Virus record (IMG/VR): IMGVR_UViG_3300016371_000006 | Strand: one strand, 5' to 3' | Length of the DNA: 64,000 nt | Source of the DNA: an uncultured virus (IMG/VR IMGVR_UViG_3300016371_000006) | Lineage: Duplodnaviria; Heunggongvirae; Uroviricota; Caudoviricetes | Shown: positions 1-64,000 of the stretch, one piece after another | How the letters are laid out: every line of letters starts with the position of its first letter | Position numbering within the stretch: position 1 is the first letter of the stretch | The notes under the pieces: model-generated | The model's input: the letters and a program-made list of their open reading frames with translations, nothing else | Told to the model about the DNA's origin: nothing | The model's database searches: none | Program-made: the position numbers and the translations under genes

Positions 1-529
1 ACGGCACACCCCAGCCATCAGGGATAATGTCCGGATCGGGGAGTTTAGGGTGGTCTGGCTGACCCGGCCACACCCGCCAGCAATTCCATACCGTCAGCAG
101 CGGCGTGAAGCCGCCCCACTCGCAGTGGATGTGACCGATGCCCTCGGTGGTCGCCGACAGCCGAACGGGGACGAAGTCGAAATCGCAGTAACCGCCACCA
201 CCCCCGACCGCCCCTCCGGCAGCCCCGACGCCCGGGCACAGGAAGATCGCGGGCGCGCCGGGATTGGAGATCCCGAAGCTGGGAGTGAAGATCCCGCCGC
301 CGCCGGGGCCGGTTTGGTTACCACCGATACCGGCTCCGGCGGCTCCCGCACCACCGCCGCCGCCGATGTCGCCGAGCGCGCCGCTGAGCGCGCCGCCGAG
401 CGCGCCGCCGCCGGGAAGGGTCGGCGGGCCGGGGACGGGAACGATCGGGTCGGCGTCGGCGTCGGGCGCCTCCGCGAACAGCGCCAGCACAACGCACACG
501 CCGACGGTCCAGAACGCCAGCCTGCGCAT
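1..529 (-). CDS. Secreted/membrane Gly-rich protein, partial (runs off window edge)
   Basis: Hand translation from ATG at 529: MRRLAFWTVGVCVVLALFAEAPDADA (signal-peptide-like), then Gly-rich and Cys-containing segments; no stop seen before position 1. Absent from the ORF track because it is truncated. Confidence 0.5.
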   Translation of the reverse strand, partial: MRRLAFWTVGVCVVLALFAEAPDADADPIVPVPGPPTLPGGGALGGALSGALGDIGGGGGAGAAGAGIGGNQTGPGGGGIFTPSFGISNPGAPAIFLCPGVGAAGGAVGGGGGYCDFDFVPVRLSATTEGIGHIHCEWGGFTPLLTVWNCWRVWPGQPDHPKLPDPDIIPDGWGVP

Positions 530-620
530 ACCGGCAGTATGTGATGGCCACGGAAACTAACTGCGCCAACACGCGCACCGCGTCCCGCACCGTTATCCCG
601 ATGGCGCCCACAATTCACCC

Positions 621-881
621 ATGAGCGACTGGAGAGCCAAGCTGCCCGACTACTGGAAAGGGCTGGTCGCGCTGTTCGGGGCGCTGTTGATCTTCCTGAA
701 CACCCTGGTCGGCCTGAACTTCTGGAGCGAGCGGACGCTGGACTGGATCTCGACGGCGATCGCGTTCGTCACCGCGCTCGCAGTGTTCCTCAAGGCCAAC
801 GTCAACGCCGTGGAGAAGCTGACCGGCGTGGACATCGACCAGGACAAAGATGTCGGCGACCAGGGTGCAACCCCGTCCTGA
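621..881 (+). CDS. Small two-TM membrane protein, holin-like
   Basis: 86 aa with two hydrophobic helices (YWKGLVALFGALLIFLNTLVGL; WISTAIAFVTALAVFLK) and an acidic tail. Confidence 0.6.
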   Translation: MSDWRAKLPDYWKGLVALFGALLIFLNTLVGLNFWSERTLDWISTAIAFVTALAVFLKANVNAVEKLTGVDIDQDKDVGDQGATPS

Positions 882-987
882 GTGCGGGCACCACTCGACG
901 TATCGGCTGATCCGCGCCGACGGCGCCATTTTGACGATCTGCGCGGTGTGCCGCGAGGTGCTGGCGACCGACCACTCGGTGCAGCGG

Positions 988-1686
988 TTAGCTGCCGAGT
1001 AGCTTGAACAGCGCCAGCTCATGCGGGGCCTTGATCACCCCGGCCGGCGCGGGTGGTTCATGGAACACCGCGAGCTTGGGGCCCAGGTTAAACGGCTCGG
1101 CCTCCAGGTCCACGGCCCGCTCGAAGTAGCCCTTCCAGGCGTGGTCGTACCCGTCGGGGTCCCACTCGAAGTTGTTGTCCGCACCCGGGTAGGTGGTGGT
1201 CAGCAGATATGAGCTCTCGGACAGCTTGAACTTGACGAGCACGAGCTCGACCAGCTCGTTGACCGGCAGGTGCTGCAGGAAGTGCCGACACAAGATCAGG
1301 TCGTAGCGTTTGATCTTCTGGACGGTGAGCAGGTTCTCCGGCGAGAATCCGATGGCGATGCGCGTCGGGTCGCCGGTGTAGTCGCCCGTCATCATCCGCT
1401 GGATGCAGATGTTGATGCGGCCCTGATCGACGTCCCAGCCGGTGTAGCTGATGTCGTTCAAATCGACCAGCCGCATCCAGTTCCAGTCGCCGCACGCGGC
1501 GTCCAGCACACGGCGAATATCGTACTTGCGGAAGATGGTGGGCAGCCACTGCCGCAGTTCCTCGGTGGAAGCCACCGTGGCCAGCGGGCCGTCGGCGGTT
1601 TCGGGCCGCTGCTCGAACAGCCGGGAATCCTCCCACAGCCCGCGCACCTCGCTCCAGGCGTTGGCCTGCTCCTCGACAAATCCCAT
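988..1686 (-). CDS. Class I SAM-dependent methyltransferase
   Basis: VLDAACGDWNWM motif I, YTGWDVD, DLILCRHFLQHL; RBS GGAGG upstream; paralog of 62122-63237. Confidence 0.8.
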   Translation of the reverse strand: MGFVEEQANAWSEVRGLWEDSRLFEQRPETADGPLATVASTEELRQWLPTIFRKYDIRRVLDAACGDWNWMRLVDLNDISYTGWDVDQGRINICIQRMMTGDYTGDPTRIAIGFSPENLLTVQKIKRYDLILCRHFLQHLPVNELVELVLVKFKLSESSYLLTTTYPGADNNFEWDPDGYDHAWKGYFERAVDLEAEPFNLGPKLAVFHEPPAPAGVIKAPHELALFKLLGS

Positions 1687-1766
1687 CTGCCCTCCTAGTT
1701 AACGTGACTATCTGTGGTCCTTATAGTCGGCAAACCCTGGCAAACACGGTGTCCGTGCGTGGACAC

Positions 1767-2888
1767 CTAGACCTCGTCCTCGAGCTCGCCGAGGCACGCG
1801 CACTGGTCGCACAGGATGCCGTGCCACTGGTGGTGACAGCGGCCGCACTTCGGGAAGCGGTTGACCTGATAGTCGTCGACCGGGCCGGCGCGGATCTCGT
1901 CGTTGACCAGCCGGTCGATCTCGTCGACGACCTCCGATTCCGGCTTGATCGACGCCATCCACGGCGTCACGTCGCGGCCGCGGATTCGTTCAAACTCCTG
2001 CCGGGTGATCGGGTCGGGGTAGGGCGCCAACCCCTCGCGCTCGCGGATCTCGTTCGGCGTGTACGCCGCCGCCATCATTGCGCCCGGCACCCCGTACATC
2101 GCGGCGATCTCCTCACGGTTGGCGAAACCACCGCGCAGCGTCTCGATATCCGCGAGAGTCCAGCCGCCCCGCCCGTCGAACACCAGCACCTGGTCCTCGG
2201 TGGGCGGTCCGCTGATCTCGACGCCCGGCAGCCGGTTGGTGCGCCGCTGGCGCATCTCGTAGCACTCCTGGCACAACACCCGCGGGTCGCCCGCCTCGAC
2301 CGCGGCCGACGTCCAGAGCGGGATGTAGCGCTCACACTGCCGGCAGCGGTCGGGGCCGGTGGTCGACAGGATCGCCTGTCCGTCCACGATGGTCGGGTTC
2401 ATCGGCCAGTCCAGGTTGGACATCGCCGGATAGTACGTCTGGGCGTCCCACTCGAGGCGGACGTCGGCGCGACGGCGTTCCCGGCAGCCATAGGTGTGTG
2501 AGTCCTGCTGGTAGAAGCCGGGGCGGCAGGTCATCACCTGCGGCACCGGTTGCCAGTGCGGGCCGGGGCAGGTGTGCCACACCACCCGCGCGGTCAGGTA
2601 CTGCGACACCAGGAGGCTTCTCTCGAAGTCGCACCCCATGACATCGTCGTACTGCTGGATGTGGATGAGGAACATCGACGGCGGGTCGGTGAGCACCACC
2701 CGGTCCTCGTCGGGGCCGAAGGTGGCGATGTACTCCTGGATGTTGTCGCGCTCGGGTTCCCAGCGCAGTACGAGCTGGCTGGCCACCCGGGTTTCCCACC
2801 ACATCCACGGCGCCGGCAGCACCACCTGCGGGCCGCCCATCGGGCCGTAGCGGGGCAGCCGGTTCGGGTGCAGGATGATGCGCGTCAT
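1767..2888 (-). CDS. Hypothetical phage protein (Cys-rich segments)
   Basis: 373-aa ORF with GC-type codon usage, overlapping the neighbouring gene. Confidence 0.6.
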   Translation of the reverse strand: MTRIILHPNRLPRYGPMGGPQVVLPAPWMWWETRVASQLVLRWEPERDNIQEYIATFGPDEDRVVLTDPPSMFLIHIQQYDDVMGCDFERSLLVSQYLTARVVWHTCPGPHWQPVPQVMTCRPGFYQQDSHTYGCRERRRADVRLEWDAQTYYPAMSNLDWPMNPTIVDGQAILSTTGPDRCRQCERYIPLWTSAAVEAGDPRVLCQECYEMRQRRTNRLPGVEISGPPTEDQVLVFDGRGGWTLADIETLRGGFANREEIAAMYGVPGAMMAAAYTPNEIREREGLAPYPDPITRQEFERIRGRDVTPWMASIKPESEVVDEIDRLVNDEIRAGPVDDYQVNRFPKCGRCHHQWHGILCDQCACLGELEDEV

Positions 2889-3070
2889 GAGTGCTTCGGG
2901 CAGTAGGTCTTCTTATTCCGCCACGTCCAGCCTTGGGGTAGCTGGTATTTAGCGAAGTCGAACAGGTCCTCATTGTCGGGATCGCCTGACCACACCATCG
3001 CTTGAGCACCGCACCGCGGGTCGTCGCAGTTGACGAATATTTCCAGCGGCCCGAACTGAACGCCGGTCAT
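2885..3070 (-). CDS. Small hypothetical protein
   Basis: 61 aa, CDDPRC...CPKH, 4-nt overlap with the next gene. Confidence 0.6.
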   Translation of the reverse strand: MTGVQFGPLEIFVNCDDPRCGAQAMVWSGDPDNEDLFDFAKYQLPQGWTWRNKKTYCPKHS

Positions 3071-3295
3071 TTAGGTGCGCCGGCCGTTTCTTATCTGGTA
3101 GACGCGGAAGGTGCTCACACCCACCACCTCGGCGATCTGCGGGGCGGTGAGCCCCGCCTGCGACGCCAGCTTGATGCTCTCGCGCCACGTCTCGTCGGCG
3201 AGCTGGGCTTGTACCTGGGTAGCGCTGCGATGCGCGGTGTCGGCGGCGAGCCGCACGGTCCACTGCTCGACGACTTCGGGCGGCACGCTCCCCAC
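3071..3295 (-). CDS. HTH DNA-binding protein
   Basis: GLTAPQIAEVVGVSTFRVYQI helix-turn-helix; start at GTG 3295 is uncertain. Confidence 0.6.
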   Translation of the reverse strand: MGSVPPEVVEQWTVRLAADTAHRSATQVQAQLADETWRESIKLASQAGLTAPQIAEVVGVSTFRVYQIRNGRRT

Positions 3296-3321
3296 GGACC
3301 GCAACGTATCACAGCGTGCTG

Positions 3322-3507
3322 TTAACTTCGGCAGCGTGCGACACAGGGCGCGCGGCGTGTCCTCTCCGACGGGTTGTACGTGCACAGATCGCCGGGTTCC
3401 GCCCCACAGTGTGGGCACTCCTTGGTGATCACCCCGTTGTAGGCACGCGGCCAGCGGCGCTCCATGTTCCCGACGATGTCGGTGTAAGCCTCGCTTGGTG
3501 GAACCAT
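3322..3507 (-). CDS. Small zinc-finger protein
   Basis: CPHCGAEPGDLC motif common in actinophage small proteins. Confidence 0.55.
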   Translation of the reverse strand: MVPPSEAYTDIVGNMERRWPRAYNGVITKECPHCGAEPGDLCTYNPSERTRRAPCVARCRS

Positions 3508-3559
3508 GTCTCGAGTATCTCACGCGGCGTGTCGCCTTGACAGAATTGCCGGATAACTT

Positions 3560-4000
3560 TCACGCCCAGCCGGGTAACGGCGGCGCGATGTCGTCGGTCA
3601 GATACAACGGCCCCTCCGGGGTGAGTACCGGGAAGCGGCCGGGGTTATCCCCGCGGCGCAGGCTCACCCCCAGCCCGTAGGCCACCATCGGGTGCTCGGT
3701 GAAGTAGCCGTGGCACCCGGTGGTGCCCGACCCGCACAGGTGCAGGATGTTGGCCGGGGTCCACAGCCCGCCCTGGGAGCGGTTGATCCGGTGGTGCATG
3801 TTGGTGGCCGCCACGCCGCAGTATTCGCAGCGGCCACCGGAACGGCCCGGCACAGCGAGCCGGGTGGTGCGCTCGTTCCAGACGAACGGTTCCTTACCCG
3901 ACATCGGGCACCACTGCAGGCCGGCGCCGTCAAAGTGGGCATCGACCACACCGTTGTCCACGGTGACCTCACCCAGGCAGACGGGGCACAGCAACATCAC
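3560..4000 (-). CDS. HNH endonuclease
   Basis: CEYCG...HHRINRSQGG...NILHLCGSGTTGCHG. Confidence 0.8.
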   Translation of the reverse strand: MMLLCPVCLGEVTVDNGVVDAHFDGAGLQWCPMSGKEPFVWNERTTRLAVPGRSGGRCEYCGVAATNMHHRINRSQGGLWTPANILHLCGSGTTGCHGYFTEHPMVAYGLGVSLRRGDNPGRFPVLTPEGPLYLTDDIAPPLPGWA

Positions 4001-4317
4001 TCAAGAAACCAGGGTCGGCGCCCTGCCTCGATGTCCTCGCAGAGGCGACGGTGCCCTTCCCATGCCTCGTCTTCCGTCGCGTAGCGCATCTGCGCCTGGT
4101 CGTGCGGATAGTTTTCAGGACCAAACACCATAGATTCGTAGATCGCCAGCTCGCCGCGCCCGAAGTTGTGGTCGAGGCCCAGCCACGCCGTGGAAACCTC
4201 GATGTGTCCCTCAAAGTGTTTCTTGGCGACGATCTTGTACTCGGGGTTCTCGTGCAACCTGCCGAATTCCTCCAGGCTGATCGGGCTGCCCTGCCGGTCG
4301 TAGTAGCCGATGCTCAC
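3997..4317 (-). CDS. Hypothetical phage protein
   Basis: YYDRQGSPIS...EVSTAWLGLDHNF...YESMVF; overlapping GTGA junctions. Confidence 0.65.
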   Translation of the reverse strand: MSIGYYDRQGSPISLEEFGRLHENPEYKIVAKKHFEGHIEVSTAWLGLDHNFGRGELAIYESMVFGPENYPHDQAQMRYATEDEAWEGHRRLCEDIEAGRRPWFLE

Positions 4318-4511
4318 GGCGTGCCGAGCCTCAGCTTCGCCAGCCATTCCCGACCGGCGCGCAGCGCGTCGCCGCGCTTGGCGTAGTGCTTGGCGCCCTG
4401 GTGACACGCGCCGCCCGGTGACGTCCACACCCATACATGCTTGCCGTTGGACAGTTGCTCGACGTCGAGGCTCTCGAACTCGACCGGCTGCCCGTCGGCC
4501 TCAATGCTCAC
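4314..4511 (-). CDS. Small hypothetical protein
   Basis: 65 aa in an overlapping operon. Confidence 0.5.
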   Translation of the reverse strand: MSIEADGQPVEFESLDVEQLSNGKHVWVWTSPGGACHQGAKHYAKRGDALRAGREWLAKLRLGTP

Positions 4512-4869
4512 GGTGGGTTCCGTTCAGGCATCGCGCGATCGCGTCGTCGGCCGCCCAGGTCTGCGCCAGCTCGACGATCGCCATCTCGGCGTCGGTGAGT
4601 TGCCCGGGCGCGTCCGGTTTGTAGTGCGACCGGATGTACTCCCCGGCGTAGGTGATCAGCGACAGGGCTTCCTCGAAATCGCAGCGCGGGCAACGGCCCT
4701 CGGCGAGCGGAGTGCCGATGCGCTCGATCCAGTCACAGAACTCGTCGGGCGTCATCTTGAGCACGTAGCTGGTTTTCCCGTCCGCCGATCGGCCGATGAG
4801 GCACTGACCCTCGGGGTGCAGCTGCATGTCGCGGATGTCGATGACAACCTCGGCGTCCTGGTAAGCCAC
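4501..4869 (-). CDS. Hypothetical protein
   Basis: 122 aa, RBS GGAGG upstream. Confidence 0.6.
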   Translation of the reverse strand: MAYQDAEVVIDIRDMQLHPEGQCLIGRSADGKTSYVLKMTPDEFCDWIERIGTPLAEGRCPRCDFEEALSLITYAGEYIRSHYKPDAPGQLTDAEMAIVELAQTWAADDAIARCLNGTHREH

Positions 4870-5457
4870 GGTATCCTCCCGTTGAATTAGTTTGCTGCGT
4901 AACTCATTTGGTGGCGCAGAATCCCCGCGAGGAAGTGCGCGATCGCTAGAAGATACCCCTGGGTTTCGTTCTCGGGCTCACCGACACTCTCAAGAGCCGC
5001 GATGCCTTGGCTGTAGTGCTCGGCGGGTGTGTCCATTTCCCGAATGGGGTGCATTCAATTCTCCTTCGTGGGGTTCGCCGGCCCCGCCGGAAGGGGGGAT
5101 TCAAGTTCCGGCGGGGGGCTCCCGTCATTCAAACTGTTTTCCCGTTACACGGCAATTCGACACGCCGTGTTAACGCCGCAGTGCCACCAGCTGGGGCACC
5201 GGCATCAACTGGCTAGCTAACCTTTTCGCTCCGTGATTCACCACCTGCCGGGGCCACACCATCACCGCGCACTCATAGCAGATTTCCATCCGCCCCGAGT
5301 GCTCGCGGCACACGCAGCAGTTCATCATGACGCCTCCTTCGCGACGTTTGCTGAACGGAAAGATCACAGTGCGGGCACACCCACGTCCGGGGCGCCACCA
5401 TCCACACCTGTGTGCACCCGCACGGACAGAGCGGGCAGTCACGGTCGGGGTGGTCAG

Positions 5458-5796
5458 TCATCGCGCTCCCCGGCCATGCATCGTGCGCCAGCCGTTGGGC
5501 CGTTCCCGCGTGGGCGTGGCGTCCACGATGGGCTGGCACTCGCGGCACGGCGGCTTAGACAGGTTGAACCCGATCTGGCAGCCCCAGGCGTACTGGCTGG
5601 CGCAGGCTTCACACAAGCCCGCCTGCATCGCCTTGTGCTTGATCGAATCCCAGTTCCTGGCTTGGCGGAGCGTCTCCGGGCGGGCGGATTTTGGGGGTTG
5701 TCGGTGGCGGGGGGTGTGTTCTGATACCCCCCGACTACCGTGTGGCATCATTTCGGGCCCTAGGACCCCGGGAATGGGCATCTGTGTGTCAGTCAT
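5458..5796 (-). CDS. Hypothetical protein (two CxxC)
   Basis: CEAC and CREC motifs; operon position. Confidence 0.55.
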   Translation of the reverse strand: MTDTQMPIPGVLGPEMMPHGSRGVSEHTPRHRQPPKSARPETLRQARNWDSIKHKAMQAGLCEACASQYAWGCQIGFNLSKPPCRECQPIVDATPTRERPNGWRTMHGRGAR

Positions 5797-6464
5797 GGTT
5801 GGGGCTCCGGGTCGGGTTCGGCGCTGTAGTCCGACGGCCCCGGCTCCGGGTCGGGCGGACGTGGCTCGGGCGGCACCTTGGCCTTATCCCGCTCGGTCCA
5901 CTTGGACCGCTCCCGCTTCACCGAGCGCTTCTGCGCGGCGGTGACGATCGCTGCCACCTCGTCCTTGGTGTAACCGGCCGCCACCGCCGCCGCCTCGATG
6001 CGGGCGGGATGACCGGCGATGGCGGTAAGGATCTCGTGCGGCTGGCCCGGCATCCCCGCCTTGGTGCAGTGCGAACCTGCCACAGCCCGGCAGTACGGGC
6101 AACGCACCAGCAGCGGATTGACGTGCAGCAGCGCCTCGTCCGGGTCGTCGTCGTCGAGGTCGCCGAACGACAGCTGGAACTCCTGCATCGCCTTCGCCCG
6201 CGTCTCCGCGCTGGCCGGCCGCGACGTCAGCAGCGAAGCGGGATTCGCGAGCGCATCATCGTGCTCCAGCCGATCGCGGAACGCCTGTAGCTTCTCCCAT
6301 GACGCCTTGACCCGTTGCTCCGGCGTCCAGTCCCGCGGGTAGTCCTCGTCCTCGGGTTCGGCCTTGTCGATCTTGCCGTAGCGATCGCGCGGTAGCGGCG
6401 GGGGTTCGGGGGCCTGCGGCGCGCCGCCGCCCAGGTCGGAGTACGCGTCGTCAGTTGAGCTCAC
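5793..6464 (-). CDS. Hypothetical zinc-finger protein
   Basis: RCPYCRAVAGSHC...HPARI; follows the replication genes. Confidence 0.6.
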   Translation of the reverse strand: MSSTDDAYSDLGGGAPQAPEPPPLPRDRYGKIDKAEPEDEDYPRDWTPEQRVKASWEKLQAFRDRLEHDDALANPASLLTSRPASAETRAKAMQEFQLSFGDLDDDDPDEALLHVNPLLVRCPYCRAVAGSHCTKAGMPGQPHEILTAIAGHPARIEAAAVAAGYTKDEVAAIVTAAQKRSVKRERSKWTERDKAKVPPEPRPPDPEPGPSDYSAEPDPEPQP

Positions 6465-6810
6465 CGCGAACCCTCGTCTTAATCGCGTCGCAAATTTCGT
6501 CAGGTGTTAGGCAACTGGCGTACAACTCCCGGTACTGGTCGTTGTCAATCGGGCAGCGTTCGAATCGGTCCATCCAGTGATCGCGGGCCGCACGGCTGAT
6601 CGCGGCGGGAGCCGGGAAGAACTCATGTTTGGGGTCGTTGGTGTACGTGCGGATACCGGCGAACACGTTGTTCAGGGTCAGCCGGGGAAACTGGCTGAAG
6701 TGATCGACCCAGGCTGCCAATACGCCCGCATCGTTGGCCGGTGGCTGCGATCTCGGATAGAACCCACACAGCCTGGCAATCGCGATACGCACCTCGTACT
6801 CGTCGATCAT
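6451..6810 (-). CDS. Hypothetical protein downstream of the replication initiator (possible helicase loader/inhibitor)
   Basis: Position and FFPAPAAI motif; function inferred from synteny only. Confidence 0.5.
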   Translation of the reverse strand: MIDEYEVRIAIARLCGFYPRSQPPANDAGVLAAWVDHFSQFPRLTLNNVFAGIRTYTNDPKHEFFPAPAAISRAARDHWMDRFERCPIDNDQYRELYASCLTPDEICDAIKTRVRGELN

Positions 6811-7610
6811 GGTTCACTCCCTCCGGCCAACCAGGCCCTTGTGTTGGCGGCCGTGTCGATCGACCGGCCGTTCCGTCGTGGGATTTCCTTAGCGGCTTTA
6901 CGCATCCAGTTCCGCCAGGTCCCCACCCAGTCGATCCTGGTCGCGCGGGCGCCGGTCTGATCGCGCCAGTAGTCCGTGAACGCTCGGTGCTCGCCGCGCA
7001 GATCGACGCCGGGACATTCGGCGTGCATCGCCCGGATCACTTCCTCGGCAGGTTCCCAACCCTCCGGCAGCCGCGTGCCCCTGTTGCGCGCGCGCGCGGG
7101 TGACGTACCCCCATCCGTAACAACAGAAGCTTTTGAAGAAGGGAAGTTAATAACTTCCCCTTCTGGAGAGGTTGTTACTGCGTTAGCAGTAACAACATCC
7201 TGTCCTGTCCTATCCTGTGTAGTTACCGTCTCCGTAGCTTCTACGCAAGATGTCTCTGTAGCATCTACAGCCTGCTTAGCGCGCCACCTGGCCTGGCTCT
7301 CGCGCTTGCTCTTACGGGCAGAAGCCAGCGCCTCATGCTCAGCCCTTGTCGTCTGCGTGTCGATGAACTCGGCGATGAACCACGCTTCGTTTCGCCATGT
7401 CCACAAGGCCGGTGTGGCGGTGGCCAACTCGTCTTCCAGGCCGGGGCTGTAACCGGGGATCATCGGCAAGTCGTCGGGTTCGAGGATGCCGTCGGTCTTG
7501 TTGGAGACGCTCCACATCAGCGCGTTGAAGAACAGGCGGAAACCGGCAGGCGTGAGGCGCTGAATACGGCGGTCAGTTAACCAGCGATCGGGGCACCGCG
7601 CGTCAGTCAC
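6807..7610 (-). CDS. Phage replication initiator/replisome organizer-like protein
   Basis: C-terminal RGTRLPEGWEP...HRAFTDYW...DWVGTWRNWMRKA typical of actinophage replication proteins; central low-complexity AT-richer linker. Confidence 0.7.
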   Translation of the reverse strand: MTDARCPDRWLTDRRIQRLTPAGFRLFFNALMWSVSNKTDGILEPDDLPMIPGYSPGLEDELATATPALWTWRNEAWFIAEFIDTQTTRAEHEALASARKSKRESQARWRAKQAVDATETSCVEATETVTTQDRTGQDVVTANAVTTSPEGEVINFPSSKASVVTDGGTSPARARNRGTRLPEGWEPAEEVIRAMHAECPGVDLRGEHRAFTDYWRDQTGARATRIDWVGTWRNWMRKAAKEIPRRNGRSIDTAANTRAWLAGGSEP

Positions 7611-8157
7611 GGCCCGGCGATTCGTTCAATGGCCTGCTTTGCTGCGCCATATGAGGTATCCTTCTTCTCGGTATCCACTAAATGCAGCCCCTGAGTTTGC
7701 GGCTCAGGGGCTGCAGCCTTTGTCAGCGAGGTGCGACCATCACCAACTTGCGGGTCGCGGTGAAGCCGCCAGCAATCCTGGCGGCTGCCCAACCGAGTGT
7801 GCGGCCGAGCCGATATGCGGGGGAAATTACGGGAGTGGGAGTCAGTGCGTCGACGGCGATCGGTGGTGGCGAAGGCGCCGTCTGCATGACCCACACCTCC
7901 TCATCGCCGTGACTGCCCGAAGCTTCCCGTATCCGGTGTGCATCGGGTCGCTGTGGGTACCGGATTCGGTCCCGTGGTAACCGCTGGCGATGCTGTGTGC
8001 GGACCTTACTCCGCGTTACATACGTGTGTCACGCACCTGAACGAATTTCACAGCCAGATGTGACTTTTCGGCCGCCGGCGCCGTATTGGATTGTTGCCCA
8101 ACAGTTGTCAGCGCGCTGATGGCAGCGCACTACTAGTAGCGCATTACCAACAGCAGG

Positions 8158-9513
8158 TTACAACAGACTCATCTGGTCCGGGTCGGGCTCGCGGCCCTCG
8201 GCCTCGCGCTCCATCCGCTCGTAGTAGCGTTCGTCGGATCCCTCGTCGGGCTCGCCGTCATCCACAGGTTCGTCCCCAGGTTGTTCACAGCCCTGCTCCG
8301 ATGTGGTGTCGGCGGGTTCCTGTTGCTGCGCAGCCTTATTCGCCTCCTCGTCCTCGCGCTTGAAGTAGTTGATCAGGGCGTGCGCCTCGTCGAAGGTGAA
8401 CTCCTTGGAGCTGTTGATGACGCGGTCCTTGTACGGCCAGCCGGGCATCAGGCGGCGAACCAGATTCATGCAGAAGTCCAGCCGCGCCCGCACCCCTTCG
8501 GGGCTGCGATCGTTGTAACCACGCCTGGAGAGGATGGTGCCCAGCGCGGTCAGCTGGCCGTGGGTGACCATGCGCGGTGGGTCCGGGGTCATCATCGCGG
8601 CTTCCCGCGCGGCCTCGATCGCGTCGTAGGCTTCGTCCTCGGTCTGGCGGTGTCCGCCGGTGGACACCTCCTCCGGCTCGCCGCGCTGGGCGGCGGTGCG
8701 CGGCGCGATCCCGGTCGCCTTGATCTCCGGGGTGGTGGGCCGCCGCCGCGAGGGCTGCAGGGCGTCGGACGCGGCCATCTGCTCGACGATCGACGCCCGG
8801 CGAATCCCGCTGTCGGGCACCGGGGTCAGCGCCGGCCGCTCGGCCGCGGGGACCACGGCGACGGTGCCCATCAACAACTCGCCCGGGGAGATGTCCACAT
8901 CGAGCACCGGCACGACGAACCGCTTGGTCCCCTCGTCGGGGCGTTTGATGACCCGTTGGTCCAGGCGCAGGATCGCGGGCAGCGGCTTGCCCTGGCCGGC
9001 GAAGAACTCCAGAGTCTCCACCTGGCCCTTGATCTCCAGCGCGGCGTAGTAGCCGGTGGTGTCCACCCGCCACACCCCGAGCCCCTTGAGATCGCGCAGC
9101 ATCACCGACAGGCGCGTGTGCGGTTCGCACTGGCGGTTCTCCGGGATGCACAGACAGGGCTGCTCACCGATGAACTCGGTGATGCCGTCGCAGCGGCGCT
9201 GGCACCCGCCGCCCGACCACAGCTCGTAGTTCTGGGAGAACGCCATCACCGACGGCGGCACGATGACCGGCAGCCGGTCGGCCTTGGTGATGACCTCCCA
9301 CTGCGGGATGCCGGTCGGGGACTCGTCCCACTTGGTGACCGTGCCGCCGTAGAGCTTGGCCGCCTCCTCGACGCGGGCCTTGTCGGTGGAGGTGAGCCGG
9401 AACGTGTCCAGCGCGGCCGGGTGTTTCTTGCCCGAGCGCGGCGACTCGACCTGGCGCCCGAGCCGGATACGGCCGACCTCGGCCAATCTTCGTTGCAGAT
9501 CAAGGATGGGCAT
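8158..9513 (-). CDS. Gp3-like / recombination-directionality-factor-like DNA annealing protein
   Basis: MPILDLQRRLAEVGRIRLG start, CQRRCDG, CLC..C.PHTRLSVML, GVWRVDTTGYYAA; paired with an exonuclease. Confidence 0.7.
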   Translation of the reverse strand: MPILDLQRRLAEVGRIRLGRQVESPRSGKKHPAALDTFRLTSTDKARVEEAAKLYGGTVTKWDESPTGIPQWEVITKADRLPVIVPPSVMAFSQNYELWSGGGCQRRCDGITEFIGEQPCLCIPENRQCEPHTRLSVMLRDLKGLGVWRVDTTGYYAALEIKGQVETLEFFAGQGKPLPAILRLDQRVIKRPDEGTKRFVVPVLDVDISPGELLMGTVAVVPAAERPALTPVPDSGIRRASIVEQMAASDALQPSRRRPTTPEIKATGIAPRTAAQRGEPEEVSTGGHRQTEDEAYDAIEAAREAAMMTPDPPRMVTHGQLTALGTILSRRGYNDRSPEGVRARLDFCMNLVRRLMPGWPYKDRVINSSKEFTFDEAHALINYFKREDEEANKAAQQQEPADTTSEQGCEQPGDEPVDDGEPDEGSDERYYERMEREAEGREPDPDQMSLL

Positions 9514-9537
9514 GAGGGTTCCTTTCTCGTGGGGGTA

Positions 9538-10482
9538 CTACTCGGAGGGCGGCACGAGGACGTCGCCGACGACGCGCTTGGAGACATCCTCGAGCCAGCG
9601 CCAGGCCTCGAAGGTGTAGAGGAAGAACTCGAACACCTCCTGGGAGACGTTCATCGGATACGCCTCGCAGGACTGCGGGGTCAAGATGATGCACAGGCCG
9701 CCGTCGACCTGTTCCATCGGCACCGACACGGTGCGCTTCTCCTCCGGGCTCATCAGGTAGTAGCGGCGCTTCTGCGGGGTCTCATACCGGCGGGCCCGGC
9801 TCACCAGACCGAGGTCGGCGTGGCGGTAGGCCGCGAGCTGTAAACAGGTTTCGGGATACGGGGTCTGGGCCTCGCCGCGGGCGGTCAACGGTTCGCGGCG
9901 GGTCTTGTAGTCGGTGATCAGGTTCAGCCCACCGATATTCAAGATCGCATCGAGGCTGCCGGCGTAGCCGAATCGTTCGGAATAGACCGGCATCTCGGCG
10001 GCGACGTAGACCGGCTGGAAACGCTGCAGCCAGGCGTCGAACTGGTTGAGCATCCGGCCGACGACGGCGAGCTCCGAGTCGACCTCGATACTTGCCGAGC
10101 CCAGCGCACGGATGTGGTCGGCGACCCACTCCTTGTCCGGCTTCTGCTTATTCAAGGCGTAATACTCGCACGCCTTGTGCACCACGGAGCCGAGCTGGTC
10201 GGAACCGAGCTCGAGCTTGGGGCTGCGGAAGCGGGCCTTGCACAGCCAGGTGATGGTGCCGGCCGCGCCCTCCTCGGCGAGCATGGCGCTCCAGGTGGCC
10301 TGGCGGTCCAGGGCGTCCTGGGCGCAGCGCTTGATCGCCCAGTACTCCAGCGCGGGGTTGTGCAGGGCTTTGAGAATCGTTGTGACAGAAAAGAATTTGG
10401 TGTCGTTTTCGCCGGCCTGGGGGACGTCGATGGTCTCAAAGGGTTGAACGGTCTGCGGGGTCTGCGTGGTTTCGGTTGTCAT
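9538..10482 (-). CDS. PD-(D/E)XK exonuclease (RecE/Cas4-like)
   Basis: SVTTIL, GSVVH, YAGSLDAI...DYKT, QLAAY motifs. Confidence 0.8.
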   Translation of the reverse strand: MTTETTQTPQTVQPFETIDVPQAGENDTKFFSVTTILKALHNPALEYWAIKRCAQDALDRQATWSAMLAEEGAAGTITWLCKARFRSPKLELGSDQLGSVVHKACEYYALNKQKPDKEWVADHIRALGSASIEVDSELAVVGRMLNQFDAWLQRFQPVYVAAEMPVYSERFGYAGSLDAILNIGGLNLITDYKTRREPLTARGEAQTPYPETCLQLAAYRHADLGLVSRARRYETPQKRRYYLMSPEEKRTVSVPMEQVDGGLCIILTPQSCEAYPMNVSQEVFEFFLYTFEAWRWLEDVSKRVVGDVLVPPSE

Positions 10483-10572
10483 GTTGACATGTTTACCGTT
10501 ACCCACCGACAAGTTCCGGAGCCACGCCGGTGTCCGTTCGCGGACACCCGGCCGGTCAGGGATCGTCGTCGG

Positions 10573-11460
10573 TCATCGCTTATCAGCCTGCCTGCGCCGT
10601 CTCAGCTCATCCAACGAGGGCAGATCGCCCGGTTTCGACGGCGGCACCAATTTGATGTCGGCCTGGTTGAACAGCCGGAAGGCATTGGCCAGTTTCTCAT
10701 CCGAGACCGACGCGCGACTGTCTGGATGTAGGCAGGACTTGATGAGGTTGTAGTCCGATTTGGTGAAGACGCCATGACGTTGGGCAGATTCGAACCGCTG
10801 GATTCTGTCGTACTGCTCCGCGACCCGATCGAACGCCTTATCGAGGCGTCGCTGCACCTCGGCCCGCACTTTAGGCTCAAACTCGTCCTCCAGCTCGCGG
10901 CGGATCTGCCGCCGCAGCACATCTACCCTGTGCTCTGCGCTGCGCGGAAGCGTGTTGTAGTCAACGATGACCGGCTCCGCCTGGCCTTCCAGGAAGCGCC
11001 GGGCCTCGCCGATAGTGCTGTCGCTGATATCGAACTGTGTTTTCAACTCGGTGACGGTGGCCCCGTCTTTTATGGCGTCGTGCAGTTCGGGGTTCTTCCA
11101 CTTCGGCTCCGGCTTCGGCTTCGGCGGTGTCGGCGGCTTTGGCTTCTCCGGGGGCGGCTTTGGCAAACTATTCTTGACCTGTGTCCACGATGTGAAAGTC
11201 GGCAGGGCCCTGCCGATTTCGTCTTCGGTGGGATACCGCTCAGCAAACCGCGCCCGGTATTTCAGTTCTGTTTCACTCTTGCCGGTGGCTTTAACCAGTT
11301 CGGCCATCCGGCCCTTGGGCAACTGCTTACCTTTGCGCTCGGCCAGCAGGAGCTTGCCGAACTGCCAGCGGTGGCGCAGGCTCTCGCGGATACTGTCGGT
11401 GGCCTGTTCCTCGGCGGCGTCGATGCATTTGTCGATCACCACGAACTCGTCAATGGTCAT
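10573..11460 (-). CDS. Hypothetical DNA-binding protein
   Basis: ATG after an AAGGAG RBS; HTH-like segments and LHPD. Confidence 0.6.
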   Translation of the reverse strand: MTIDEFVVIDKCIDAAEEQATDSIRESLRHRWQFGKLLLAERKGKQLPKGRMAELVKATGKSETELKYRARFAERYPTEDEIGRALPTFTSWTQVKNSLPKPPPEKPKPPTPPKPKPEPKWKNPELHDAIKDGATVTELKTQFDISDSTIGEARRFLEGQAEPVIVDYNTLPRSAEHRVDVLRRQIRRELEDEFEPKVRAEVQRRLDKAFDRVAEQYDRIQRFESAQRHGVFTKSDYNLIKSCLHPDSRASVSDEKLANAFRLFNQADIKLVPPSKPGDLPSLDELRRRRQADKR

Positions 11461-11524
11461 GTGTAACTCCTTATCGGAAACTGGTGGGGCGGTTTTACCC
11501 GCCCCACCAGTTGTCTCCGGTTTC

Positions 11525-12001
11525 CTATTCGTCGTCACCGTTCGGCACGATCTCATCACCGAGCAGGTTGCGACGCTGCTCGCGTGCGATCCCCCAGCGG
11601 CGCATGACGACACGAAGTGCCAGCCGGACCTCTGCCCAGTTGGCAGCGTCGATCAGGTCGTAGCTGCCCCACTGCTCCGCCGCCTCGAGGATCTTTATTG
11701 AGGCACCGAAGTCATCCGCGATCATCGAACCGTGCACCGCACCAGCGTCGTTGGTGGCGTTCAGGCAACGGTGAAACTCAGCGCCACGCTCGGTCTTCTC
11801 CTCAAACAGCCTGTCGAAGACCGAATGGACCTGATCGTTGATGTTGGGCAGCCGCCGAACCTTAGGTGTCAGCTCTGACAGGCTGGCCGGGAGGTCGGGG
11901 ACCTTCCTGACGACGAACTGCTGCTCCTCGTCGTGCTGAGACTCCTGTTCGGGCTGCTCGCCCTCGCCACCCTGCGGCGCGTCCTCGTAGGCATTTGTCA
12001 C
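11525..12001 (-). CDS. Hypothetical protein
   Basis: GTG start after AGGAAGGAAG. Confidence 0.55.
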   Translation of the reverse strand: MTNAYEDAPQGGEGEQPEQESQHDEEQQFVVRKVPDLPASLSELTPKVRRLPNINDQVHSVFDRLFEEKTERGAEFHRCLNATNDAGAVHGSMIADDFGASIKILEAAEQWGSYDLIDAANWAEVRLALRVVMRRWGIAREQRRNLLGDEIVPNGDDE

Positions 12002-12069
12002 TGAATTCTTCCTTCCTATCGTGGGTGTTTCTCTTTCGCGGGGCATCGCAACGTGGCTATGCGCCCCAT

Positions 12070-12255
12070 CTATCGCTTGGCGGTGTAGAAGCGCGTCGGC
12101 CGACCGTCGGGAAAGACGTAGGCGTAGCGCATCCCGGCGCGCCAACCACCGGGCTCACGGACCTCGAGGCTGCCCTGGGTGGTGCCGTACACCAGCCACT
12201 CGCCAGGGATCTCAGCAAGGGCTTTCACCAAGTCCGAGACAGTCATAGGGTCCAT
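12070..12255 (-). CDS. Small hypothetical protein, first gene of the leftward operon
   Basis: Immediately downstream of a SigA-like promoter. Confidence 0.55.
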   Translation of the reverse strand: MDPMTVSDLVKALAEIPGEWLVYGTTQGSLEVREPGGWRAGMRYAYVFPDGRPTRFYTAKR

Positions 12256-12263
12256 ACCTAATA

Positions 12264-12291
12264 ACTATACACCCTATTAAGGTGCTGTCAA
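12264..12291 (-). promoter_or_regulatory. SigA-like promoter TTGACA-16-TATAGT
   Basis: Plus strand shows actata (12264-12269) and tgtcaa (12286-12291). A divergent TTGACA at 12310-12315 faces the RAMP-like gene. Confidence 0.7.
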
Positions 12292-12373
12292 GCGCCGAGC
12301 CGCACTGTATTGACAGCGCGCTGTGGACTTGGAACAGTCAGTAACGGCAAACCCACGAAGAAAGGTATCGCTC

Positions 12374-13129
12374 ATGCCAAGCAAGCCTCCCCCACCTAAG
12401 ACCATCACCCTGCCCGTCACCGAGATCGGTCAGGTCCAGTTCGGCATCTTGGGCATAAGTCCTTATATCCACAGCCGCATGTCAGAGAAGGCCAAGCACG
12501 AACTGCTGTTCCCCAAGGGCCGGCCCAACCAGGCCGAGAAGGCCGCCCGCCTCAAGCACGAGCCCGTCGAGGAGTTCCGGGCCTCCCCCTACACCCTCAA
12601 GGACGAGGACGCCCCGACCTACCTGGCGACCAAGGGCGACATGTTCAAGGCCACCATGCGCACCGCTGCCAAGGACCTGCCCGGCGTCAACGGCGAACAG
12701 ATCGGGCGCCTGGTCTGGGTGGAAGGGATGTACCTGCCGCTGTGGGGTAACGCGAAGCTGCACATGGCCGTCGTGCGCAGCGCCAACCAGCAGAAGACCC
12801 CCGACATCCGCACCCGCGCGATCAGCGAAAAATGGGCCACCGTCATCACGGTGCGTTTCGTCAAGCCGCTGATGAACGAAAAGATCGTCACCAACCTGCT
12901 GTCCACCGGCGGGCAGTCCGCCGGTGTCGGCGACTGGCGCACGGAAAAGGGCAAAGGCACCTTCGGTCAATTCATTCTGATTAACACAGATGAACTTATG
13001 GCACATGAAGTGATGAAAATGGACCGCGCCGTGCAAATCCAAGCAATGGAAGCCGCACAAGCTTTCGATGATGAAACTCAAGAAATGCTCACCTGGTTCG
13101 ACGCCGAACGTGAGGAGCGTGGCCGATGA
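12374..13129 (+). CDS. RAMP/Cas7-like RNA-binding protein, putative effector of the GGY-NN array
   Basis: N-terminal strand QFGILGISPYIH, helix FKATMRTAA, beta-hairpin DIRTRAISEKWATVITVRF, C-terminal Gly-rich loop GGQSAGVGDWRTEKGKGTFGQF. ATG follows GAAAGG. No cas1/cas2 or CRISPR in the window. Confidence 0.7.
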   Translation: MPSKPPPPKTITLPVTEIGQVQFGILGISPYIHSRMSEKAKHELLFPKGRPNQAEKAARLKHEPVEEFRASPYTLKDEDAPTYLATKGDMFKATMRTAAKDLPGVNGEQIGRLVWVEGMYLPLWGNAKLHMAVVRSANQQKTPDIRTRAISEKWATVITVRFVKPLMNEKIVTNLLSTGGQSAGVGDWRTEKGKGTFGQFILINTDELMAHEVMKMDRAVQIQAMEAAQAFDDETQEMLTWFDAEREERGR

Positions 13130-13848
13130 CCAGACCCGCGCTGGTGACAATGCCGGTCAGCAAGCTCATCGAAGACCTGTCGATCTACCCGCGAAGAATT
13201 GTCAACCAGAACCATGTCCGCGACCTGACATCAGCGTTGCAAGCAGCCGAAGGCGCAGATATATTCCCGCCGCTGACCGTGGACCGGCGCTCGAAGCGTA
13301 TTGTCGACGGCTTTCATCGGCGACGAGCTTTCCTAGCGGTACTCGGGCCGGACGCGGAAATTCAAGCCGAACTACGGACCTACCATTCCGAGACGGAACT
13401 GCTTCTCGACGCAGTACGACTCAACTGCGTTCACGGGCTGAATCTTTACGAGATCGAAAAGCGCAGGATTGTTCTGAAGCTGAGCGACCTCGGCGTCGAC
13501 GACGACGAGATCGCCGGCGCGCTGCATGTTCCGCCGGTCCGGGTGCAGCAGATCAAAGTCCGTGTAGCGACGGTCGTCGACGGGGATGGGGCGGTGCTAA
13601 GGCTGGAACCGCTGAAACGACCGCTGTTTCATTTCCAGGGCCGCACGATGAGCGAGGCCCAGGCCGCAGCGGGAACGTCATCACCAGGCGGCTCGTATAT
13701 GCAAACAATCAGAGCTCTGCAAGATGGGCTGCGGTATCGGTTACTGCCAACCGACGGACGCATCGACGCCGCTCTGCGGACGTTGGCCGCCCTGCTTGAT
13801 AACTACTTGGAAGGGGATGAGGAGGAAGGTATTGCCGCGTCGGTGTAA
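13126..13848 (+). CDS. ParB/Srx N-terminal-domain protein, accessory to the RAMP-like gene
   Basis: LIEDLSIYPR, FPPLTVD...IVDGFHRRRA, LNCVHGLNL followed by an HTH; ATGA overlap with the upstream gene. Confidence 0.8.
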   Translation: MTRPALVTMPVSKLIEDLSIYPRRIVNQNHVRDLTSALQAAEGADIFPPLTVDRRSKRIVDGFHRRRAFLAVLGPDAEIQAELRTYHSETELLLDAVRLNCVHGLNLYEIEKRRIVLKLSDLGVDDDEIAGALHVPPVRVQQIKVRVATVVDGDGAVLRLEPLKRPLFHFQGRTMSEAQAAAGTSSPGGSYMQTIRALQDGLRYRLLPTDGRIDAALRTLAALLDNYLEGDEEEGIAASV

Positions 13849-13865
13849 CAGACGCGGACGGCAAT

Positions 13866-15656
13866 GGTGCGGTTCGGTCAGATGGCGTAAGGCAGTTGCG
13901 GTCCGGTGGGGCACGGCTCGGTTAGGCATGGACAGTTACGGAATGGCCGGGTCAGTTCTGGTGAGGCGAGTTGCGGTCTGGTAAGGCGGGATCGGGTCTG
14001 GTCTGGTACGGCTGTTGAGGACGGTACGGCAAGGCATGGTGGGGTCGGGCGTGTTGCGGCGTGGTCGGGCGAGTTGCGGTCTGGCATGGCACGGTCGGGA
14101 ATGGTGGGGGTTAGGTGCGGCTGTTGAGGTGACGTCTGGTGCGGCGTGTCTAGGTGAGTTCGGGCAAGGTCGGGCGAGGTCTGGCGAGGTGCGGTCGGGT
14201 GCGGCCGTTGGGGTTGGGCATGGTGTGGTGAGGTGTGGCGCGGCGTGTTGCGTGAGACACGGTGCGGCAAGGCCCGGTGTGGAGGGTCAGGCAGGATAGG
14301 GCGGGGTTCGGTGCGGCCGTTGGGGAATGGTCCGGTTTGGTCGGGTTTGGTGCGGTCTGGAACGGCGAGTTCAGGCAAGGTTCGGTGCGGCTGTTGAGGC
14401 GAGTTCCGGCGCGGTTAGGCCTGGCGAGGTTTGGCCTGGCGAGGTATGGCCCGGTCGGGTGCGGCTGTTGGGGTTAGGTCGGGTTACGTGAGGTCTGGAG
14501 AGTTGAGGCATGGCGCGGTGCGGCATGGCATGGGATGGAGAGGTTAGGTCCGGTCGGGCGCGATAAGTTGCGGTGAGATGAGGCTGTTGTGGTGGGGTTG
14601 GGTTTGGCGAGTTACGGCCTGGTAAGGCGTGGTCGGGTCCGGTTGGGTCTGGTGAGGCCGTTGCGGTTAGTTCGGGTTTGGTGGGGTCCGGTCGGGTGTG
14701 GCGTGGCAAGGTCTGGCGAGGTCTGGAAGGCGAGTTGTGGTGAGGTGCGGCCGTTGCGGTCTGGTGGGGTGAGGCATGGCGGGGTCGGGAACGGCACGGC
14801 GTGGTTAGGCGAGTCTAGGTCTGGTGCGGTGAGGCTGTTGAGGCATGGTCCGGTCGGGTGAGGCGAGGTTAGGTGGGTTTGGGTCCGGTCTGGTGTGGCG
14901 TGGCTTGGCTAGGTTTGGCGCGGTGAGGCTGGGTGAGGTGCGGTTCGGCTGTTGCGGTGTGGCATGTTGAGGACGGGTACGGCAGGGCATGGTGGGGCCG
15001 GGCACGTCAAGGAGTGGATAGGTGGGCTCTGGCATGGCGAGGCGAGTTGCGGTGCGGCAGTTTTGGCATGTTAAGGCGTGGCACGGTGGGGACGGGTCAG
15101 GTGTGGAGGGCTAGGCAAGGTTGGGTGAGGTGCGGCTGTTGTGGTCTGGCACGTTGCGGTGTGGCCCGGCGTGGTCGGGCAAGGTCCGGTAAGGCACGGC
15201 AGGTACGGCGGGGTATGGTCCGGTGCGGTCGGCACGGTTGGGTCGGGTTAGTTTGGGCGCGGCAGGGTGTGGCGGGGCAAGGTGGGGTCCGGTAAGGTGC
15301 GGCAGCTAAGGTCCGGTTGGGTTCGGTCGGGTTGGGCGGGGAGAGGTACGGCAAGATCCGGTGCGGCCCGGCGAGGTTTGGCGGGTTCCGGTGAGGTGCG
15401 GCTGCTGCGGTAAGGCATGGTGAGGTTCGGCAAGGCGAGGTCGGGTGAGGTCTGGTCGGGTGCGGTGAGGCATGGTCGGGTAAGGTGCGGCAGCTGCGGT
15501 CTGGCGCGTTCAGGAGAGGTCGGGTTAGGTCGGGTGGGGTCTGTTGGGGCATGTTCCGGCTAGGCGTGGCAAGGTGCGGCAGTTGAGGCGCGGTCTGGTG
15601 AGGTCCGGTTTGGTTAGTTGGGGCTCGGTGGGGCACGGCACGGCGGGGTGAGGTAC
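13866..15656 (+). ncRNA. Array of GGY-NN pentamer repeats, 19 segments; putative guide-RNA array
   Basis: 5-nt periodicity (GG[T/C]NN, occasionally GTT/GGA/GAT). 4-nt GGC[TAC] delimiters, usually in the context GGTGC-GGCN-GTTG, at 13891, 14010, 14119, 14203, 14315, 14389, 14463, 14582, 14656, 14749, 14833, 14947, 15056, 15134, 15198, 15301, 15400, 15489 and 15578. 15 of 19 segment lengths are exactly 5n+4. No credible ORF. Confidence 0.85.
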
Positions 15657-15658
15657 GG

Positions 15659-15692
15659 CCTCGGGGCACTGGCGGTTGCTGGTGCCCCGAGG
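15659..15692. terminator. Hairpin closing the array, between convergent transcription units
   Basis: CCTCGGGGCAC...GTGCCCCGAGG perfect 11-bp stem. Confidence 0.7.
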
Positions 15693-15693
15693 A

Positions 15694-16581
15694 TTAAACC
15701 TCGAACGGTAGCGCGGCGTTGAGCAGCCGAGTACGCAAGCTCATGTCGAGATAGGCGCTGCTGATGTCAATCCCGACATAACGTCTGCCGGCGCGCAAAG
15801 CGGCCGCGCCACTGGTGCCCGAACCGCTGAACGGATCTAATGTCACCCCATTGGGTCGGCAGCCGGCCTGGATGCACCGCAGCGGCAATGCGATGGGAAA
15901 GGTGGCGAAGTGCGCTTGCGGGAATTTCTCGACGGGAATACTCCAGCAGTCGCCTGGATTCTTGCCGGCTTCATTGAGGGTGCGCGCCCCGGCGGCGATG
16001 GCGCCGTGCGGATTCCCCCCCGGGGTGTAGGCCCGCCCGGATCTACCGTCGCCCGAGTAGGGTTTGCGCTCGCTGCGCTGGCTGCGGTTTACTGAGATCG
16101 GGCTGTGTGGTGTTCTTATCGCGTCTAGATCGAACCAATACTTCGGTTGTTTGACGAGTAGGAAGACCTGTTCGGAGCGTACGGCCAGCCGGTCGGTTAC
16201 CGATTCAGGCATGGTGTTTTCTTTTAGCCAGGTAATCGAGTTGCGTAAAATCCAGCCGTCATTTTGCAGTGCGAATGCGACGCGCCAGGGTATGCCGAGC
16301 AGGTTTTTCGTTGCGCTGTAGGAATCACCCAGCACAATCCAGCAGGTTCCGTCGCCGGCCAGCACGCGGCGCAGTTCGGCGAACAGGGCCCGCAGGTGTT
16401 CGACGTATTCGGCGGGCGTGTCCTCGAGCCCGTACTGCCCGTCGCTGTCGTAGTCGCGCAGGCCGTAGTAGGGCGGGCTGGTGACAATGCAGTCCACGCT
16501 GTCGCCGGGCAGGGTGCGCGCGACCTCGAGCGCGTCGCCGTGGTGCAGCGTGATCTGGTCGTCGGTGTAGTGGACGCTCAT
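15694..16581 (-). CDS. N4-C/N6-A DNA methyltransferase (beta class)
   Basis: TSPPY (motif IV) at the N-terminus, HFATFP, LDPFSGSGTSG (motif I) at the C-terminus. Confidence 0.9.
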   Translation of the reverse strand: MSVHYTDDQITLHHGDALEVARTLPGDSVDCIVTSPPYYGLRDYDSDGQYGLEDTPAEYVEHLRALFAELRRVLAGDGTCWIVLGDSYSATKNLLGIPWRVAFALQNDGWILRNSITWLKENTMPESVTDRLAVRSEQVFLLVKQPKYWFDLDAIRTPHSPISVNRSQRSERKPYSGDGRSGRAYTPGGNPHGAIAAGARTLNEAGKNPGDCWSIPVEKFPQAHFATFPIALPLRCIQAGCRPNGVTLDPFSGSGTSGAAALRAGRRYVGIDISSAYLDMSLRTRLLNAALPFEV

Positions 16582-17240
16582 ATACCGGCCATCAACTCCC
16601 AGTAGTTGAACTTGGTGCCGAGCGCGTCGACGATCGTCACCGTCTGTTCGGCGTCGAGGTTCAGGCATCGGCTGGCGTAGATGCGGGCGTATTTGGGGAT
16701 GCGGATTTCGTTTCGGACGAACGCGCATCCGCGGCCGGTGAGCCGCCACCAGCCGACCCGCGAGCTACCGTCCTCGCGTTCGCCGGGCATCTGTTCGATC
16801 AGGCCCCAGTACCGTGCAATGCACATCTCCCCGCTGCGTGAGACGTGGATGGGTTCACGCCCGGTGGAGTCGATGTAGGGCAGGTAGACCCAATCGTCGC
16901 CGGCCTTGCGGTACATCGCGATCAGCACGCGGGCGATGCCGGCGTTAATCTTGCGCCGATACACCTTGGCGAACTGGCCGCACAACGGACAGGTGACGCC
17001 GTCGTCGACGTTATCGCGCAGCCACGCCTGCGCCTCCCGTAGTGTGGTGTCGGGTCGGAGGTTGAACATGGTGAACGTGATCGGGTCGATCAACTCCTCA
17101 ACCCAGTCGTCGTCCTCTTTGTCGTCGTCGGGCTGATCGAACAGATCGCCCTGGCCGTCATCGCGCGGCGCCCAGGAGTAGCACCTACACGACGGGCAGT
17201 AGCCGACGTGCGGTTCGTGCGGGCATTGCGGACATGTCAC
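16578..17240 (-). CDS. Hypothetical protein
   Basis: CPLCGQFAKVYRR...ARYWGLIE; operon overlap. Confidence 0.65.
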   Translation of the reverse strand: MTCPQCPHEPHVGYCPSCRCYSWAPRDDGQGDLFDQPDDDKEDDDWVEELIDPITFTMFNLRPDTTLREAQAWLRDNVDDGVTCPLCGQFAKVYRRKINAGIARVLIAMYRKAGDDWVYLPYIDSTGREPIHVSRSGEMCIARYWGLIEQMPGEREDGSSRVGWWRLTGRGCAFVRNEIRIPKYARIYASRCLNLDAEQTVTIVDALGTKFNYWELMAGI

Positions 17241-17680
17241 ACCAGAACCTCCTGCGGCTGGGGCTGTTTGAGCATCCGCACCCGGCGCTGCGGCCGCGGG
17301 AACAGGCCGTCCATGTCTTTGGGTTCCCGTTTGCCGCGCGGCGGATGCGCCGGCGGCCCACTGAACGGGTCGTCATCACCGCCGCCGCCGGGTGGCTTGA
17401 ACTCGATGCAGTGATACCGGTCCATCGGGTAGGGCTGGCCGTCCTTCCACTGGTCGAGCCACTCGATCGGCGTCTTGCCCATCAGCGCGCACAGCAAAAG
17501 CGGGCAGCCGCCGCCCGGATTGGTCTTGCGTAGGCCAGCCTCGTAACGCTGCCACGCCACCTCGTCGGGTTGCTGACACGGCGCGAAGCACCAATTCTCC
17601 ATCCAGCCGTAGCCTTCGGTGCCATTGGAGAAGGGTGATCCGTCGCGGGCGCTGGCCTCGATCTCCTTATACGAGCGCAT
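17237..17680 (-). CDS. Hypothetical protein
   Basis: PFSNGTEG..W...WC motif common in phage proteins. Confidence 0.65.
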   Translation of the reverse strand: MRSYKEIEASARDGSPFSNGTEGYGWMENWCFAPCQQPDEVAWQRYEAGLRKTNPGGGCPLLLCALMGKTPIEWLDQWKDGQPYPMDRYHCIEFKPPGGGGDDDPFSGPPAHPPRGKREPKDMDGLFPRPQRRVRMLKQPQPQEVLV

Positions 17681-17821
17681 CGCTGGCTTCTTCGGCGGCC
17701 GCGGCGAAGTTCACCACGTCGCCCAGCTCGGCGACGGCCTGCGCGTCCAGGGTGCCCGGATCGCCGCCCACGGACACGCCGACGGTGAATCCGTTGACCT
17801 CAAAGTCGAAGTGGCTCTTGG

Positions 17822-18073
17822 TCATGACGGCACCACCACGACGGGCTCGTGGCCGTACTCGCAGCCCTGCGGGCAGGGGCACGGCATCTTGTACGTGCGG
17901 CTGAACTTGTGGCCGTTGCTGCACTCGAAGTAGTCGCTGTGTCGGTTCGGGTCGTGCCGGTGGTACTGGCCGTCCTCGTCGTAGTAGGCCTCAAACCCCA
18001 TACAGGTGGCGGTCGAGCCCTTGCTGTAGAGCCTGCTCGTGACGCCTTCGGCGACGCACTGATCGCACTTCAC
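17822..18073 (-). CDS. Small Cys-rich hypothetical protein
   Basis: YYDEDGQYHRHDPN, CSNGH. Confidence 0.6.
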   Translation of the reverse strand: MKCDQCVAEGVTSRLYSKGSTATCMGFEAYYDEDGQYHRHDPNRHSDYFECSNGHKFSRTYKMPCPCPQGCEYGHEPVVVVPS

Positions 18074-18459
18074 TTCTCGCCCTCCTCGTCACCGTCCTCG
18101 TCGGCCTTGGTGGGCTGCTCGGGCTTGGGCGGCTCGGGCTCGGTGACCTGATCGAAGATCACCTTGAGGTCGTCCTCCATCTCGAGTGGCAGCACCGTGT
18201 CGCCGTTACGCTGTTCCCAGGAGCGGCGGATCAGCCGCTCAGCTTCTTTCATGTCGGCGTCGCGGATCACCTCGGCCCGGCGGATACGCAGCACCGGGAT
18301 GCATTCACCGCTGTCGACGTGGGTGACCAGCTTGGTGGTGTCGACGAGTACCACCAGGGCGTGGATCTTCTCCGGCTCACGGATCAGCGACTTGACGATC
18401 GGACCCAGGCCGTTGGCGTCGCCGCGCGGCAGCGCGCCGGACAGGGAGATTTCGGTCAT
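18070..18459 (-). CDS. Hypothetical protein
   Basis: ATG after an AAAGGAGA RBS. Confidence 0.6.
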   Translation of the reverse strand: MTEISLSGALPRGDANGLGPIVKSLIREPEKIHALVVLVDTTKLVTHVDSGECIPVLRIRRAEVIRDADMKEAERLIRRSWEQRNGDTVLPLEMEDDLKVIFDQVTEPEPPKPEQPTKADEDGDEEGEK

Positions 18460-18518
18460 GGTTCTATGGTTCTCCTTTCGTGGGAAGGTGTCCACCCGCG
18501 GACACCGATCGTCTGACG

Positions 18519-18951
18519 TTACTGCGTGGGGCCGACAGGCTTCGCCCAATCGCCATTCGTGTCGTGTCGGCGCCGGCCGTTGCGGATGCTGTCCCAGGTA
18601 TTCGCGCTGCGGGTATCCCACCGCAAGTTGCCGATGCAATTATTGAGCCGGACATCATCGTGGTGGCATGCTTCCATCCCGGTTGGGCATGGCCCGAACC
18701 ACGCCTCCAGAACAACGATGTGAAGATCGACGGTGCGCTTCATTCCCGGCTGCCGTAAGCCGATCTTCAGATAGCCGCTCCGTTTGTCGATCCACGGCGC
18801 TATCGGCTTGCCCCGTAGCCGTCGCGGGTTTGCACCGCCCCACCTGTTCGCGGTAACGACGATCCGATCGACGGACCGGACGCGGCCATCACTGCTTACT
18901 TCGTAGTAGCCCTCGAAGCCGAGGACCTCGCGCCATTCAACTGAGATCATC
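18519..18951 (-). CDS. NUMOD4 + HNH homing endonuclease
   Basis: EWREVLGFEGYYEVSSDGRVRSVDR...ACHHDD...NLRWDTRSAN; start uncertain. Confidence 0.85.
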
Positions 18952-19148
18952 AGCGGAACATTCGGGACAAAGCAGTTCAGGGAAGGTGTCGTCGATCCAG
19001 CGCAGCCACCACCCGTCCACCGTGGCCACCCGCTGACGGGCCTCGTCGGCCTCGGCGAAGGTGTGGTACTCCGTGTCAGGCTCAGCGCGCACCCGGCAGC
19101 GGTCACACATGATCGTGTACCGGGCGGTGATGTCGATGCCGCCGGCCA

Positions 19149-19559
19149 TCATCTGCCGAGCCGTGATTGCAGCAGCGCCAGTCCCCCAACAGGCTCCCAT
19201 CGAAGATTCGCTAATTTGTTGTTGGCCGGGTCGTCGTCGATGTTACGGGCGTCGTAGCCGGGCGGCTGCGCGCGGCCGGTGAACGCTTCGAGCACCAGGC
19301 GCTTCACCGGGAACTGGATGTAGTCGTTCTCGATCCACAGGTTGACCGCGCGGGTGCCGTCGTTGGGCCGCACGCGCGGGGAGAGAATCCTGCCCTTCAC
19401 GGTGCGGATGCACGGCACGCCGTCGCGGCCGGTGCGCCCGGCGACCTGGCGGGTGACCGATCGGATGCGGCCCATATCGGAGGCTTGGTAGGCGGCCGAG
19501 AAGCGCGGATCAAGAACCGGGCGCCACTGCTCGACGACCATCTCAACCTGCCCGATCAA
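19149..19559 (-). CDS. NUMOD4/HNH-like protein (degenerate HNH)
   Basis: YQASDMGRIRS...RLVLEAF...NIDDDPANNKLANLRW. Confidence 0.75.
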   Translation of the reverse strand: MIGQVEMVVEQWRPVLDPRFSAAYQASDMGRIRSVTRQVAGRTGRDGVPCIRTVKGRILSPRVRPNDGTRAVNLWIENDYIQFPVKRLVLEAFTGRAQPPGYDARNIDDDPANNKLANLRWEPVGGLALLQSRLGR

Positions 19560-20076
19560 GGTCGTTATGAGTGAACAGCTCGTTTCGCTTGGCGGTCACT
19601 GCGGCATCAGCAGCGGCCAGCGAAGCGAAACGGCCGACCCAATACTTCCGACCGTGGTGTCTTACCTCTGCCCGCCAGCAGTTTCTGTGACTGTCCCAGA
19701 TGACGCCGCGCATCCCCGACGTGTTGTTGGCATTAAGTCCGGCGCGGTTCTCCTGGTTCTGTTTATTGCTGACGCGACGTAGATGCTGAGGATTCACGCA
19801 GACAAGGTTGTGACAGCGGTGGTCGATCTGGACGCCTTTGATCGGTCCGACACAGAGCTCATACGAAAGTCGATGCGCGAACACGCCTCGATGATTGCCA
19901 ATCGTCAGCTGGCCGTAGCCTGTGCGCTTTGAGATCCCACCAGTCCATATCCAGCACCTGGTGCCGAGCTGCGGGTGAACGGGTCCTTTCTTGTCAACCT
20001 TGGCCCAGAACCATTCGCCGATATCAGCATCGAGCGGGAGGTATCGCCCATGTCCGTCGCGGCGCCGCTCCATCAC
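19543..20076 (-). CDS. HNH endonuclease with AP2-like domain
   Basis: CWIWTG, AHRLSY, DHRCHNLVCVNPQHL, SGMRGV. Confidence 0.85.
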   Translation of the reverse strand: MMERRRDGHGRYLPLDADIGEWFWAKVDKKGPVHPQLGTRCWIWTGGISKRTGYGQLTIGNHRGVFAHRLSYELCVGPIKGVQIDHRCHNLVCVNPQHLRRVSNKQNQENRAGLNANNTSGMRGVIWDSHRNCWRAEVRHHGRKYWVGRFASLAAADAAVTAKRNELFTHNDLDRAG

Positions 20077-20189
20077 GTTGACAGGCTAACCACGCGGCAC
20101 GTATTTCCCGTTACCCGACACGCCGAAAAGTTGTTGCCCTCCTGGGTGGAACGGCGTATACAAGACAGGTTGTCGTTTGAGAACTTCAT

Positions 20190-20327
20190 AGGCGCGAGCC
20201 GGACGGAACCGTCGGTTATCTAAATTGGTAATTCAGGTTCGAGTCCTGATCACGGTCCTCCTCGGAAGCCGTGATTACAGAGCGCCGGCTTCGGCCGGTA
20301 CCCGGCGTCCAATCTTCGTTCGCGCCT
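20190..20327 (+). ncRNA. Y RNA-like gene 1 (tRNA-like T arm; YrlA-like)
   Basis: 5' GGCGCGAGCCGGA pairs with 3' TTCGTTCGCGCC; T arm TCAGG-TTCGAGT-CCTGA; upstream of Ro60. Confidence 0.75.
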
Positions 20328-20336
20328 CTAGCTTTC

Positions 20337-20490
20337 GGCTCCGAGCCGGACGCTGGATCGGTTATCTTTCTGCAAAAGTGAGAGCGCGGGTTCGAATCCC
20401 GCCACGGCTGCTGGGGCAGTCGTGTGGACGAGTGGCCTAAGTCGCATGGGCGTAAGCCCTTTCCGATCTGCAACCCCTTCGTTCGGAGTC
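20337..20490 (+). ncRNA. Y RNA-like gene 2 (YrlA-like tRNA mimic)
   Basis: CTCCGAGCCGGA...TTCGTTCGGAG stem; T arm GCGGG-TTCGAAT-CCCGC, closed acceptor-like stem, D-arm-like GGACGAGTGGCCTAAGTC. Confidence 0.8.
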
Positions 20491-20499
20491 TTCACGTCC

Positions 20500-20660
20500 G
20501 GTCTGAGCCGGATGAGATTCGGTTATCTGTCGCCAGGTCGAGCGGACCCAAAACGCTAGGAGGACAGGTGACACGTACCTCCGGTCGGCACCCACATCAG
20601 TCACGGGTTCCGGCTGCCGGGCAACCGGTGTCAGCCGGATTTCGTTTCTTCGTTCAGACC
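20500..20660 (+). ncRNA. Y RNA-like gene 3
   Basis: GGTCTGAGCCGGA...TTCGTTCAGACC stem with the shared TCGGTTATCT motif. Confidence 0.7.
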
Positions 20661-20669
20661 ACCCGCGTC

Positions 20670-20739
20670 GGCACGAGCCGGATGTGGCCGGTTACCTAAC
20701 CTTTCCTGTTAACCCGGTCGCGGTTGCTTCGTTCGTGCT
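20670..20739 (+). ncRNA. Y RNA-like gene 4 (short)
   Basis: GCACGAGCCGGA...CGGTTACCT...TTCGTTCGTGC. Confidence 0.65.
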
Positions 20740-20750
20740 TTAAAACTGCT

Positions 20751-20822
20751 GGGGCGAGCCGGATTTCGAGTCGGTTACCTTGTGGGAAAGTATCCCCGGT
20801 TCGAGACTTTTTCGTTCGCCCC
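20751..20822 (+). ncRNA. Y RNA-like gene 5 (short)
   Basis: GGGGCGAGCCGGA...TCGGTTACCT...TTCGTTCGCCCC. Confidence 0.65.
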
Positions 20823-20843
20823 GCCTAAGAAAAGGAGGAACAC

Positions 20844-22544
20844 ATGGTTGATGTTTTGAAGGGCTTCTCCACCCGGGCGACTCCGCAGAGCCAGCCCGCC
20901 GGCGCCGCGACGGTGCGCAACGCCGCCGGCGGCCATGTGTTCGCGATCGACGACATGGCCCGGCTGCGCCGATTCCTGACGATCGGGACCTCCGGCGGCA
21001 CGTACTACACCAGCGCGCCGGAGCTCACGCGCGAGAACGCCGAAGTCGTGCTGCGGTTGGCGCAGAGCAATCCCTTCGCCCTGGTCGATGAGATCGTCGC
21101 GATCTCCACCGCGGGGCGCGCGCCCAAGGCCAACCCGGCGATCTTCGCGCTGGCGATCGCCGCGGCCGAGGGCGCCAACGACCCCGAGCGGGGATCGGGC
21201 CGTAAGTATGCGCTGTCGAAGTTGCCCGCGGTGTGTCGCACCGGGACGCATATGTACCTGTTCGCCGGGTACGTCGAGCAGTTCCGCGGCTGGGGTCGCG
21301 GCCTGAAGCGCGCCGTCGGCGAGTGGTACAACGGCCGGTCGGTCGACAAGTTGGCCTACCAGATCCTCAAGTACCGCCAGCGCGAGGGCTGGCGGCACGC
21401 CGACCTGCTGGCGCTCTCCCATCCCGCGCCGGACACCGCGATGCGAGACAACCTCTACCGCTATATCACCGACACCATGACCGGGCGCGACCCCGAGCAC
21501 GTCGAGCGGATGGCGCCCCACCGCGAGCACTACCAGGTCTTCCCGGCTGACAAGATTCCGGCGCTGCCTGATCTGATCGGTGCCTACGAGCAGGTGCAGA
21601 ACGCCACCGCACTGCAGGCGGTCAACCTGATCGCCGAGCACGACCTGTCCTGGGAGATGCTGCCCGACAAGCTGCTGGGCGAGGCGCTGGTGTGGGAGGC
21701 GCTGATCGGCAAGGGGATGCCGCAGACCGCGCTGATGCGCCAGCTGCCCCGGCTGACCCGGCTGGGCCTGACCACCGGCAAGACCGGCAACCTGATCGCC
21801 GAGCAGTTGCAGGACACGCAGAAGCTCAAGCTGGGCCGAGTGCACCCGATCAACGTGCTGGTCGCGCAGCGCACCTACGCCAGCGGCCGCAGCGCGCGGC
21901 GCGGTGACTCCACCTGGGAGCCGACGCGCAAGATCACCGACGCGCTCGACGCGGCGTTCTACAACGCCTACGGCGCGGTTGAGCCGTCGGGCAAGTCGGT
22001 GCTGCTGGCCTGCGACGTGTCGGGCTCGATGGGCGCCTCGGCCGGGGGCCTGCCGATCACCTGCCGGGAGGTGTGCGCGGCGCTGTCGCTAGTGAGCCTG
22101 AACGTCGAGCGCGATGCCGACATCATCGGGTTCTCCGACGGGCGCAGCCACGGCGGCTACGGGATGTACTCCAACAGCGTGGCCTCGCGGCTGGACATCA
22201 GCGCGCGGCGGCGCCTCGACGACGTGTGCTCCTACATGGCGGGCCTGAACTTCGGGCGCACGGATTGCTCTTTGCCAATGCTATGGGCGATGAAGAACAA
22301 GCTGGACTTCTCAGCAATTCAGGTGTACACGGACAATGAGACTTGGTATGGAAGCGTTCATCCTTGGCAAGCTCTTGACCAGTACCGGAACATGGTTGGT
22401 CACGACGTCAGCCTAGCGGTGATCGCGATGACAGCAACCAGAGGAAGCATCGCAAACCCCGACGATCCTCGCCAGATGGACGTTGCTGGCTTCGACGTTT
22501 CGGTTCCGCAAGTCCTATCCGATTTCGCTGCGTGTCGTATCTGA
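20844..22544 (+). CDS. rsr: Ro60/TROVE-domain RNA-binding protein with vWA domain
   Basis: NAAGG, RLRRFLTIGTSGGTYY, GWGRGLKRAV.EWY, KYRQREGWRH.DLL.LSHP, DVSGSM, TDNETW, MDVAGFD; RBS AGGAGG. Confidence 0.92.
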   Translation: MVDVLKGFSTRATPQSQPAGAATVRNAAGGHVFAIDDMARLRRFLTIGTSGGTYYTSAPELTRENAEVVLRLAQSNPFALVDEIVAISTAGRAPKANPAIFALAIAAAEGANDPERGSGRKYALSKLPAVCRTGTHMYLFAGYVEQFRGWGRGLKRAVGEWYNGRSVDKLAYQILKYRQREGWRHADLLALSHPAPDTAMRDNLYRYITDTMTGRDPEHVERMAPHREHYQVFPADKIPALPDLIGAYEQVQNATALQAVNLIAEHDLSWEMLPDKLLGEALVWEALIGKGMPQTALMRQLPRLTRLGLTTGKTGNLIAEQLQDTQKLKLGRVHPINVLVAQRTYASGRSARRGDSTWEPTRKITDALDAAFYNAYGAVEPSGKSVLLACDVSGSMGASAGGLPITCREVCAALSLVSLNVERDADIIGFSDGRSHGGYGMYSNSVASRLDISARRRLDDVCSYMAGLNFGRTDCSLPMLWAMKNKLDFSAIQVYTDNETWYGSVHPWQALDQYRNMVGHDVSLAVIAMTATRGSIANPDDPRQMDVAGFDVSVPQVLSDFAACRI

Positions 22545-22571
22545 GGCGTGATGAGCGACTATCCTAGAAAC

Positions 22572-22661
22572 GCCGTGGTGTGGTGCGTTATGGCACGGCG
22601 CGGTACGGCGGGACGTGGTTCGGTATGGCGCGTCGAGGTCCGGCAAGGTGAGTTACGGTAA
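22572..22661 (+). ncRNA. Stand-alone GGY-NN guide-like unit (18 pentamers)
   Basis: gccgt ggtgt ggtgc gttat ggcac ggcgc ggtac ggcgg gacgt ggttc ggtat ggcgc gtcga ggtcc ggcaa ggtga gttac ggtaa; preceded by TATCCT (possible -10, 22560-22565) and followed by a hairpin. Confidence 0.8.
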
Positions 22662-22663
22662 CC

Positions 22664-22696
22664 GAGGGCAGGGTCACTTCAGGTGGCCCTGCCTTC
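22664..22696 (+). terminator. Hairpin after the stand-alone guide
   Basis: GAGGGCAGGGTCAC-TTCAG-GTGGCCCTGCCTTC, 14-bp stem with two G-U pairs. Confidence 0.65.
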
Positions 22697-22717
22697 CTTC
22701 TCGGAGTCACATCTGAC

Positions 22718-22936
22718 GTGGATGCGTTGGTCACGATGGCCCGCGAGGCGCACAGGCAAAGCACCGAGCATGTGCGTCTTGCGGGCCATTTCCGCGCGCA
22801 GCGTAACGACGCGATCTGTCGCGCCTACGCCAGCGGGAACTACTCCTACACGACACTCGCGCAGCAGCTAGGGATCAGCCGCGAGCTGGTGGTGAAAATC
22901 ATTCAGGGCCGTCGCCGAGACGGCCCTGTTTCATAG
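22718..22936 (+). CDS. Small HTH protein
   Basis: RNDAICRAYASGNYSYTTLAQQLGISRELVVKII. Confidence 0.65.
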   Translation: MDALVTMAREAHRQSTEHVRLAGHFRAQRNDAICRAYASGNYSYTTLAQQLGISRELVVKIIQGRRRDGPVS

Positions 22937-22953
22937 TGTCCACGCGCGGACAC

Positions 22954-23337
22954 CTACCAGTCCTCGCTCGGCACTCCGGTGTCGGGGACCAGCTCCTCGG
23001 GGCCTTTCATGGAGTTGCAGCCGAAATGCGCTGACGCCCAGTTGTTGCGGTCCATCAGCAGCTCGGGCCGGTCCTTCACCGAGATCATGTGCTCGAGCGA
23101 CCAGGACAACGGGTGTGGGTAGGCCAGGTTGTAGTCGATGGGCTCGCCGTCGATGACGCACGGCGCCCCGATGGACCCATCGGGGTTGCGCTGCACGGCG
23201 CAGCGCGCCCGGTAGGCGTCGCGGCCGGACTTGTACTCCTGGGTGGAGCGGATGGTACGGGTGTTGACCGGGCGCTTGACCCACTTGATCGTGGTGTCGG
23301 TTTCGGGCACGTCGTCGTACAGGTCCTCGTCACTCAC
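22954..23337 (-). CDS. HNH endonuclease (packaging-associated type)
   Basis: CVIDGEPIDY..HPLSWSLEHMIS...PEL..D..N..SAHFGCNSMKG. Confidence 0.75.
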   Translation of the reverse strand: MSDEDLYDDVPETDTTIKWVKRPVNTRTIRSTQEYKSGRDAYRARCAVQRNPDGSIGAPCVIDGEPIDYNLAYPHPLSWSLEHMISVKDRPELLMDRNNWASAHFGCNSMKGPEELVPDTGVPSEDW

Positions 23338-24416
23338 GCGATGCGGACCTTCTCCTGCGTGGCGCGGGCCCGCCAGCCGGACATCGACGCCACCACGGCG
23401 GCGTTCGGTGTCTCGTAGGCTTCCTCGGTGGCGGGGTCCCACATGTAGGTGATCGGCTTCTGGTAGGCCAGCTTCTCCAGGTTGGGGTCGGTGATGCAGA
23501 CCGGGGTGGCGTCGGTGGGCGCGACGAACGCGAAGTTGCCGAGCACCTGGGAGGCGTCGTTGAAGGTCGCCGCGGTGAACGCCACGTCGTAGATCAGCGG
23601 GTAGTACGGGGCCGGGATCGCCAGGATGGGACTGTTGGACACCAGCTGGCAGCCGGCGGTGTCGACGTAGTCGATGGTGGACAGCACGCCGGCCATGATG
23701 CGGGCTTGGCGCGCCGGGATGGAGATCGACGTGGGCGCGGTGACCCGCGGGGAGCCGGTCGCGGTGGTGGCCACGGTCATGGTGGCGTCATAGCCGTTGG
23801 CGTCGATCAGGTCGGTCCACTGCAGCACCATCGGCAGCATCGCCGTATTGCCCAGGGCGCCGGTGAACTCCACGTCGTAGCTCTGCGGGTTGATGCCCTG
23901 CACGACCAGCACGTTGCCGGTGCCGATGGACGGCAGCGCGGCCAGCGCTGATTGCAGGGCGGCCGGGGTCACGTTGTAGGGCTGCGCCGGGGTGATGTCG
24001 GACGCCGACAGCGGGCTCTGCACGGTGAACGTGCCCTGCACCGGGTTGCCGATCAGCGTGATCGTCTGCTCGGCGTTGTAGGCCGCGGTGATCAGGTAGT
24101 CGGCCACGAACGCCTGGTACCCGATCGGCAGCCGCGGCGTGAAGGTGACCAGGGCGTTGACCGGCTGCAGCACCGGGTCGTTGATGGTGCCCGACACGGA
24201 CGGGTCGGCCACCGCGTAGAAGCTGCCTGACACGGGGAAGAACGGGATGCTGTAGGGGCCGAGCGCCGCGGTCAGGGTGCCTTCGCCGGAGAAGTTGGGC
24301 ACCGGCGGCACGCCCGGAACCACGGCCACCGGGCAGGCGTGTGGCGACGGCGGCGAGGCGGGCAGCGGAAGCGTGCAGAGCGTGCCCTCGCTACCAAAAT
24401 CACCCGGAGTGGTCAT
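23334..24416 (-). CDS. Putative virion/beta-rich protein
   Basis: EQTITL.G....GTFTV...PYNVTPAALQSALAALPSIGTGNV.V...YDVEF pattern seen in phage structural proteins. Confidence 0.55.
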   Translation of the reverse strand: MTTPGDFGSEGTLCTLPLPASPPSPHACPVAVVPGVPPVPNFSGEGTLTAALGPYSIPFFPVSGSFYAVADPSVSGTINDPVLQPVNALVTFTPRLPIGYQAFVADYLITAAYNAEQTITLIGNPVQGTFTVQSPLSASDITPAQPYNVTPAALQSALAALPSIGTGNVLVVQGINPQSYDVEFTGALGNTAMLPMVLQWTDLIDANGYDATMTVATTATGSPRVTAPTSISIPARQARIMAGVLSTIDYVDTAGCQLVSNSPILAIPAPYYPLIYDVAFTAATFNDASQVLGNFAFVAPTDATPVCITDPNLEKLAYQKPITYMWDPATEEAYETPNAAVVASMSGWRARATQEKVRIA

Positions 24417-24760
24417 GACTCCTCCTCGCTCTGTTCGGCGATGTCGCGCCGGCCGGAGTGCACCCTCATGATGACCTCGTCGCCGTCACGCGGATCGTCC
24501 TGTTCGATGAACCGGGTGGGTGCGGGCAGCTGGCGCTCGATCCAGGTGGGATTGAGATCCGCGGTGAAGGTGACCGCCTGGTCGCTGACCTCGAAGTGTG
24601 GGTCGTAGCACAGGTTGGCGAACCGGACCTTGCCGTCGATGCGGACCTCGACCGAGCGGGGCTGGGACTTGACCACCTGGTCGGTCTGCGCCACCGGGGG
24701 ATGCGCCGGCGCCTTGGCGGGGGCGGCTTTGCGACCCGGGGTGGCCTTGGCTGTGGGCAT
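24413..24760 (-). CDS. Hypothetical protein
   Basis: ATG after AAGGAG. Confidence 0.55.
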   Translation of the reverse strand: MPTAKATPGRKAAPAKAPAHPPVAQTDQVVKSQPRSVEVRIDGKVRFANLCYDPHFEVSDQAVTFTADLNPTWIERQLPAPTRFIEQDDPRDGDEVIMRVHSGRRDIAEQSEEES

Positions 24761-24795
24761 GGTGCTCCTTGGGTAGGGGGCTGCGACTTGATTGT

Positions 24796-25014
24796 CTACC
24801 ACCAGACGGTAGTCGGGGTGGTGTAGCAGACGGACTCGATCGACTTCGTGTCGTCGGCCTGGGCGTAGAGCGCCTCCTGCTGGGCGCGCGCGGACTCCTT
24901 GGTGTCGTGGCAGCCGAACAGTGCGTTGCCGGTGCGGCCGCCGACCACGGCGTAGGGCTTGCCGGCAGGGCAGCGGCTGTCGCCTTTCACGATGTTCCAA
25001 GGCAATCGAATCAC
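24796..25014 (-). CDS. Small hypothetical protein
   Basis: PWNIVKGDSRCPAGKPYAVV...GCHDTKESARAQQEALYA, a common actinophage motif. Confidence 0.55.
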   Translation of the reverse strand: MIRLPWNIVKGDSRCPAGKPYAVVGGRTGNALFGCHDTKESARAQQEALYAQADDTKSIESVCYTTPTTVWW

Positions 25015-25085
25015 CCGCTTAAACTGGGCTGAGACCCCGCGCCTGCGGTCACAGGCCGGGGATTGGCCGACTGGTAGGAGTCGAC

Positions 25086-25571
25086 ATGACGGATGCTACG
25101 CGCCGCTTCTGGTTCAACGTCGATAAGAACGGGCCTGTCCGCGTGTTGAATCTTGGCCAGTGCTGGATGTGGCTTGGCGGCACGGTTAGCAACGGCCGGG
25201 CGCGTTACGGCATTTTCTATGTCGGCAGCAAGCAGGTCAGGGTACATAGGTTTTCATGGTTCCTTGTTTACGGATCGGTACCCGCGATCCTGGATCACCG
25301 CTGCCGCAATACCCTCTGCGTGCGACCCGATCATTTACGGCCGGCGACAAGGAAAACCAATAATGAGAACCGCGTTGGCGCGAACCGCAATGGCAGATCA
25401 GGTGTGCAGGGCGCGCACTGGGATAAAAGATCAGGGAAGTGGCTAGCTCGTGTGCGTCATAACGGCAGGGATATTCAGGTAGGAGTTTTTAGGACAGCTG
25501 AACAAGCTGGTGAGGCGGCAAGATTGAAGCGACTCGAACTGTTCACATACAACGATGCGGATCGTCCTTAG
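25086..25571 (+). CDS. HNH endonuclease with AP2-like domain
   Basis: RFWFNVDK, CWMWLG, VHRFSW, DHRCRNTLCVRPDHL; lower GC and opposite strand, consistent with an insertion. Confidence 0.85.
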   Translation: MTDATRRFWFNVDKNGPVRVLNLGQCWMWLGGTVSNGRARYGIFYVGSKQVRVHRFSWFLVYGSVPAILDHRCRNTLCVRPDHLRPATRKTNNENRVGANRNGRSGVQGAHWDKRSGKWLARVRHNGRDIQVGVFRTAEQAGEAARLKRLELFTYNDADRP

Positions 25572-25572
25572 A

Positions 25573-26028
25573 TCACACGCCAGGTGGGGCGGTGCGCCGA
25601 CTGCGCGGACGCCCGATCGCCGAGCGACGGGGCCGCGCCGCCGGGGTGGGACCGGGCGTGATGACCATCGGCATCATGCCCGCGGCCGGGGTGCGCCGGC
25701 TGGGGCCGTCGCGCACGATCGCCCTGGCCGGGGCCAGCGCGCGGTTGTCGCGGCGGCCTTTCTCGGCGTTGTCGGCGACCACCTGGGCGGCGACGTTGGC
25801 GGCGATCGACCCGGCCGCCACGAAGTCGGCCCACTCCCGACTATGAAGATGCCTCGGAAGCATGATGAGCCCGTCCGGCCCCACGCTGATCTGCCAGGTG
25901 CCATAGGTGATGAGCTTCCACACCCCGGCCGGGTTGTCCAGGTCGCCGACGGTCTGGATGGACGCGCCCTCGGGCAGCGGTGCCTGCGCCTCGGGGGCCG
26001 GGTTGGGTTCGGCCTTGGCCTTGCTCAT
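25573..26028 (-). CDS. Hypothetical protein
   Basis: 151 aa in operon. Confidence 0.55.
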   Translation of the reverse strand: MSKAKAEPNPAPEAQAPLPEGASIQTVGDLDNPAGVWKLITYGTWQISVGPDGLIMLPRHLHSREWADFVAAGSIAANVAAQVVADNAEKGRRDNRALAPARAIVRDGPSRRTPAAGMMPMVITPGPTPAARPRRSAIGRPRSRRTAPPGV

Positions 26029-26591
26029 ACCGGCCGCGCCGATCGGCCCAGCAGGGTGAAGATGTCGAACTCGGGCTGGCTGACCAGGCTGACGTGCTGG
26101 TCACAGACCGAGTAGCCGTGGATGGTGGTGGTGGCCGGTGTGCGCTGACCGCGCTGGTTCAGGCAGATGCAGCAGCCGATAAACGGCGCCGGCGGGGGAT
26201 TCTTGAGGCGTGCCACGCCTCGCATTATGGTCCCGCCGACGCCGTTTCGGGTGTTGCACGCGCCGTCTAGAGCCCGAACATCTCCCAGTGTGCCGGGGTG
26301 TCGTAGCCGAGGCGCACCAGCGCGGCGCGCCGCTCATGCGCTGGCAGCGTCATGATCTGCTCGGCGGCGTCGGGTGCCTCGTCGTGCCACGCCTGAACGG
26401 CCTGGTCGACGTCGGTGGCGCTCACGCCACTCTCCTGATCGCGTTGAGCCAGCGGTCGACTTCGTGCACTTCTCGCAGCGTCGCGAAGCGTCGTGCCCGG
26501 CGGTACAGCCGCAGCCGCCACACCTTGTGCAGCCATCGGTACAGCGGCACCGTGCCCCAGTCGCCGGGAGGTCCGGCCAGTGTCTCCCACA

Positions 26592-26888
26592 TCAGCACCG
26601 CTCCCCCGACTCGCGCGGGCCCAGTGTCGGAGGGCTGATGAGGCTGCCCTCTTTCCACATCTGCAGCGCGCGGTGCGCCGCGGTCCCACCCCGGCGCGCC
26701 TGGTCCAGCTCGAAGCGCGCCACGTCGATGTCGCGACCGAACAGGGCCCATGCCTCGGCCTCGGCGCTCGGCAGCTCCGGCGGTGGACCGCCCTTGACCT
26801 TGAGCTCGCGTATCACCAGGACGGACGCGGCCGCGATGTCCATCAGGTCGGAGACCGGCGTGTCTAGCTTCTTGAATATCCGTCGCAT
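26592..26888 (-). CDS. Hypothetical protein
   Basis: 98 aa after an AAGGAG RBS. Confidence 0.5.
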   Translation of the reverse strand: MRRIFKKLDTPVSDLMDIAAASVLVIRELKVKGGPPPELPSAEAEAWALFGRDIDVARFELDQARRGGTAAHRALQMWKEGSLISPPTLGPRESGERC

Positions 26889-27703
26889 TCAGCAACTCCT
26901 TTCAGCGGTTCTGCAGGTCGCGGAACACCCGGTACGGGAACGTCGGGTTGTTCAGCCGCGGGTTGTTGCGTAGCAGATCCTCGGGGATCTGACTCGGCGG
27001 CACGCCGGCGTCGTACATCCCGCCCACCAGGGCCGGGTCCGGGTCGGGCGCGTCGTCGGCCCGGGCCGTGGGCAGGTGTCCACCGATGGACACCCCCAGC
27101 ATGATCGCTGTGCAGGCTATCAGGATTCTCATGGTTCTTTCCTTTCGTGGGAGGGTATTAACTTTTCCTCGATGGCCGCGTTGACCGCGACCCACCAGGC
27201 TTCGGGATGCTCGGTGCCCAGGTGCTGCACCATGTCGTAGTTGTCGCCGTCGGCCGCGAAGCCGCACAGCTTGCAGATGACGATCATCGGTGCGTCCACA
27301 GGATGACGACGATCCCCAGCAGGGTGATGAACGTGGCGGTCTGCGCGATCAGCAATCCCACGATGGTCGATTTCAGCCTGTCGGTGGCGATCACCAGGTT
27401 GCGCAGCGCCTCGACGATTTCGGCGCGCTGGTTGGTGCCGGTGAGATCCATTCCGCCGGCCAGATCGCGGCGTCTGATGTTGTCGTCAGACACGGCTGAC
27501 CACCAGCTCCGTCGGCCCGAACGTCATCGACATCCGCCGACCGGCCCGGTCCTCGAACTCCACGACGATGCGGGTGATGCCGGGGACCTCCTCGATGAAG
27601 CCGTCGACCGTGCCGCGCCAGCCGTGGCTGTTGCGGTTCTTGGCGTTGATGATGACCCGATCGCCGATCGTCCAGCCGGCCGCGCTTAAGCCGTCGCTGC
27701 CCA

Positions 27704-28096
27704 TCAGAGCTCCTCGGGTGGCAGGTCGGCGATCGCCTCGTTGCCGAGCTGGGTGTCGAAGCCGAGCCGTTCGATGAGGTCCCACACCGCCTGCACGACG
27801 CGCGACATCACCTTGTCGCGCTGGGGTTCGTCGACGAGATAGCCTCCGCGCCGGTCGTTTTCACTCTCGAAGCGGGTGGTGTAGACGCCGTAGACCAGAT
27901 AGCGTGGCGCTCTGGCGAACACCCGTTCCTCCTGGCGGATCTTGATGATCCATTCCCGGTTGGCCTGAAACGGGTGCGGGCGGTCGTCACAGTCGTCGGC
28001 GGACGCGACGATCGGCCAGCTCTCCTCGTCGATCTTGACCGGCGGCCGGTCGAACAGAGTGATGTAGCGGGTGGTGTCTTTGCTCTTGGTGGTCAT
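27704..28096 (-). CDS. Hypothetical protein
   Basis: RPPVKIDEESWPIVASA...IADLPPEEL; RBS AGGAGA. Confidence 0.65.
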   Translation of the reverse strand: MTTKSKDTTRYITLFDRPPVKIDEESWPIVASADDCDDRPHPFQANREWIIKIRQEERVFARAPRYLVYGVYTTRFESENDRRGGYLVDEPQRDKVMSRVVQAVWDLIERLGFDTQLGNEAIADLPPEEL

Positions 28097-29209
28097 GGTT
28101 TCTCCTGGTTAGTGGTGGGTGGGGCGGAGTGTCCGTTGGTGGACACCCATCAGAAGTAGGTGTTCATTCCTCCTCCTCCTCATCGTGGTGGTGCCCGTCC
28201 TCATCGACCGTGTCGCCGCAGCCGACACAGTGCTCGTGGTGCTCGTCGGCGCGCCCGGCCGCGTAGGTGAGCAGGCCGGCCAGATCGCGTGCTTCGCGCG
28301 GTGTGAGCGACACCAGGAACGGCAGCGCCTCCTCGCCTTTCTCGGTGAGCTCTTTGGCCACCTCGTCGGGAGGCCAGACCGGCACGTCGACCCGGCCCTC
28401 ATGGATGTAGACGCCGATCTGCTCGTCGGTGAGCGCCAGGAAACTGCCGATCCGCGTGGGCTTCTCGTCGAACTGCCGCTCGAACGGCAGCATCTTGTCG
28501 TCGCTCATGAGATGACCTCGAAGCGGTCGCCGGGCAACAGGTTCAGGGTGGACCCGTTGTCCCACTTGACGCTGATCTGCCTGGTCAGCTCGCTGGTCCA
28601 CGCGCCGACCCAGTTGACCTCACCCTCGGTGCCTATCGGCACGTCCTCGACCGGAATGAACTGGTTGCCGGGGTTGGTCATGAAGCCGGTCAGCCGGATG
28701 CGGTCACCGACCTTGCACGGTGGGATCATGATCCGTCCTCCAAGCCAGCCAGCCAGTCCAGCCTGTGCAGGAACTCGTCCCACCCCTTGTCGGAGGCTCC
28801 GTGAGGCCGGCCCGCCTCCTCCCACAGCTCATGCTCGGGCTGCCACTTATGCGGCTTCTCGAAGTAGTCGAGCACATCGCGGGCGATGTCGAGCTGATTG
28901 GTGTCAACCAGGACGTGGCCGAACACCACGACCTCGGCGAGGTCTTGGGTCCATTCGCTCATGATTCCCACTCCACCGTGGCGTCTTCGCTGGTGACCCG
29001 CACCAGCTCGCCCTGGTCGTAGTACACGGTCGGTGCGACGGGCACCGCCTCCGTGGTGGGCGGGATGAGCATGGAGTAGGGCACGCGCAGCTGCTTGGGC
29101 CTGCCCTCCTGACTCAGCACGGCGTTGACCGGGCCGCGGGCGTTGACCACCTTCCAGATGCCGGGGTAATCGGGGTGGTCGACGCTGACCTTGTCGCCTT
29201 CGTTGGGTC

Positions 29210-29566
29210 TCATACCAATCCGCTCCTTTCGGGAGTAACCATGCCCTTGTTCTTGAGCAGCCACGCACGTACCGTGCCGCCCTCGTTGACGTACCGGCGC
29301 CAGCGCAGCAGCTCGCTCATGGCGTCGGCGTAGAGCCCGTAGATGCCGACCAGCGTCCAGACGCGCTCGTCGATGGCATAAATCTGATGTCGCGTGCGCA
29401 GCTTGTGCGTGACGCGGATGATGGTGATGGCAGTCTCCCGTACCAGCGTGGTGAAAAGAGCTCGCGACTCCACCCGCTCGCCCTTGAACTGGATGCGCAG
29501 GTGGTCGCCGAGGCTGGCGGGCTCGTCGAGCTCGGAGCCGTCGAAATAGATAATCTCGCTCATCAA
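29210..29566 (-). CDS. Hypothetical protein
   Basis: 118 aa after CCCACGAAGGA. Confidence 0.55.
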   Translation of the reverse strand: MMSEIIYFDGSELDEPASLGDHLRIQFKGERVESRALFTTLVRETAITIIRVTHKLRTRHQIYAIDERVWTLVGIYGLYADAMSELLRWRRYVNEGGTVRAWLLKNKGMVTPERSGLV

Positions 29567-29722
29567 AACTTCCTTCGTGGGTTGGTTAAACGTATCAACA
29601 GCGTGCTGTTTATGTCATCCGGGCAGGCCGGCATGTATGCTTTTCAGCGGGCGTCCATGAGAAGCCTCCTTTCCTTCGTGGGATTGGTGAGCGGCCCCGG
29701 TGCAAACCGGGGCCGACTCTTT

Positions 29723-30814
29723 TTATGCCGGGATCTTTATCGGCATGATCAGGTGGAACTCGGCATCCGAGAGCGCCCGCAGCACCACCGGCTTGTGCGG
29801 GGTGGTCGCCTCCAGGGTGCAGACCGCCGAGCTGCCCTTCAGGCACGCGCGCAGGTTGGCCGCTTTCAGCCGCACCGTGAACGGCACCTCGTCGGCGCGT
29901 TGGGTGCCGACCAGGCGCACCTGCTGTTCGACCTGCACGTCACCGTCGCGGTCGGCGTCGACCACGCGCATGGTGGCCTCGCCGGTGATGGTGAGGGTGA
30001 CGTCGTGGTCGTCGGCCCCGATCGCGGGGAGCAGGTCGTCACGGCGCAGCACCACGCGCACCGTCGCCGCCTCCGGGTCGGGGACGAGCTGGCGCCACTT
30101 GGGGAACTCGCCGTCGAGCACCCGGGCGATGATGCTGCGCTGCCCGCTGTGGACGTGCACCATGCCGCCCTCGGCGCCGTCGGCGCCGAGCTTGCCGCTC
30201 TCAATGGTGACGAACTCCTCGCCGCGGGTGAATGTCCGCAGCGCGGTGGCGGGTATCAGCGCGGCCATCGGCTTGCCGCACCCGGTGTAGTTGACGCGGG
30301 TCAGCCGAATCCGGTTGGTGGAGACCATGACCCGGTCCTCGAAGCGCACCCCGGTCAGGTTCGGCAGGCCGGGATCCTCGCCGACCGACGTCAGCCCGCG
30401 AGCCACCTCCTCGGTGGACAGGATCGCGGCGCCGGTGTCGCCCTCGACGAACACCGGCCACTGCGGATAGTCGTCGAGGTTGGCCGAGCTGCGCAGCGTG
30501 GTCGTGCGCCCGCCGACGGTGACGGTCAGCCCGGTGTCGGTGATGTCGATGTCGACGTCGCCGCGCTCGCCCTTGAGCACGGACGCCAACTTGACCGGGT
30601 CGACCAGCACGCTGGCCTGCCCGCCGCCGTCGACGTAGACCGACGTCTGCGCCCACAGCTCGAAGTCGGCACGCCGCAGCTGCAGCGCGCCCACCAGGGC
30701 GCTGATATGCACCGCCGACAGCGCCGGCGTGTACTGCTTGGCCCGCATGGCGCGGGTGATCCAGGCCAGCTCCTGCGATAGCTCGCGGGCGTCGACCGTG
30801 AGGGTCTTACTCAT
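29723..30814 (-). CDS. dnaN: DNA polymerase III beta sliding clamp-like protein
   Basis: 364 aa; PALSAVHI, LTGVRF...STNRIRL, ARVLDGEFPKWRQLVP, HLIMPIK. Confidence 0.8.
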   Translation of the reverse strand: MSKTLTVDARELSQELAWITRAMRAKQYTPALSAVHISALVGALQLRRADFELWAQTSVYVDGGGQASVLVDPVKLASVLKGERGDVDIDITDTGLTVTVGGRTTTLRSSANLDDYPQWPVFVEGDTGAAILSTEEVARGLTSVGEDPGLPNLTGVRFEDRVMVSTNRIRLTRVNYTGCGKPMAALIPATALRTFTRGEEFVTIESGKLGADGAEGGMVHVHSGQRSIIARVLDGEFPKWRQLVPDPEAATVRVVLRRDDLLPAIGADDHDVTLTITGEATMRVVDADRDGDVQVEQQVRLVGTQRADEVPFTVRLKAANLRACLKGSSAVCTLEATTPHKPVVLRALSDAEFHLIMPIKIPA

Positions 30815-30878
30815 GGTTGTTCTCCTTCGTGGGATTGGAGGTGTCCATTCCGCGGACACCGCTTACTTGCCGCTGTGA

Positions 30879-31274
30879 TCACAGATCCAACTGACGCCCC
30901 GCACTGGCGCGCTTGGCGATCGGAGCCGCGCCCCCGAGATCGAGGAACGCGGTGCGCGCGCTTCTCAGCATCGCCACCACAGAGGCGTCGAGCTCGACCT
31001 GCGCCTCGGCCGCCACCTTCGCCAGCCGGGCGAGGATGTCGGTGAGGTGGCGGCACTTGCGCCGACCCTGGGCGTCGACGTGCATCGTCCAGCCGCGGCA
31101 CGAGCAGCACCAGACGTCGTCACGGCTGCGCTGGCTCACCAGATGGAACGACGCCGACGACGTGGACTTCACCTTGAAACGGTTGTAGTACTGCTCGGTG
31201 TCGGGCTCCAGGCTCGAGCCGATCTGGCGGGCGATCTCGGCCACCTGCTCGCGCGGCGTTCTGGTGTGCGTCAT
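30879..31274 (-). CDS. SWIM zinc-finger protein
   Basis: WCCSCRGW...KCRHL. Confidence 0.75.
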   Translation of the reverse strand: MTHTRTPREQVAEIARQIGSSLEPDTEQYYNRFKVKSTSSASFHLVSQRSRDDVWCCSCRGWTMHVDAQGRRKCRHLTDILARLAKVAAEAQVELDASVVAMLRSARTAFLDLGGAAPIAKRASAGRQLDL

Positions 31275-31419
31275 GATCGCACCCCCCTTTCGTTGCACCA
31301 GGTTTCGATGCCCCGTAGGGTGCGGGCGATGTCGATCAGCACCAGTACCTGGGCACCCTGTGGCGCGTTGCCGTAGCCGTTTCGGATGATGCGTGCGGCC
31401 TCGTCGAGAATGTCGTCCA

Positions 31420-32061
31420 TCATTTCTCCTTTCGTGGGGTTTTCTTTTTGGCGCCCTGCATTTTCTTGATCGCCTCGGCCCGACGTTCCTTGTAGGCCCG
31501 TGCGCCCGCACGGATCGCCATGTCAGGGTCCTCGTCGGCCGCCGCGAGCATCTCCGGCGGCAGCACCGCGGCCATCCGCAGCCCGGCGAACATCGCGTCA
31601 CCGAAGCGCCCGCCGCCCTGTGCGCTGATGTCCAGCTGCTCCCACTCGTCCAGGTAGACCCGGCCGTCGCGGCGGTGGATCAAGGCCGTGTAGCACGCGC
31701 CGCCGTCGCTGGTGGCGTGCTCCATCATCACCGCCTCGAACCGATCGGGATGCTCACTGGGCCGCACCAGGTCGACGTTGAGTACGCCGGGCTTCTGGTC
31801 CCTGGGATAGGCGACCATCCAGCTAGCGCTGGCGAACACCGCCTCGACCGCCTGGTGCGCCACGATCATCCCGAACATGATCGCGGCGAGGTCATCCTTG
31901 TTGTCGTCCTCCATCCCGTGCATCCCGAGATAGCCCTCCTGACCATCGCGACGGCGCACAGTCATGAAGGGCATAAAGTCCTTCTCGCCCCGCAGGTCCT
32001 TGACCAGCTCCTCGACGTGATGGCGGGCGTGCTCGAGCAGGCTCAGTGTGGTGTCGTTCAT
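31420..32061 (-). CDS. Hypothetical protein
   Basis: 213 aa; RPSEHPDRFEAV. Confidence 0.6.
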   Translation of the reverse strand: MNDTTLSLLEHARHHVEELVKDLRGEKDFMPFMTVRRRDGQEGYLGMHGMEDDNKDDLAAIMFGMIVAHQAVEAVFASASWMVAYPRDQKPGVLNVDLVRPSEHPDRFEAVMMEHATSDGGACYTALIHRRDGRVYLDEWEQLDISAQGGGRFGDAMFAGLRMAAVLPPEMLAAADEDPDMAIRAGARAYKERRAEAIKKMQGAKKKTPRKEK

Positions 32062-32726
32062 GCGGTGTCCTCCTGGGGTGGGCAGTCCTCGCAGCGCGCA
32101 CCTTGCTGTTTGTTGTATCGGATCAACTGGCCGCGCTTGAGCTCCGCGCCGCAGTCCGCGCAGGTGCCGTTGTACTTCGCGACGATGACACGGTCAGGCA
32201 CACCGTGGATCTTCTCGCGCTGCAGGCGCACCAGCCGCTCCCGGCAGCGGGCGATGTTGCCGGTGATGTTCTGCATGAACGGATACGGCACCGCGTGGTG
32301 ACGGTCGTACCTGTCCATCGCTGCCAGTTCCGCCTTGTGCTCCTTGCGGTAGTCGGCATTTGCTTTCTTCCGCCGCTCCCGTTCGGCCTCCAGCTTGACG
32401 ATCTTCTCCGACAGCTTTTCGATGGCGTCGGGGTCGTCGTCGTAGATCGCGCCCGCGGCCTGGGCCTCGATCTCATCGGCCCGCCGCGCCTGCTCGTCGG
32501 CCTTGGCCGAAAGCTCGCGCGCCTTCTCCCAGTTCGAGTCGATGCGGGCCAGGTCCTTGCGGTGCCGGCGCTCCGAGTGGTGCCCGACCAGGATCGGCTG
32601 CCCGAGCGGGATGTGGCTGGCCATCTCGTCGGCCGCCTCGTCGCGCGCCTCGGACTTGGCCTGATTGCCTTCCGACCATTCGCGCAGCCGTTCGGCCCGG
32701 CGCAGTCGTCGTTCTCGGTATGTCAT
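32058..32726 (-). CDS. DUF3560-like protein
   Basis: IPLGQPILVGHHSERRHRK, DDPDAIEKL..KI..LE. Confidence 0.8.
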   Translation of the reverse strand: MTYRERRLRRAERLREWSEGNQAKSEARDEAADEMASHIPLGQPILVGHHSERRHRKDLARIDSNWEKARELSAKADEQARRADEIEAQAAGAIYDDDPDAIEKLSEKIVKLEAERERRKKANADYRKEHKAELAAMDRYDRHHAVPYPFMQNITGNIARCRERLVRLQREKIHGVPDRVIVAKYNGTCADCGAELKRGQLIRYNKQQGARCEDCPPQEDTA

Positions 32727-33136
32727 GGTGCTACTCCTTTTCTTCGTGGGTTGTGGTGTCCATTCCGTGGACACCGGTTTAGGTTGTCTCCCAAACGTAT
32801 TGGACGATGCGAGAGCGCAGCGTCGCGTTCTCGCGCTCCAGTTCCTGTATCCGTTCCAGGTCGGAGATCGGGCTGGGGGCACCTGTCGCACCGCCCATTC
32901 CAGGATTGCCGGGGCTGCCGACACCGCCGATCACGAGTTGACCGTCACGACGACATCGGCGGGGATCACATCGTGCAGAATCCAGGTGACCTCGGTGACC
33001 TCGAACGGAACCGGGGTCCCGTCCGGCGCAGAGAACTCGACGGCGTCACCGACGCGCGGCACCACCGGCATCTCGTGGTCCTGCTCCGGGCCGAACCCCT
33101 CCGGGCCGACCGGCAGGAAACGAACCTTGACCATGT

Positions 33137-34060
33137 TTAGCTCTCCCATCTCACGTCGCCGGGTTTCTTATCGGTGCGCAACCCGCGCCAGCTGGGCTGG
33201 CGCAGGATGCCGCGGGCGGTTTTCTCTCCGTACTGGACCTCGCCCACCCACTTCGGGTAGACGAACACCGCGTTCTGGCGCTCGGCGGTGGGCAGCACGT
33301 TGAACGGGCAGATGTGGGTGCTGATCCCGGTCAGCCCGTCGAGCAACCGGTCGAGCGCCTTGTTGGTGAACCCGGTGCCCACGGCCCCGCAGAAGTCCAG
33401 GCCGTCGCCGCGGGGGATGCCCATGAGCAGCGCCCCGACGCGGCCCTCCCGGCTGCCGGTGCCCCAGCGCCAGCCGCCGATCACGACCTCCTGCATCAGC
33501 CAGTTCTTGCCCTTGAGCCACGACGACCCGCGGTAGCCGGGGATGTAGGCGGAGTTCAGCCGCTTGGCCACGATCCCCTCCCAGCCCATCCGGCGACTGT
33601 AGGCCAGCGCGGCCTCACCGTCGGCGGCTTCGATCAGGTCGGGCACCGTCAGCCCGACCGCCTCGCCCAGCTTCTCCAGCAGCTGACGCCGGGCCTTGTA
33701 CGGCGCGGCCATCACCGCGGTGTCGTTGATCCACAGCAGGTCGAACGCCCAGTAGTCCACCGTGTCGGCCCGGCGGTGGTTCTGCACCAGGTTGAACCGG
33801 GGCACACCGGACGGGTCGCAGACCACCACCTCGCCGTCGAGCACGACGTGGTAGTCGGCGAACGCCTTGCCCAGCCATCCCAGGGTGGGGAACTCACCGG
33901 TCACGTCGCGCTGGCTGCGCGAGTAGATGGTCAGGTCGCCGTGGTCGATCTCGACCAGGCCCCTGAATCCATCCCACTTCGGCTCGAACGCCCAGTCCTG
34001 GCCCGCCAGCCCGGAAACCGGGCTGGCGTCGGCGAGCATGGGCTGGATCGGCAGCATCAC
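33137..34060 (-). CDS. ATP-dependent DNA ligase (LigD ligase-domain type)
   Basis: QPMLA, EPKWDGFR, LDGEVV, FDLL, EGIVAKR, WLKGK, VGTGF, LRQPSWRGLRTDK. Confidence 0.92.
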   Translation of the reverse strand: MMLPIQPMLADASPVSGLAGQDWAFEPKWDGFRGLVEIDHGDLTIYSRSQRDVTGEFPTLGWLGKAFADYHVVLDGEVVVCDPSGVPRFNLVQNHRRADTVDYWAFDLLWINDTAVMAAPYKARRQLLEKLGEAVGLTVPDLIEAADGEAALAYSRRMGWEGIVAKRLNSAYIPGYRGSSWLKGKNWLMQEVVIGGWRWGTGSREGRVGALLMGIPRGDGLDFCGAVGTGFTNKALDRLLDGLTGISTHICPFNVLPTAERQNAVFVYPKWVGEVQYGEKTARGILRQPSWRGLRTDKKPGDVRWES

Positions 34061-34962
34061 GCCACCACCTTCTTGGGCGCCGCCTTCTTGGCCGGAGCCT
34101 TCTTGGCCGGAGGCTTGGCCGGTGCATCGTCCTTCGGCTTGACGCTGGCCTGCAGCTGGGCGAGCAGCGCGTCCATGTCGTCGGTCACCGTCTTGGGTTC
34201 CACCGTGGCCGGCTCGATCGCCTTGCCGCCCGCCTTGGCCTCGATCGCCGCGGTCAGCTTCTCCTGGTAGGTGTCGTGCAGCGCGTCGGGGTCCCAGTCC
34301 TCGATCATCGACTCGGCCACCATCCGCATCGTCGGCAGCAGTCGCGGGTCGACCTCGATTTCGCGGGCTTTGTCCAGCGTCGGGAACTCCGGCGTCCGCA
34401 GCTCGTCGGGCCACATCATGTTCTGGATCATCAGGATGTCGCCGTTCGCACGGTGCACCACCCGGAGCAGCGCGGTGCGGGTCTTGCCCCACTTGGTGTA
34501 CTCCACCTCCCCGACCAGCTCCTTCTCGTTGAGCACCTGCATGATCGTCATGTACTTCTGCGCGGCCAGCTTGCCGCCCCGCTTGGGGTCCATGTCGGGG
34601 GTGATGTAGTAGCAGTTCTCCCCGGAGAAATACAGCGGGTCGACCTGCTTCTCCTTGACGAACTTCTTGATCTCGATGTCGACGCCGGAATTGGCCGCGA
34701 TCACCTTGCGCTCGTCCTCGGTGATGACGACGATCTCGCCCTCGTGCGGGTAGCCGGTCACGCAGTCGGCGTCCTTGAGGTCGGCGGCCCCGCAGCCCTG
34801 GCAGATTTTGGGCTGCTTGATCGGCGCGTAGCTGCCGTCGTTCTCGTGGTGGTGGAACCGGCTGCCCTTGCGGTCGTGGTCGTCGACAGCGGTCATGAAC
34901 TGCACCGCGGCCGACACCATCCCCATGTTGAGGTTGTGGTTGCCGATACTTTTGGGACTCAT
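34057..34962 (-). CDS. ku: Ku-like DNA end-binding protein
   Basis: NLNMGMVSAAVQF, IEIKKFV...VDPLYF...YYITP, MMWPDELRTP, DTYQEKLTAAIEAK, DLLAQLQASV-like segment, Lys/Ala/Pro tail. Confidence 0.88.
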   Translation of the reverse strand: MSPKSIGNHNLNMGMVSAAVQFMTAVDDHDRKGSRFHHHENDGSYAPIKQPKICQGCGAADLKDADCVTGYPHEGEIVVITEDERKVIAANSGVDIEIKKFVKEKQVDPLYFSGENCYYITPDMDPKRGGKLAAQKYMTIMQVLNEKELVGEVEYTKWGKTRTALLRVVHRANGDILMIQNMMWPDELRTPEFPTLDKAREIEVDPRLLPTMRMVAESMIEDWDPDALHDTYQEKLTAAIEAKAGGKAIEPATVEPKTVTDDMDALLAQLQASVKPKDDAPAKPPAKKAPAKKAAPKKVVA

Positions 34963-35201
34963 GATTTTCTCCTTGGGTTCTTCGTGGGTGTTGTTGGTTT
35001 CTTGCCAGAGTGTCCATCGGGTGGACACCCCTTGGCACCGGGTGCCAAGTCTTGGGTACGGCTGACCAGTAGCAGGTCGAGCACGTTGATCAGCACGTCG
35101 ACCAGCTCGGCGTCGACGCTGATTCTCGGGATAGGTCTGGGGTCTGGGCGGTTCGGGCTCGGCCGATTTCCCCCCTCGGGCCACCACGCGCAGGTGGCGG
35201 G

Positions 35202-35525
35202 TCATGTGATCCTCCGGCAGGCGTCGCACTCCCAGCCGCGCTCCTGGCGGGTGCAGGTGTGCCGTTCCTGGCACAGCCAGCAGAGCTGGTTGCGCTTGGC
35301 TTCGAGTCCCTGCGCGATGCGCAGCTCACGCTGGGCGGCGTAGGCGTCGCGCACATAGGCGTCGCGCTCGGCGATCTGGTCCTCGGTCAGCGGAGCGCCC
35401 GGACGTATCTGGATCAGGGAGTCGCCCCCGAACGCCGCCAGGCAGTCAGCGCACGGGTGCCCGATCTGCTCGACCAGGTTCTTACAGCCCGGCAGCGTGC
35501 ACTCGGGGAACAGCGTGAGGGTCAT
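35202..35525 (-). CDS. Cys-rich hypothetical protein
   Basis: CTLPGC...CADC...CWLCQERHTC...WECDAC. Confidence 0.65.
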   Translation of the reverse strand: MTLTLFPECTLPGCKNLVEQIGHPCADCLAAFGGDSLIQIRPGAPLTEDQIAERDAYVRDAYAAQRELRIAQGLEAKRNQLCWLCQERHTCTRQERGWECDACRRIT

Positions 35526-36107
35526 GGCTTCCTCTTTCCTTCGTGGGATTCGTGGGTTGGAGTGTCCGTGCGGTGGACACCTACTGCTGGTCGGCTCGCT
35601 GCTTACGCCGGCGCTCGCGCTGGTACTCGCGCGCCCACCGGCTGCACTCCGGGCAGCCGCACCGGTACAGGGTGTAGCCGACGCCGGTGCCGTGCTTGTC
35701 GGGCGGGCACTCCGTGTTGTGCGTGCGCCGGTTCGACTCCTGCGTCTTGCGGTGCTTGCGGGCGCGGCGGCACTCGGGCGCGCCGCAGGTCACCCGCGGC
35801 CGCCGCCCGGGCGCGGTGGGGTCGTCCTCGTACTCCTTGCCGCACACTGTGCAGATCAACGTTTCCATCACGGCTCCTTTCGTTGGTGGGAACCCACCGC
35901 GGGCGCGAGAGAGAGGCACGCCCGCGGTGGGTGGCTTGTTACGCGGCTTGTCGCCGCTGCATCATGAGCAGCTTCATCCGCTCGATGGGCGTCATTCGGG
36001 TCAACGCCTGCTGGTAGGTTTGCCACAGCTTGAAGGTCAGCTCGGTATGCTTATCCATCCGTGTAATTCCTTTCGTGGGATTTGGCATTTCTCAACTTCT
36101 AACTACT

Positions 36108-36136
36108 ATTCTACCAGATTTTGCACCTTATGTCAA
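36108..36136 (-). promoter_or_regulatory. Conserved early promoter TTGACA-17-TAGAAT
   Basis: Near-identical copies at 43228-43256, 46981-47009, 48137-48165 and 48548-48576; variants at 49532-49560, 49941-49968 and 51142-51171. Confidence 0.85.
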
Positions 36137-36175
36137 ATGGAACAAAACCTGACAGAGATACCAGCTGGGCAGCGA

Positions 36176-37831
36176 CTACTGCTCCTTGAGGTAGGCGTCA
36201 TACACCTTGTCGGCCTTCTTCTTGCCGGTCATCACCAGCTCGATGTCGGCCGGCTCGTAGCCGTTGGCCACCAGGAACTCCAGGTAGGGCTTGGAGACGC
36301 GGTCCTGCGACCACTTGTCCTTGCGCCAGGCGTCCTTGGGCGTGCGGGATTCGAACGCGCCCAGCACCAGGCCCAGCGTGATCACCTGCGCGCGGGCGTC
36401 CCCGCCCTCGGGCAGGTCGGCGACCAGCTTGGCGACGCCGCGAGTCACCTTGCCGATCTGGTACTGGTAGCCCGACCCCTCGACGTGCTCGGCGCCGAGC
36501 AGCTCCGCGGTGACCTCGTCGGCCTTGTAGTCCGACAGCAGGTGCGGGTCGCCCGACAGGGAGGCGGCGACGAAGATGGCCGCGCCCTTGGGCGGCGTCT
36601 TGCGCGACAGCAGGCTCTTGACGAACTGCCGGCGCACGTTCAGCGCCGCCTCGCCCAGCTTGTTGAGCGCGAGCACCTTGCGCCGCTCCCGCTTCTCGGC
36701 CTCGGCCTTGTCGTCGACGTAGACCGGCCCGATGTCGTCGGTCCGGTCGACCGTGCCGGTCGAATCGGAATTTCCCCCCTCGGGGAAACCCTGCGCGGCC
36801 TGTCCGGAGAACTTCGCGAACCGCTCGTTGACGGTCAGCCCGGCACCGGCGACGTCGAGGCAGTAGTAGAACTCCGGCACGAACGCCTCGGTTTCGTTCA
36901 CCTGGTCGGCGTGCAGCTTGCCTTCCTCCGGCGTGGCGTCCGGGTCGTCCTGGGTGTCCCAGTCCACCTGATCCTCGCCGACCTCCTCGCCGGTGTCGGC
37001 GTTGGTGAGCATGGTCTCCTCCCACAGCAGCACCGCCCAGTGCTTGGGGTCGACGATGTCGGCCTCGGTGAGTTCCCTGCCGTCCTTGAGCAGGAAACCC
37101 CACTCCACGCAGTCGGGGTCCCACGTCCACGTCGGGCGCTCGTCGAGCACGGTGAAGCCCTTGTCGCGCCACTGCTGCTCGGCCTCGCGCAGCGCCTTGG
37201 CGTCGTCGCGTTCGCCGCGCAGCTGCTCCACGGTGTACTCGAAGTTGCGCGTGCCCGCGGTGCGCAGCAGGCGCTCCGTCGCGCCCTCGTCGCCCTCGAA
37301 CTCGGCGAGCACCGCGGCCTCGGTCAGCGTCAGCTGCCCCTGGGCCAGGGCGTCGATCGCGGCCGGGGAAGCGGCCACCGCCTGGGAGTCGGCCACCCGC
37401 TGCTTGCTCACCGACAGCGACTTGGCGACCTTGGTGGGCGAGAGCCCGACGTCGAGCAACTGCTGGATGCCGTGCACCCGCTGCACCTGGGTGAGCGTGG
37501 AGCGGTGGTCGTTTTCCACCAGCTGCTCGATGGTGCGCCGGGTGGTGTCCTCCCAGCCCTCGCCGATGACGTAGACCGGGATGGTTGGCAGGCCGGCCTC
37601 GCGTGCGGCCAGCGTGCGCCGCTGCCCGGTGCGTACCCGCACTGACCCGTCCTGGGTGCGAACCGCGGTGATCGGCACCAGTACCCCGTTCTCCTTGATG
37701 CTGGCGATGAACTGCTTGGTCAGCGCCGGATCGTCACGGACGTTGCCGTCGGTTTCCAGCGCGTTCGGATCCAGGTGCTCGAGCGTTCCCTGTCCGAACT
37801 CGGTCTGTTCTGCGTTACTCATGTGATCCAT
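36176..37831 (-). CDS. ParB-like protein (long, plasmid/ICE type)
   Basis: NVR...SIKENGVLVPI...VRTGQRRTLAA...QLVENDHRSTL followed by an HTH. Confidence 0.85.
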   Translation of the reverse strand: MDHMSNAEQTEFGQGTLEHLDPNALETDGNVRDDPALTKQFIASIKENGVLVPITAVRTQDGSVRVRTGQRRTLAAREAGLPTIPVYVIGEGWEDTTRRTIEQLVENDHRSTLTQVQRVHGIQQLLDVGLSPTKVAKSLSVSKQRVADSQAVAASPAAIDALAQGQLTLTEAAVLAEFEGDEGATERLLRTAGTRNFEYTVEQLRGERDDAKALREAEQQWRDKGFTVLDERPTWTWDPDCVEWGFLLKDGRELTEADIVDPKHWAVLLWEETMLTNADTGEEVGEDQVDWDTQDDPDATPEEGKLHADQVNETEAFVPEFYYCLDVAGAGLTVNERFAKFSGQAAQGFPEGGNSDSTGTVDRTDDIGPVYVDDKAEAEKRERRKVLALNKLGEAALNVRRQFVKSLLSRKTPPKGAAIFVAASLSGDPHLLSDYKADEVTAELLGAEHVEGSGYQYQIGKVTRGVAKLVADLPEGGDARAQVITLGLVLGAFESRTPKDAWRKDKWSQDRVSKPYLEFLVANGYEPADIELVMTGKKKADKVYDAYLKEQ

Positions 37832-38565
37832 CTTTCTGTGTGGGTGTTTCCTTCGTGGGGTGTCCGTCGGCGGACACGTCTTTGTGCTGGTCGAGTCGGT
37901 TGATCGCCTCCTCGAACCTGCGGTCCTCGTTCGGGCCGTGATGCCAGGCGCGCGGGCGCTTGCCGCCCTTGCCCTTCTGGTCCTTGGGGCTCATAACCGC
38001 GGCCCTCCGTTGCACCAGGCATCGGGCAGGAAGCCGCCTTTGGACAGCCAGCCGTCGAGCGCCTCGATGTAATCGACGAGCAGGTCGAACCGCTCAGCCC
38101 GGTCAAACGCGGTAAGCGAGGGGCCGTACTGGGGTACCTGGATTAGCTCTCGTAGCTGTTTGAGCGTCTCGTTGGGGTCCATCTCAGTCTCCTTTCAGCC
38201 GTTTCAGCCGGCCCAGCAGCAGGTACTGGACCAGATCAACGAATGTGGTGCCGATGTGGCCGACGACCAGCGTCACACCATCGGAGTCGGTGTGAACGAG
38301 GTCGGCGGTCCCATCGGTGTTGCGATCGCCCAACTCCCAGCCGGGCAGCAGCCCGGCCCGGTAGGTTTCGCCTAGGTTGCCCATGACTCCGCCAACTCAC
38401 GGTCGATCAGCGCGATCTTGAGCCGCGCCAGCTCGCGCTCCGCGTCGGTGACGAGGATCAGCCACAGCCACGGCTCCCACTGCGCGCGGTAGGCCAGCAA
38501 GGCTTCCTTGATTACGTCCATTTCGTTCCTTTCTCGTGCATGGCATCAGATCGGCAACCAGCGTT

Positions 38566-38907
38566 CTACCCCTTCGGATGCCAACTTCGTCCTCCATCGT
38601 GGCTGTGGATACCTTGGGTCAGCGCCTTCGTGCTGACCTTGCGACCGGCCATCTGCTCGGCCTGGATGAGTGCGGTCTTGACCGCCTCCGACCCGTTCTG
38701 CATCAACCGGTTGAAGATGCAAACGTCGGTCATCCGGCCGCGCTGCGCTTGTTCGAGCCCGAGGAAGGTGATGGCGCCCTGTGGGCCGACCTTGAGCTTG
38801 ATCTTGCGCTTGGCGATCAGCCGGTCGATGTCGGTCAGCGCCTTCTTGACCTCGGCCCGGCGCTGTTCCTCGGTCTGCTGCGGCTCGCGTTGTGAGAAGC
38901 AAGGCAT
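38566..38907 (-). CDS. Hypothetical protein of the AAA module
   Basis: 114 aa, VGPQGAITF...GIHSHDGG. Confidence 0.6.
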   Translation of the reverse strand: MPCFSQREPQQTEEQRRAEVKKALTDIDRLIAKRKIKLKVGPQGAITFLGLEQAQRGRMTDVCIFNRLMQNGSEAVKTALIQAEQMAGRKVSTKALTQGIHSHDGGRSWHPKG

Positions 38908-38914
38908 TTTTCGT

Positions 38915-39646
38915 TCACACCACCATGTCCAGCGCGCGGCCGCCACCACTGCTCGGCGGGGTGTAGGTGCCCGGAGCGTCGATGTCGAGGAACTGGGTGC
39001 GCGCGCTGCGGATCAGCCGCACCGTGTTGCGCTCCATCTCGGAGGCGACCTCGTTACCCGCCTTGACGATGCGGGTGCAGGCCGCCCGCGCGGTGCGGAT
39101 CACCAGGTCGAGCGTGTCGCTGGACTGGCCGTCGAGCACCTGGTTGTAGTTGACCGCCTTGTCCATGATGTCGCGGACCTTCTTGACATCCAGCTCGGCC
39201 AGCCTCTGTGCGGCCTCGTCGAGGAACTCCTCGATGTCGGAGAAGATCGCCTTGGTGGCCGCGACGTCGTCCTGCTGGATCTCGGTGCAGATGACGTTGA
39301 ACTTGACGTGGTTGCGCACCGCCGTGGCGTTGAAGTCGGCGACCCACTCGCGGGCCTCCTCGATCCGCATTTCCAGCTCGGCCTTGTCCTTCAGCGGGCA
39401 CATCAGGCCGTGCTCGCTGCGCGTGCAGAGCCCTCGGATGTGGTCCTTGGCCCGATCGCGAACCTTCTCAGCGCGGTCCTGCTCGGCGGGGTCGGCGATG
39501 GTTTTCGTCGTCTCCACCACGGAGCGCTCCGCACCGCTAGCGGTCAGGTGCGCGTACTCGATCGTGTCCTTGTCGTAGCGGACGTTGCCGACGTTCTTGG
39601 TCTTGAGGGTGACCAGAACGCACGCCTTCATTCGGGTGATTGTCAT
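38915..39646 (-). CDS. Hypothetical helical protein of the AAA module
   Basis: 244 codons after AAGGAGA. Confidence 0.65.
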   Translation of the reverse strand: MTITRMKACVLVTLKTKNVGNVRYDKDTIEYAHLTASGAERSVVETTKTIADPAEQDRAEKVRDRAKDHIRGLCTRSEHGLMCPLKDKAELEMRIEEAREWVADFNATAVRNHVKFNVICTEIQQDDVAATKAIFSDIEEFLDEAAQRLAELDVKKVRDIMDKAVNYNQVLDGQSSDTLDLVIRTARAACTRIVKAGNEVASEMERNTVRLIRSARTQFLDIDAPGTYTPPSSGGGRALDMVV

Positions 39647-39713
39647 GATTTTCTCCTTATCTCGTGGGTTGGTGGTGGGGTGTCCATCGGCGGACACCCC
39701 ACCGGGTGGGGTG

Positions 39714-41399
39714 TTAGATGTCCAGCTGCCTGGAGCCGGACTTCACGACGCGCACCGGGGTGGCGTCGGCCTTGGAGGCGGGCTTGGTGCGCCCCGCCCA
39801 CTCGTCGCGCAGTGCGTCGAGCTTGACCTTCTGCATGATCGCCAGCGGCTTGACGTCCTTGGCGACGCGCAGCAGGTCGTCGGTGCTCACCGTGCGCTGC
39901 CCGTCGACGAACGCCAGGCGCATCGCGTCGGGCACCAGCCCGGCGATCTCGGCCCCGGTGAACTGATCGGTCGCCTCGGCGACCTCGTCGAGGTCCACGT
40001 CGAAGCGCACGGTGCCGTTGCGCTGGCGGTCACGGATCTTGGCCGCCAGCACCGCGGGCCGCTCGGCGAGGTTGGGCACGTCGACCCAGAAAATCTCGTC
40101 GACGCGGCCCTTGCGCATCAGCTCCGGCGGGAGCTTGCTCACGTCGTTGGCCGTGAAGATGACGAACGCCTCACTGGTGTGATCCTGCAGCCACTGCAGC
40201 AGATACCCCAGCGCGTCGGCGCTCACGCCGCCGTCGCCCGACTCCCCGGCCGCCCCGGCCAGCGCCTTCTCGACCTCGTCGACGAGCACGACGATCTCGC
40301 CCTGGGCGTCGATGCGGTCCAGGCTGTTGCGCAGGTTCGCCTCGCTCTCGCCGACGAACTTCGACTTCTGCCCGCCCAGGTCGAACTTGACGGTCGGGCA
40401 GTTGCGCGCGGTGCCGATCGCCCTGGCGATATGCGTCTTGCCGCAGCCCGGAATGCCCATCAGCAGCAGGGCCCGCGGCGTGGTCAGCCCGAACCGGCGG
40501 CCTTCGGGTGTGTAGGCCAGCGACTCGCCCAGCCACCACTCCTTGACGTTCTCCAGGCCGCCGACCGCGTCCAGCCCGTCGGGCAGCGGGTCGAAGCTCT
40601 CCAGCCCGCTGCGCGCCAGTGCCTCCTTCTTCTCCGCCGTGATCAGCACCGGGTCGATGCGCGCGGGTTCGGTCATCACCAGCGAGCTGGCGAAACACGA
40701 CTGCGCCTCCAACCCGGAGAGCCCGATCGCGGCACCGATCGCCACCTCGCGCTCCTCCCCGGTGATCGACGCCCGCACGCTGGCCTGGGTTTTCTTCCAG
40801 TCCTTGACCTGCTCGGCGGTGAAGCCGTCGCGCTCGGTGCGCTCGGTGGCAAAGATCGGGTCGCACGCCTCATCGAGGATGCGGGCCATCTCGATGCGAT
40901 CGGGCATCGGCCAGTTGATCACCTGGACATCGGTGGCGATCTCGGGCGGGATGTCCGGGTTGGCGGTGACGATGACGATCGTCTGCGCCCGTTTGACGTC
41001 CTGCTTGGGCAGGAACTCGATCAGGTCCCGCAACGCCCGCTGGTTGATCAGGTAGGGCTCCTTGAGCCACGGCAGCAGGTCGAGCATCACCCACACGCAG
41101 CGGCTGCGGTTCTCCTTGATCGCGGCGAACGCCTCGGAGATGTCGCCCTGCCCGCGGTCGCCCATGATGAGCTTGCCCGACAGGTCGGTGAAGCCCGCCG
41201 CGATGGAATAGAACCGCGTCTCATACGGCGGGTTGATCGCGGCGACGGCCTCGAACAGGAACGGTTTGATCCGCACCTCCTCCGGGGTGACCACGACGAT
41301 CACCGGCGCGCGGCTGCGCACCTTCGCCTGAAAGGTGACCGCCTTGAGGTCGCTGGTGGTCGGGTCGGCCGCTTCCGGCCGGGATTGGATGTCACTCAT
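39714..41399 (-). CDS. AAA+ ATPase (Ycf46-like)
   Basis: VGGLENVKEW, GIPGCGKT (Walker A), VLVDEVEK (Walker B), TAN...LPPELMRKGRVDEIFWVD. Confidence 0.9.
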   Translation of the reverse strand: MSDIQSRPEAADPTTSDLKAVTFQAKVRSRAPVIVVVTPEEVRIKPFLFEAVAAINPPYETRFYSIAAGFTDLSGKLIMGDRGQGDISEAFAAIKENRSRCVWVMLDLLPWLKEPYLINQRALRDLIEFLPKQDVKRAQTIVIVTANPDIPPEIATDVQVINWPMPDRIEMARILDEACDPIFATERTERDGFTAEQVKDWKKTQASVRASITGEEREVAIGAAIGLSGLEAQSCFASSLVMTEPARIDPVLITAEKKEALARSGLESFDPLPDGLDAVGGLENVKEWWLGESLAYTPEGRRFGLTTPRALLLMGIPGCGKTHIARAIGTARNCPTVKFDLGGQKSKFVGESEANLRNSLDRIDAQGEIVVLVDEVEKALAGAAGESGDGGVSADALGYLLQWLQDHTSEAFVIFTANDVSKLPPELMRKGRVDEIFWVDVPNLAERPAVLAAKIRDRQRNGTVRFDVDLDEVAEATDQFTGAEIAGLVPDAMRLAFVDGQRTVSTDDLLRVAKDVKPLAIMQKVKLDALRDEWAGRTKPASKADATPVRVVKSGSRQLDI

Positions 41400-41454
41400 T
41401 TCGTTCTCCTTTTCGTGGGTTGTGTTGTGAGTGTCCATCGAATGGACACCCGGT

Positions 41455-41831
41455 TCATCGGCGCTGTTCTTCCTTGAAGGACAGCGTTGCCCCGCCGCCC
41501 GTGACGGGGCTGCGGAACTCGTGACGCACGCTGAATTGCTGCGTGGTCCCGTAGACGTTGTTGCCGCCGAGGTAGTCGGCGTGGCGCCAGTTCCAGTAGG
41601 TTTCGACGAAGCCGCACGCGCGCAGCTCGCGCCACGCGCCGGCGATGTCGGTGCCCCACTGCTCGGTCTGCCCGTACATATGCAGCGTGACATCCCAGTA
41701 CCGCGGCAGCCCGCCCGGCCCGGGGAGCGCGTGACGCGCCTCGAAGTCGAACCGGCACACGCCGCAGCCCGCCACGTACTCGGTGTGCTGCGCGTGGTCG
41801 CGGGTGAGCACCGGGATCGCCGCCGCGGTCA
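41455..41831 (-). CDS. Hypothetical protein
   Basis: Overlapping operon; start approximate. Confidence 0.45.
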
Positions 41832-43227
41832 TAGCAGCACCTCCGTCGCGTATTGGGCCAACGTGGATAGCATCCGATTCCAGTCCGACACCTTTTTGCG
41901 CGTCTCCAGGCTGAACGGGGAGATACCGGCGCGGCCTTCCTCCCACAGCTCGTGCCACTCCTGGTCGCGGCGACTCCACACGTCCACGGTCACGCGCAGG
42001 TGACCGCGGGTGCCGTGCTGGCCCTCGTTGGTCATCGACATGTGGTAGGCGTAGAGCGTCCAGCGCAAGCGGTAATCAAACTCGCGCATCGTGTACTCGG
42101 AGTCGTCGAGGAAGCGGTAGCTCGTCACCCACCGCTTGACGAACTCGTTGGGGCTGGGGTTGCACACCTCGGCCGCGCGCACCTTGGGTGCCTCGATCGG
42201 CGGGCGCACCTTGCCCCGCGGCATGGCGGTCATGAGTTGGCTCTCCCTTCCGGGTCGACACCGACGTAGATGGTGCTGCGGTTGACGGTCATATCGCCGA
42301 TCTGCTGCTGGCGCCCGGCAGCGTGCAGGCTGCCGCCGATCCAGCCTTCGACGTAGCCGGGTGTGAACCCTTTCGGCCCGTGCAGCAGGTAGTCGTCCTC
42401 GCGGAACGGGACGTTGTAGCGCCCGCACAGCCGCCACAGCGCGAGCATCTGCGCGGTGGTCATCCGCGGCTTGCCATCAGCTCGCGGGTGTTCGAGTGCA
42501 CGCGGCTGTTCCACCGCGTCCTGGATATTCGACATATCTCTCTCCTTTTCGTGGGTTGGTTTGAGTGTCCATGCGCTGGACACTCCTAGCCGGGTGACTT
42601 GTAGCGCTTGAGAGCGTCAGCCCGGTCGCTGATCAGTCCGCCCTGGATCAGGCGGAACTCGCGGGTGGGATTGGTGACCGCCGGTTTCACCGGCAGCCGC
42701 GGCGGCATGGTGGCGCCCATGATGCACACGCGGCGACGCGGGTCGCGGTGGCGCAGCGATTCGGCGAACTCGTTGGCGTCCGCCACGGTGTCGAAGGTTC
42801 TCTGGACGACCCAATACAGCCGACGTGGGCACCACGCCAGCACCCGCCAGACAGGTCTGCGCACGGTCACCATCCACCGCACCCGCAGACCGCGTTGCCG
42901 TCGCGATCGGGGACCCCGGCTGCGCAGCCGGACTGGCTGGTCATGGTGCGCGAGCCGTCGTCGCGGAGGTGGATGAACAGGCGCGAGACGTGCTCAGGCC
43001 CAGCGTTGACGGACGGCGCGTGGCGCTGCGTGATGTAGGACGGCGGGCGGTTGGCCGCCACGTTGCCGGGGATGAGCACGTTGCCGTTGTCGTCGAACCG
43101 GACGCCAGAAGCGGCGAGGTGTCGGGCGAGTGTCATGACTTTCTCTCTTTCGTGGGATTGGTGTCCACGGCGTGGACACGATTGCCGGGTTGTGCTGCGC
43201 GAGGGCAGCTTTCAACCTTCAACTACT

Positions 43228-43256
43228 ATTCTACCAGGTTTTGCACCTTATGTCAA
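43228..43256 (-). promoter_or_regulatory. Conserved early promoter TTGACA-17-TAGAAT
   Basis: Copy of the 36108-36136 element. Confidence 0.85.
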
Positions 43257-43625
43257 ATGGAGTAATGCGATATCATAACTGCACCCAGCACCAGCCGGAC
43301 AGACCATACAGCGGTGCGCCGTCGTGCATCCCGCACACCTTCCACACGTCCTTGTCGTGCTCGCCGTCGTCGTAGACCAGGGCGCCGTCGCCCTCGACGA
43401 CGCCCTCGGGCGACCAGGTTCCGTTCGGGTCGATCAGCGCCCAGGTCGCGACGTAGCGCCTGAACTCGCCGGCCGTCACGATCGGCACATGCCACCCGCA
43501 CCAGCCGTGCTCATCCACCCGCACGGCGTGCAGCGCCAGCATGGGATAGCGGTTGGCGTCGTCGGTGTGGTTCTCGTCCAGGATGAAGGTCAAGTCGGTG
43601 AGCGCAGACCAGCCGCCGGTGTTCG

Positions 43626-44333
43626 TCACGACGCCTCCTCCAGCTCGGGACGCAGCAGCCGGCGGCGTTCGCGCTCGGACTTGCCGCCCCAGATGCCGAA
43701 GCGCTCCTCGTTGGCCAGCGCGTACTCCAGGCACTCGTCGCGCACCGGGCAGGACATGCAGACCTTCTTGGCCTCCCGCGTGGCGCCGCCCTTCTCCGGG
43801 AACCATAGGTCGGGGTCGACCTGCGCGCACACCGCGCGCGTGACCCACTCACCCTGCGGCGCCAGCGGCGAGGTGATCCACTCCATGCCACCGTGGTTGC
43901 GGCGCTGTTCGTAGCAGGCTTCGCACATGCCGCGGCGGCGCCAGCTGGTGTCGGTCCGCCCGCACACCACGCACGCCTCGTGTCCACCGGCGGACACGCC
44001 GCGCCGGGTGTCCCACGCCTTGCGGACGTAGCGGTCGTGGTTGGCCGGGTGCACGGCGCAGATCGCGGCCGCGGTGTCGGCGTTGATGCGCTGGCGCCCG
44101 CCCACGATGAACGCGATCAGCGAGCGGTCGATGCCCGCGGCGCGGGCGATCTCGCGGTAGCGCCAGCCGAGCCCGACGAGGCGCTTGATGTGCTCGCGTG
44201 CCACCGCCGCGGGCACCAGGCCGGGGATCTGGCCGGCGAGGCGCTTGCGTTCGTAGCACATGTGGCACATGCCGCGGCGCGGGTGGTCGGTGAAGCCGGT
44301 GCCGCACTCGGTGCAGCGATGCACGACGATCAT
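43626..44333 (-). CDS. WhiB-family regulator with N-terminal Zn/HTH extension
   Basis: AVCAQVDPDLWFPEKGG..REAKKVCMSCPVRDECLEYAL..EERFGIWGG.SERERR; N-terminal GWRYREIARAAGIDRS HTH. Confidence 0.9.
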   Translation of the reverse strand: MIVVHRCTECGTGFTDHPRRGMCHMCYERKRLAGQIPGLVPAAVAREHIKRLVGLGWRYREIARAAGIDRSLIAFIVGGRQRINADTAAAICAVHPANHDRYVRKAWDTRRGVSAGGHEACVVCGRTDTSWRRRGMCEACYEQRRNHGGMEWITSPLAPQGEWVTRAVCAQVDPDLWFPEKGGATREAKKVCMSCPVRDECLEYALANEERFGIWGGKSERERRRLLRPELEEAS

Positions 44334-44679
44334 GGCCCGAACTCCTCGTCGGCGCTCGGGCGGTGCCAGGACCATTCGCGTTTCCACGTCGGACCCCTGG
44401 CCGAGAGCATCTTGATGGCGCAGTCCACCATGTAGAGCGCCTTGTGAACGTCGCCGCCCAGCGTGGTGTCGGTCAGCTCGGCGCGCACGTCAGACAGCGC
44501 GAGCGCGATCTGGCGTTCGCGCTCGGCCAGCTCGCGGCGACGCGCGACGGCGGATTCGCCGCCCAGCATCTCCACCCAGGAGGCGACACCGTGGTCGATC
44601 ACCGCCAGCACCTGGTCGCGCTCGAGAACTTCGCCGGCCTTGACCCGCTTGCGCAGCGCCAGCAGCTTGTCGCGGCCCA

Positions 44680-45132
44680 TCATGATCGCGGCGCCTTGTG
44701 CTCGCCGACCGAGTCGACCGCCTGCCGTGGAGCCTGGCCGGCCTTCCACATGTCGTAGAACTCGTCCATACTGTAGCCGTCCGCGGTGCCCGCGGCCTTG
44801 GCCGCGTCGGAGTTGTTGCCGTCGGCGCTGTGCCCGAGCAGGGCTTCCACCTTGTCGATCCAGGATTCCCAGCGGCGGGCGTTCTCGGACTCGCTGTTCT
44901 CGGCCTGCCAGAGTGCCCAGTGCGGATTGACGTCCCACAGGCTGTCGTCGGGCGCGACGTTAGCGGAGTCGGAGTCGGCGATGGTGCGCCCGGTGCCGCG
45001 CACGTAGGCGGCGATCACGTCCAGGGTGTCGGCGCCCCACTCCTGCGCGCTCATCTCGCGGGCGATCAGGTTCATCGCCTCGGTGTCGGTCAGGGTAATG
45101 CCGGATACCGGCGTGGGGGTGTTGTTTTTCAT
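44680..45132 (-). CDS. Hypothetical protein
   Basis: EWGADTLDVIA, DGYSMD motifs; RBS AAAGGA. Confidence 0.55.
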   Translation of the reverse strand: MKNNTPTPVSGITLTDTEAMNLIAREMSAQEWGADTLDVIAAYVRGTGRTIADSDSANVAPDDSLWDVNPHWALWQAENSESENARRWESWIDKVEALLGHSADGNNSDAAKAAGTADGYSMDEFYDMWKAGQAPRQAVDSVGEHKAPRS

Positions 45133-45222
45133 CGTGATAATTCCTTTCGTGGGATTTGGTGCCGGGGGGTGTCCGCTGGCGGACACCCCCCGGGTAGGAG
45201 GGTAAACCCGGCTACCGACGGG

Positions 45223-45531
45223 TCAGCTGGCGATGTTGATTAGCTGACTGGGGCAGTAGGTCGAGACCAGGACGGTGATCACCTGCGTCGCCTGCTCGTG
45301 GTTCAGCGGCCCTTTCGGCCCCGGGATCTCGCGGGTGGCCTGCATCACCAGGGCTTCCAGCTGCGACGCGGTCATCTTGCCGCTCTCCAGCGCCTGGCAC
45401 ACGACCGGCCCCAGCTCGGTGTAGGCGTCCGCCTTGGCGAGGCCCGCGCCGATGATGAGCCCGGCGCCGAGCAGCATGGCGCCCCCGGCGACCACGCCGC
45501 CGTAGACCAGTTTCTTGCTTGATGCGTTCAT
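45223..45531 (-). CDS. Small secreted protein
   Basis: Signal-peptide-like GGVVAGGAMLLGAGLIIGAGLAKAD; VC...YCP. Confidence 0.6.
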   Translation of the reverse strand: MNASSKKLVYGGVVAGGAMLLGAGLIIGAGLAKADAYTELGPVVCQALESGKMTASQLEALVMQATREIPGPKGPLNHEQATQVITVLVSTYCPSQLINIAS

Positions 45532-45580
45532 GATTTTTCTCCTTGGTTTTCGTGGAATTGAAATGGTTGACGATGGTTGC

Positions 45581-45928
45581 TCAGTAGTCGCCCGACGCAG
45601 CCTCCTTCCGCAGCTGCGAAATCTCGAATCCTTCGAGGTCGCCGATGTTGTCGTCCCAATTGGACGGATTGTCGCGCCAGTCGTCGCGCAGCCGCTGCCC
45701 GCCGGCGTTGTACTGCGCGCCACACTCGCAGCTCTCGTCGTGCCCGCCGTAGTTGACCACGGTGCGCAGGCAGTCGTCGCACGGCCAGCTCTTGACGACC
45801 TTGACCCTGGCGTAGATGTCCTGCGCCTCCAGCTCGCGCACCTTGGCGACCGCGGCGTCGTAGTCGGCGCACTCGTGGCAGTCGCCCTCGCCGGTCCACA
45901 CCTGGTAGGTGTTGGTGATGTTGCTCAT
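45581..45928 (-). CDS. Cys-rich hypothetical protein
   Basis: CECGAQYNAGGQRLR motif. Confidence 0.55.
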   Translation of the reverse strand: MSNITNTYQVWTGEGDCHECADYDAAVAKVRELEAQDIYARVKVVKSWPCDDCLRTVVNYGGHDESCECGAQYNAGGQRLRDDWRDNPSNWDDNIGDLEGFEISQLRKEAASGDY

Positions 45929-46297
45929 CACAGGCTCCAGGTCAGATCGAACGGCACGTTGAGCAGCCACATGCCGAACCGGGCGGCGCCCAGCGCGGCG
46001 ATCACGCCCAGCGGGATCATCAGGTCGTTCCAGAATCTCGCCATCTCACTCATCCCCGTCCGCGCTCTCCCACACGCGGCCGGTGTCGACCGGGCGCTCG
46101 ACGCTGGCGAGCGTGCCGCGGTCGACGTGGATCGCCTCGCCGAGCGAGGACATGAACACCACGCCGCTTCCGGGTTGCGGCCACCGCTTGCCGTTCGGCA
46201 TGACCGCCATCAATCTGTGCTTCATCTCTCTCTCACTTTCTTTCATGGGTTGTGTGGTGGCGGGGTGTCCATTCGCTGGACACCCCGCCACCTGGGT

Positions 46298-46675
46298 TCA
46301 GCTGAGGCTCAGCTGTTCCCGGTTACGCCGCCGGAGCAGGTCCAGCAGACGCAGATGGGTGACGTGACGCGCCAGATGCAAGACGCGCGCCACGCGCGTC
46401 ACCCGCAGCACACTCAGGTCCAGGCCGGCCACCACCATCGGCAGCGCGGACAGGGCGATCACCGTGAGGTCGAACACGTTCCACTTGGAACGCCAGAACC
46501 CACGGCGCTGAGTGCTCATTTTCACCAGCATCTCGACCCCGAAGATGATCAGACAGGTCGCCTCGGCGACGCGCCATATCTCCTCATGCGAGTGGTCGAG
46601 CTCGGCGCACACCGCGATCGCCAGGTTGGCGACGATCACGGTGTTGACGCCCCGGTGAAACGCTCCGCCGCTCAC
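46298..46675 (-). CDS. Stand-alone voltage-sensor-like (Ion_trans S1-S4) membrane protein
   Basis: VIVANLAIAV; CLIIFGVEMLVKM; FWRSKWNVFDLTVI; S4-like LSVLRVTRVARVLHLAR; stop before any pore domain. Confidence 0.7.
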   Translation of the reverse strand: MSGGAFHRGVNTVIVANLAIAVCAELDHSHEEIWRVAEATCLIIFGVEMLVKMSTQRRGFWRSKWNVFDLTVIALSALPMVVAGLDLSVLRVTRVARVLHLARHVTHLRLLDLLRRRNREQLSLS

Positions 46676-46980
46676 TTGTGCACCGCAGGAACAGTCGCCG
46701 GTGTCAAGCTGGCAACCCATTCCTCGGTGTTCTCGTAGCGATCCAGCTCGGCGTTGATTCGCTTGATCCGCGAGCGCATGATCGACCGGGAGTCCTCGGT
46801 GATCGTGCGATAGTTCGTGACCATCGCGATTTCCAGCACGGCTTCCTCGTTCATCAGATTGAGGCTCGCCGCCTGGGCTGGTGTCATCATTGTCTTCTCT
46901 CTTTCCTTCGTGGGATCGAGTGTCCACCGGGATGGACACCCGCTGGGCAGAAAGTTGGCATAACTCAACTTCCTACTACT

Positions 46981-47009
46981 ATTCTATCACAATTTGCACC
47001 TTATGTCAA
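46981..47009 (-). promoter_or_regulatory. Conserved early promoter
   Basis: TTGACA-17-TAGAAT. Confidence 0.85.
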
Positions 47010-48210
47010 ATGGACTAATGGGATGCGGGCATGAAAATACCCCACACCCAACGAGGGATGCGGGGTATCTTCAGCAGGCGCTACTGCGCGCTCGCCTGCG
47101 CGGCGATGCGCCAGCCGGCCATCTTGTCCAGGCCGTCCTCGCGGTGGGTGAAATTCACCGCGCTGCTGACCTTGGTGATCGCCAGCGCCAGGTGCGGGCG
47201 CAGGTCACGCGCGGCCTGCGCCGACAGACGGCAGCAGCCGTCCCATCCGAGCTGGCCGAAGTCCTGGCCGGCCATGATCGCGATTGCCATGTCTTTCTCC
47301 TTTACTTGCTGGGTGTCCACGGCGCGGACACGGGTTGCAGGGTGATCACGACGGTGCCGCGATCCGGGTGGTCGACCACGACCGCCCGATGCTCGTGACG
47401 CGCCTTGTGCGCGATGGCGAACACCATCGCGGCGTGCGCGGTCGGGAAGGCGTAGCGGGCCGCGCCGTTCACCGCGTCCAGGCGTCCGAGGAACACCTGG
47501 GCGGGGCCGTGGTTGAGCGACACGTCGCGGCGGTAGGCGCTCATGCGAGCGCCTCCTTGCGGCGCTGCGCGATGGCGATGATGGCATTCGCGCAGTCGCA
47601 CATCATCTCGCACAGGTGATTGTCGCCGGCCTCGCGGTCGCACCACGGGCAGATGCCGATGTTGTCGCAGTGTCCGCTGACGGACACCGCGCGTGCGATC
47701 CCGACGCCGCGGGCCACCAGCTCGGCCTGGATGATGTCCAGGCGCGCGCTGGCGTCGTCGGTGTGCACCGGCATCGTCCAGTACATTTCCTGCAGCACCT
47801 CGGTGCTGATCCCGGCCAGGACGCCCATCACGCACGCTCCCCGGTGAACGGGTGCTTGACCCAGCAGCGCTCGGCATTCATCAGCGAGCCACGCGGCCCC
47901 TGCTGCGGCCCGATGACCCGAAACCACAGCGTCGTGCGGCCGGGGTACATCGAGCTGGGCTCCCAGTCGCTGGGCTTGGTGTGGGTGAGGTCCACCATGC
48001 CTGGGCGCAGGTCGTAGTCCCAGACGCGCAGGCCGTGGGTGACCGGCACCCCGTCGAGCGTGACTTCCTTGGTAGCTTCCATGACTCTCTCTCTTTCGTG
48101 GGATTGAAGGTGACCTAACTCAACCTTCTAACTATTATTCTACCCGAAAATGCACCTTAAGTCAAATGGAATAAACGGGGGTGAGGGTGTCCACGCGGCG
48201 GACACGGGCA

Positions 48211-48246
48211 CAAAAAAGGACCCCGCGCCGAAGCGCGGGGTCCTTT
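48211..48246 (-). terminator. Intrinsic terminator
   Basis: aaaaaaggaccccgcgc-cgaa-gcgcggggtccttt; similar elements at ~48639-48670, ~49642-49680 and ~50176-50210. Confidence 0.75.
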
Positions 48247-48680
48247 GAATTGATTGTTAGGCCAGCGCCGCTTCGGCGTCGGCGATCAGGTCGTCGATCG
48301 AGCGATCGCACGGGCGGTTCAGCTGCGCGTGCAGCTCGGCGATCTCGGCCTGCAACTTCGCGACCTTCATGTGCCGGGCGGCGATTTTGCGGAGCACGGC
48401 ACGCTGCTCCTTGACGATCGCCACCTCCGCGTCGGTGATCTCCCGGTCGCCCCGGTAGGGCGGGAGGTGCGGGACTTCCTTGACTCCGAACATTTCTCTC
48501 TCGTTTCCTTCGTGGGATTCGGAAGCCTTCCTCGACTTCCAAATACTATTCTACCCGAATATGCACCCCAAGTCAAACGGAACAAACGGCATGAGGGGTG
48601 TCCGCGCCGCGGACACGGCCGGCGTTTTCGGGCACGAAGAAGCCCCGCACCGAAACGGTGCGGGGCTTTTCGCTATGTGG

Positions 48681-49442
48681 TTAGGCGACCACCGCCTGCG
48701 CCTTGCCGTTGCTGCGCGGGGCCGCGACCTTGGGGACCTCGACCTCGGCCTCGATCCCGGCGATCCCGGCCATCACGTCGATCGCGGTCTGCGCACCGGC
48801 GATGCGGTCGGTGAACCGGGCCAGGTCCTCCGGCGACAGGTCGGCGATGTGGTTGACGACCTCGTCGATCGCGACCAGGGCCGCGTCGACCAGCTCGGAC
48901 GGCGAGCTGGGCTGCGACTGCTCGCCCTGCTCGGGCACGGAGCCCGCCTCGACCGGAGCGTTGGCGGCCTCCTCGGCGGCCTTTTTGTCGGCCTCCTTCT
49001 TGGCCGCGCGCTTCTGGGCCGCGGTGGGCTTGCCCTGCAACTCCTGGTTGACGTCGTGGATGTAACCACGGCTCCAGCCGGTGGCCGCCGCGACGCTGCG
49101 CACGGACTCCTTCACCAGCAGGCGCTTGAGCAGCTCCTTGGTGAAGATTTCCTTGACCAGCTCCAGGTCCTTGGTGCGGTCCTTGTACCACTCGCCCCAG
49201 TTCTTGAACTGGTTGCCCTCGGCGTCGGTCACGCGCGGGTCCTCGTGGATGTTGGACCAGAAGGTGTCCAGCGCCAGCCCGAGGAACGCGGCCGCGTTCT
49301 TCTCCTCGCGCTTGCCCTGCGCCTGGAACGCCTTGTCCAGTTCCAGCCGGTCGAGCGCGACGGGCTTGCCGTCGACCTCGCCGAACGGGACCATCACGAC
49401 GACGGGAGCCTCGGCCTCGGTGTTCTTCTTCGATGTACCCAT
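48681..49442 (-). CDS. Hypothetical HTH-containing early protein (paralog A)
   Basis: SVRSVAAATGWSRGYIHDVNQELQGKPT. Confidence 0.7.
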   Translation of the reverse strand: MGTSKKNTEAEAPVVVMVPFGEVDGKPVALDRLELDKAFQAQGKREEKNAAAFLGLALDTFWSNIHEDPRVTDAEGNQFKNWGEWYKDRTKDLELVKEIFTKELLKRLLVKESVRSVAAATGWSRGYIHDVNQELQGKPTAAQKRAAKKEADKKAAEEAANAPVEAGSVPEQGEQSQPSSPSELVDAALVAIDEVVNHIADLSPEDLARFTDRIAGAQTAIDVMAGIAGIEAEVEVPKVAAPRSNGKAQAVVA

Positions 49443-50022
49443 GATGTTTCTCCTTCGTGGGAGTTGTGGGGCGGTGTCCACCGCGGTGGACACGTTCCCG
49501 GTTTTTCCTGCCCAATTCGGGCATTAAGTACATTATGCCATATTCGGTACGTTATGTCAAATGGACTAACCCGAAATGAATGCGCAATGGTGTCCACGCC
49601 GCGGACACTGCGGCCTGTCAAAACAGGGCTGTCAAGCGGGCAAAAAAAGAGCCCCGCGCCGAATGTGGCGCGGGGCTCTTGGTGTGGGCGTCACCCGCCG
49701 TGCGTGCTGCTGGTGCAGCCCGCCGGGTTCAGCTGCGCGGCGCAGGTGACCACGGAGCTGGTGGCCGCGGGTGCGGCCGGGGCGCTGTGCGCGGGTGCGC
49801 TGTGCGCCGGTGCGGAGTGACTGGTGGCGCCCAGCAGCACCGCCAGCGTGGCCGCCGGTGCGACGACGCCGCCCAGGACTAGCTTGATGGTGCGGTTCAT
49901 GATCGTTCCTTTCGTGGGGTGGTTTTCAACTTCAACTACCAGTATACGCTTTTTAATGGCTATGTCAAATGGACTTAACCACCGTGGTGGGGGTTCCACG
50001 CTGCGGTGTCAAGGCCCGACAC

Positions 50023-50110
50023 GGAGGGGTCCACCCCGCGGAGGGGTCCCTCCTGCGGAGGGGTCCCTCCTTTGCGGAGGGGTCCCTCCTAAATAAAGGA
50101 GGGGTCCATC
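50023..50110. repeat. Short tandem repeats of GGAGGGGTCC
   Basis: About five copies spaced ~17-22 nt apart in an intergenic gap. Confidence 0.6.
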
Positions 50111-51892
50111 CTTTTTCGGCAGGGGGACCCTAACGGAACTCGAAGAACTTCGCCCGGCCACCGTGGTGAGGGCACAAAAAAACCCCGCACGCTTTCGCGT
50201 GCGGGGTTTTCTCGTGTGCGGGCTAGTCGTCGGGGTCCTCGTCCTCGTCGGGCGGGCAGTCGCAGAACCCGCGCCCGTCGCGGTCGTGGAGCTGACCCCG
50301 ATCACATATCCAGGTGTCATCCCAAGCGCCCATGACGTTGCTCCTTTCTAGTCGCTGATGCTGTTGCGCGTCTCGACGAGCGCCACGCTGTTGAGGTGGC
50401 CGAGGTCGGGGTCGAACCACAGATAGCTGGTGTCGATGCGCCCGTTCGCGCTGCGCCAGCTGTACTCGATGACCCAGCCCGGCGCGTCGGCGTGGCTGGA
50501 CTCGACGGTGGCGAGCGTGCCGTTGACCACGATGAGGTCGCCCTGGATCACGGCCTCGGGAGCGGCGCTCATGTTGATGTAGTTCACGCGATCACCTCGG
50601 TGTCGCACTCGCCGCAGTAGGCCGCGTCCAGCGCGACGAGCGCACCGCAGAACTTGCACTCGCCGACCTCCTGCGTGCGGCCGATGACCAGCTCGGCCCA
50701 GGTGGCGCCAGCCGTGTCTTCGAGTTCCTCGCTGGGCACATAGGTGCCCAGGTAGGTGTCCTCGCCACCCTCGGGCGCGGTGTAGTCGGCGCTCATGCCG
50801 CGTCACCGCCCTGGCTGGCCGCGCGCAGCGCGAGCGCGAGCGTCCAGTCGGGCCGCGCCGGTGCGCTGATCGCGGTCAGGCCGCGCGTCGCGCGCTGGTA
50901 GGCGCGGTCGGTGGTGATGCGGTCGGCCGCGTCGAGCACGGCCTCGCGCCGGGTGTGCGCCGCCTGGTTGAGCGCGCCCGCATCGAGCGGGGTCGCCTGG
51001 CGCGGCTTGCGCGCCTGCGGCGTGTTCTTGCGGTTGTTCTTGCGAGCCATTTCTGGCCCCTTTCTTTTCGTGGGATTCGCCGGTGTCCACGGGCGTGGAC
51101 ACGGCGGGCGGTCGTTGGGCGAAAGCTCAACTTCCAACTACATTGTACCCTTGTTTGTACCCTTATGTCAAATGGACTAAATAGGTGAGCGAGCCCAGCG
51201 GCCCCGAGCTGGCGTGTCCACGCGGCGGACACGGCGCTGCGCCTCGATGCGGCCGGTGCGCAAACGGGTCGGCCCGGGAGCGCGGGCGCTGGCCGCGGGC
51301 GCGGACATCCCGATACGGCGCGCGCACATCCCGATACGGCGCGCGCACATCCCGGGAGCGCGGCGCTGCGCTCGCCCGGCCCGGGAGCGCGCGATCCGCG
51401 ATCCGCGATCCACGGTGCCGCGATGCCCGGAGCGCCGGAGCGCGGAGCCCGGGAGCCGGGAGCCGGTATCCACGGGCGTGGACACGTTGCCGGCCGCCAG
51501 GCCGCCGGCGACGGACATCCCGACGCGGCACACGCCTGGCGCGTGCGCGCGGCGCGGCGCGGGAAAAAGGGCAAAAAAAAGGCAGACGTGTCCACCGGGG
51601 TGGACACGTCTGCCTTTTCGGGTTAGCTATTGGCGCAACCGTTTCGCCCGCACGACTGACCAGCGGAATACGTGCGGTAGTCGGCACGCTGGAATTTCCA
51701 GCCGTGCGACTGTGCTGGAGTGCTGATCTTGTGTTCCTGATAGCGGGTGCCATCGCCCCCAACATAGGAACGTTCGACGTGAACGCACGTCGCGCGTGCG
51801 TCCTGCCATGTTTCGTACTGCATTGCATTGACCTCTCAGAGTGAGAAGCTCCGCCCGCCCGCTAGGCGGGCGGGCGGAGCTTGGTTGTGGTG

Positions 51893-52702
51893 CTAGGCGC
51901 TGACCTTGACGGGCGCGGCAGGCTTGGGCGCGGCAGGCTTGGGAGCCTGATTTGCCTTGACTTCTGCGAGCCGTGCCGTTTCCGTGTGCGTCTTGGTCAT
52001 ATTGCTAGCCGTGCGGAATTGCTTGTCCGCACTTGTGAGCCACAGAGCGAGCGTTTCCGCATCCATGTCAGCAACGACATCGACGCACTTGGCAGCGAGC
52101 GGAATCATGGCAGCAACCAAGCGAGCGGCATACGCTTGCTTGCTTTCCTCGCTGCCCTGATCGGTAATCTCCAGCTTGGGAGTACCGGCAGGCGATTCCG
52201 CAGGCGTACCTGGAGCCGGAGTCTTGGCTTGCTTCTCCGCTGCCGTCTTACGGGCGGCACGCTTCTGCTTTTCGGTCGGCTTGCCTTGCCTCTCTTGGTT
52301 CACGTCATGGACGTAACCACGGCTCCAGCCTGTCAAGCCTTGGACTAACCGAACGGAGTACGGCGTACCATCCTCGTGAACCATGCTGAGTAGTTTCTTG
52401 ACGACGGCCTTGGAGAACATTTCCTTGGACGTTGGGTAGTCCTTGAGGATGAACGCAAACCACGCGGCGAAGTCTTTGAACGGATTGCCGTTCGCATCCT
52501 TGATACGCGGGTCTGCGGTGATGTTGCACCAAAAGGCATCGTTCAACAGAGTAAGAATGATGTTGTTCTCATTCTCAGCCTTGGGCAGTCGCTTCAGAAT
52601 GTCCTTTTGAAGCGCAAGCCTGTCGATGGTGTGACCCTTACCGAACGGCACTGCCGTGTCAGTGTTGGTCTTACCAGCCACAGAACCTTGTGAAGTGGAC
52701 AT
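51893..52702 (-). CDS. Hypothetical HTH-containing early protein (paralog B)
   Basis: SVRLVQGLTGWSRGYVHDVNQERQGKPT; lower-GC codons. Confidence 0.7.
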   Translation of the reverse strand: MSTSQGSVAGKTNTDTAVPFGKGHTIDRLALQKDILKRLPKAENENNIILTLLNDAFWCNITADPRIKDANGNPFKDFAAWFAFILKDYPTSKEMFSKAVVKKLLSMVHEDGTPYSVRLVQGLTGWSRGYVHDVNQERQGKPTEKQKRAARKTAAEKQAKTPAPGTPAESPAGTPKLEITDQGSEESKQAYAARLVAAMIPLAAKCVDVVADMDAETLALWLTSADKQFRTASNMTKTHTETARLAEVKANQAPKPAAPKPAAPVKVSA

Positions 52703-53571
52703 ATCTATCTCATTCCTGAGTTAGTGGTCAGGTCGTGATGCCGCACACTCGGGATTGAGTGCCGCCATACCTGACCAGCCAATTTAGAACCACTATTTAG
52801 TTCGTTCGCAGTGGGCTTTTGTCCCATTCCAGCAGGTGATCGTTACTGCTGACTTCCTCCCCCTGTCGGGGCGGGTGCCTTACGAATTTTTAGTTATACG
52901 TCGTTTCTATCACACCCGCGCGCATGAGTCAAACGGAACTATCGGCAGGCGGCAGGCGGGCGGGTGGCACCCGGGCGAGCACGGGCGGGAGGGGGGCCGC
53001 GGGCGGGCGGGCGGCAGCGGGGGGGGGGCGGGGGGGCGGGCGGTGTCGGGCGGGCGGGCGGGCGAGGTCAGGCGGGCGGCAGTAGTGAACGCGCGCGTTC
53101 ACTCTGTACGCCATTCTGCCGAATCGCCCACCTGCGAATATGCCGCGCTAGGGTAATTGGCTACGGTTTGCGTTTCCGCTGGTCAGGGCATTGCGGCCGA
53201 ACGCTTAGAATCGCGTACAGAGTGAACGCTGGCGTTCACTACATGACGCGATTTGTTTGCTACTCGCCGGTAACACGTCGCCACCTGCGACGTGTTGACA
53301 GGCTAACAAGTTTGCTGGAATCGCTCCGCGATGCCAGCAAACTTGCGCGAGCCGCTGACCTGCGGCTCGCGCGATGTGGCAAAGTCTCCGCGGCCGAGGG
53401 CCGCGGGAGCGGTAGCTCGTGATTTCACTCCCCGAAACAGCGAATTTTCCCCGCAACCCCGCGCCGCCCGATGGGTGTGCGAATTGCCGTTATGGCATTA
53501 AGCTACGCCCTTGCGGCACAACGGCTTTCAACGGTTTGCTAGGGGCGAAAGGTGTTGCAGCAGGCCAGGTT

Positions 53572-54060
53572 TCAGGCGTGTTTGTGGGTGCGGTTATAGC
53601 GGTCGCGGGCACGCTCACGGGCCCGGATCAGCTCGCCGTTACGTCGGCGGTACTCACGGTGGTAATCGGTGCGTTGGCTAGTGGCGCCAGCGGTTTGACC
53701 TGTTCCGTTTCTGTGGCGGCCGTGCTGCACCTTGGCTTGTTCGTTGGCGACGGCGGTCTTCCAGCTCAGGTTGTTTAGCGTGTTGTTGATCTTGTTGTCG
53801 TCGGCGTGGCAGCCGTGTATCCGCCCTGGTGGTCGGGGCCCGACCCATGCCTCGAGGATCAGGTCATGGACGTAGCGGAACTTCCCGCCGACGTTAACGC
53901 GCAGGTAGCCCTTCTCGTTGGGAAAGGGTTTCAGGAGCTTGCCTAGGCGTCGTTCCGTGCGGCCGTTGCTTTTCCTGATGGTTCGGTCGATGCTGCGGAT
54001 TCGTCCGTGGTCGCTGGCTTGGTATCCGGGTGCGCCGGGTATACCTTTCCACCGCTCCAT
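53572..54060 (-). CDS. NUMOD4 + HNH endonuclease
   Basis: ERWKGIPG..GYQASDHGRIRSIDR, VHDLILEAW, CHADDNKINN. Confidence 0.85.
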   Translation of the reverse strand: MERWKGIPGAPGYQASDHGRIRSIDRTIRKSNGRTERRLGKLLKPFPNEKGYLRVNVGGKFRYVHDLILEAWVGPRPPGRIHGCHADDNKINNTLNNLSWKTAVANEQAKVQHGRHRNGTGQTAGATSQRTDYHREYRRRNGELIRARERARDRYNRTHKHA

Positions 54061-54916
54061 GCCGGGTGTATATCACTGGGGTCCGACAGTGTCCACCCGC
54101 GGACACTTCTCGACGATCGCGAACACTCCGGCGACCGGGGTGGGCGGCTCGCCCGTGTCCAGCAGTGCCATCAGGGCCTTGTCGACGTGCAGGCGGCAGG
54201 CGGCCAGCTCGGAATCCTTGACCCCGGCCTGATGCATTCGCCACTTGGCGGCCTTGTGGCACACGAAGCACCCGTCCAGGCGCTCGGTCATGGCCTGTAC
54301 CTTGGCGGGGACTTCGGCAAGCTCGGCCCACTCCCAGTGCGGGTCTTGCAGCCCCACGGGCAGTTCTCGTCCGGTGCGATGTCGGTGCGGCCGCAGAAGG
54401 TACAGGGCGGATGGGCCTTCAGTGGGCACAGTGCGTGCACCTCGCGGTGGCTGATGACGTGGAACCAGCCGACGCCGGCGTAGTCGTCGTTGCCGTCGAT
54501 GTCGGTGTCGAGCAGCAGCTGCACGATCGGCCCGTGGCAGTCGGGGCAGGTGGAGCGGTCGACGATGGTGTAGCCCATCATGGCACCCATTGGCCGGTCA
54601 GCCTGTCGAGGCAACAGCACAGGCCTTCGTTCCAGGCGTTGCAGTGGTGATTGTGCTCGTCGGACTCCATCCAATCCTTCAGTGCCTCAAGGTCGGTCAC
54701 GGTGATGCCGGGGATCGGCAGTGTCACGCGTTTCATGGCGCCCATCAGTTCATGTTCTCTTTGAGCAGGCCGCGGCTGTCCAGCCAGCGGCGCAGGCCGA
54801 CGATGTCGGCGTGGCACTGGCGGCAGGCCTCGTGCGGGAACTCGATGCCGAGCATCGGTTCGTTCTCGTCGTAGAAGACCTTGACGCCGTGCTCGGTGGT
54901 GGTGAGCAGCTCCATG

Positions 54917-55162
54917 TCAGGTCGCGTTGAAGCCCAGGGCGCCGTTGAGCGGCGCGATGGCGGTGCTGGTGGGCGCGAGCCGCGGGCCTTCGAAGGTCTG
55001 CTCGGCGACGGCCCCGTTCTTATCCAGGGCGGCTATGGTGACCCGCTCGACGGTGTGGCCGTAGTAGAAGTGGACCGAGACGGCGGCGCCCTCGAAGCCG
55101 GTGGCCTTGTCGCGATAGGACGCCCCGAGCACGATGGGGGTTTCGTGGGTTGGCATGGCGTC
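54917..55162 (-). CDS. Small hypothetical protein
   Basis: LGASYRDKATGFEG motif. Confidence 0.5.
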   Translation of the reverse strand, partial: DAMPTHETPIVLGASYRDKATGFEGAAVSVHFYYGHTVERVTIAALDKNGAVAEQTFEGPRLAPTSTAIAPLNGALGFNAT

Positions 55163-56577
55163 CATAATGATCCTGTGGGCGAGCGGTTGTACAGCTTGTC
55201 GGCCGGCGAGCGGGACCATCTGATCGTGACGCTGCGGGCCAAGGGCTGGTCACTGTCCAAGATCGCGGCCCGGGTGGGCATGAGCCGCTCCGGCGTGCTG
55301 CACGCGCTCGAGCGCATCGAGCGCGGTGACCCCGGGGTGGACCGGCGCGGCGTCTAGGCGACGGCCACCGACGTGGCGGTGGTGGTGACCTGGGTTTCCC
55401 AGAAGTCTCCGCTGGCAACGGCTTCGACGCTGTTGAGCCAGTTGCGCAGCGCCAGCACGGTGCATGGGGTAGTCAGGGTGGGGTGGGTGACGGGCTTGTG
55501 GGCGAGCTGTTCGGTTTCGGGCATGGGCACATTCTCGCGCGTGGGAGGCGCGACACGCCGCAGCGCCACGCCACACTGTGGATTTCACAGCGTGCTGCTA
55601 ACGTGAGGCTGTGGCCGAGAAGTCGGGCCCGCCCCACGAAGGCAACTTGCCGTATCCGCCCGGCGGGCCGTATCACATCGTGAACAAATTCGTCGGCAAG
55701 CACCTGGGCCCGTTCACCACCGAACTCGACGGCATCCTCGCGCGCACGCTGTCTGACGACATGAGCTGGCGCAGCGCCGAAGTGATGAACTACGAGGCGT
55801 TCAAGGCGTGGCTGCACAGCCCGGTCAAGGAAGGGGATCTGTGATGAGTGAACCGACACCGCCGGCACCGCCCAAGGCGCCGCAGACTGCGGCCGGACGC
55901 GAGCAGGCCCGCCGCGTCGCCGAGCGCAAGGCGAAGGAGGACGCGAAGTCGCGGCGCATCTGGTGCGCCTACAACGCCGACGGCTCCTCGTTCGTGCTGT
56001 TCGGTCAGAAGATGCAGGCGTTGGAGTACGCGATCGAACACCACCACGACGGCTGCAAGGCGGTGGAGTTCGGCGTTCCGCTGTTGGATCAGATCACATG
56101 ACGCAGTTCATCGTGGAGTCGGTGCTCTGCTTCCTGGGTGGTGTCGTGATGGGCGCGGCGATCGTGATGAGCTATCGGGTGCAGCAACGGAGGCAGCGCA
56201 AATGAGTCACGCGGAGCGCGCCCGGCGCGACGTGGTGGCGATGATGGACCGCTGGCACGAGATCCAGAAGCCGATCGCGCAGAGCGATCCGGTGCTGTGG
56301 GAGATCATCACCAAGCTGGTGGGCGCCAACATCAGCCTGTTGCGCGCGATCGAGGAGGTCGAGGCCCGCCCGTGGTGGAAACGGCGCAGATACAACCCGT
56401 ATGCGAGGTGAGTGATGAGTGGAATACAGGGATACCGCTGCGGCACTTGCGGTTTCGAGACGATGAACCTGAGAAACCTGGCGTGCGGGCACTGGTCGCA
56501 CTGCCCGCACTACGCCGCGGCGAAAGAGGCGGGCACCTTGCCGCCCGAGTCGGAGCGGCCCCGATCGGACGTGCCTT

Positions 56578-56892
56578 ATGCCCGATGACTACCGCATCCT
56601 GCGCTACCCGCTGGAGCTGACCGAGTATCAGGAGCTGTCCATCGGCTGGCCGGCCGAGGTGCTCACGGTGGCGATCGGCAAGGACGGCGACATCGACCTG
56701 TGGGCGATGGTCCTCGACGAGCAGGATTCCCGCCACGACCCGGTGACGGTGCCGATCTACATCGTGGGCACCGGGCACCCGATGCCGCGGGAGATCGAGC
56801 CGGACAATCTCGGCGCGTTCAGTAGCTACCTGGGCACCGTGGTGATGGACCGCTACGTGTGGCACATCTTCACCGGGCGGCAGCGCACATGA
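56578..56892 (+). CDS. Hypothetical protein
   Basis: ILRYPL...LWAMV...IYIVGTGHP...YLGTV...VWHIF. Confidence 0.65.
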   Translation: MPDDYRILRYPLELTEYQELSIGWPAEVLTVAIGKDGDIDLWAMVLDEQDSRHDPVTVPIYIVGTGHPMPREIEPDNLGAFSSYLGTVVMDRYVWHIFTGRQRT

Positions 56893-57284
56893 ACCGCGAC
56901 CGCATCGACATCGCCGCCATCCACAAGCGGCTGGGGCATCAGTGGGAGAAGCCATCGGCGTGGAGCTGGGACGGACAGGAGTCCGAGGACGCCTGGTTCA
57001 TCCTGGGCCCGGGCGGCAAGGGAATCATCGTGTCGATCGACCCGGCCAGCGAGCCGGGCACCGACTGGCTGCACGCGTCGGTCAGTTACCGGATGCAGGC
57101 CCGCGTCCCGAGCTACTCCGACCTGAAAGAGCTGCACCGCGCGGTGTTCGGCGACGGGCACGCCTATCAGTGCTTCGTGCCGCCCGAGCAGCACATCAAC
57201 ATCCGCAGCAACGTGCTGCACCTGTGGGGGCGCCTGGACGGCAAGCCGGCGCTGCCCGACTTCGGGAGGTTCGGAACGATATGA
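56889..57284 (+). CDS. Hypothetical protein
   Basis: WLHASVS...PSYSDL...HINIRSNVLHLW. Confidence 0.65.
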   Translation: MNRDRIDIAAIHKRLGHQWEKPSAWSWDGQESEDAWFILGPGGKGIIVSIDPASEPGTDWLHASVSYRMQARVPSYSDLKELHRAVFGDGHAYQCFVPPEQHINIRSNVLHLWGRLDGKPALPDFGRFGTI

Positions 57285-59188
57285 CGACACCCAAGGATCG
57301 GCAACGTTTATCTATGAAAGGAACTAACGATGGGCAAACAACTCGACCAGGTGCTCGCAGAGTCCAAGCAATGCCTTCGAGCGGTTGACGATCCACGCAA
57401 CTGGCCCAGCCCCGCCGCTCAGGCGCTCAAACTGCTGGTCGCCTATATCGAGGACGGGAGTCGGCGCTAGCGTGGCGGATCTGGCGAATATGAGCGACGA
57501 GGAATTGGAGCGCCGAATCATGGTGGTGCTCAAGCGCAACTGCGACAAGACGGGCCGTCCCTATCCGGCCAAGCTGGTCGCCTATCTGGAGAGGCAGCGG
57601 CGATGATGACCGTCGAACACATCACCGGCACCGGGGAAACCCACCGCTTCCTGGGCCGCCCCAGGGTGTTCTTCCTGGCCTACTGCGGGGACTGCTGGCC
57701 GGACCGCTGGGCGCCGATGCCGTTCGCCACCGAGCGTGAGCGCGACGCGTGGGCGCACCAGCACGGCACGGGCCCGCTGTCCAGCGATCACAAGATCGAG
57801 ATGAGCGTGGAGGTGCGCTGTTGAGACTGCGGTGTCTGTTCGGGAGCCATGACTGGCAGGTCCACCGGCGGATCGAGCCGCCGCGCGAGTGGGCCGACAT
57901 GCCGGTGTTCGCGCTCAAGCGGTGCGTGCACTGCGGGACGGAGAACTACGACATGGTCTGGCCGGACGGGGCGATCACATGAGCGAGGCGCAGATGGTGC
58001 GGGCCGAGTGGGACGTGACCCGGCTGCTGCTGGAGAACCACCAGCACGCCGGCCGCCAGCTCTCGGGCAACTGCACCTGCGGGTTCGCCGGCGAGTACCT
58101 GCCCGCCTACCTGGACCACCTGACCGACGTGCTGATGGGGGTGCAGATTGACTAAGTCGACCGAGTCGACGTGCAAGCACTGCCACCAGCCGATCCAGCT
58201 GATCAGCACCCACAAGCTGGACCCCGGCCAGTGGTATCACCTGGACGGGCATCACGCGCACCGGGAGTGCCGCAACGTGCTGGCCGAACCGGTGGATGAA
58301 CGTGGGGTCGGGGAGCTACAGGAACCCAAGGGCACGGCGAAGGGCTCCCCGACCCCTCCTACGGCCGAGAGCAGGCTGTCCGCAGCCGAGGAGTTGCGCC
58401 AGGTCCTCGACACCCCTGATTCCCCCTGGATGGTGGGCGAGACGATGAGCCGCGCCGAGTTCATGGACAAGCTGATCCCGAGGAACCCCGATGACTAAGG
58501 ACTACCCGCACACCGAGCAGTACCCGCACGTCACCTGCCCGGTCTGCCACATGACCAGCTACAACCCGCACGACATCGAGTGGGGGTACTGCGGCAACTG
58601 CCACGGCTACACCTCCTCGGTGGATCCGATGGAGCGGGCCCGCCGATTCCTGCGAGAGAGTGAAGGGAAGCCACCTTATGACGCCGACGTGTAGGCACGG
58701 ATTCAACCCGGAAACCACCATGCCCGAACACCTGCGCGAGCAGTTCCCCACCTGCAAGGCCTGCGAATGGGAGGCGGCGCATCCCGTGGCGCGGTTCGTC
58801 CTCGAGCACCCGACGTGGGGGCTGCGGTTGAGCGTGTTCAGCGCGGCGCTCTCGGCGCTCGCGCTAATCCTGGCGGTCGGCGTCGTGGCGAGGTGGTGGT
58901 GAGCATCATTGAGTATTACCTGATCTACGTCGCGATCACCGTTCCCGGCTGCATCGCGACCGGCTGGTGGCTGGGCAACAAGTGGCGCCACCGGCGGCAG
59001 CGGCGCGCGGTGCGCGCACGTCAGCGGCTCGGCCGCCAGTGGCTCAAAGAGAACCCGGACCGCCCGCACCGTGACGACCCGCCGTTCGGCGGGGTGCTGT
59101 GACGTGTCCCGTCCAGCAGTGGTGTCCGTATCCGCTGGCCTGCTTCGTGCACCAGGGATGCATCGTCGAGTGCCGAGAAGGAGGAAGA

Positions 59189-59491
59189 ATGGTCGAACAC
59201 AGCAGGGCCCTGGGCGAGAGCGGCCAGTGGGCCGACCCCGGCGAGGCGAAACCGCAGGCCGCGTTCATCACCGGGTCGCTGCCGCGGCGGTTCGTGCTGA
59301 ACCGGACCGAGGACCCTTCCGGCACCTCCGGGGTGGGGGTGGTGGCCGAGGGAGTGGCGTTCACCGACGGCACGGTGGCGCTGCGCTGGATCGTGGCGCT
59401 GCGGTCCACAGCTGTGTACAACTCTGTGGATGACCTGGTCGCCATCCACGGCCATGACGGCGCCACCACCGTGGTCTGGGCCGATGAATAG
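59189..59491 (+). CDS. Hypothetical protein
   Basis: RFVLNRTEDPSGTSGVGVVAEGVAFTDG...IHGHDGAT, a common phage motif. Confidence 0.7.
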   Translation: MVEHSRALGESGQWADPGEAKPQAAFITGSLPRRFVLNRTEDPSGTSGVGVVAEGVAFTDGTVALRWIVALRSTAVYNSVDDLVAIHGHDGATTVVWADE

Positions 59492-61606
59492 GCACGCGAT
59501 GGCGCCCCGCGTGGCGCGACATCGCGCGGTGGACGCGGTTCAGATGACCGAGCAGGCGCGCCGCTGGCTGTTCGGCTACACCGGCGACCCGCACGACTTC
59601 ACCGACCGCACCCGCCTCGAGTACCGCGCCACGCTGTGGCTGTGTGCGGCCATAGCCCCGTTCGCGCTGCTGTTCTACGGCTGGGCGCTGTTCACCCTGC
59701 TGGTCGAGGCCTTATGAGCAGGGAGGCCACAGTGACGTGCGACCGCTGCGGGACGACGGTGGTCGACCCGGGCGGCAAGGGCGGGCGGAACCGGATCGAG
59801 GGGTGGGTGCGGCTGACGGTGTCGGACGATCCGCGCGGGACGCCGACGGGGTATGACCTGTGCACCGACTGCGGTCGGGCGCTGGCGGCGTTCATGGACG
59901 AGGCGGAGAAGAACACCATCGACATCGCGATCCCGATCCGGCCGCGTGTCGAGCGGGTCAGCGCCGCCGGGATCGAAGCCGGGCTGCGCAGGCAGGGCTG
60001 GACCGATGACATGCTTGGGCCGGACATGAAGGCGTGTTTGACCGAGATCGCCGAGGGTCTGGACAAAATGCGCCAGGAGTGTCCACCGGTGGACACCTCC
60101 GCGTCAATCCAGGACAATCCGTGATGATCTGCGAATATACGGATTTTTCGGCAGTTTTCGCCGCGATGCGGCGAGTCTCGGAGTCCTGTCCGGGTTTGCC
60201 GTTACCATCAGCGCGTGACCGAGATGAACCTGTACGGAATGAACGCACTGGTGTGCTGTGACAAGTGCGGCGCGGTGGCGGTGCTGGTGCCCGACACCCG
60301 CTGGAAGTCCTGGTCGGAGCCGCCGAACTTCAAGCCGCTGACCAACGGGTTCGTGGTGCGCCGCCATCACTGCGGCGACTGCGCCGAGTACAACGAGCTG
60401 CTGGCCGGCGGCCTGGTGTACGGGCGCGATCCGTCCGAGGCCGTCGTCTACGACGAGCGGGTCGCCACATAAAATGCTCATCATCGTGCGTGATCAGCAG
60501 GACGCCGCCGGGGTGGCGGCCCAGCTCGGCGTGATCGAGGTCTTGCGCGCGGTGACCAGCCCGATGCGGACGCTGATCGAGAACACCCCCTGGGTGGAGG
60601 TCCGATGGGCCAACCCCCGATACCTGTGAAGATTTGCCGACACTGCGGAGAGGCCGTCATGAAGATCCACTTCGTCAAGTACGGCGACAGATGGTGGCAC
60701 GCCACCCCGCACGGGGCCGCGCCCACCTATCGGCACTGCGGCGACGACCACAGCCTGCCGGTGGCGGAGCCGCTGTCATGAGCGGGGTGCAGGTGCAGTG
60801 CCACACCTGCTCGGCGACGGCGCCGGTGCAGTGGATTCCCTCTGAGCGCCGCTACCGCTACCAGCGCCACTTCATCGGGACCGGCCGGGCGAAGCTGCGC
60901 TGCCCGGCCTCCGGGGAGCCGGTGCCGGCGCCCACGTCGATCGTGTTCGCGCCCAGGAACACCCCGTGACCGGGCTGACGGTGAAGGTCGGCGACGGGGA
61001 GATGAGAATCCCCGGGCCGTTCCACGTCATGGGGCACTGCCCGATCTGCGGCAACAAACCATCGCGCGGCGCGACCACGTTCGTCATGCCCGGCAAGAAG
61101 GGTCACCGCGGCCCCGGTGGCGGGGCCCGCCACACGCTGGTGTTCAAGCTGTGCAACAAGCGGTGCATGATCGGCTACATCAACCTCACGACCCTGGTGG
61201 GCTTATGACCTGTATCTGTGATTTCGACGAGCACGACTGGCCCAGCATGGAGCCGGGCTGCCCGGTGCACGATCGGCCCAAGACCCTCTCGGAGCGGTTC
61301 CACGCGCTGTGGGACCGGCTGTGGAGATGACCGAGCAGCTGGGCAGGCTGCGCAAGCTGGCCGAGGGCGCGCTGCGCACCATCGACCACCGTGAAAGCGA
61401 GTCGCCGAAGCAGGACCACTCCCGGCAGAAGGCATGGTGGCAGGGCTACCGGCAGTGCATCGACGACGTCGAGGATTTCGTCAACAAACACCACGAGGAA
61501 GGGATCGCATGATCTACAGCAGTTTCAACTGGGCGGCCCGGCGCAAGCGGGGCTGGATATTCGGACCGCTGTTCGGCAAGACCCTGACGATCACCTGGGA
61601 GTGGAC

Positions 61607-62125
61607 ATGAGTTTCGCGGAAGAATGGCGCGACATCCCTAGTTGCCCCGGCTACCAAGCGTCATCGCTAGGCCGGATACGCAGCCTCGATAGGCAGATCG
61701 ACCGGAAGGATGGACGCCAGAGATTTTCTCGCGGCCGGATATTAAAATTCTCTTTGGCCGACCGGAAGGGGCGACTCTATCCGTTCGTCAACATTCCGCC
61801 GCGTGGCCCGACGAAGGTACATCTGCTGATCCTTGAAGCGTTCGAGGGCCCGCGCCCAGATGAACGCCCCTTCGGCCTGCATCGGGATGACGATCCACTG
61901 AACAACCGGGCCGAGAATCTTTACTGGGGCAATCGACCCGATAACACAAATGACATGGTTGCCAACGGCAGCCACAACAACGCCCGCAAGACGCACTGCA
62001 AGAACGGACATGCCTTCACGCCAGAGAACACCTACGTGGAAGTCATGGCGAATGGGCGTACCCGACGCGACTGTGTCACTTGCGCGAAAGATCGAGCTAG
62101 GCGATCGAGGGAGCGCGCATCATGA
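61607..62125 (+). CDS. NUMOD4 + HNH homing endonuclease
   Basis: EEWRDIP..PGYQASSLGRIRSLDR, VHLLILEAF, HRDDDPLNN, KTHCKNGH. Confidence 0.88.
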   Translation: MSFAEEWRDIPSCPGYQASSLGRIRSLDRQIDRKDGRQRFSRGRILKFSLADRKGRLYPFVNIPPRGPTKVHLLILEAFEGPRPDERPFGLHRDDDPLNNRAENLYWGNRPDNTNDMVANGSHNNARKTHCKNGHAFTPENTYVEVMANGRTRRDCVTCAKDRARRSRERAS

Positions 62126-63237
62126 GCTTTGCCGACGACAATGTCAAAGCATGGAGTGAGATCGTTGAGCTGCATAAATCGCGGCCCGACGAGTTCGGTA
62201 ACACCGAGACTGCCAACGGTCCAGGTGCCACGCTCGCGCAGACCGAGAACCTACGGGAGATCCTGCCCGAGATTTTCAAGCGGTACGGGATCAAGACGGT
62301 GCTGGACGTGGGCTGTGGCGACTGGAACTGGATGAGCAAGGTCGACCTGTCCGGGCTGGATCTCTATATGGGCTGGGATGTCGAGCCAAGCTTCATCGAG
62401 GCCAATACCGACAACTACGGCAACCCCCACATCCAGTTCGCCGCAACCAGCCTGCTCACCTGCGAGGTGATGCCGCCTGTGGACTGCATCCTGGCGCGCC
62501 ACGTCCTGATCCACTTCCCCAACGACGAGATCACCAAGGTGCTCGACAAGATGCGAGCCTGCGGCGCGCGCTACCTGCTGACCAGCCACTGGGAGGACGG
62601 GTCCAACGAGGACTACGAGCCGGAAGGGCTAGCGTGGCGCGGCTACATGGAACGCGCCCTGGACATGGAGGCCCCGCCGTTCAACCTGCCGACCCGGATC
62701 GAGGCGATCCACGAGCCGGCCGCCGACGCCGGCGTGCTGATGGCGCCGCACGAGCTGGCGCTGTTCGAGCTGATCCCGGCGCCGGCGATCGCCGATCTGG
62801 ACGTGGCCGAGTGTGCCCAGTGGGGCGGCTGGAAACCGGTCGACGTGTTCAACGAGCCCGACCCGAACTGCGCGCACGCCTCCACCTATCGGGTGCACCG
62901 CGCCGATGACACCGTCGCCACTGTCTGCGTTGACTGTCAGGGTGAGTTGGACGCCAAAGGTGAAGCGGGAGGGGTGTTCTCGTTTCACGACACCATCGCC
63001 CGCTGGGCCGCCGACGTGGAGAAGGGCGGCCTGGGTAAATCCGACAAGGCGGCGCGGATGCAGGGGCGCCCGATCGGCCGCAACGAGCTGCTGCGCGGCC
63101 TGCGCGACGAACACCGGGAGATCCTGGCGGCCGCCGGAATCGACAACAGCCAGGAGACGATCGGGCGGCTGCTGCGGGTGCACGGCGCCATCCTCGATGC
63201 GGTCCTGAACGAGATGCTGGGTGAGCGTGATGGCTGA
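62122..63237 (+). CDS. Class I SAM-dependent methyltransferase with C-terminal extension
   Basis: VLDVGCGDWNWM, YMGWDV, DCILARHVLIHF; paralog of 988-1686. Confidence 0.8.
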   Translation: MSFADDNVKAWSEIVELHKSRPDEFGNTETANGPGATLAQTENLREILPEIFKRYGIKTVLDVGCGDWNWMSKVDLSGLDLYMGWDVEPSFIEANTDNYGNPHIQFAATSLLTCEVMPPVDCILARHVLIHFPNDEITKVLDKMRACGARYLLTSHWEDGSNEDYEPEGLAWRGYMERALDMEAPPFNLPTRIEAIHEPAADAGVLMAPHELALFELIPAPAIADLDVAECAQWGGWKPVDVFNEPDPNCAHASTYRVHRADDTVATVCVDCQGELDAKGEAGGVFSFHDTIARWAADVEKGGLGKSDKAARMQGRPIGRNELLRGLRDEHREILAAAGIDNSQETIGRLLRVHGAILDAVLNEMLGERDG

Positions 63238-63668
63238 GGACGAAAAGCTGGTGATGGTCGACAAGGAGCGGATCGCTCAGCTTCGGCGGAATCTGCGGGA
63301 GACCGGCGAGCTTGCCCGCGCATCGGAGCCGTGGGGTCCTCCGGCGAATGAACGGCCGCGAGCGATGTGGGTTCTGCTGGGGGGCGTGTTCGCGGTGCTG
63401 GACGAGCTGCTGACCGAGGTGATCGGCGATGGGTAGACCGGAGGGGGTGCGGATCGTGCGCCCGGATGGCACCGAGGTGCCCTGCGAGCTGGAGCACAAG
63501 GGCTACAACACGGAGGAGAACATGGACGAGTGGGTGATCGCGACCGACGTGGAGTTCCGGCCCGGCCTGGATCAGCTGCGGGTGGACACGTTCCCGGCGC
63601 GCACCGCGCTGGGGTTCAAGGTCCGGCCCCGGGCGGGCCGATGACTTGCCCTACTTCGTCGTGAAGCC

Positions 63669-64000
63669 GTGACCATCGCGGTCGGCGTGGTCGCGCACAC
63701 CTCGCGGGCCCCGACCGCGCGGGCACTGCGCAACGACGTCGGGGCGATCGCGATGAACGTCGACGACGGCACCCTGGGCCGCGAGGGCAACCACATCGCC
63801 GTGCTCAAGGCCCTGGCCTACCGGCACACCGACTGGTGCGTGGTGCTCGAGGACGACGCGTGGCCGGTGCGCGACTTCCGCACCCAGCTCAAACGGGCGC
63901 TGGCGCACGCGCCGGCGCCGATTGTCGGGCTCTACCTGGGCTACGGCCACCCCTCACAGGAGACCCAGCAGGCGGCCGCCGACGCGGTGCGTACCGCCGA
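63669..64000 (+). CDS. Glycosyltransferase-like protein, partial
   Basis: Hand translation IAVGVVAHTSR...GNH...WCVVLEDDAWPV...IVGLYLG, typical of mycobacteriophage glycosyltransferases. Confidence 0.7.
   Translation, partial: MTIAVGVVAHTSRAPTARALRNDVGAIAMNVDDGTLGREGNHIAVLKALAYRHTDWCVVLEDDAWPVRDFRTQLKRALAHAPAPIVGLYLGYGHPSQETQQAAADAVRTA

What the first reader, a model, noticed from the sequence alone, without database searches (positions are those of the whole stretch)
13681..22544. Guide-adjacent genes appear recoded for self-immunity, resembling homing or gene-drive logic
Seen: in all three self-similar cases (ParB-like, MTase, Ro60) the near-target lies within ~250 nt of its guide. Each uses codons rare in this high-GC genome (TTA, AGA, AGT) or a Ser family switch (AGC) at mismatch positions. 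By eye, the Ro60 gene from ~22260 onward and the 3' part of the MTase gene shift to more A/T-ending codons. Established: only Leu, Arg and Ser permit synonymous change at codon positions 1-2, so these are the only silent escapes from a wobble-skipping code; free-standing homing endonucleases similarly travel with resistant alleles. Inference: guide plus resistant gene end spread together by disfavouring sensitive alleles in co-infection, or guides are templated from neighbouring genes.
Basis: inference. Interest (0 to 1): 0.75.

Follow-up and report, generated by a model that had tools for sequence, protein, structure and literature searches.

The report
Phage guide RNAs beside escaped genes
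A soil phage keeps RNA guides of its CRISPR-like VIPR silencer right next to three of its own genes; the guides spell those genes as related phages write them while its own copies have changed at the matching spots, a layout like that of selfish homing genes, though actual spreading is untested.

Summary
The array and the lone guide belong to a VIPR system (Cas7-like Vipr, ParB-like Vap; known since 2026). The three near-targets are real: 3 of 23 guide tracts have a significant self near-match, each 155-256 nt from its guide. 'Recoding' is mostly wrong: 12 of 15 mismatched codons change the amino acid, 3 are silent. The guides spell family consensus where the phage's own genes leave it (10 of 34 conserved residues inside footprints vs 18 of 443 outside, p=5e-6). 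The GC3 drops are real, but the Ro60 one is shared by two relatives without a guide there, so this guide did not cause it; one relative has an HNH-like gene in the guide's slot. Elsewhere, lone guides resemble their neighbour gene in 8-9 of 99 cases against 3 of 792 swapped controls. Best reading: kin-targeting guides tightly linked to a resistant allele. No sensitive natural DNA allele was found and Vap shows no nuclease fold, so homing itself is not shown.

The parts
12374..13129 (+). vipr gene (251 aa, Cas7/Csm3-like RAMP); GC3 falls 0.88>0.40 from 12965
   Evidence: Model pLDDT 78.9, top Foldseek hits are chains of Csm/type VII CRISPR complexes, best E 1.8e-4, TM about 0.4; change point
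13126..13848 (+). vap gene, ParB/Noc/KorB-like accessory protein (240 aa); no nuclease fold seen
   Evidence: PHROG ParB-like E 2e-12; Foldseek Noc/ParB/KorB, best E 5e-7
13681..13731 (+). near-target of the first long guide, in vap (26/34); 5 non-synonymous and 1 silent mismatched codons
13856..15662 (+). staggered GGY/NN guide array, about 22-24 phased tracts
13895..14009 (+). guide spelling the vap family consensus plus two residues (M, Q) found together only in this phage's vap
15582..15656 (+). last guide of the array, spelling the DPF-GSGTTG motif of the convergent methyltransferase
15659..15692 (+). 15-bp hairpin closing the array, between array and MTase stop
   Evidence: z -3.8
15694..16581 (-). 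N6/N4 DNA methyltransferase; GC3 0.98>0.70 from 16410
   Evidence: Pfam N6_N4_Mtase E 1.7e-47
15808..15840 (-). near-target in the MTase (18/22 core); 2 non-synonymous, 1 silent mismatched codons
18519..20076 (-). three HNH/NUMOD4/AP2 endonuclease genes between the two guide loci (context; role not tested)
20844..22544 (+). Ro60 (TROVE + vWA) gene
22263..22544 (+). A/T-shifted 3' tract of Ro60 (GC3 0.56), shared with relatives L001 and L003
22419..22466 (+). near-target in Ro60 (25/32); 5 non-synonymous, 1 silent mismatched codons, including Gly>Arg at a residue that is Gly in 36 of 37 close homologues
22572..22661 (+). lone guide starting 27 nt after the Ro60 stop, in the slot that holds an HNH-like gene in relative L003
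22664..22696 (+). 15-bp hairpin closing the lone guide
   Evidence: z -3.4

Best explanation
These are VIPR guides aimed at the alleles that related phages carry of a gene this phage also has (vap, methyltransferase, Ro60). Vipr loaded with such a guide binds the rival's copy (binding and silencing are shown for other VIPR systems; inferred here). The phage's own copy has gathered 3-6 changed codons in the footprint, mostly amino-acid changes even at conserved residues, plus silent Arg/Leu/Ser box switches, which lower self-binding (inferred, not measured). Each guide sits within about 250 nt of its resistant site so that crossing-over with a relative rarely joins the guide to a sensitive allele: guide and resistant gene end are inherited as one driver-plus-resistance unit. 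The A/T-rich tracts mark long-contested gene ends that are older than at least the Ro60 guide.
For: Only 3 of 23 tracts have a self near-match and all three are adjacent. Departures from family consensus: 10 of 34 conserved columns inside footprints vs 18 of 443 outside, p=5e-6; per gene p 0.004 (Ro60), 0.008 (vap), 0.19 (MTase). The guide keeps the consensus at those sites: Ro60 G 36/37, V 34/37, D 32/37; vap Q 27/27, T 25/27, A 25/27, A 23/27; MTase T 39/40. Lone guides elsewhere resemble the adjacent gene end: 9 of 99 near vs 0 of 84 far, 8 of 99 vs 3 of 792 swapped; 7 of 58 vs 0 of 43 in the loci of the pattern scan alone (p 0.018). Neighbours include RecA, clamp loader, AAA_24, primase-polymerase, capsid. 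In L057 an Arg invariant in 52 of 52 homologues is written AGG where the guide reads CG.
Against: No natural DNA allele matching well was found: 0 exact hits for two 10-unit cores in IMG/VR; the best of 13 other Ro60 genes scores 27/32 and the closest relatives 26/32 against 25/32 for self; a relative's MTase ties the own score (14). Array guides show no adjacency effect in the pattern-scan set (2 of 237 vs 3 of 194), so this window's two array-edge cases are unusual, and about 90% of lone guides show none. The trimmed MTase core is 82% matched, near what the papers call a target. Resistance and binding were not measured.
Confidence: 0.62

Rival explanations
1. True RNA-guided homing: the Vipr filament (with the ParB-like clamp, or an HNH enzyme acting in trans) blocks or breaks the rival genome at the target, and recombinational repair copies the resistant gene end and the guide into it, as free-standing homing endonucleases do. 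This is a stronger form of the best explanation.
For: The lone guide fills the slot that an HNH-like gene fills in L003; guides start at or just after stop codons (L201 twice; L087; L057); the neighbours are conserved replication and capsid genes; vap is 56% identical between near-identical flanks (vipr 233/251, MTase 253/295), as after module exchange; the low-GC3 block 12965-16410 is centred on vap plus array.
Against: Vap folds as ParB/Noc/KorB with no nuclease domain seen; the VIPR systems tested in the papers repress transcription; L001 has the A/T-rich end with nothing inserted after Ro60; no guide-less variant of this phage was seen in 4 runs of contigs; the HNH call for the L003 gene is weak (E 1e-6 to 9e-4, no Pfam hit).
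Confidence: 0.25
2. Self-regulation: partial matches are the purpose, damping the phage's own vap, MTase and Ro60.
For: Self matches of 76-82% in trimmed cores are close to the 80% cut used for targets; the vap guide carries two residues private to this phage; relatives match hardly better at DNA level.
Against: Mismatches are directional: at 8 of the 12 non-synonymous codons the guide equals a residue conserved in at least 85% of homologues and the gene has left it; costly changes such as Gly>Arg would not be needed to weaken a guide that could itself mutate.
Confidence: 0.12
3. Guides are written from neighbouring DNA by an unknown acquisition step, start as self-targeting, and the gene then escapes; adjacency is a trace of origin, not of function.
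For: Private M and Q residues are shared by the vap guide and this vap only (1 match among all held proteins of 200-260 aa); I saw no acquisition mechanism in the parts of the preprints read.
Against: No templating enzyme or intermediate was seen; 20 of 23 tracts have no self near-match; private residues are equally explained by targeting close kin.
Confidence: 0.12
4. Historical by-product: HNH homing had already diversified these gene ends; guides against common alleles landed in the same intergenic slots and the own alleles were resistant beforehand.
For: The A/T-rich Ro60 end and the Ser AGY codon are shared with guide-free L001 (15 identical A/T-ending codons among 74 identical residues); three HNH genes lie nearby.
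Against: The Gly>Arg, Val>Ile changes are absent from L001 and L003 and confined to the footprint, which is the only place in Ro60 with 3 departures in 16 codons.
Confidence: 0.12

Closest known systems
VIPR systems (bioRxiv 10.64898/2026.04.26.720920; staggered arrays, fig. S18 legend)
   Same: RAMP-fold Vipr plus one vap plus GGY/NN guides, 1-nt skip aligned to wobble positions, some guides aimed at other VIPR systems.
   Different: The paper reports no self hit at 80% or more and, in the parts read and the term search (self, adjacent, homing, recod), no guides placed beside their target gene's own homologue and no escape changes in own alleles. The type (I-VII) could not be assigned; figures and data files were not visible.
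Solo vrRNAs of SUSP1-family phages and F5 satellites (bioRxiv 10.64898/2026.10.15.759431)
   Same: Stand-alone guides; guides against relatives' vipr and vrRNAs, found where vipr-vap1 was deleted; self-match lower than non-self match for vrRNA-targeting guides.
   Different: There the targeted gene is absent from the carrier or is a vrRNA; here the carrier keeps a protein-coding homologue next to the guide, altered in the footprint, and has its own vipr 10 kb away.
Free-standing homing endonucleases of T-even phages: intronless homing and marker exclusion (PMC2988022; PMC10448857)
   Same: Intergenic element beside a conserved gene, target hundreds of bases away in the rival allele; slot shared with an HNH-like gene in a relative.
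   Different: Specificity is in a roughly 90-nt RNA, the effector acts in trans, no nuclease is evident, and biased inheritance has not been shown.
TnpB gene drive of IS200/605 elements in plasmids (PMC11870625)
   Same: RNA-guided bias against element-free copies of a related replicon.
   Different: TnpB cuts the empty insertion site and comes with a transposase; here the site is inside the neighbour gene and immunity comes from codon changes.

Membership tests
VIPR | Stand-alone RAMP (Cas7-like) gene | tested here: met
   Foldseek top hits are chains of Csm/type VII complexes, best E 1.8e-4; glycine-rich C-terminal loop conserved in 16 aligned relatives. No direct comparison with a named Vipr was possible (one search found none).
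VIPR | GGY/NN tandem guide tracts beside the gene | tested here: met
VIPR | 1-nt skip code aligned to wobble | tested here: met
   Three in-frame near-targets under skip 1; in other loci 9 of 341 at p<=0.01 for skip 1 vs 1 and 0 of 341 for skips 0 and 2
VIPR | Accessory vap gene | tested here: met
   ParB-like gene overlapping the vipr stop; its homologues lie beside GGY arrays in many loci
VIPR | Guides expressed, bound by Vipr, repress targets | not testable with these tools
   No RNA holder listed
Free-standing homing endonuclease (intronless homing) | Element encodes a site-specific endonuclease | tested here: not met
   The lone guide encodes no protein; Vap matches ParB/Noc/KorB. Nuclease activity of a ParB/Srx domain is not excluded by a fold match.
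Free-standing homing endonuclease (intronless homing) | Intergenic position beside the targeted gene, target tens to hundreds of bases away | tested here: met
   155-256 nt; same geometry in 16 tracts of other loci
Free-standing homing endonuclease (intronless homing) | Own allele resistant, rival allele sensitive | tested here: inconclusive
   Footprint-specific departures from consensus but no strongly matching DNA allele found
Free-standing homing endonuclease (intronless homing) | Filled and empty versions of the same site in relatives | tested here: met
   After Ro60: guide (window), HNH-like gene (L003), nothing with different downstream genes (L001)
Free-standing homing endonuclease (intronless homing) | Biased inheritance with co-conversion in mixed infection | not testable with these tools
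   Needs a cross

The most novel reading that the evidence does not exclude
A roughly 90-nt guide RNA gene is itself a homing element: parked at a gene end, it borrows Vipr in trans, disables the rival allele without a nuclease of its own and is copied with the resistant gene end, replacing HNH homing endonucleases in the same slots. This would be a protein-free natural gene drive of phages that pushes conserved proteins off their consensus.
Probability: 0.25. Interest if true: 0.9.

Novelty: new variant of a known kind. Interest (0 to 1): 0.68.

Why it matters
It gives a reason why VIPR guides are scattered singly through phage genomes, shows that the wobble-skipping code can be escaped and at what price (amino-acid changes at conserved residues, Arg/Ser/Leu box switches at invariant ones), and yields ready pairs of guide, resistant allele and consensus allele with which mismatch tolerance, self/non-self discrimination and possible drive can be tested. 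It also bears on the open question of how VIPR guides arise.

Tried and rejected
Exact pattern scans of IMG/VR for decoded 10-unit cores of the Ro60 and vap guides: 0 and 0; array boundary motif: 0. Window guides against the two related phage records (L001, L003, L288-L293): only the Ro60 guide significant, 1 of 23. Cross-locus search of 298 unique guides against held loci up to L113: nothing beyond the window's Ro60 and vap guides stood above the shuffled null. First self-scans of L006-L047 over whole loci showed no adjacent near-target; the signal appeared only with a local, in-frame test, and the amino-acid score was introduced after three outside cases had been seen, hence the separate count on L145 onward. 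The 3 swapped-control hits were inspected and look like chance. vipr absent from records G001 and G002, but they are 39% and 71% complete. No RNA holder listed. Contigs of 4 soil runs showed the phage without differences in the long pieces and no joint skipping the array or lone guide; contigs cannot show absence. Rfam and ARAGORN gave nothing usable. No whole genome is held; a family-wide genome pattern search could not be run. 'Silent recoding explains the A/T-rich ends' rejected: the ends are far longer than the footprints and shared with relatives. GC3 lower near than far in 13 of 16 cases is not counted as support because gene ends of the outside genes had no control.
Full report
What is there. 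The window is part of a high-GC soil phage (its proteins occur unchanged on 105-111 contigs, the longest 117,852 bp; 24 listed runs are all soil, any may be the source; nearest annotated Ro60 genes are in mycobacteriophages). At 12374-15662 lies a VIPR locus: a Cas7-like gene, a ParB/Noc/KorB-like vap and a staggered GGY/NN array, followed by a convergent methyltransferase; a lone guide follows Ro60 at 22572. Array and lone guide each end in a 15-bp hairpin. The code (NN pairs, one target base skipped) is from bioRxiv 10.64898/2026.04.26.720920 (read: parts 1-3 and 6 of 6, section 27, term passages).

The near-targets. Of 23 tracts searched against 31 kb of the window, 3 have a best match with p<0.05, and these lie 216, 256 and 155 nt from their guide, in frame, in vap, MTase and Ro60. 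Within +/-500 nt each reaches p=0.005. Trimmed matches are 26/34, 18/22 and 25/32. Against the whole window two of them only tie the best of 60 shuffles, so adjacency carries much of the evidence.

Recoding versus amino-acid escape. Of 15 mismatched codons 12 change the residue and 3 are silent. Compared with homologues, the guide keeps the consensus and the gene leaves it: Ro60 V>I (34 of 37 V), G>R (36 of 37), D>N (32 of 37); vap A>S, T>G (25 of 27 each), Q>A (27 of 27), A>G (23 of 27); MTase T>S (39 of 40). Departures from columns at least 85% conserved are 10 of 34 in footprints and 18 of 443 elsewhere (p=5e-6; 8 of 29 vs 11 of 382 at 90%); MTase alone is not significant (p 0.19 and 0.06). 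Two of the ten are not escapes from a consensus-reading guide: vap L>Q is shared by the guide, and MTase V>T matches neither. Homologues used: 35 of 120 Ro60, 26 of 85 vap, 39 of 120 MTase hits, the closest by rank after length filters. The vap guide is a mosaic: consensus at the escape sites but M and Q as in this phage alone, so it was aimed at close kin or at this lineage's earlier allele. The best fit among 84 vap sequences is P0148, probably from a kin contig whose vipr is 233/251 and MTase 253/295 identical while vap is 135/240 (same contig inferred from equal length). Silent box switches: 4 of 10 opportunities in the window (expected 1.9-2.4, p 0.09-0.19), 7 of 14 outside (p 0.02), 11 of 24 pooled (p 0.005-0.01) for guides reading CG, CT or TC; 17 of 32 vs 11.5 over all such sites.

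Composition. Change points: Ro60 22263, vipr 12965, MTase 16410; none in vap. Among 27 long ORFs only vipr, vap and Ro60 have GC3 below 0.6 in their last 60 codons. But L001 (82% identical protein) drops at codon 473 (window: 474) and L003 at 491; neither shows a guide or vipr in the records held (incomplete records), and 11 more distant Ro60 genes show no comparable drop. The tract is therefore older than, or independent of, this guide. In L003 a 175-aa gene with weak HNH matches overlaps the Ro60 stop, and the sequence beyond it is homologous to the sequence beyond the guide: guide and putative endonuclease are alternative fillings of one slot.

Generality. With an in-frame, amino-acid-aware score and 400 shuffles, p<=0.005 was reached by 16 of 559 testable near windows (450 nt) vs 3 of 515 far; lone guides 9 of 99 vs 0 of 84 (p 0.003). 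A rerun gave 8 of 99 vs 3 of 792 when guides were swapped among GC-matched loci (p 2e-6); in the pattern-scan loci alone lone guides gave 7 of 58 vs 0 of 43 (p 0.018), array guides 2 of 237 vs 3 of 194, and all tracts together were not significant (9 of 295 vs 3 of 237, p 0.14). With plain base scoring, skip 1 near gave 9 of 341 at p<=0.01 vs 1 of 229 far, 1 of 341 skip 0, 0 of 341 skip 2. Whole-tract matches of the 16 hits are 42-75%, below the papers' 80% cut, which explains why such cases went unreported. Neighbours include RecA (L087, L201; these two phages look related), clamp loader, AAA_24, primase-polymerase, protease-capsid, capsid, a glycosyltransferase and a vap. L057 repeats the Ro60 picture: A/T-richer 3' end, guide just after the stop, and AGG at an Arg invariant in 52 of 52 homologues. 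L201 has two lone guides, each beginning at the stop codon of the gene it resembles.

Mechanism. Shown here: anatomy, directional mismatches, recurrence, shared slot. Taken from papers: VIPR binds DNA and represses transcription. Inferred: kin alleles are bound, own alleles are spared, linkage keeps guide and resistance together. Not shown: biased inheritance. Because gene products are shared in a co-infected cell, a benefit would have to act in cis on the rival genome (block of transcription or replication), which is also what could start recombination; this is reasoning, not evidence.

Literature. Four VIPR-related preprints are in the library. 10.64898/2026.10.15.759431 (parts 1-3 of 8 and passages) describes solo guides and lower self scores for vrRNA-targeting guides; 10.64898/2026.04.26.720927 and 10.64898/2026.10.21.760802 were seen as passages. 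PMC2988022 and PMC10448857 passages give intronless homing and marker exclusion; PMC11870625 abstract gives TnpB drive. Searches listed no paper on guides linked to resistant neighbour alleles; unread parts and closed supplements may bear on this. Earlier AI notes of this scan on other genomes report kin-allele targeting, two with parts that later fell; they are not independent support.

Verdict. A real feature of a known system with an arrangement that seems undescribed: new variant, interest 0.68; homing proper remains a one-in-four possibility.

Noticed in passing
window 20190-20830: Non-coding stretch before Ro60 with five units starting GAGCCGGA followed by CGGTTA-C, plus a tRNA-like T-loop near 20390; also present before Ro60 in L001 and L003. 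Looks like a cluster of Y-RNA-like genes (label recalled; Rfam and ARAGORN give no hit).
   Followed up: partly
window 12965-13129: The vipr 3' end has the sharpest GC3 drop (0.88>0.40) though no guide against it was found in this window; it may be a target of rivals' guides.
   Followed up: partly
window 36084-51176: Six copies of a 58-nt A/T-rich intergenic repeat ending in CACCTTATGTCAAATGGA (family D5), promoter- or operator-like.
   Followed up: no
window 1749-60079: 14 copies of a palindrome GTGTCC-N3-6-GGACAC, a likely operator.
   Followed up: no
window 988-1686 (-) and 62122-63237 (+): Two paralogous genes in inverted orientation (arms I1, I2).
   Followed up: no
window 18519-20076: Three tandem HNH/NUMOD4/AP2 genes; the middle one looks truncated and has host-like GC3.
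   Followed up: no
L104 5873-5957: Guide just upstream of its own vap spelling that gene's N-terminal YPR motif, with AGG at the Arg: a second vap-directed case.
   Followed up: partly
L204 2179-2283 (-): Array-edge guide resembling an adjacent resolvase-like reading (label recalled from the motif), score 16, p 0.005, missed by the ORF filter.
   Followed up: no
Mycobacterium phages Saal, Quico and others; Gordonia phages: 30 records of cultured actinophages carry distant vipr homologues (24-34%) annotated as hypothetical; possible tractable models.
   Followed up: no
runs X1, X16, X18, X22: Co-occurring contigs about 80-85% alike to the Ro60 3' part, and a 20-kb contig of a related phage, lie in the same samples; their letters at the footprint were not shown.
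   Followed up: no

Follow-up and report, generated by a model that had tools for sequence, protein, structure and literature searches.

A stretch of viral DNA 64,000 nucleotides long (hereafter the window) carries, behind two genes, a dense array of five-base repeats, and the question raised by this locus is which genes the guides of the array read and what a phage might gain by reading them. A first-pass annotation, made from the letters alone, had decoded at least six of the guides into excisionase/AlpA-type HTH proteins and had proposed that the array is focused on blocking the excision or induction of resident prophages or satellites.

The locus and its guide array

Judged from its genes, the window is a segment of a large actinobacterial phage. 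A PHROGs profile search recovered a replication initiator, an exonuclease, Ku, WhiB, ParB, Ro60 and many HNH genes, while no cas family was found among the 117 window ORFs and Rfam gave no match in the window, Y RNA included. Eight HNH endonuclease-family ORFs are spread over the 64 kb (3560-4000, 18519-20076, 22954-23442, 25086-25571, 37991-38182, 53572-54060). The window sequence is present in soil metagenome runs, and the phage AAA ATPase is nearest to mycobacteriophages (38%).

The first of the two genes in front of the array has 1114 relatives, 118 of which were used to build an AF2 structure model (pLDDT 90.8). The top 26 structural matches of this model all belong to CRISPR RAMP proteins or complexes, the best one reaching Z 8.8 over 150 aligned positions (rmsd 3.8), and the protein has no Pfam match and no PDB match by sequence. 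The product is hence, as modelled, a RAMP-fold Vipr encoded outside any CRISPR locus. Homologues of the second gene, vap, sit behind vipr in three related loci (L292, L293, L322), and both ORFs are intact here. Further copies of this vipr locus were found neither in viral contigs nor in record G333. Divergent from vipr, a strong sigma-70-like promoter on the minus strand (12291-12264) lies upstream of a 61-aa ORF.

A script parse of positions 13860-15660 yields 319 five-base repeats, 264 of which have the form GGY+NN; the remaining 55/319 depart from GGY, with prefixes GTT, GGA and GAT, and the SUSP1 pocket reportedly bars purines at Y. Several four-base GG+NN repeats without the Y still hold the target register, and two of them give the right residue when compared with real genes (S in unit 15198, R in unit 15056). 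The array contains 18 nine-base junctions, each moving the phase by one base, and 20 units (Table 1), which have 6-23 repeats each and no tail of their own. For scoring these 20 units, the last pentamer, mostly a constant GGTGC, was dropped, as was the junction token of 15198, and the lead-in at 13860 was excluded. The array was found identical on a single contig in two of the four metagenome runs examined (possibly the DNA's own source) and in L342, whereas reads of the other two runs did not span it; a variant joint skipping 598 bases in X24 was of low depth and was not trusted. Together these features identify the locus as a phage VIPR system in its staggered-array form.

Table 1. Coordinates of the VIPR genes, the array and the guides discussed (window positions)
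Feature	Position	Strand	Basis
vipr gene, 251 aa, predicted RAMP fold	12374..13129	+	AF2 model, structural matches, phrog_4652, GVGDWR motif resembling a G-loop (alignment A1)
vap-like accessory gene, ParB-like N-terminus and weak HTH	13126..13848	+	phrog_1033 E 2e-12; HTH_23 E 0.044
Staggered GGY/NN guide array, 20 units	13891..15656	+	junction GGCN+G(T/C)T with phase shift; most units close with GGTGC; GC skew 0.50
Guide reading the C-terminal end of a vap gene, presumably from a rival VIPR	13891..14009	+	31/44 to own vap at 13681
Guide possibly reading HTH_17 C-terminus	14463..14581	+	10.6 bits, p=0.006
Guide to wing of Xis-type HTH_17 genes (L5 gp36 family)	14656..14748	+	29/34 to L234; 28.5 bits
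Guide probably to HTH_17 recognition helix	14749..14832	+	13.9 bits, p=2e-4 (subfamily profile chosen after seeing guide)
Guide to HTH_17 recognition helix	14947..15055	+	18.0 bits, p=5e-5 (second subfamily profile); 28/40 to L439
Guide to wing of island HTH_17 gene	15056..15133	+	single match, 22/28, ORF 27.4 bits
Guide to island HTH_17 genes (TGxPASTWRYW type)	15198..15300	+	exact 22/22 pattern in L139; best 33/38, L147
Guide, island repressor or HTH_17 wing	15400..15488	+	repressor profile 14.5 bits, p=0.0015; HTH_17 profile 13.6 bits, p=0.001
Guide to island HTH_17 genes (QDRY type)	15489..15577	+	30/32 in L084 and L086
Guide reading SAM-binding motif of N6/N4 DNA methylases	15578..15656	+	own gene 21/28, p=0.007
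3' hairpin closing array	15659..15692	+	15-pair stem, -32.3 kcal/mol
Solo guide with 3' hairpin, reads Ro60 vWA motif	22577..22705	+	33 bases behind phage Ro60 gene

Guides that read HTH_17 genes

Reading each NN mechanically as codon positions 1-2 regained, with the ambiguities stated at the time, the peptides that the first-pass annotation had decoded by hand at 14463, 14656, 14749, 14947, 15056, 15198 and 15489. A one-base skip was the best for all five guides tested, while skips of 0, 2 and 3 bases and reversed guides gave background. Matches to real genes are in frame and in the coding sense, with the skipped base at codon position 3 (wobble), and the sites lie on HTH_17 codons for the recognition helix or the wing.

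Direct scans of genomes allowed the gapped pattern at most 3 mismatches, the reversed pattern serving as control. Guide 15489 has 8 matches in 251 genomes as against 0 for the reversed pattern; 7/8 fall in frame within ORFs of 64-76 aa, all seven of which match HTH_17 (only one above the Pfam cut-off), and held-out bases agree at 44/56 positions in these seven matches as against 2/8 in the chance match. A tyrosine integrase adjoins the target in six of the seven neighbourhoods, the seventh lying at a contig edge, and in three a recognised HTH_3 repressor stands between target and integrase. Guide 15198 gives 23 matches versus 16 for controls in 201 genomes, comprising 14 in HTH ORFs, one in an ORF that begins as HTH and then diverges, and 8 by chance; all seven matches with 0-2 mismatches fall in HTH ORFs, and held-out bases agree at 135/224 in the 14 HTH matches versus 35/128 in the 8 non-gene matches. 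All six target ORFs scanned match HTH_17 (3 above cut-off), an integrase is present in 13/14 neighbourhoods, and on the other side are found Prim-Pol, AAA_25, DUF3631, DUF3987, D5/DUF5906, terS or capsid genes. Guide 15056 has a single match, as against 0 for controls, in 166 genomes; it lies inside an HTH_17 ORF with an adjoining integrase and terS downstream, and only 2/6 of its held-out bases agree.

Further support comes from a guide-independent HTH set, the loci of which were chosen by Pfam or natural alignments (239 domains, 151 with DNA). On this set guide 14656 stands out, its fit to L234 having p=0.0005 (2000 shuffles averaged 19.6 and peaked at 24) and its profile score p=5e-5; the L234 ORF itself matches HTH_17 at 35 bits, all four target ORFs scanned match HTH_17, L5 gp36 belongs to the family of this target, and an integrase occurs in the 2-6 kb locus of 9 of its 12 best genes. 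Direct scans with 14656 gave 0 matches in 201 genomes, another scan 27 versus about 100 for controls (hand count) with none in an HTH ORF, and exact gapped scans 0 and then 3 matches outside genes. On the same set 15198 has p=0.003 and 15056 p=0.054, and 15489 fails, probably because its subfamily has an insertion. Guides 15489, 15198, 14656 and 15056 thus match real HTH_17 (PF12728) genes in frame, in the coding sense and with the wobble base skipped.

The remaining candidates were scored in part on a second subfamily profile of 71 rows, seeded after the guides had been seen. Guide 14947 fits HTH_17 at the family level; the best gene for it adjoins an integrase, integrases occur in the 2-6 kb locus of 8 of its 12 best genes, its p on the guide-independent HTH set is 0.16, and its direct scan gave 1 chance match versus 3 for controls. 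For 14749 the best gene reaches only 19/30, p on the guide-independent HTH set is 0.02, and a direct scan of 201 genomes gave no match. An integrase N-terminus as its target (22/30 in L112) was rejected on an integrase profile (p=0.62). Exact scans with 14749 and 14947 returned 17 matches, 1 in an HTH_17 ORF and 2 in other HTH-like ORFs, none extending well. On a narrow profile a score of about 14 bits may deceive: two unrelated families give it for unit 15400, with a nearly equal fit to an HTH_17 wing and to island HTH_3 repressors, and the assignment of 14749 to an HTH_17 gene is for this reason likely rather than settled. Should the repressor be the target of 15400, the effect would be induction of an element and not its holding. 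For 14463 no gene exceeds 22/44 (p=0.007 on the guide-independent HTH set), and 41 exact 16-base matches in viral contigs do not extend; several exact matches in DUF2184 major capsids fall out of register, and that family was rejected as its target.

The "at least six" excisionase-type guides of the earlier claim therefore stand as five firm and one likely (14749), whereas the seventh decoded peptide, 14463, is weak. The 13 units that it had not named all have p>=0.27 on the guide-independent HTH set, and a profile made from 20 island integrases is fitted by none of the guides. The threshold of 80% set in the VIPR paper is reached by just three guides. Within the window, units of at least 11 repeats find no self target at >=80% (best match 21/28), the six HTH-type guides reach only 17/28 to 23/38-40, and, in agreement with the annotation, no HTH_17 or integrase match exists in the 64 kb. 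As to focus, 6/10 units between 14656 and 15577 are of this type, but only 6/20 overall, so the array is only partly focused on HTH_17. In related VIPR loci, 4/236 parsed units (three distinct) score as HTH_17-like on mycobacterial profiles (L302:596, L305:2, L346:5789, L351:700), and hence the target class recurs yet is a minority.

The neighbours of matched HTH_17 genes include integrase, HTH_3 repressor, Prim-Pol, AAA_25, DUF3987, DUF5906, DUF3631, terS and capsid genes. Integrase, regulator pair and primase occur together in the target neighbourhoods; the HTH_17 gene either heads an operon pointing away from the repressor/integrase pair or comes after the integrase, with the primase downstream. 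The carriers are probably for the most part PICI-like islands, a layout seen in neighbourhoods of 5-20 kb each, and some may be prophages. Defence-type cargo in the target islands includes BrxA and a Panacea antitoxin (L152:13791-14462; L110:15480-15986). An exact target element was not found, exact scans of viral and metagenome contigs giving 0 or chance matches (0 for 15489 in both). A profile search across 1.8 billion proteins brought up multi-HTH proteins, and its output was set aside; a PF12728 search was dominated by a chromosomal gene. The family named earlier, HTH_17/AlpA, holds as HTH_17 but not as AlpA proper, since PF05930 matches only 6/121 genomes of the genus, one above cut-off; the target ORFs themselves have no PF05930 match at E 0.01.

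The gapped searches in Mycobacterium that the first-pass annotation had proposed thus found HTH_17 genes beside integrases as best matches (15489 6/7, 15198 13/14, 15056 1/1, 14656 9/12 best), and shuffled guides scored lower than real ones, the reverse of the refuting outcome set beforehand. Target homologues carry the names Mycobacterium or Mycolicibacterium. On account of the phage gene content and the genomes in which guides match, mycobacteria are probably the host; the in-depth genome search covered the genus of G049, assigned to Mycobacterium by its PPE matches, and hosts from other genera are possible. Nothing here rests on the unpublished genomes G016 and G025.

Guides with other readings

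The first unit of the array, 13891, matches the phage's own vap gene better than any window null (31/44 versus a maximum of 29, p=0.003), and its first six residues are those of the L292 vap and differ from the own vap, which is suggestive of a rival VIPR as its target. In other loci, guides at L309:2681 and L316:1349 partly match the vipr of their own locus and are probably directed at rival vipr genes. The last unit, 15578, reaches 23/28 on the methylase of L288, where 8 shuffles gave 19-21; unit 14315 resembles a methylase motif, but p=0.12. Outside the array, the solo guide at 22577 matches the Ro60 of genome G245 at 27/32, a prophage Ro60 at 26/32 and the phage's own gene (TROVE + vWA, 20844-22544) at 24/32 (p=0.002); no paper joining vrRNA with Ro60 was found. 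Each of 13891, 15578 and 22577 adjoins the phage's own copy of the family it reads (122-167 bases from its stop, 70-75% match); in related loci a guide beside its own gene occurs for 3/173 units at p<=0.01, not above chance. In the 2.8 Mb of sequence compared, units 14010, 14119, 14242, 14389, 14582, 14833, 15134 and 15301 match nothing better than their shuffles do, 14582 equalling the shuffle maximum.

Proposed function and relation to known systems

By analogy with published VIPRs, we regard it as probable that the phage places a roadblock on the excision/activator gene of resident islands, together with a polar block of the replication genes behind it. The array transcript would be processed into guides at the junctions where the phase shifts; Vipr subunits would coat GGY and expose the NN pairs, which would pair with the template strand of the target with the third base skipped, as shown for SUSP1. 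Five to six guides might thereby cover different subfamilies of a small HTH_17 gene in integrated mycobacterial elements, and a Vipr filament on this gene would halt the excisionase/activator and, through a polar effect, the genes for replication as well, and resident islands would thereby remain integrated during phage growth. In the VIPR papers, GGY is held within the filament and NN displayed, with transcription repressed on either strand (10.64898/2026.04.26.720920; 10.64898/2026.10.15.759431; preprint 720927), and the SUSP1 VIPR keeps its satellite integrated (10.64898/2026.10.15.759431); it is because of this precedent that we infer the block on excision. For the target family, PF12728 is treated as AlpA in the PICMI model and DUF3987/DUF5906 stand for the primase; there alpA, represented by PF05930 or PF12728, is both necessary and sufficient for excision (PMC10803314). 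L5 gp36 is likewise described as an excisionase (PMC12266134), and many candidate PICIs are reported in mycobacterial genomes, for which phage induction or carriage "remains to be determined" (PMC10654092).

A different view would make full temperate prophages or co-infecting phages the main targets, an Xis/Cro-like gene being silenced to prevent induction of a competitor or its entry into lysis. The family read by 14656 does take in "excise" genes of over 200 mycobacteriophage records, P. fulva clade VIPRs reportedly aim mostly at prophage lysis-lysogeny regulators, L111 has phage-like genes (WhiB, a second integrase) beyond the target, and the vap, methylase and Ro60 guides put rival phages among the targets. 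However, 14656 matches L5 gp36 at only 22/34 as opposed to 26-29/34 for island-type genes, and a primase and terS or capsid lie within a few kb of the 15489, 15198 and 15056 matches, which renders this view rather unlikely. It is still less probable that the HTH_17 gene is a mere conserved landing site at the head of an operon, the useful effect being a polar block of primase/replication genes (or of the regulator) with excision unaffected. In its favour, most neighbourhoods have the gene upstream of replication genes, and related proteins also regulate transcription (D29 Gp36, PMC12266134); yet AlpA/Xis-type genes are required for excision in PICMI and L5 (PMC10803314; PMC12266134), and the guide sites are the most conserved helix and wing codons, across several subfamilies.

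The resemblance might also be no more than motif reading by eye, or the array a decayed relic without present function, given that short HTH motifs are common, that the core shared by 14749 and 14947 also occurs in non-HTH_17 HTH proteins and that eight units lack any target. Against this, controls with reversed or shuffled guides or with other skips fail, both vipr and vap are intact, and 3/20 units reach 13 bits on guide-independent profiles where 0.02 are expected and the maximum was 1 in 500 shuffled arrays; this explanation is largely refuted for 15489, 15198 and 14656, and overall we consider it very improbable. Going beyond the roadblock on excision, it can be speculated, with considerable reserve, that the phage serves several unrelated mycobacterial PICI-like islands as their helper, with the array being a record of them, converged on a shared switch gene (at least four HTH_17 subfamilies) as a broad anti-satellite device, and that the guides beside the phage's own vap, methylase and Ro60 genes silence rival or host alleles and spare its own, an RNA-guided allele exclusion that would include shut-off of host Ro60.

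These guides tie a specific phage to mycobacterial islands through the switch genes that they read, and they constitute ready reagents for testing which gene governs excision. In the literature searched, no report was found of guides converging on the HTH_17 genes of mycobacterial islands, and terms for excisionase, mycobacteria or actinobacteria are absent from the text and supplement PDF of Yoon et al., the data files S1-S4 of which may list such targets (S3 in particular); HTH_17 of mycobacterial islands hence seems to be an unpublished VIPR target class.

With respect to known systems, the target genes share with the HTH_17 Xis/AlpA-type genes of PICI, PICMI and L5 both the family and the gene order (integrase, repressor, HTH_17, primase), whereas the targets here are mostly below the Pfam cut-off, do not belong to PF05930 and are candidate excisionases only. 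The locus resembles the VIPR of Yoon et al. (10.64898/2026.04.26.720920) in its RAMP-fold Vipr, DNA-binding-type vap, GGY/NN repeats, one-base wobble skip and one-base phase shift between units, and in being phage-borne with targets in other mobile elements and guides against other VIPRs; the staggered array is the form described in the legend of fig. S18 of that paper. In contrast to that system, its 20 units (6-23 repeats each) have no tails of their own, and the probable host is mycobacterial. The SUSP1 VIPR that acts on F5 satellites (Lopez et al., 10.64898/2026.10.15.759431) is similarly directed against the excision of a resident satellite, as would be the case here, and likewise reads conserved codons, skips the wobble base and includes solo guides. 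It hits the recombinase of one satellite family, whereas here several guides read different HTH_17 subfamilies and do not fit the 20-integrase profile; unlike in SUSP1, the solo guide is in a VIPR-positive phage and reads Ro60. While VIPR, wobble skipping and satellite immobilisation are already published, what this case adds is a class of targets, a probable mycobacterial host for the analysis of VIPR targets and a solo guide that reads Ro60; it also brings in a second choke point, the directionality factor rather than the recombinase.

Follow-up and report, generated by a model that had tools for sequence, protein, structure and literature searches.

The window analyzed here, a stretch of 64,000 nucleotides from an uncultured tailed virus, contains a long repeat (positions 13866-15658) that, judging from its own sequence and from that of the adjoining genes, is a VIPR guide array preceded by two genes, vipr with a RAMP fold and vap, which is ParB-like. 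The last guide of this array is probably aimed at the relatives' allele of the flanking DNA methyltransferase gene, the phage's own copy having drifted or been selected away. The comparisons of guides and alleles presented below suggest that the cassette attacks relatives at its own insertion spot, and its spread may be gene-drive-like.

The vipr gene (12374..13129, + strand) encodes a predicted RAMP-fold guide-binding protein of 251 amino acids. The structure model of Vipr (pLDDT 88) matches Cas7/Csm3-type chains, with 44 chains of known structures at E <= 0.001 and, among the matches listed, CRISPR Cas7/Csm/Cmr complexes at TM of about 0.3-0.5. The G-loop, D187-W188-R189, shows at least 90% conservation across 119 aligned sequences and parallels D177-W178-R179 of the SUSP1 Vipr, and GGY/NN tracts are present at most of the 125 loci homologous to the vipr locus. 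The vap gene (13126..13848, +), the start of which overlaps the vipr stop, encodes a 240 aa accessory protein similar to phrog_1033 (E 2.3e-12) and to ParB_N clusters in the Atlas; a Pfam search yielded no match for it. Nuclease families (HNH, GIY-YIG or other) were absent from both genes in Pfam and PHROG searches, vap showing a ParB-like fold only. The guide (vrRNA) array itself (13866..15658, +) comprises 337 five-base units, 266 of them with GGY, arranged in 26 in-phase tracts of 2-23 units that are mostly offset by one base via 4-nt junction units; five shuffled windows contained no GGY/NN tracts. The one-base skip code, examined for a skip length of one base only, is in phase with codon wobble, such that conserved protein motifs can be read in frame from three guides. 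The array is closed by a 15-bp hairpin (15659..15692, +; z = -4.3, 0 of 200 shuffles folding as well), one base off the methyltransferase stop codon, which we infer to be a guide tail or a terminator; such hairpins occur only after the last guide and after a solo guide described below, and guide processing sites are presumably present within the array. The setting is that of a phage or prophage, with genes that have mycobacteriophage homologs, synteny with the virus record G004, and contigs of up to 117.8 kb; no plasmid match was found for the DNA.

The last guide (15582..15656, +), with a 4-nt junction unit (15578-15581) ahead of it, was re-read from its units as the NN series GA GC CT GA CC TT TA GG TC GG AC AC GG GA AC, in agreement with the first-pass annotation. 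Taken as codon positions 1 and 2, this series gives (D/E)-A-L-(D/E)-P-(F/L)-Y-G-S-G-T-T-G-(D/E)-T, which is indeed methyltransferase motif I, as that annotation had claimed. The gene for the N4/N6 DNA methyltransferase (15694..16581, - strand; 295 aa), convergent on the array, belongs to PF01555 (E 1.7e-47, scored on a longer ORF from 16749) and phrog_67, and its product is approximately 60% identical to mycobacteriophage enzymes and has homologs in 576 phage records. Motif I codons 246-260 of this gene (15802..15846, -), about 145 bases from the end of the guide, read V-T-L-D-P-F-S-G-S-G-T-S-G-A-A, with TTA for Leu and AGT for Ser257, and the originally reported agreement with the guide, 8 of 15 dinucleotides (22 of 30 bases), is reproduced. 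This is the best site for the last guide in the window (both strands, outside the arrays). Shuffling the order of its NN 200 times gives p = 0.02, and comparison with the 800-bp flanks around other arrays gives p = 0.01. The final two NN of the guide (GA AC) reappear ahead of the hairpin of the solo guide and are probably a fixed tail, so that the informative core consists of about 12 units, 8 of which match the own methyltransferase (19 of 24 bases). Any family member among 87 distinct methyltransferase homologs reaches 6-10 of these 12 units, so the match points to the family and does not single out the own allele as the target. The longest perfect run is 4 units in the own allele versus 6 in consensus alleles.

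The close DNA homologs of the methyltransferase (at least 48% identity, n = 30) mostly fit the guide better than the own allele does: 25 of them match at 9-10 of the 12 core units (18 of the 30 at 10), compared with 8 of 12 for the own allele. The first-pass annotation had singled out the TTA and AGT codons as peculiar to this allele, a view that island-free relatives with the same codons would contradict; TTA at the motif I Leu and a residue other than Thr at position 257 each occur in 0 of the 30 homologs. The annotation's usual motif, GTTG, is present in all 119 protein homologs, including an 86%-identical allele (P0151), and the GTSG found here (Thr257 to Ser) in none. Rare codons are present elsewhere in the own gene, namely, a second TTA (codon 112) and three AGA codons, and its GC3 is low from codon 57 onward. 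Departures from the family at the DNA level number 3 of 9 within the guide footprint versus 4 of 88 outside (p = 0.016), and at the protein level, 2 of 11 versus 2 of 82 (p = 0.067) or, by an alternative count, 2 of 12 versus 11 of 122 (p = 0.33); one of the three footprint departures, V247T, is without cost to the match. TTA and AGT may be escape changes, but the footprint excess is borderline and rare codons occur also outside the footprint. The Tyr encoded by the guide is found in 0 of 87 DNA and 0 of 119 protein homologs of the methyltransferase, and the two closest protein alleles (86% and 74% identity) carry Cys in place of the Leu and match 9 of 15 residues, the same as the own allele. 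In G004, the one cassette-free sister read, the methyltransferase gene is non-syntenic and matches the last guide at 8 of 15, equal to the own allele. No empty site for the window's cassette was seen in G004 or in contigs of four soil runs, of which 60-100% of each was covered; among the matches listed for these contigs, which drop rare variants, there was neither a joint skipping the cassette nor a second methyltransferase allele at motif I, although a co-occurring sister of 20 kb was noted.

At the other end of the array, the first long guide (13895..14009, +), preceded by a short 5-unit tract at 13866, gives, when decoded, the APGTSY motif of Vap homologs and has its near-self site at the 3' end of vap (13681..13749, +; 13 of 23 dinucleotides, 32 of 46 bases, p = 0.005), so that the terminal guides of the array each correspond to a flanking gene, as originally noticed. 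APGTSY is found in 20 of 83 Vap homologs and the own SPGGSY in none. The own vap departs at four of six conserved residues inside the footprint versus 0 of 28 outside (p = 0.0003), and three of these four departures break the guide match. Unit 8 of the guide encodes Gln, the residue of the phage's own lineage that is present in 2 of 53 homologs, and therefore the guide points at close kin.

Apart from the array, the window has a single GGY/NN tract, the solo guide (22572..22661, +), which decodes to a conserved motif of the Ro60/TROVE protein (gene at 20844..22544, +; PF05731, PF25045). Its near-self site lies at the Ro60 3' end (22419..22466, +; 10 of 16 dinucleotides, 25 of 32 bases, p = 0.005), and a 15-bp hairpin follows the guide (22664..22696, +; z = -3.4, 0 of 200 shuffles). 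The Ro60 genes of guide-free relatives match the solo guide at 12 of 16 (L238, L239 and L240, with the same codons in L239 and L238) or 13 of 16 (L235) dinucleotides, compared with 10 in the own gene. A "recoded 3' end" of Ro60, considered on the basis of GC3 change points, was rejected: the low GC3 is common to guide-free relatives and thus is no mark of recoding, and change points at p < 0.01 turned up in 9 of 11 control ORFs too, in several cases because of start sites called upstream. An internal guide (14319..14388, +) weakly resembles the methyltransferase GIPWR motif (16296-16255, -), an uncertain case with 7 of 14 dinucleotides, p = 0.10 against the window and p = 0.01-0.02 against other flanks, for which methyltransferase homologs fit not much better than the own gene. 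Overall, 3 of the 20 guides in the window beat their own shuffles, and the best site lies each time within the near end of the adjoining gene. For the other 17, no significant site was detected in the window, with half of the phage genome lying beyond it, or in the sister records G003 and G004, and searching 2.9 Mb of loci produced short partial matches only, with no null distribution.

Among 71 arrays of other VIPR loci, 8 have a last guide that matches its own downstream 800 bases at p <= 0.02 when scored by amino acids (against an expectation of 1.4; binomial 9e-5), and 7 do so when scored by NN (binomial 6e-4); about 63 of the 71 last guides have no neighbor match. In the same flank test, first guides gave 1 and 2 of 70, and upstream flanks gave 0 of 82; the correspondence of both terminal guides to flanking genes thus holds in this window but not as a general rule, being confined elsewhere to the last guide. 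For middle guides, there was an enrichment with the amino-acid score (11 of 170) and none with the NN score (3 of 170). When 461 guides were searched by NN score against the whole of their own loci, self-matches were not in excess (19 versus 14.9 expected), and because the flank signal appeared only after restriction from whole loci, flank size and scoring were chosen post hoc; the best flank p value (9e-5) holds up against the 32 tests of the flank survey. In 8 of 10 last or solo matches, the skip falls on the wobble position of the neighbor gene, with p = 0.003 against a 1/3 null that is generous, the stop-penalizing score having partly picked the matches and the ORF having been hand-chosen. 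In 7 of these 10 matches, the neighbor encodes a terminase, prohead protease, head-tail adaptor, capsid or tail protein; guide-to-site distances are about 100-600 bases.

The Bradyrhizobium cassette L230 is located between two genes that abut in the sister prophages L253 and L254, which accordingly represent the empty site. The first six units of its guide match perfectly in L253 and L254, and five of the six match in the own allele. Among the 41 array-free alleles, 39 do not surpass the own one in their fit to the L230 guide, only the two closest sisters being better; for the guide of L207, 18 of 41 fit better than own. No excess of footprint departures was observed for L230 (p = 0.42) or L207 (p = 0.84).

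A perfect target of the last guide, for which the first-pass annotation had suggested a gapped search, was not found in viral and genome contigs. In exact gapped searches, the 12-unit core had no hits in viral contigs, 11 units of the guide were found once in viral contigs and not in genome contigs, and 9 units were found in four stretches that represent two distinct genes (38% and 26% identity), neither a close relative; the Ro60 pattern of the solo guide gave one stretch. The best natural match of the last guide, with 12 consecutive units (12 of 15), is to a distant enzyme (26% identity) from an unrelated virus record, L029/L305. Such a match, along with the 576 phage records with methyltransferase homologs and the targets described in the accessible portion of the VIPR work, which are rival elements (10.64898/2026.04.26.720920), is what one would expect if the last guide were a general weapon against methyltransferase-bearing competitors, directed at the universal motif I and adjoining the methyltransferase gene by coincidence. 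We consider this very unlikely given that three guides of one window each adjoin their own target family, that last guides match their own downstream flank above the flanks of other loci, and that the L230 guide fits only the two closest sisters better.

That the terminal guides are acquisition footprints, copied from array-adjacent DNA and subsequently drifted, with no role against relatives, appears unlikely as well. The own-lineage residues shared by the vap guide and the proximity of the sites (about 100-600 bases) agree with it, and the accessible parts of the VIPR papers contain no description of guide acquisition; however, the guide mostly keeps the conserved residue of the family where the own allele differs (Thr257; Ala186, Thr189 and Gln197 of vap), so that the gene rather than the guide has changed, which points to selection on the own gene. 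Copying from adjacent DNA is compatible with targeting of relatives, and the two are not mutually exclusive. We find it quite improbable that the partial matches tune the phage's own genes through weak self-repression of the methyltransferase, vap and Ro60. The near-self matches (19 of 24 bases in the core, 25 of 32 in Ro60) do approach the published 80% cut-off, and a six-unit footprint suffices for SUSP1 vrRNA4, according to the accessible text of 10.64898/2026.10.15.759431, but the perfect run is shorter in the own allele than in consensus alleles (4 versus 6 units), the sites are at gene 3' ends, the neighbors at other loci are essential virion genes, and the same text places self-matches of solo and vipr-targeting vrRNAs below non-self matches.

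As described in the accessible portions of the VIPR papers (10.64898/2026.04.26.720920 and 10.64898/2026.04.26.720927), VIPR, found in phage SUSP1 and a P. fulva prophage, consists of Vipr, vap and GGY/NN vrRNAs that are 9-16 units long and carry a structured tail at the 3' end, is proposed to be older than CRISPR, and binds double-stranded DNA by a two-read-one-skip code, blocking transcription, that is, silencing and not cutting. The present cassette shares with it the RAMP fold with the DWR G-loop, the vipr-vap operon, the GGY/NN array with the one-base offsets of "staggered" arrays, the wobble-base skip and, putatively, the structured 3' end in the form of the hairpins after the last and the solo guide. 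It differs in the much longer array, in the ParB-like vap (ParB is unnamed in the main text and supplement, as far as accessible) and in guides that decode to adjoining genes. The self-search in the accessible text used the 80% cut-off and reported no self-matches; the near-self matches here are at 45-78%. The stand-alone guide with a lower self-match is shared with the solo vrRNAs, which, in the accessible text, target rival vipr genes, vrRNAs, satellites and REP elements (10.64898/2026.10.15.759431), whereas the targets here are ordinary neighbor genes (methyltransferase, Ro60, virion) in a phage with its own vipr. VIPR itself is already in print; the guide-to-neighbor layout was not found in the accessible parts of that literature.

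A different parallel is with the free-standing homing endonucleases of T4, SegA, SegE, SegF, SegG and MobE (reviewed in PMC2988022), and the intron endonuclease gp210 (PMC11620839), which act in co-infection, a likeness we propose for the VIPR guides here. In both cases, an intergenic element targets, in related phages, a conserved neighbor gene hundreds of bases off, a layout observed in this window and at other loci. The specificity of homing endonucleases resides in the protein, whereas here it lies in an RNA code, and with no nuclease family recognized in vipr or vap, the cassette would work like a homing endonuclease without being one. In the homing of TnpB/omegaRNA transposons, the RNA guide is likewise aimed at the element's own neighborhood; the TnpB guide consists of flank DNA that is read without skipping, and it is directed at the empty junction, whereas the guide here is re-encoded as GGY/NN and its target is away from the junction.

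The reading we favor is the targeting of rival alleles combined with self-escape, which the sequence comparisons make fairly probable. Where a related phage is present in the same cell, the Vipr filament would occupy the rival's allele but spare the phage's own, a handicap in cis for the rival genome near the cassette insertion point, and recombinants that gain the resistant allele would tend to gain the tightly linked guide, so that the two would travel as one unit, similar to a free-standing homing endonuclease and its neighbor gene. That the inheritance of guide and resistant allele is biased in this way, a step argued by analogy, is possible but somewhat doubtful. An argument against the favored reading as a whole is that VIPR silences and does not cut; methyltransferase made in trans would rescue the silenced rival. 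More tentatively still, VIPR cassettes and solo guides in general could be RNA-programmed phage gene drives, each insertion paired with a guide to the gene at its edge and with a resistant own allele, where the Vipr filament (with the ParB-like Vap) on the rival genome would bias replication or recombination and thereby spread the cassette and the resistant allele.

The accessible portions of the VIPR papers are silent on cassette spread and guide origin, and a guide that encodes the neighbor gene provides a mobility model, drive by interference, with defined guide-target pairs, including that of Bradyrhizobium, a cultured host, with L230 against the empty-site L253 and L254. Neighbor-directed guides are hidden by the 80% self-match filter, and the pairs of own and relatives' alleles amount to natural experiments on the mismatch tolerance of a programmable DNA-binding tool. 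If true, the gene-drive reading would amount to nuclease-free homing, would account for cassettes lying next to genes for terminase, capsid, tail and methyltransferase, and would imply that guides can be written from array-adjacent DNA, offering a handle on the acquisition of GGY/NN guides.

Guides of the VIPR system in the window adjoin the gene families that they encode, and the window's own alleles are the poorer fit. In line with 10.64898/2026.04.26.720920, the system comprises a vipr gene (12374-13129; 251 aa, without a Pfam family), an overlapping vap gene for a ParB-like protein (13126-13848) and, downstream of vap, a guide array (13866-15658). The array has 26 tracts, in most cases shifted by a single base, and contains 337 units of five bases; 266 units have the form GGY-NN. 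The RAMP-type structural model of Vipr (pLDDT 88, built on a 119-row alignment) matches Cas7/Csm3-type RAMP chains, and the protein retains the G-loop D-W-R, which 10.64898/2026.04.26.720927 gives as the GGY-binding element of SUSP1 Vipr. The element containing the window has a G+C content of 65.6% and is present in 24 soil-metagenome DNA runs, each a possible source of it; its proteins have been recorded on some 105-110 contigs, the longest of 117.8 kb, and homology comparison identifies mycobacteriophage genes as relatives of its genes. Within vipr, GC3 falls from 0.89 to 0.49 past codon 190 (12944-13129), and the allele P0121 differs from the window gene mainly in patches; this 3' end is possibly swapped or guide-evading. 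A strong sigma-70-like promoter (11/12) at 12264-12291 on the minus strand is directed away from vipr, and a 21-base quasi-palindrome, possibly an operator site, recurs at 8648-8669, 10528-10548 and 18486-18507, with a similar copy near 22937.

The NN string of the last tract (15582-15656), read as the first two codon positions, is as the first-pass annotation gave it and decodes to A-L-D-P-F-Y-G-S-G-T-T-G. The convergent DNA methyltransferase gene (15694-16581, minus strand; PF01555) does read T-L-D-P-F-S-G-S-G-T-S-G, and the guide matches it at 8 of 15 dinucleotides and 22 of 30 bases. This motif I is the best site of the guide in the window (p = 0.02, 200 shuffles), and the correspondence is a real feature. 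A 15-bp hairpin (15659-15692) lies between the guide and the methyltransferase stop codon. The two final NN of the guide also end the solo guide described below and, judging from this shared ending, are probably a tail, so that the core would consist of 12 units, 8 of them matched by the own allele.

The own allele is probably not the target. Among 87 distinct motif-I strings from 108 homologous loci (the identical copy L030 excluded), 42 fit the core at 9-10/12, 31 at 8/12 and 14 at fewer units; of the 30 closest homologues, 25 fit better than the own allele, three equally and two worse. The annotation had singled out the own TTA and AGT codons, and these indeed set the allele apart: TTA occurs in none of the 30 closest homologues, all of which have Thr at 257, and all 119 protein homologues read GTTG, none GTSG. 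These homologues, with one exception (118/119), carry Val where the own enzyme has Thr. The own-allele changes shorten the longest perfect run with the guide from six units to four. The escape reading is weakened, however, because TTA recurs at codon 112, three AGA codons are present and GC3 is 0.71 past codon 57; the footprint excess of departures is borderline (p = 0.016-0.03 on DNA, 0.067-0.33 on protein); the V247T change leaves the match unaltered; the Tyr of the guide is present in none of the homologues (87 DNA strings, 119 proteins); the methyltransferase of G004, a syntenic sister phage (71% complete, no vipr match), sits elsewhere and fits the guide at 8/15; and P0151, an allele with 86% identity, shows Thr257 but carries Cys at position 248. 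A gapped search of viral and genome contigs found no perfect target for the guide; the best natural match covers 12 consecutive units in an enzyme that is only distantly related and belongs to a different virus. The G004 methyltransferase (83780-85132) carries an insert well in excess of 100 aa, perhaps an intein or homing endonuclease, whose GC3 is lower and which contains what we take to be a LAGLIDADG-like motif. Another methyltransferase motif, GIPWR (16255-16296), shows a faint likeness to an internal guide (14319-14388), with p = 0.10 within the window and 0.01-0.02 relative to the flanks of other loci.

Three of the 20 window guides tested beat shuffles, each with its best site in that end of the adjoining gene which is nearer to the guide. 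The first long guide matches vap at 13/23 and spells APGTSY, a string that 20 of 83 Vap homologues share, each of them ranking within the 26 closest; the own vap reads SPGGSY, as none of the 83 does. Inside the guide footprint the own vap departs at 4/6 conserved residues vs 0/28 outside (p = 0.0003); one of these departures is common to the guide and three break the match. Vipr P0121 (93%), Vap P0272 (59%) and methyltransferase P0151 (86%) probably represent a single sister locus with the layout of the window because for each of them the longest listed contig measures 9,484 bases, and the first guide fits P0272 at 17/23 residues vs 15/23 for the own Vap. A solo guide with its own hairpin (22572-22696), absent from the earlier list, directly follows the Ro60 gene and decodes to a conserved Ro60 motif. 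It fits the 3' end of the own Ro60 at 10/16 and guide-free relatives at 12-13/16 (L238/L239, L240, L235), with a distant one at 8/16; no homologous site was found in L242. A related phage contig (17-20 kb, ~80% identical in patches) aligns at 17236-19340 in all four soil runs examined, at a depth close to that of the window phage, and is a candidate natural competitor.

For comparison, 125 vipr-homologue loci were surveyed (the best 80 of 306 confirmed viral matches and all 45 genome matches), with tracts parsed and 152 arrays de-replicated to 138. Scoring was limited to guides of at least 8 units whose flank was almost complete; each was compared with its own 800 flanking bases and with the flanks of all other loci (threshold p <= 0.02), the window being left out of the counts. 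Downstream, 8 of 71 last guides passed by amino-acid score (1.4 expected, binomial 9e-5) and 7 of 71 by NN score (6e-4); the respective counts were 1/70 and 2/70 for first, 11/170 and 3/170 for middle, and 2/24 and 0/24 for solo guides. Upstream, no last guide passed by either score (0/82, 0/82), with 1/82 and 3/82 for first, 2/189 and 1/189 for middle, and 1/23 and 1/23 for solo guides. Therefore, roughly one in ten last guides detectably resembles its downstream neighbour. An earlier whole-locus scan gave no excess (19/461 guides vs 14.9 expected). In 8 of 10 last or solo downstream matches (45-78% of dinucleotides), the base that the guide skips falls on the wobble position of the likely gene, and seven of these genes are terminase, prohead protease, head-tail adaptor, capsid or tail genes. 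The claim that both array ends match flanking genes thus holds in this window but not as a rule for other loci; likeness at both ends is peculiar to this window. Single guides right after vipr in L128 (10623) and L163 (10823) resemble their own vipr 3' ends (9/16, 7/12), and a guide in L229 (10794) has a near-perfect match at 5551 of the same locus, 5 kb upstream of it.

For two Bradyrhizobium cassettes, L230 and L207, 301 genomes of the genus were searched twice (matches in 75 and 73) and 50 loci compared. The L230 cassette (~1.9 kb) is inserted between two genes that abut in its closest sister prophages, L253 and L254 (86%, 76%), in which the first six guide units are perfect and 7/11 match overall, vs 6/11 for the own allele and 3-6/11 for the other 39 array-free alleles. 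The L207 guide scores 8/13 in 18 of 41 array-free alleles, most with eight consecutive units, vs 7/13 for its own allele; 17 array-free alleles score 7/13 and six lower. These one-unit differences are consistent with self-escape and do not prove it, and the conserved-column test was not significant for either cassette (p = 0.42, 0.84).

We consider it likely that the guides target rival alleles of the flanking gene, the own allele having escaped. That the terminal guides are only a footprint of acquisition seems improbable. Still less credit is due to a general anti-methyltransferase guide adjacent by chance, given the downstream excess of last guides in the survey. We give the least weight to self-regulation through the partial self-match.

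VIPR, its code, solo guides and the self-avoidance of vrRNA-targeting guides are already in print. According to 10.64898/2026.04.26.720920 and 10.64898/2026.10.15.759431, Vipr coats the guide, NN pairs with double-stranded DNA, every third base being skipped, and transcription is repressed; VIPR decides phage-satellite contests, and some guides target the vipr genes or vrRNAs of rivals, matching self less closely. No description of guides against a flanking gene or of VIPR homing was found in the literature, including the accessible passages of 10.64898/2026.10.21.760802; "methyltransferase" and "homing" are absent from the VIPR preprint main texts searched, and "methyl" from the supplement text searched, although supplementary target data and other supplementary data may list such targets. 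The layout resembles that of T4 free-standing homing endonucleases, which cause marker exclusion and whose site lies in a neighbour gene, hundreds to thousands of bases off (PMC2988022), and can be likened to interference by gp210 (PMC11620839).

Under rival-allele targeting, a guide would act on the allele of a co-infecting relative, and the linked own allele would escape by the few routes open under a wobble-skipping code. Such routes are the use of six-fold codons, for example TTA for Leu or AGY for Ser, and mild exchanges such as Ser for Thr. The guide and the resistant allele would be inherited jointly. The weak link is an inheritance bias from silencing without a cut, which would need either some activity of Vap or an obstacle in cis to replication or packaging. 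In 25 Mycobacterium and five Gordonia phage records (H41-H70), proteins with a hypothetical annotation show distant similarity to Vipr (24-34% identity), and these phages could serve as a culturable test system.

Follow-up and report, generated by a model that had tools for sequence, protein, structure and literature searches.

The window analysed in this study is a stretch of 64,000 nucleotides from an uncultured virus of the Caudoviricetes. It is part of a GC-rich, actinophage-like genome, and soil metagenome runs match it, possibly including its source. Directly behind the ro60 gene of this phage stands a tract of five-base repeats that resembles the guides of an array several kilobases upstream. 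Which gene this tract addresses, and why it stands where it does, are the questions raised by the locus. Our main reading, to which we assign a probability of about two in three, is that the tract is a detached VIPR guide that would silence the ro60 of sister phages and that is linked to an own allele which has escaped it.

The detached guide and the VIPR locus

A five-base repeat scan of both strands detected a long array at 13.9-15.7 kb, a single strong isolated tract at 22.6 kb and an additional weak match of 7 units at 25.2 kb. The isolated vrRNA tract (22572..22661, + strand) was parsed into 18 GGY/NN units, whose dinucleotides are exactly those listed in an earlier sequence-only reading of the locus. 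Its trimers are GGY in 13 of 18 units, GTY in three, GAC in one and GCC in one, and its score of 23.0 (17 units counted) compares with a maximum of 10.6 across 20 shuffled windows. The tract begins 27 nt after the ro60 stop codon and 6.9 kb from the array end at 15661, in agreement with the earlier estimate of about 7 kb. The terminal hairpin that had also been pointed out was recovered as a stem of 15 bp followed by a pyrimidine run (22664..22696, +; z -3.95). It may act as guide tail and/or terminator; a terminator scan did not call it. A stable hairpin also stands 3' of the last array guide.

Of the earlier suggestion that the guide has its own promoter, the possible -10 box TATCCT was found by its sequence at 22560..22565 (+), but a promoter scan of 22400-23000 returned no sigma-70-like site. 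The guide may instead be transcribed by read-through from ro60. Rfam at gathering score and ARAGORN returned nothing within the 64-kb window. No RNA run was present among the listed sequencing runs matching the genome; one run labelled metatranscriptomic probably consists of DNA. Its coverage takes in some of the Y-RNA-like region described below and not the guide, and it is silent on expression.

Of the 19 array guides, 15 have GC, AC or GA as their last unit but one, and unit 17 of the detached guide fits none of 120 Ro60 proteins. Units 17-18 thus resemble the array-guide end motif and fit almost no Ro60, so that units 1-16 are likely to carry the code and units 17-18 are probably an end motif outside it. 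This restriction was chosen after the mismatches were known, and the counts for both 18 and 16 units are given.

The product of a gene at 12374..13129 (+) was modelled from 116 aligned homologues (pLDDT 88.9), and the top Foldseek matches of the model are Csm3/Cas7-type subunits (best E 2.5e-5). No Pfam family was found for the protein, and pentamer tracts of at least 10 units occur at 61 of 80 viral loci homologous to it. It is a stand-alone RAMP-fold protein outside a CRISPR locus and is predicted to bind guides. Because it has a CRISPR RAMP fold, we assign the locus to the VIPR systems and the protein, by its fold, as a Vipr of no particular type. The vipr gene is overlapped by a vap-type accessory gene (13126..13848, +; ParB-N-like with a weak HTH), a family found on 12-25% of top-cluster members, and is followed by a staggered vrRNA array (13861..15661, +) of 27 parsed segments, 19 of them with at least 10 units, which mostly overlap by 1 nt. 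From sequence and structure model, the array, Vipr, Vap and the detached tract are assigned to a VIPR system of the staggered form named in 10.64898/2026.04.26.720920. Since vipr ends only 9.4 kb upstream of the tract, and a solo guide is defined by having no vipr on its contig or one more than 20 kb away, "detached guide" is the better name.

In four related phages, two of them incomplete, vipr and the array are both absent. Ro60 was recorded on 111 contigs and the 12374 protein on 107, with sizes up to 117,852 bases. Two related ORFs at opposite ends of the window (988-1686 and 62122-63237) match the same genes in related phages. Distant Vipr homologues (24-35%), annotated as hypothetical, were also seen in 32 records of phages grown on Mycobacterium and Gordonia (H121-H152), which are possible tractable Vipr models.

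Decoding of the guide against ro60 alleles

In VIPR systems, one base of the target, usually the wobble base, is skipped between the dinucleotides that the NN pairs of a guide read. An 80% NN match is the published target cut-off, above which no self hits were found (10.64898/2026.04.26.720920). The same rule and cut-off were applied here. The best skip-1 site in the 64 kb lies in the own ro60 (20844..22544, +; 566 aa, TROVE and vWA_Ro60 by domain search), at codons 526-543 (22419..22472, +), where 26/36 nt and 10/18 units match and Ser is written as AGC, the guide having TC. The site, the count and the Ser codons are those of the 18-unit decoding in the sequence-only reading, of which only the last two units probably belong to an end motif and not to the code. 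The skipped base is the wobble position. The scores with skips 0 and 2 were 20 and 22, close to the mean of 21.9 for the skip-1 null, and skip 1 alone decodes significantly. The self match amounts to 72% over 18 units (26/36) and 78% over 16 (25/32), both below 80%, and the own site is thus a sub-threshold copy of the target. A chance match of a GC-rich repeat, for which it could be said that only 10 of 18 units match self, was rejected as a practically negligible explanation: order-shuffled guides reached 26 anywhere in the window in 1 of 1000 cases, and 15 of 16 units fit five related Ro60 proteins.

The question posed earlier, whether any ro60 allele matches better than self, can be answered in the affirmative. 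Over units 1-16 at the DNA level, 65 of 98 ro60 loci scored above the 25/32 of self, in a set that contains duplicates and of which 22 loci were chosen by guide-like patterns. The ro60 of G004/L114, a complete related phage of 127 kb with tblastn hits for 46 of the 147 window ORFs, matched 29/32 (30/36) versus 25/32 for self, and none of 30 shuffles did as well. The protein comparison covered 120 listed of 257 Ro60 proteins found and was made at the amino-acid level, at which the choice of Ser codon is invisible. The 15 closest Ro60 proteins listed fit 12-15 of 16 units (five of them 15) and self fits 11; all 15 relatives exceed self, which is the worst among the 16 subfamily alleles listed. 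The remaining 104 listed proteins, more distant, fit 8-14 units with a mode of 11. Unit 9 (Val) faces Thr in most listed subfamily members and Val in none, and the closest relative, L001 (82% identical), matches only 27/36.

The top DNA match (33/36) came from five copies of one allele on virus-like contigs of 34-46% GC, one of them with 35%, found through a pattern search and encoding a Ro60 that is 38% identical to that of the window. This allele is probably from another host. Since it is distant and of likely foreign host, motif conservation by itself raises the scores of many alleles, and the match is more likely a by-product of this conservation than the target. A perfect or near-full target pattern had no match in viral, metagenome and genome contig collections, the last with 185,579 species genomes. 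Of 20 guides tested against the four related phages, only two scored distinctly higher than shuffles, a methylase guide (23/28) and the ro60 guide. A search for a second anti-Ro60 guide, as a pentamer tract coding the Ro60 motif, gave no hits, and pentamer tracts were found near ro60 in none of 99 other loci.

Judged by its letters, the guide appears to spell the end of ro60 as related phages do, and not as its own phage does. Since it matches related alleles better than self, it is probably a weapon against sister phages, kept beside the own resistant copy. To this extent the earlier proposal is supported, namely that the guide belongs to the 12374 system and acts in trans on a ro60 allele other than its own.

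The ro60 tail, the ro60-HTH slot and guide placement

The last 100 codons of the own ro60 (22245..22544, +) have a GC3 of 0.63 compared with 0.94 in the gene body. Among 21 other viral loci measured, such a drop was found only in L001 (0.61) and L003 (0.68), with a smaller one in L154. A recoding of the tail in response to this guide was considered for the low GC3 and rejected, because L001 and L003 share it without having the guide. In phylogenetic trees of 18 sequences, the tails of the window and P0122 grouped with P0123/P0129 (97/93), apart from their body neighbour P0124. The disagreement between tail tree and body tree indicates that the ro60 tail was swapped. The closest relatives by ro60 body carry alleles that match the guide.

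Of the conserved columns in the footprint, 4 of 15 show a departure of the own Ro60 from the consensus of its subfamily, versus 17 of 353 elsewhere (Fisher p 0.007). In this test, the window was the sole sequence of 18 below p 0.1; the next lowest value was 0.14, and the departures of L003 were not significant (p 0.14). Gly533, kept in 17 of 17 other sequences, is Arg in the window. When conserved columns are defined more strictly, only 2 of the 6 own departures fall inside the footprint, and the DNA differences between window and L001 are not enriched there (4/36 vs 15/164, p 0.75). These comparisons give modest support to the view that the own allele has escaped below the match threshold of the guide.

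In many relatives a small HTH gene directly follows ro60 and starts within 15 nt of its end. In the window, about 170 nt of non-coding DNA holding the guide separate ro60 from this gene (22718..22936, +). Since the ro60-HTH pair is conserved in many relatives, the guide is an insertion into that pair. Three soil runs, which may be the source of the window, contain contigs of diverged ro60 alleles whose match stops at the ro60 stop, and in one contig ro60 runs into the HTH gene with no guide between them; the footprint letters are not visible in these contigs. In L001 there is a deletion exactly 3' of the ro60 stop, which by our reading of the sequence leaves an HTH remnant. Other inserts occupy the junction in several relatives. 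In L152 the ORF between the ro60 stop and the HTH gene looks, by motif, like a putative RtcB RNA ligase. An ORF of L003 (11695-12222) likewise lies between ro60 and HTH, behind a low-GC3 ro60 tail that has a Pro-to-Met change at a nearly invariant position. For this ORF there is a lead towards an HNH/His-Me-like nuclease (feature score 0.86, TM 0.60, no Pfam nuclease hit); its end is presumably AP2-like, and a pairwise comparison with one HNH of the window found no similarity.

The window itself has free-standing HNH genes at 18519-20076, 25086-25571 and 53572-54060, which belong to the NUMOD4-HNH and HNH-AP2 types (for the last gene, judged from similarity alone), and three of its free-standing HNH genes lie just upstream of the ro60 region. 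Upstream of ro60, a motif scan also found short repeated motifs in five to six copies (20190..20830, +). The region scored far under the family cut-off for YrlA (E 1.5), with a weak tRNA hit (E 1.8), and is probably a Y-RNA-like gene cluster missed by Rfam, as far as these weak hits can suggest.

Two other guides of the window also decode to neighbouring genes. The first long array guide (13895..14014, +) matches, at 13681, the 3' end of the neighbouring vap with 32/48 nt (67%; 0/1000 shuffles) and is probably aimed at rival VIPR accessory genes. The last array guide (15582..15661, +) matches at 15846 (-) an adjacent N6/N4 DNA methylase gene that is convergent on the array (15694..16602, -; domain search), with 22/32 nt (39/1000 window-wide, p<0.007 in the flank), at what we take to be the SAM-binding motif. 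The same guide scored 23/28 against the methylase of a related phage, better than against its own, and an interior array guide (14319-14393) also near-matches the methylase (14/1000). Altogether, the three flank-adjacent guides of the window each decode to the adjoining gene at p<0.007, compared with 0/32 interior and 0/2 opposite-end guides at p<0.02, in a pattern that had been noticed before being tested. As the vap and methylase guides decode to their neighbours too, Ro60 is just one target among others, and the functional link to the Ro60/Y RNA module drawn in the sequence-only reading is unsupported.

An independent IMG/VR sample comprised at least 137 loci, of which 80 with flanks were used. 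Five of 34 stand-alone tracts (L207, L233, L243, L247 and L206, with stops in both registers in L247) matched their own flank at p<0.01, with 69-75% identity and at distances of 16-159 nt (binomial p 2e-5). The controls gave 0/78 for interior guides, 0/34 for stand-alone tracts on foreign flanks and 0/34 for skip 0 or 2; array-end guides matched their own flank in 3/85 cases versus 2/85 for foreign flanks. Among 80 Vipr-family loci at p<0.01, adjacent ends (2/98) equalled opposite ends (2/98) and single-guide clusters gave 0/42. When the guides of 81 Vipr loci were compared with each other's vipr and vap, only the first guide of the window stood out. Neighbour placement is recurrent, not universal. 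In L028 (10623-10702, and the same in L030), the end of vipr is nearly matched (21/32, p 0.013) by a guide that lies 62 nt downstream of that gene. Low GC3, relative to gene start or genome, was also observed in each gene region that adjoins a guide of the window (12900-13848, 15694-16400 and 22245-22544), which suggests that these are exchanged segments.

Proposed mechanism, alternatives and known systems

Starting from the observed anatomy, code, allele ranking, insertion site and recombined tail, we propose that a vrRNA gene became detached from the phage's own VIPR array. Its RNA would start from an own promoter or by read-through from ro60 and would end at the hairpin. Vipr, encoded 9.4 kb away, would coat this RNA so that GGY is hidden and the NN pairs are presented, and these would read the first two positions of the codons in a conserved motif that lies some 70-125 nt upstream of the ro60 stop of a co-infecting or resident sister phage. 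Binding would block transcription, by which the rival ro60 message would be truncated and the downstream HTH gene or inserted cargo silenced. By drift or by a swap, the own copy would have come to lie below the threshold for binding, and the guide would remain linked to this escaped allele because a recombinant with the guide and without the allele would silence itself. The binding and repression steps are taken from the VIPR papers (bioRxiv 10.64898/2026.04.26.720920,.720927), in which repression of transcription acts on either strand (.720920) and pairing advances from the guide 3' end (.720927); expression of the guide, the identity of the rival, the immunity of the own allele and the reason for the adjacency are what we infer. 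A further and more tentative idea is that guide and immune allele form a selfish cassette favoured over the sister allele in mixed infection, comparable to intronless homing yet programmed by RNA, and in competition with homing endonucleases for their slots; the placement may also betray the writing of guides from local sequence.

Among the alternatives, it is rather unlikely that the unit is an acquisition fossil, maybe inert, copied from the phage's own ancestral ro60, a gene that later escaped when its tail was replaced and point changes arose. The adjacency in all three cases of this phage, the guide-matching alleles of the closest relatives by gene body, the deletion exactly after the ro60 stop in L001 and the low-GC3 segment over the site in each adjacent gene would all fit such an origin. 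However, repeat and hairpin are intact and undecayed. Moreover, at positions at which window and L001 agree in AG-Ser, Asn and Asp/Glu, the guide reads TC-Ser, Asp and Asn, and it therefore does not match their common tail ancestor. As the source of the guide, an ancestral and a sister allele are indistinguishable in these data. We consider it improbable that the target is the cargo behind ro60, a rival's homing endonuclease or HTH gene silenced by a roadblock for which Ro60 is merely a conserved address. Other inserts do occupy the junction in several relatives, L003 carries its HNH/His-Me-like ORF there behind a similarly low-GC3 tail, and polar effects were inferred for guides near the vipr end in 10.64898/2026.10.15.759431. 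Yet the nuclease call in L003 is a lead only, and its allele matches 27/36 with footprint departures at p 0.14.

Very little speaks for a low-affinity autoregulation, in which the guide would dampen the own ro60-HTH transcript through the 72-78% site. The best site of the window is indeed in the adjacent own gene and the VIPR papers, in their accessible parts, state no mismatch tolerance, but self is the worst of the 16 listed subfamily alleles, with changes leading away from the guide, and published guides have no self hit at 80% or more (10.64898/2026.04.26.720920). The host ro60, which the sequence-only reading had offered as another target, is scarcely credible as such. Silencing of a chromosomal ro60 (rsr) would let the phage Ro60/Y RNAs take over; the Ro60 motif is conserved in bacteria, and an action of phage Ro60 on the PNPase of the host was proposed in PMC12135203. 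Against this, the listed proteins that do not belong to the phage subfamily have a poorer fit (8-14 of 16 units, with a mode of 11), no exact hit was found in the 185,579 genomes, and no target with three or fewer mismatches occurred in 401 genomes sampled from one actinobacterial class, a search run without a positive control.

If the preferred reading of a detached guide against sister-phage ro60 holds, the range of VIPR targets includes genes for RNA quality control in sister phages. The same reading suggests that competition between phages involves either phage Ro60, which has no proven role in infection, or the gene that follows ro60. The guide code and orphan guides are already published, and new here are Ro60 as a target class and, with partial statistical support, the placement of a guide beside the own escaped target gene, a rule not described in the accessible portions of the VIPR papers. 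With this rule, the targets of orphan guides may be assigned rapidly, and it offers a lead on the origin and spread of guides; the scores of 25/32 and 29/32 provide a natural self/non-self pair for VIPR mismatch tolerance. In the literature searched, neither Ro60 as a VIPR target nor a guide beside its cognate gene was found, and the preprint supplements may hold cases; 10.64898/2026.10.21.760802 mentions VIPR arrays and, in its available portion, not Ro60.

The locus agrees with published VIPR systems in its RAMP-fold protein, accessory gene, GGY/NN guides, wobble 1-nt skip and 1-nt-overlapping array, in targets that would lie in competing phages and in a self match below 80%. It differs in that the guide stands 6.9 kb off the array, inserted behind the gene it decodes to, and in having ro60 as target; the guide has 18 units versus the typical 9-16, and a simple hairpin where SUSP1 has a pseudoknot. 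Orphan guides were already known from 10.64898/2026.10.15.759431, as were a reduced match to self and footprints close to the ends of genes. The solo vrRNAs of SUSP1-family phages and F5 satellites likewise stand away from vipr, match self less than rivals and have a footprint close to the end of a gene, where a polar effect is possible. However, those solos belong to vipr-null elements or lie more than 20 kb from vipr, whereas the phage here has its own Vipr, and they aim at vipr, vrRNAs, satellites and REP decoys, whereas the target here would be an ordinary neighbouring gene. The words "homing" and "allele" are absent from the available part of that text.

Phage Ro60/Y RNA modules are known (PMC12135203, PMC4201824) and resemble this locus in the Y-RNA-like repeats upstream of ro60 and the actinophage-like genome. 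Unlike the 99 other ro60 loci, none of which has a nearby guide, this one carries a guide, with no sign that it is a Ro60 ligand. A parallel in placement is provided by free-standing homing endonucleases, which target neighbouring genes of related phages and co-convert the flanks (PMC2988022). Those of T4 (segF/56, segG/32 and mobE/nrdB) stand between conserved genes, aim at the rival allele of a neighbouring gene and travel with exchanged flanks, as the detached guide would, and a related phage has a nuclease-like ORF (a lead only) in the same ro60-HTH slot. Unlike homing endonucleases, the insert of about 170 nt is non-coding and encodes no nuclease, and aim would be taken by an RNA guide for a silencing protein.
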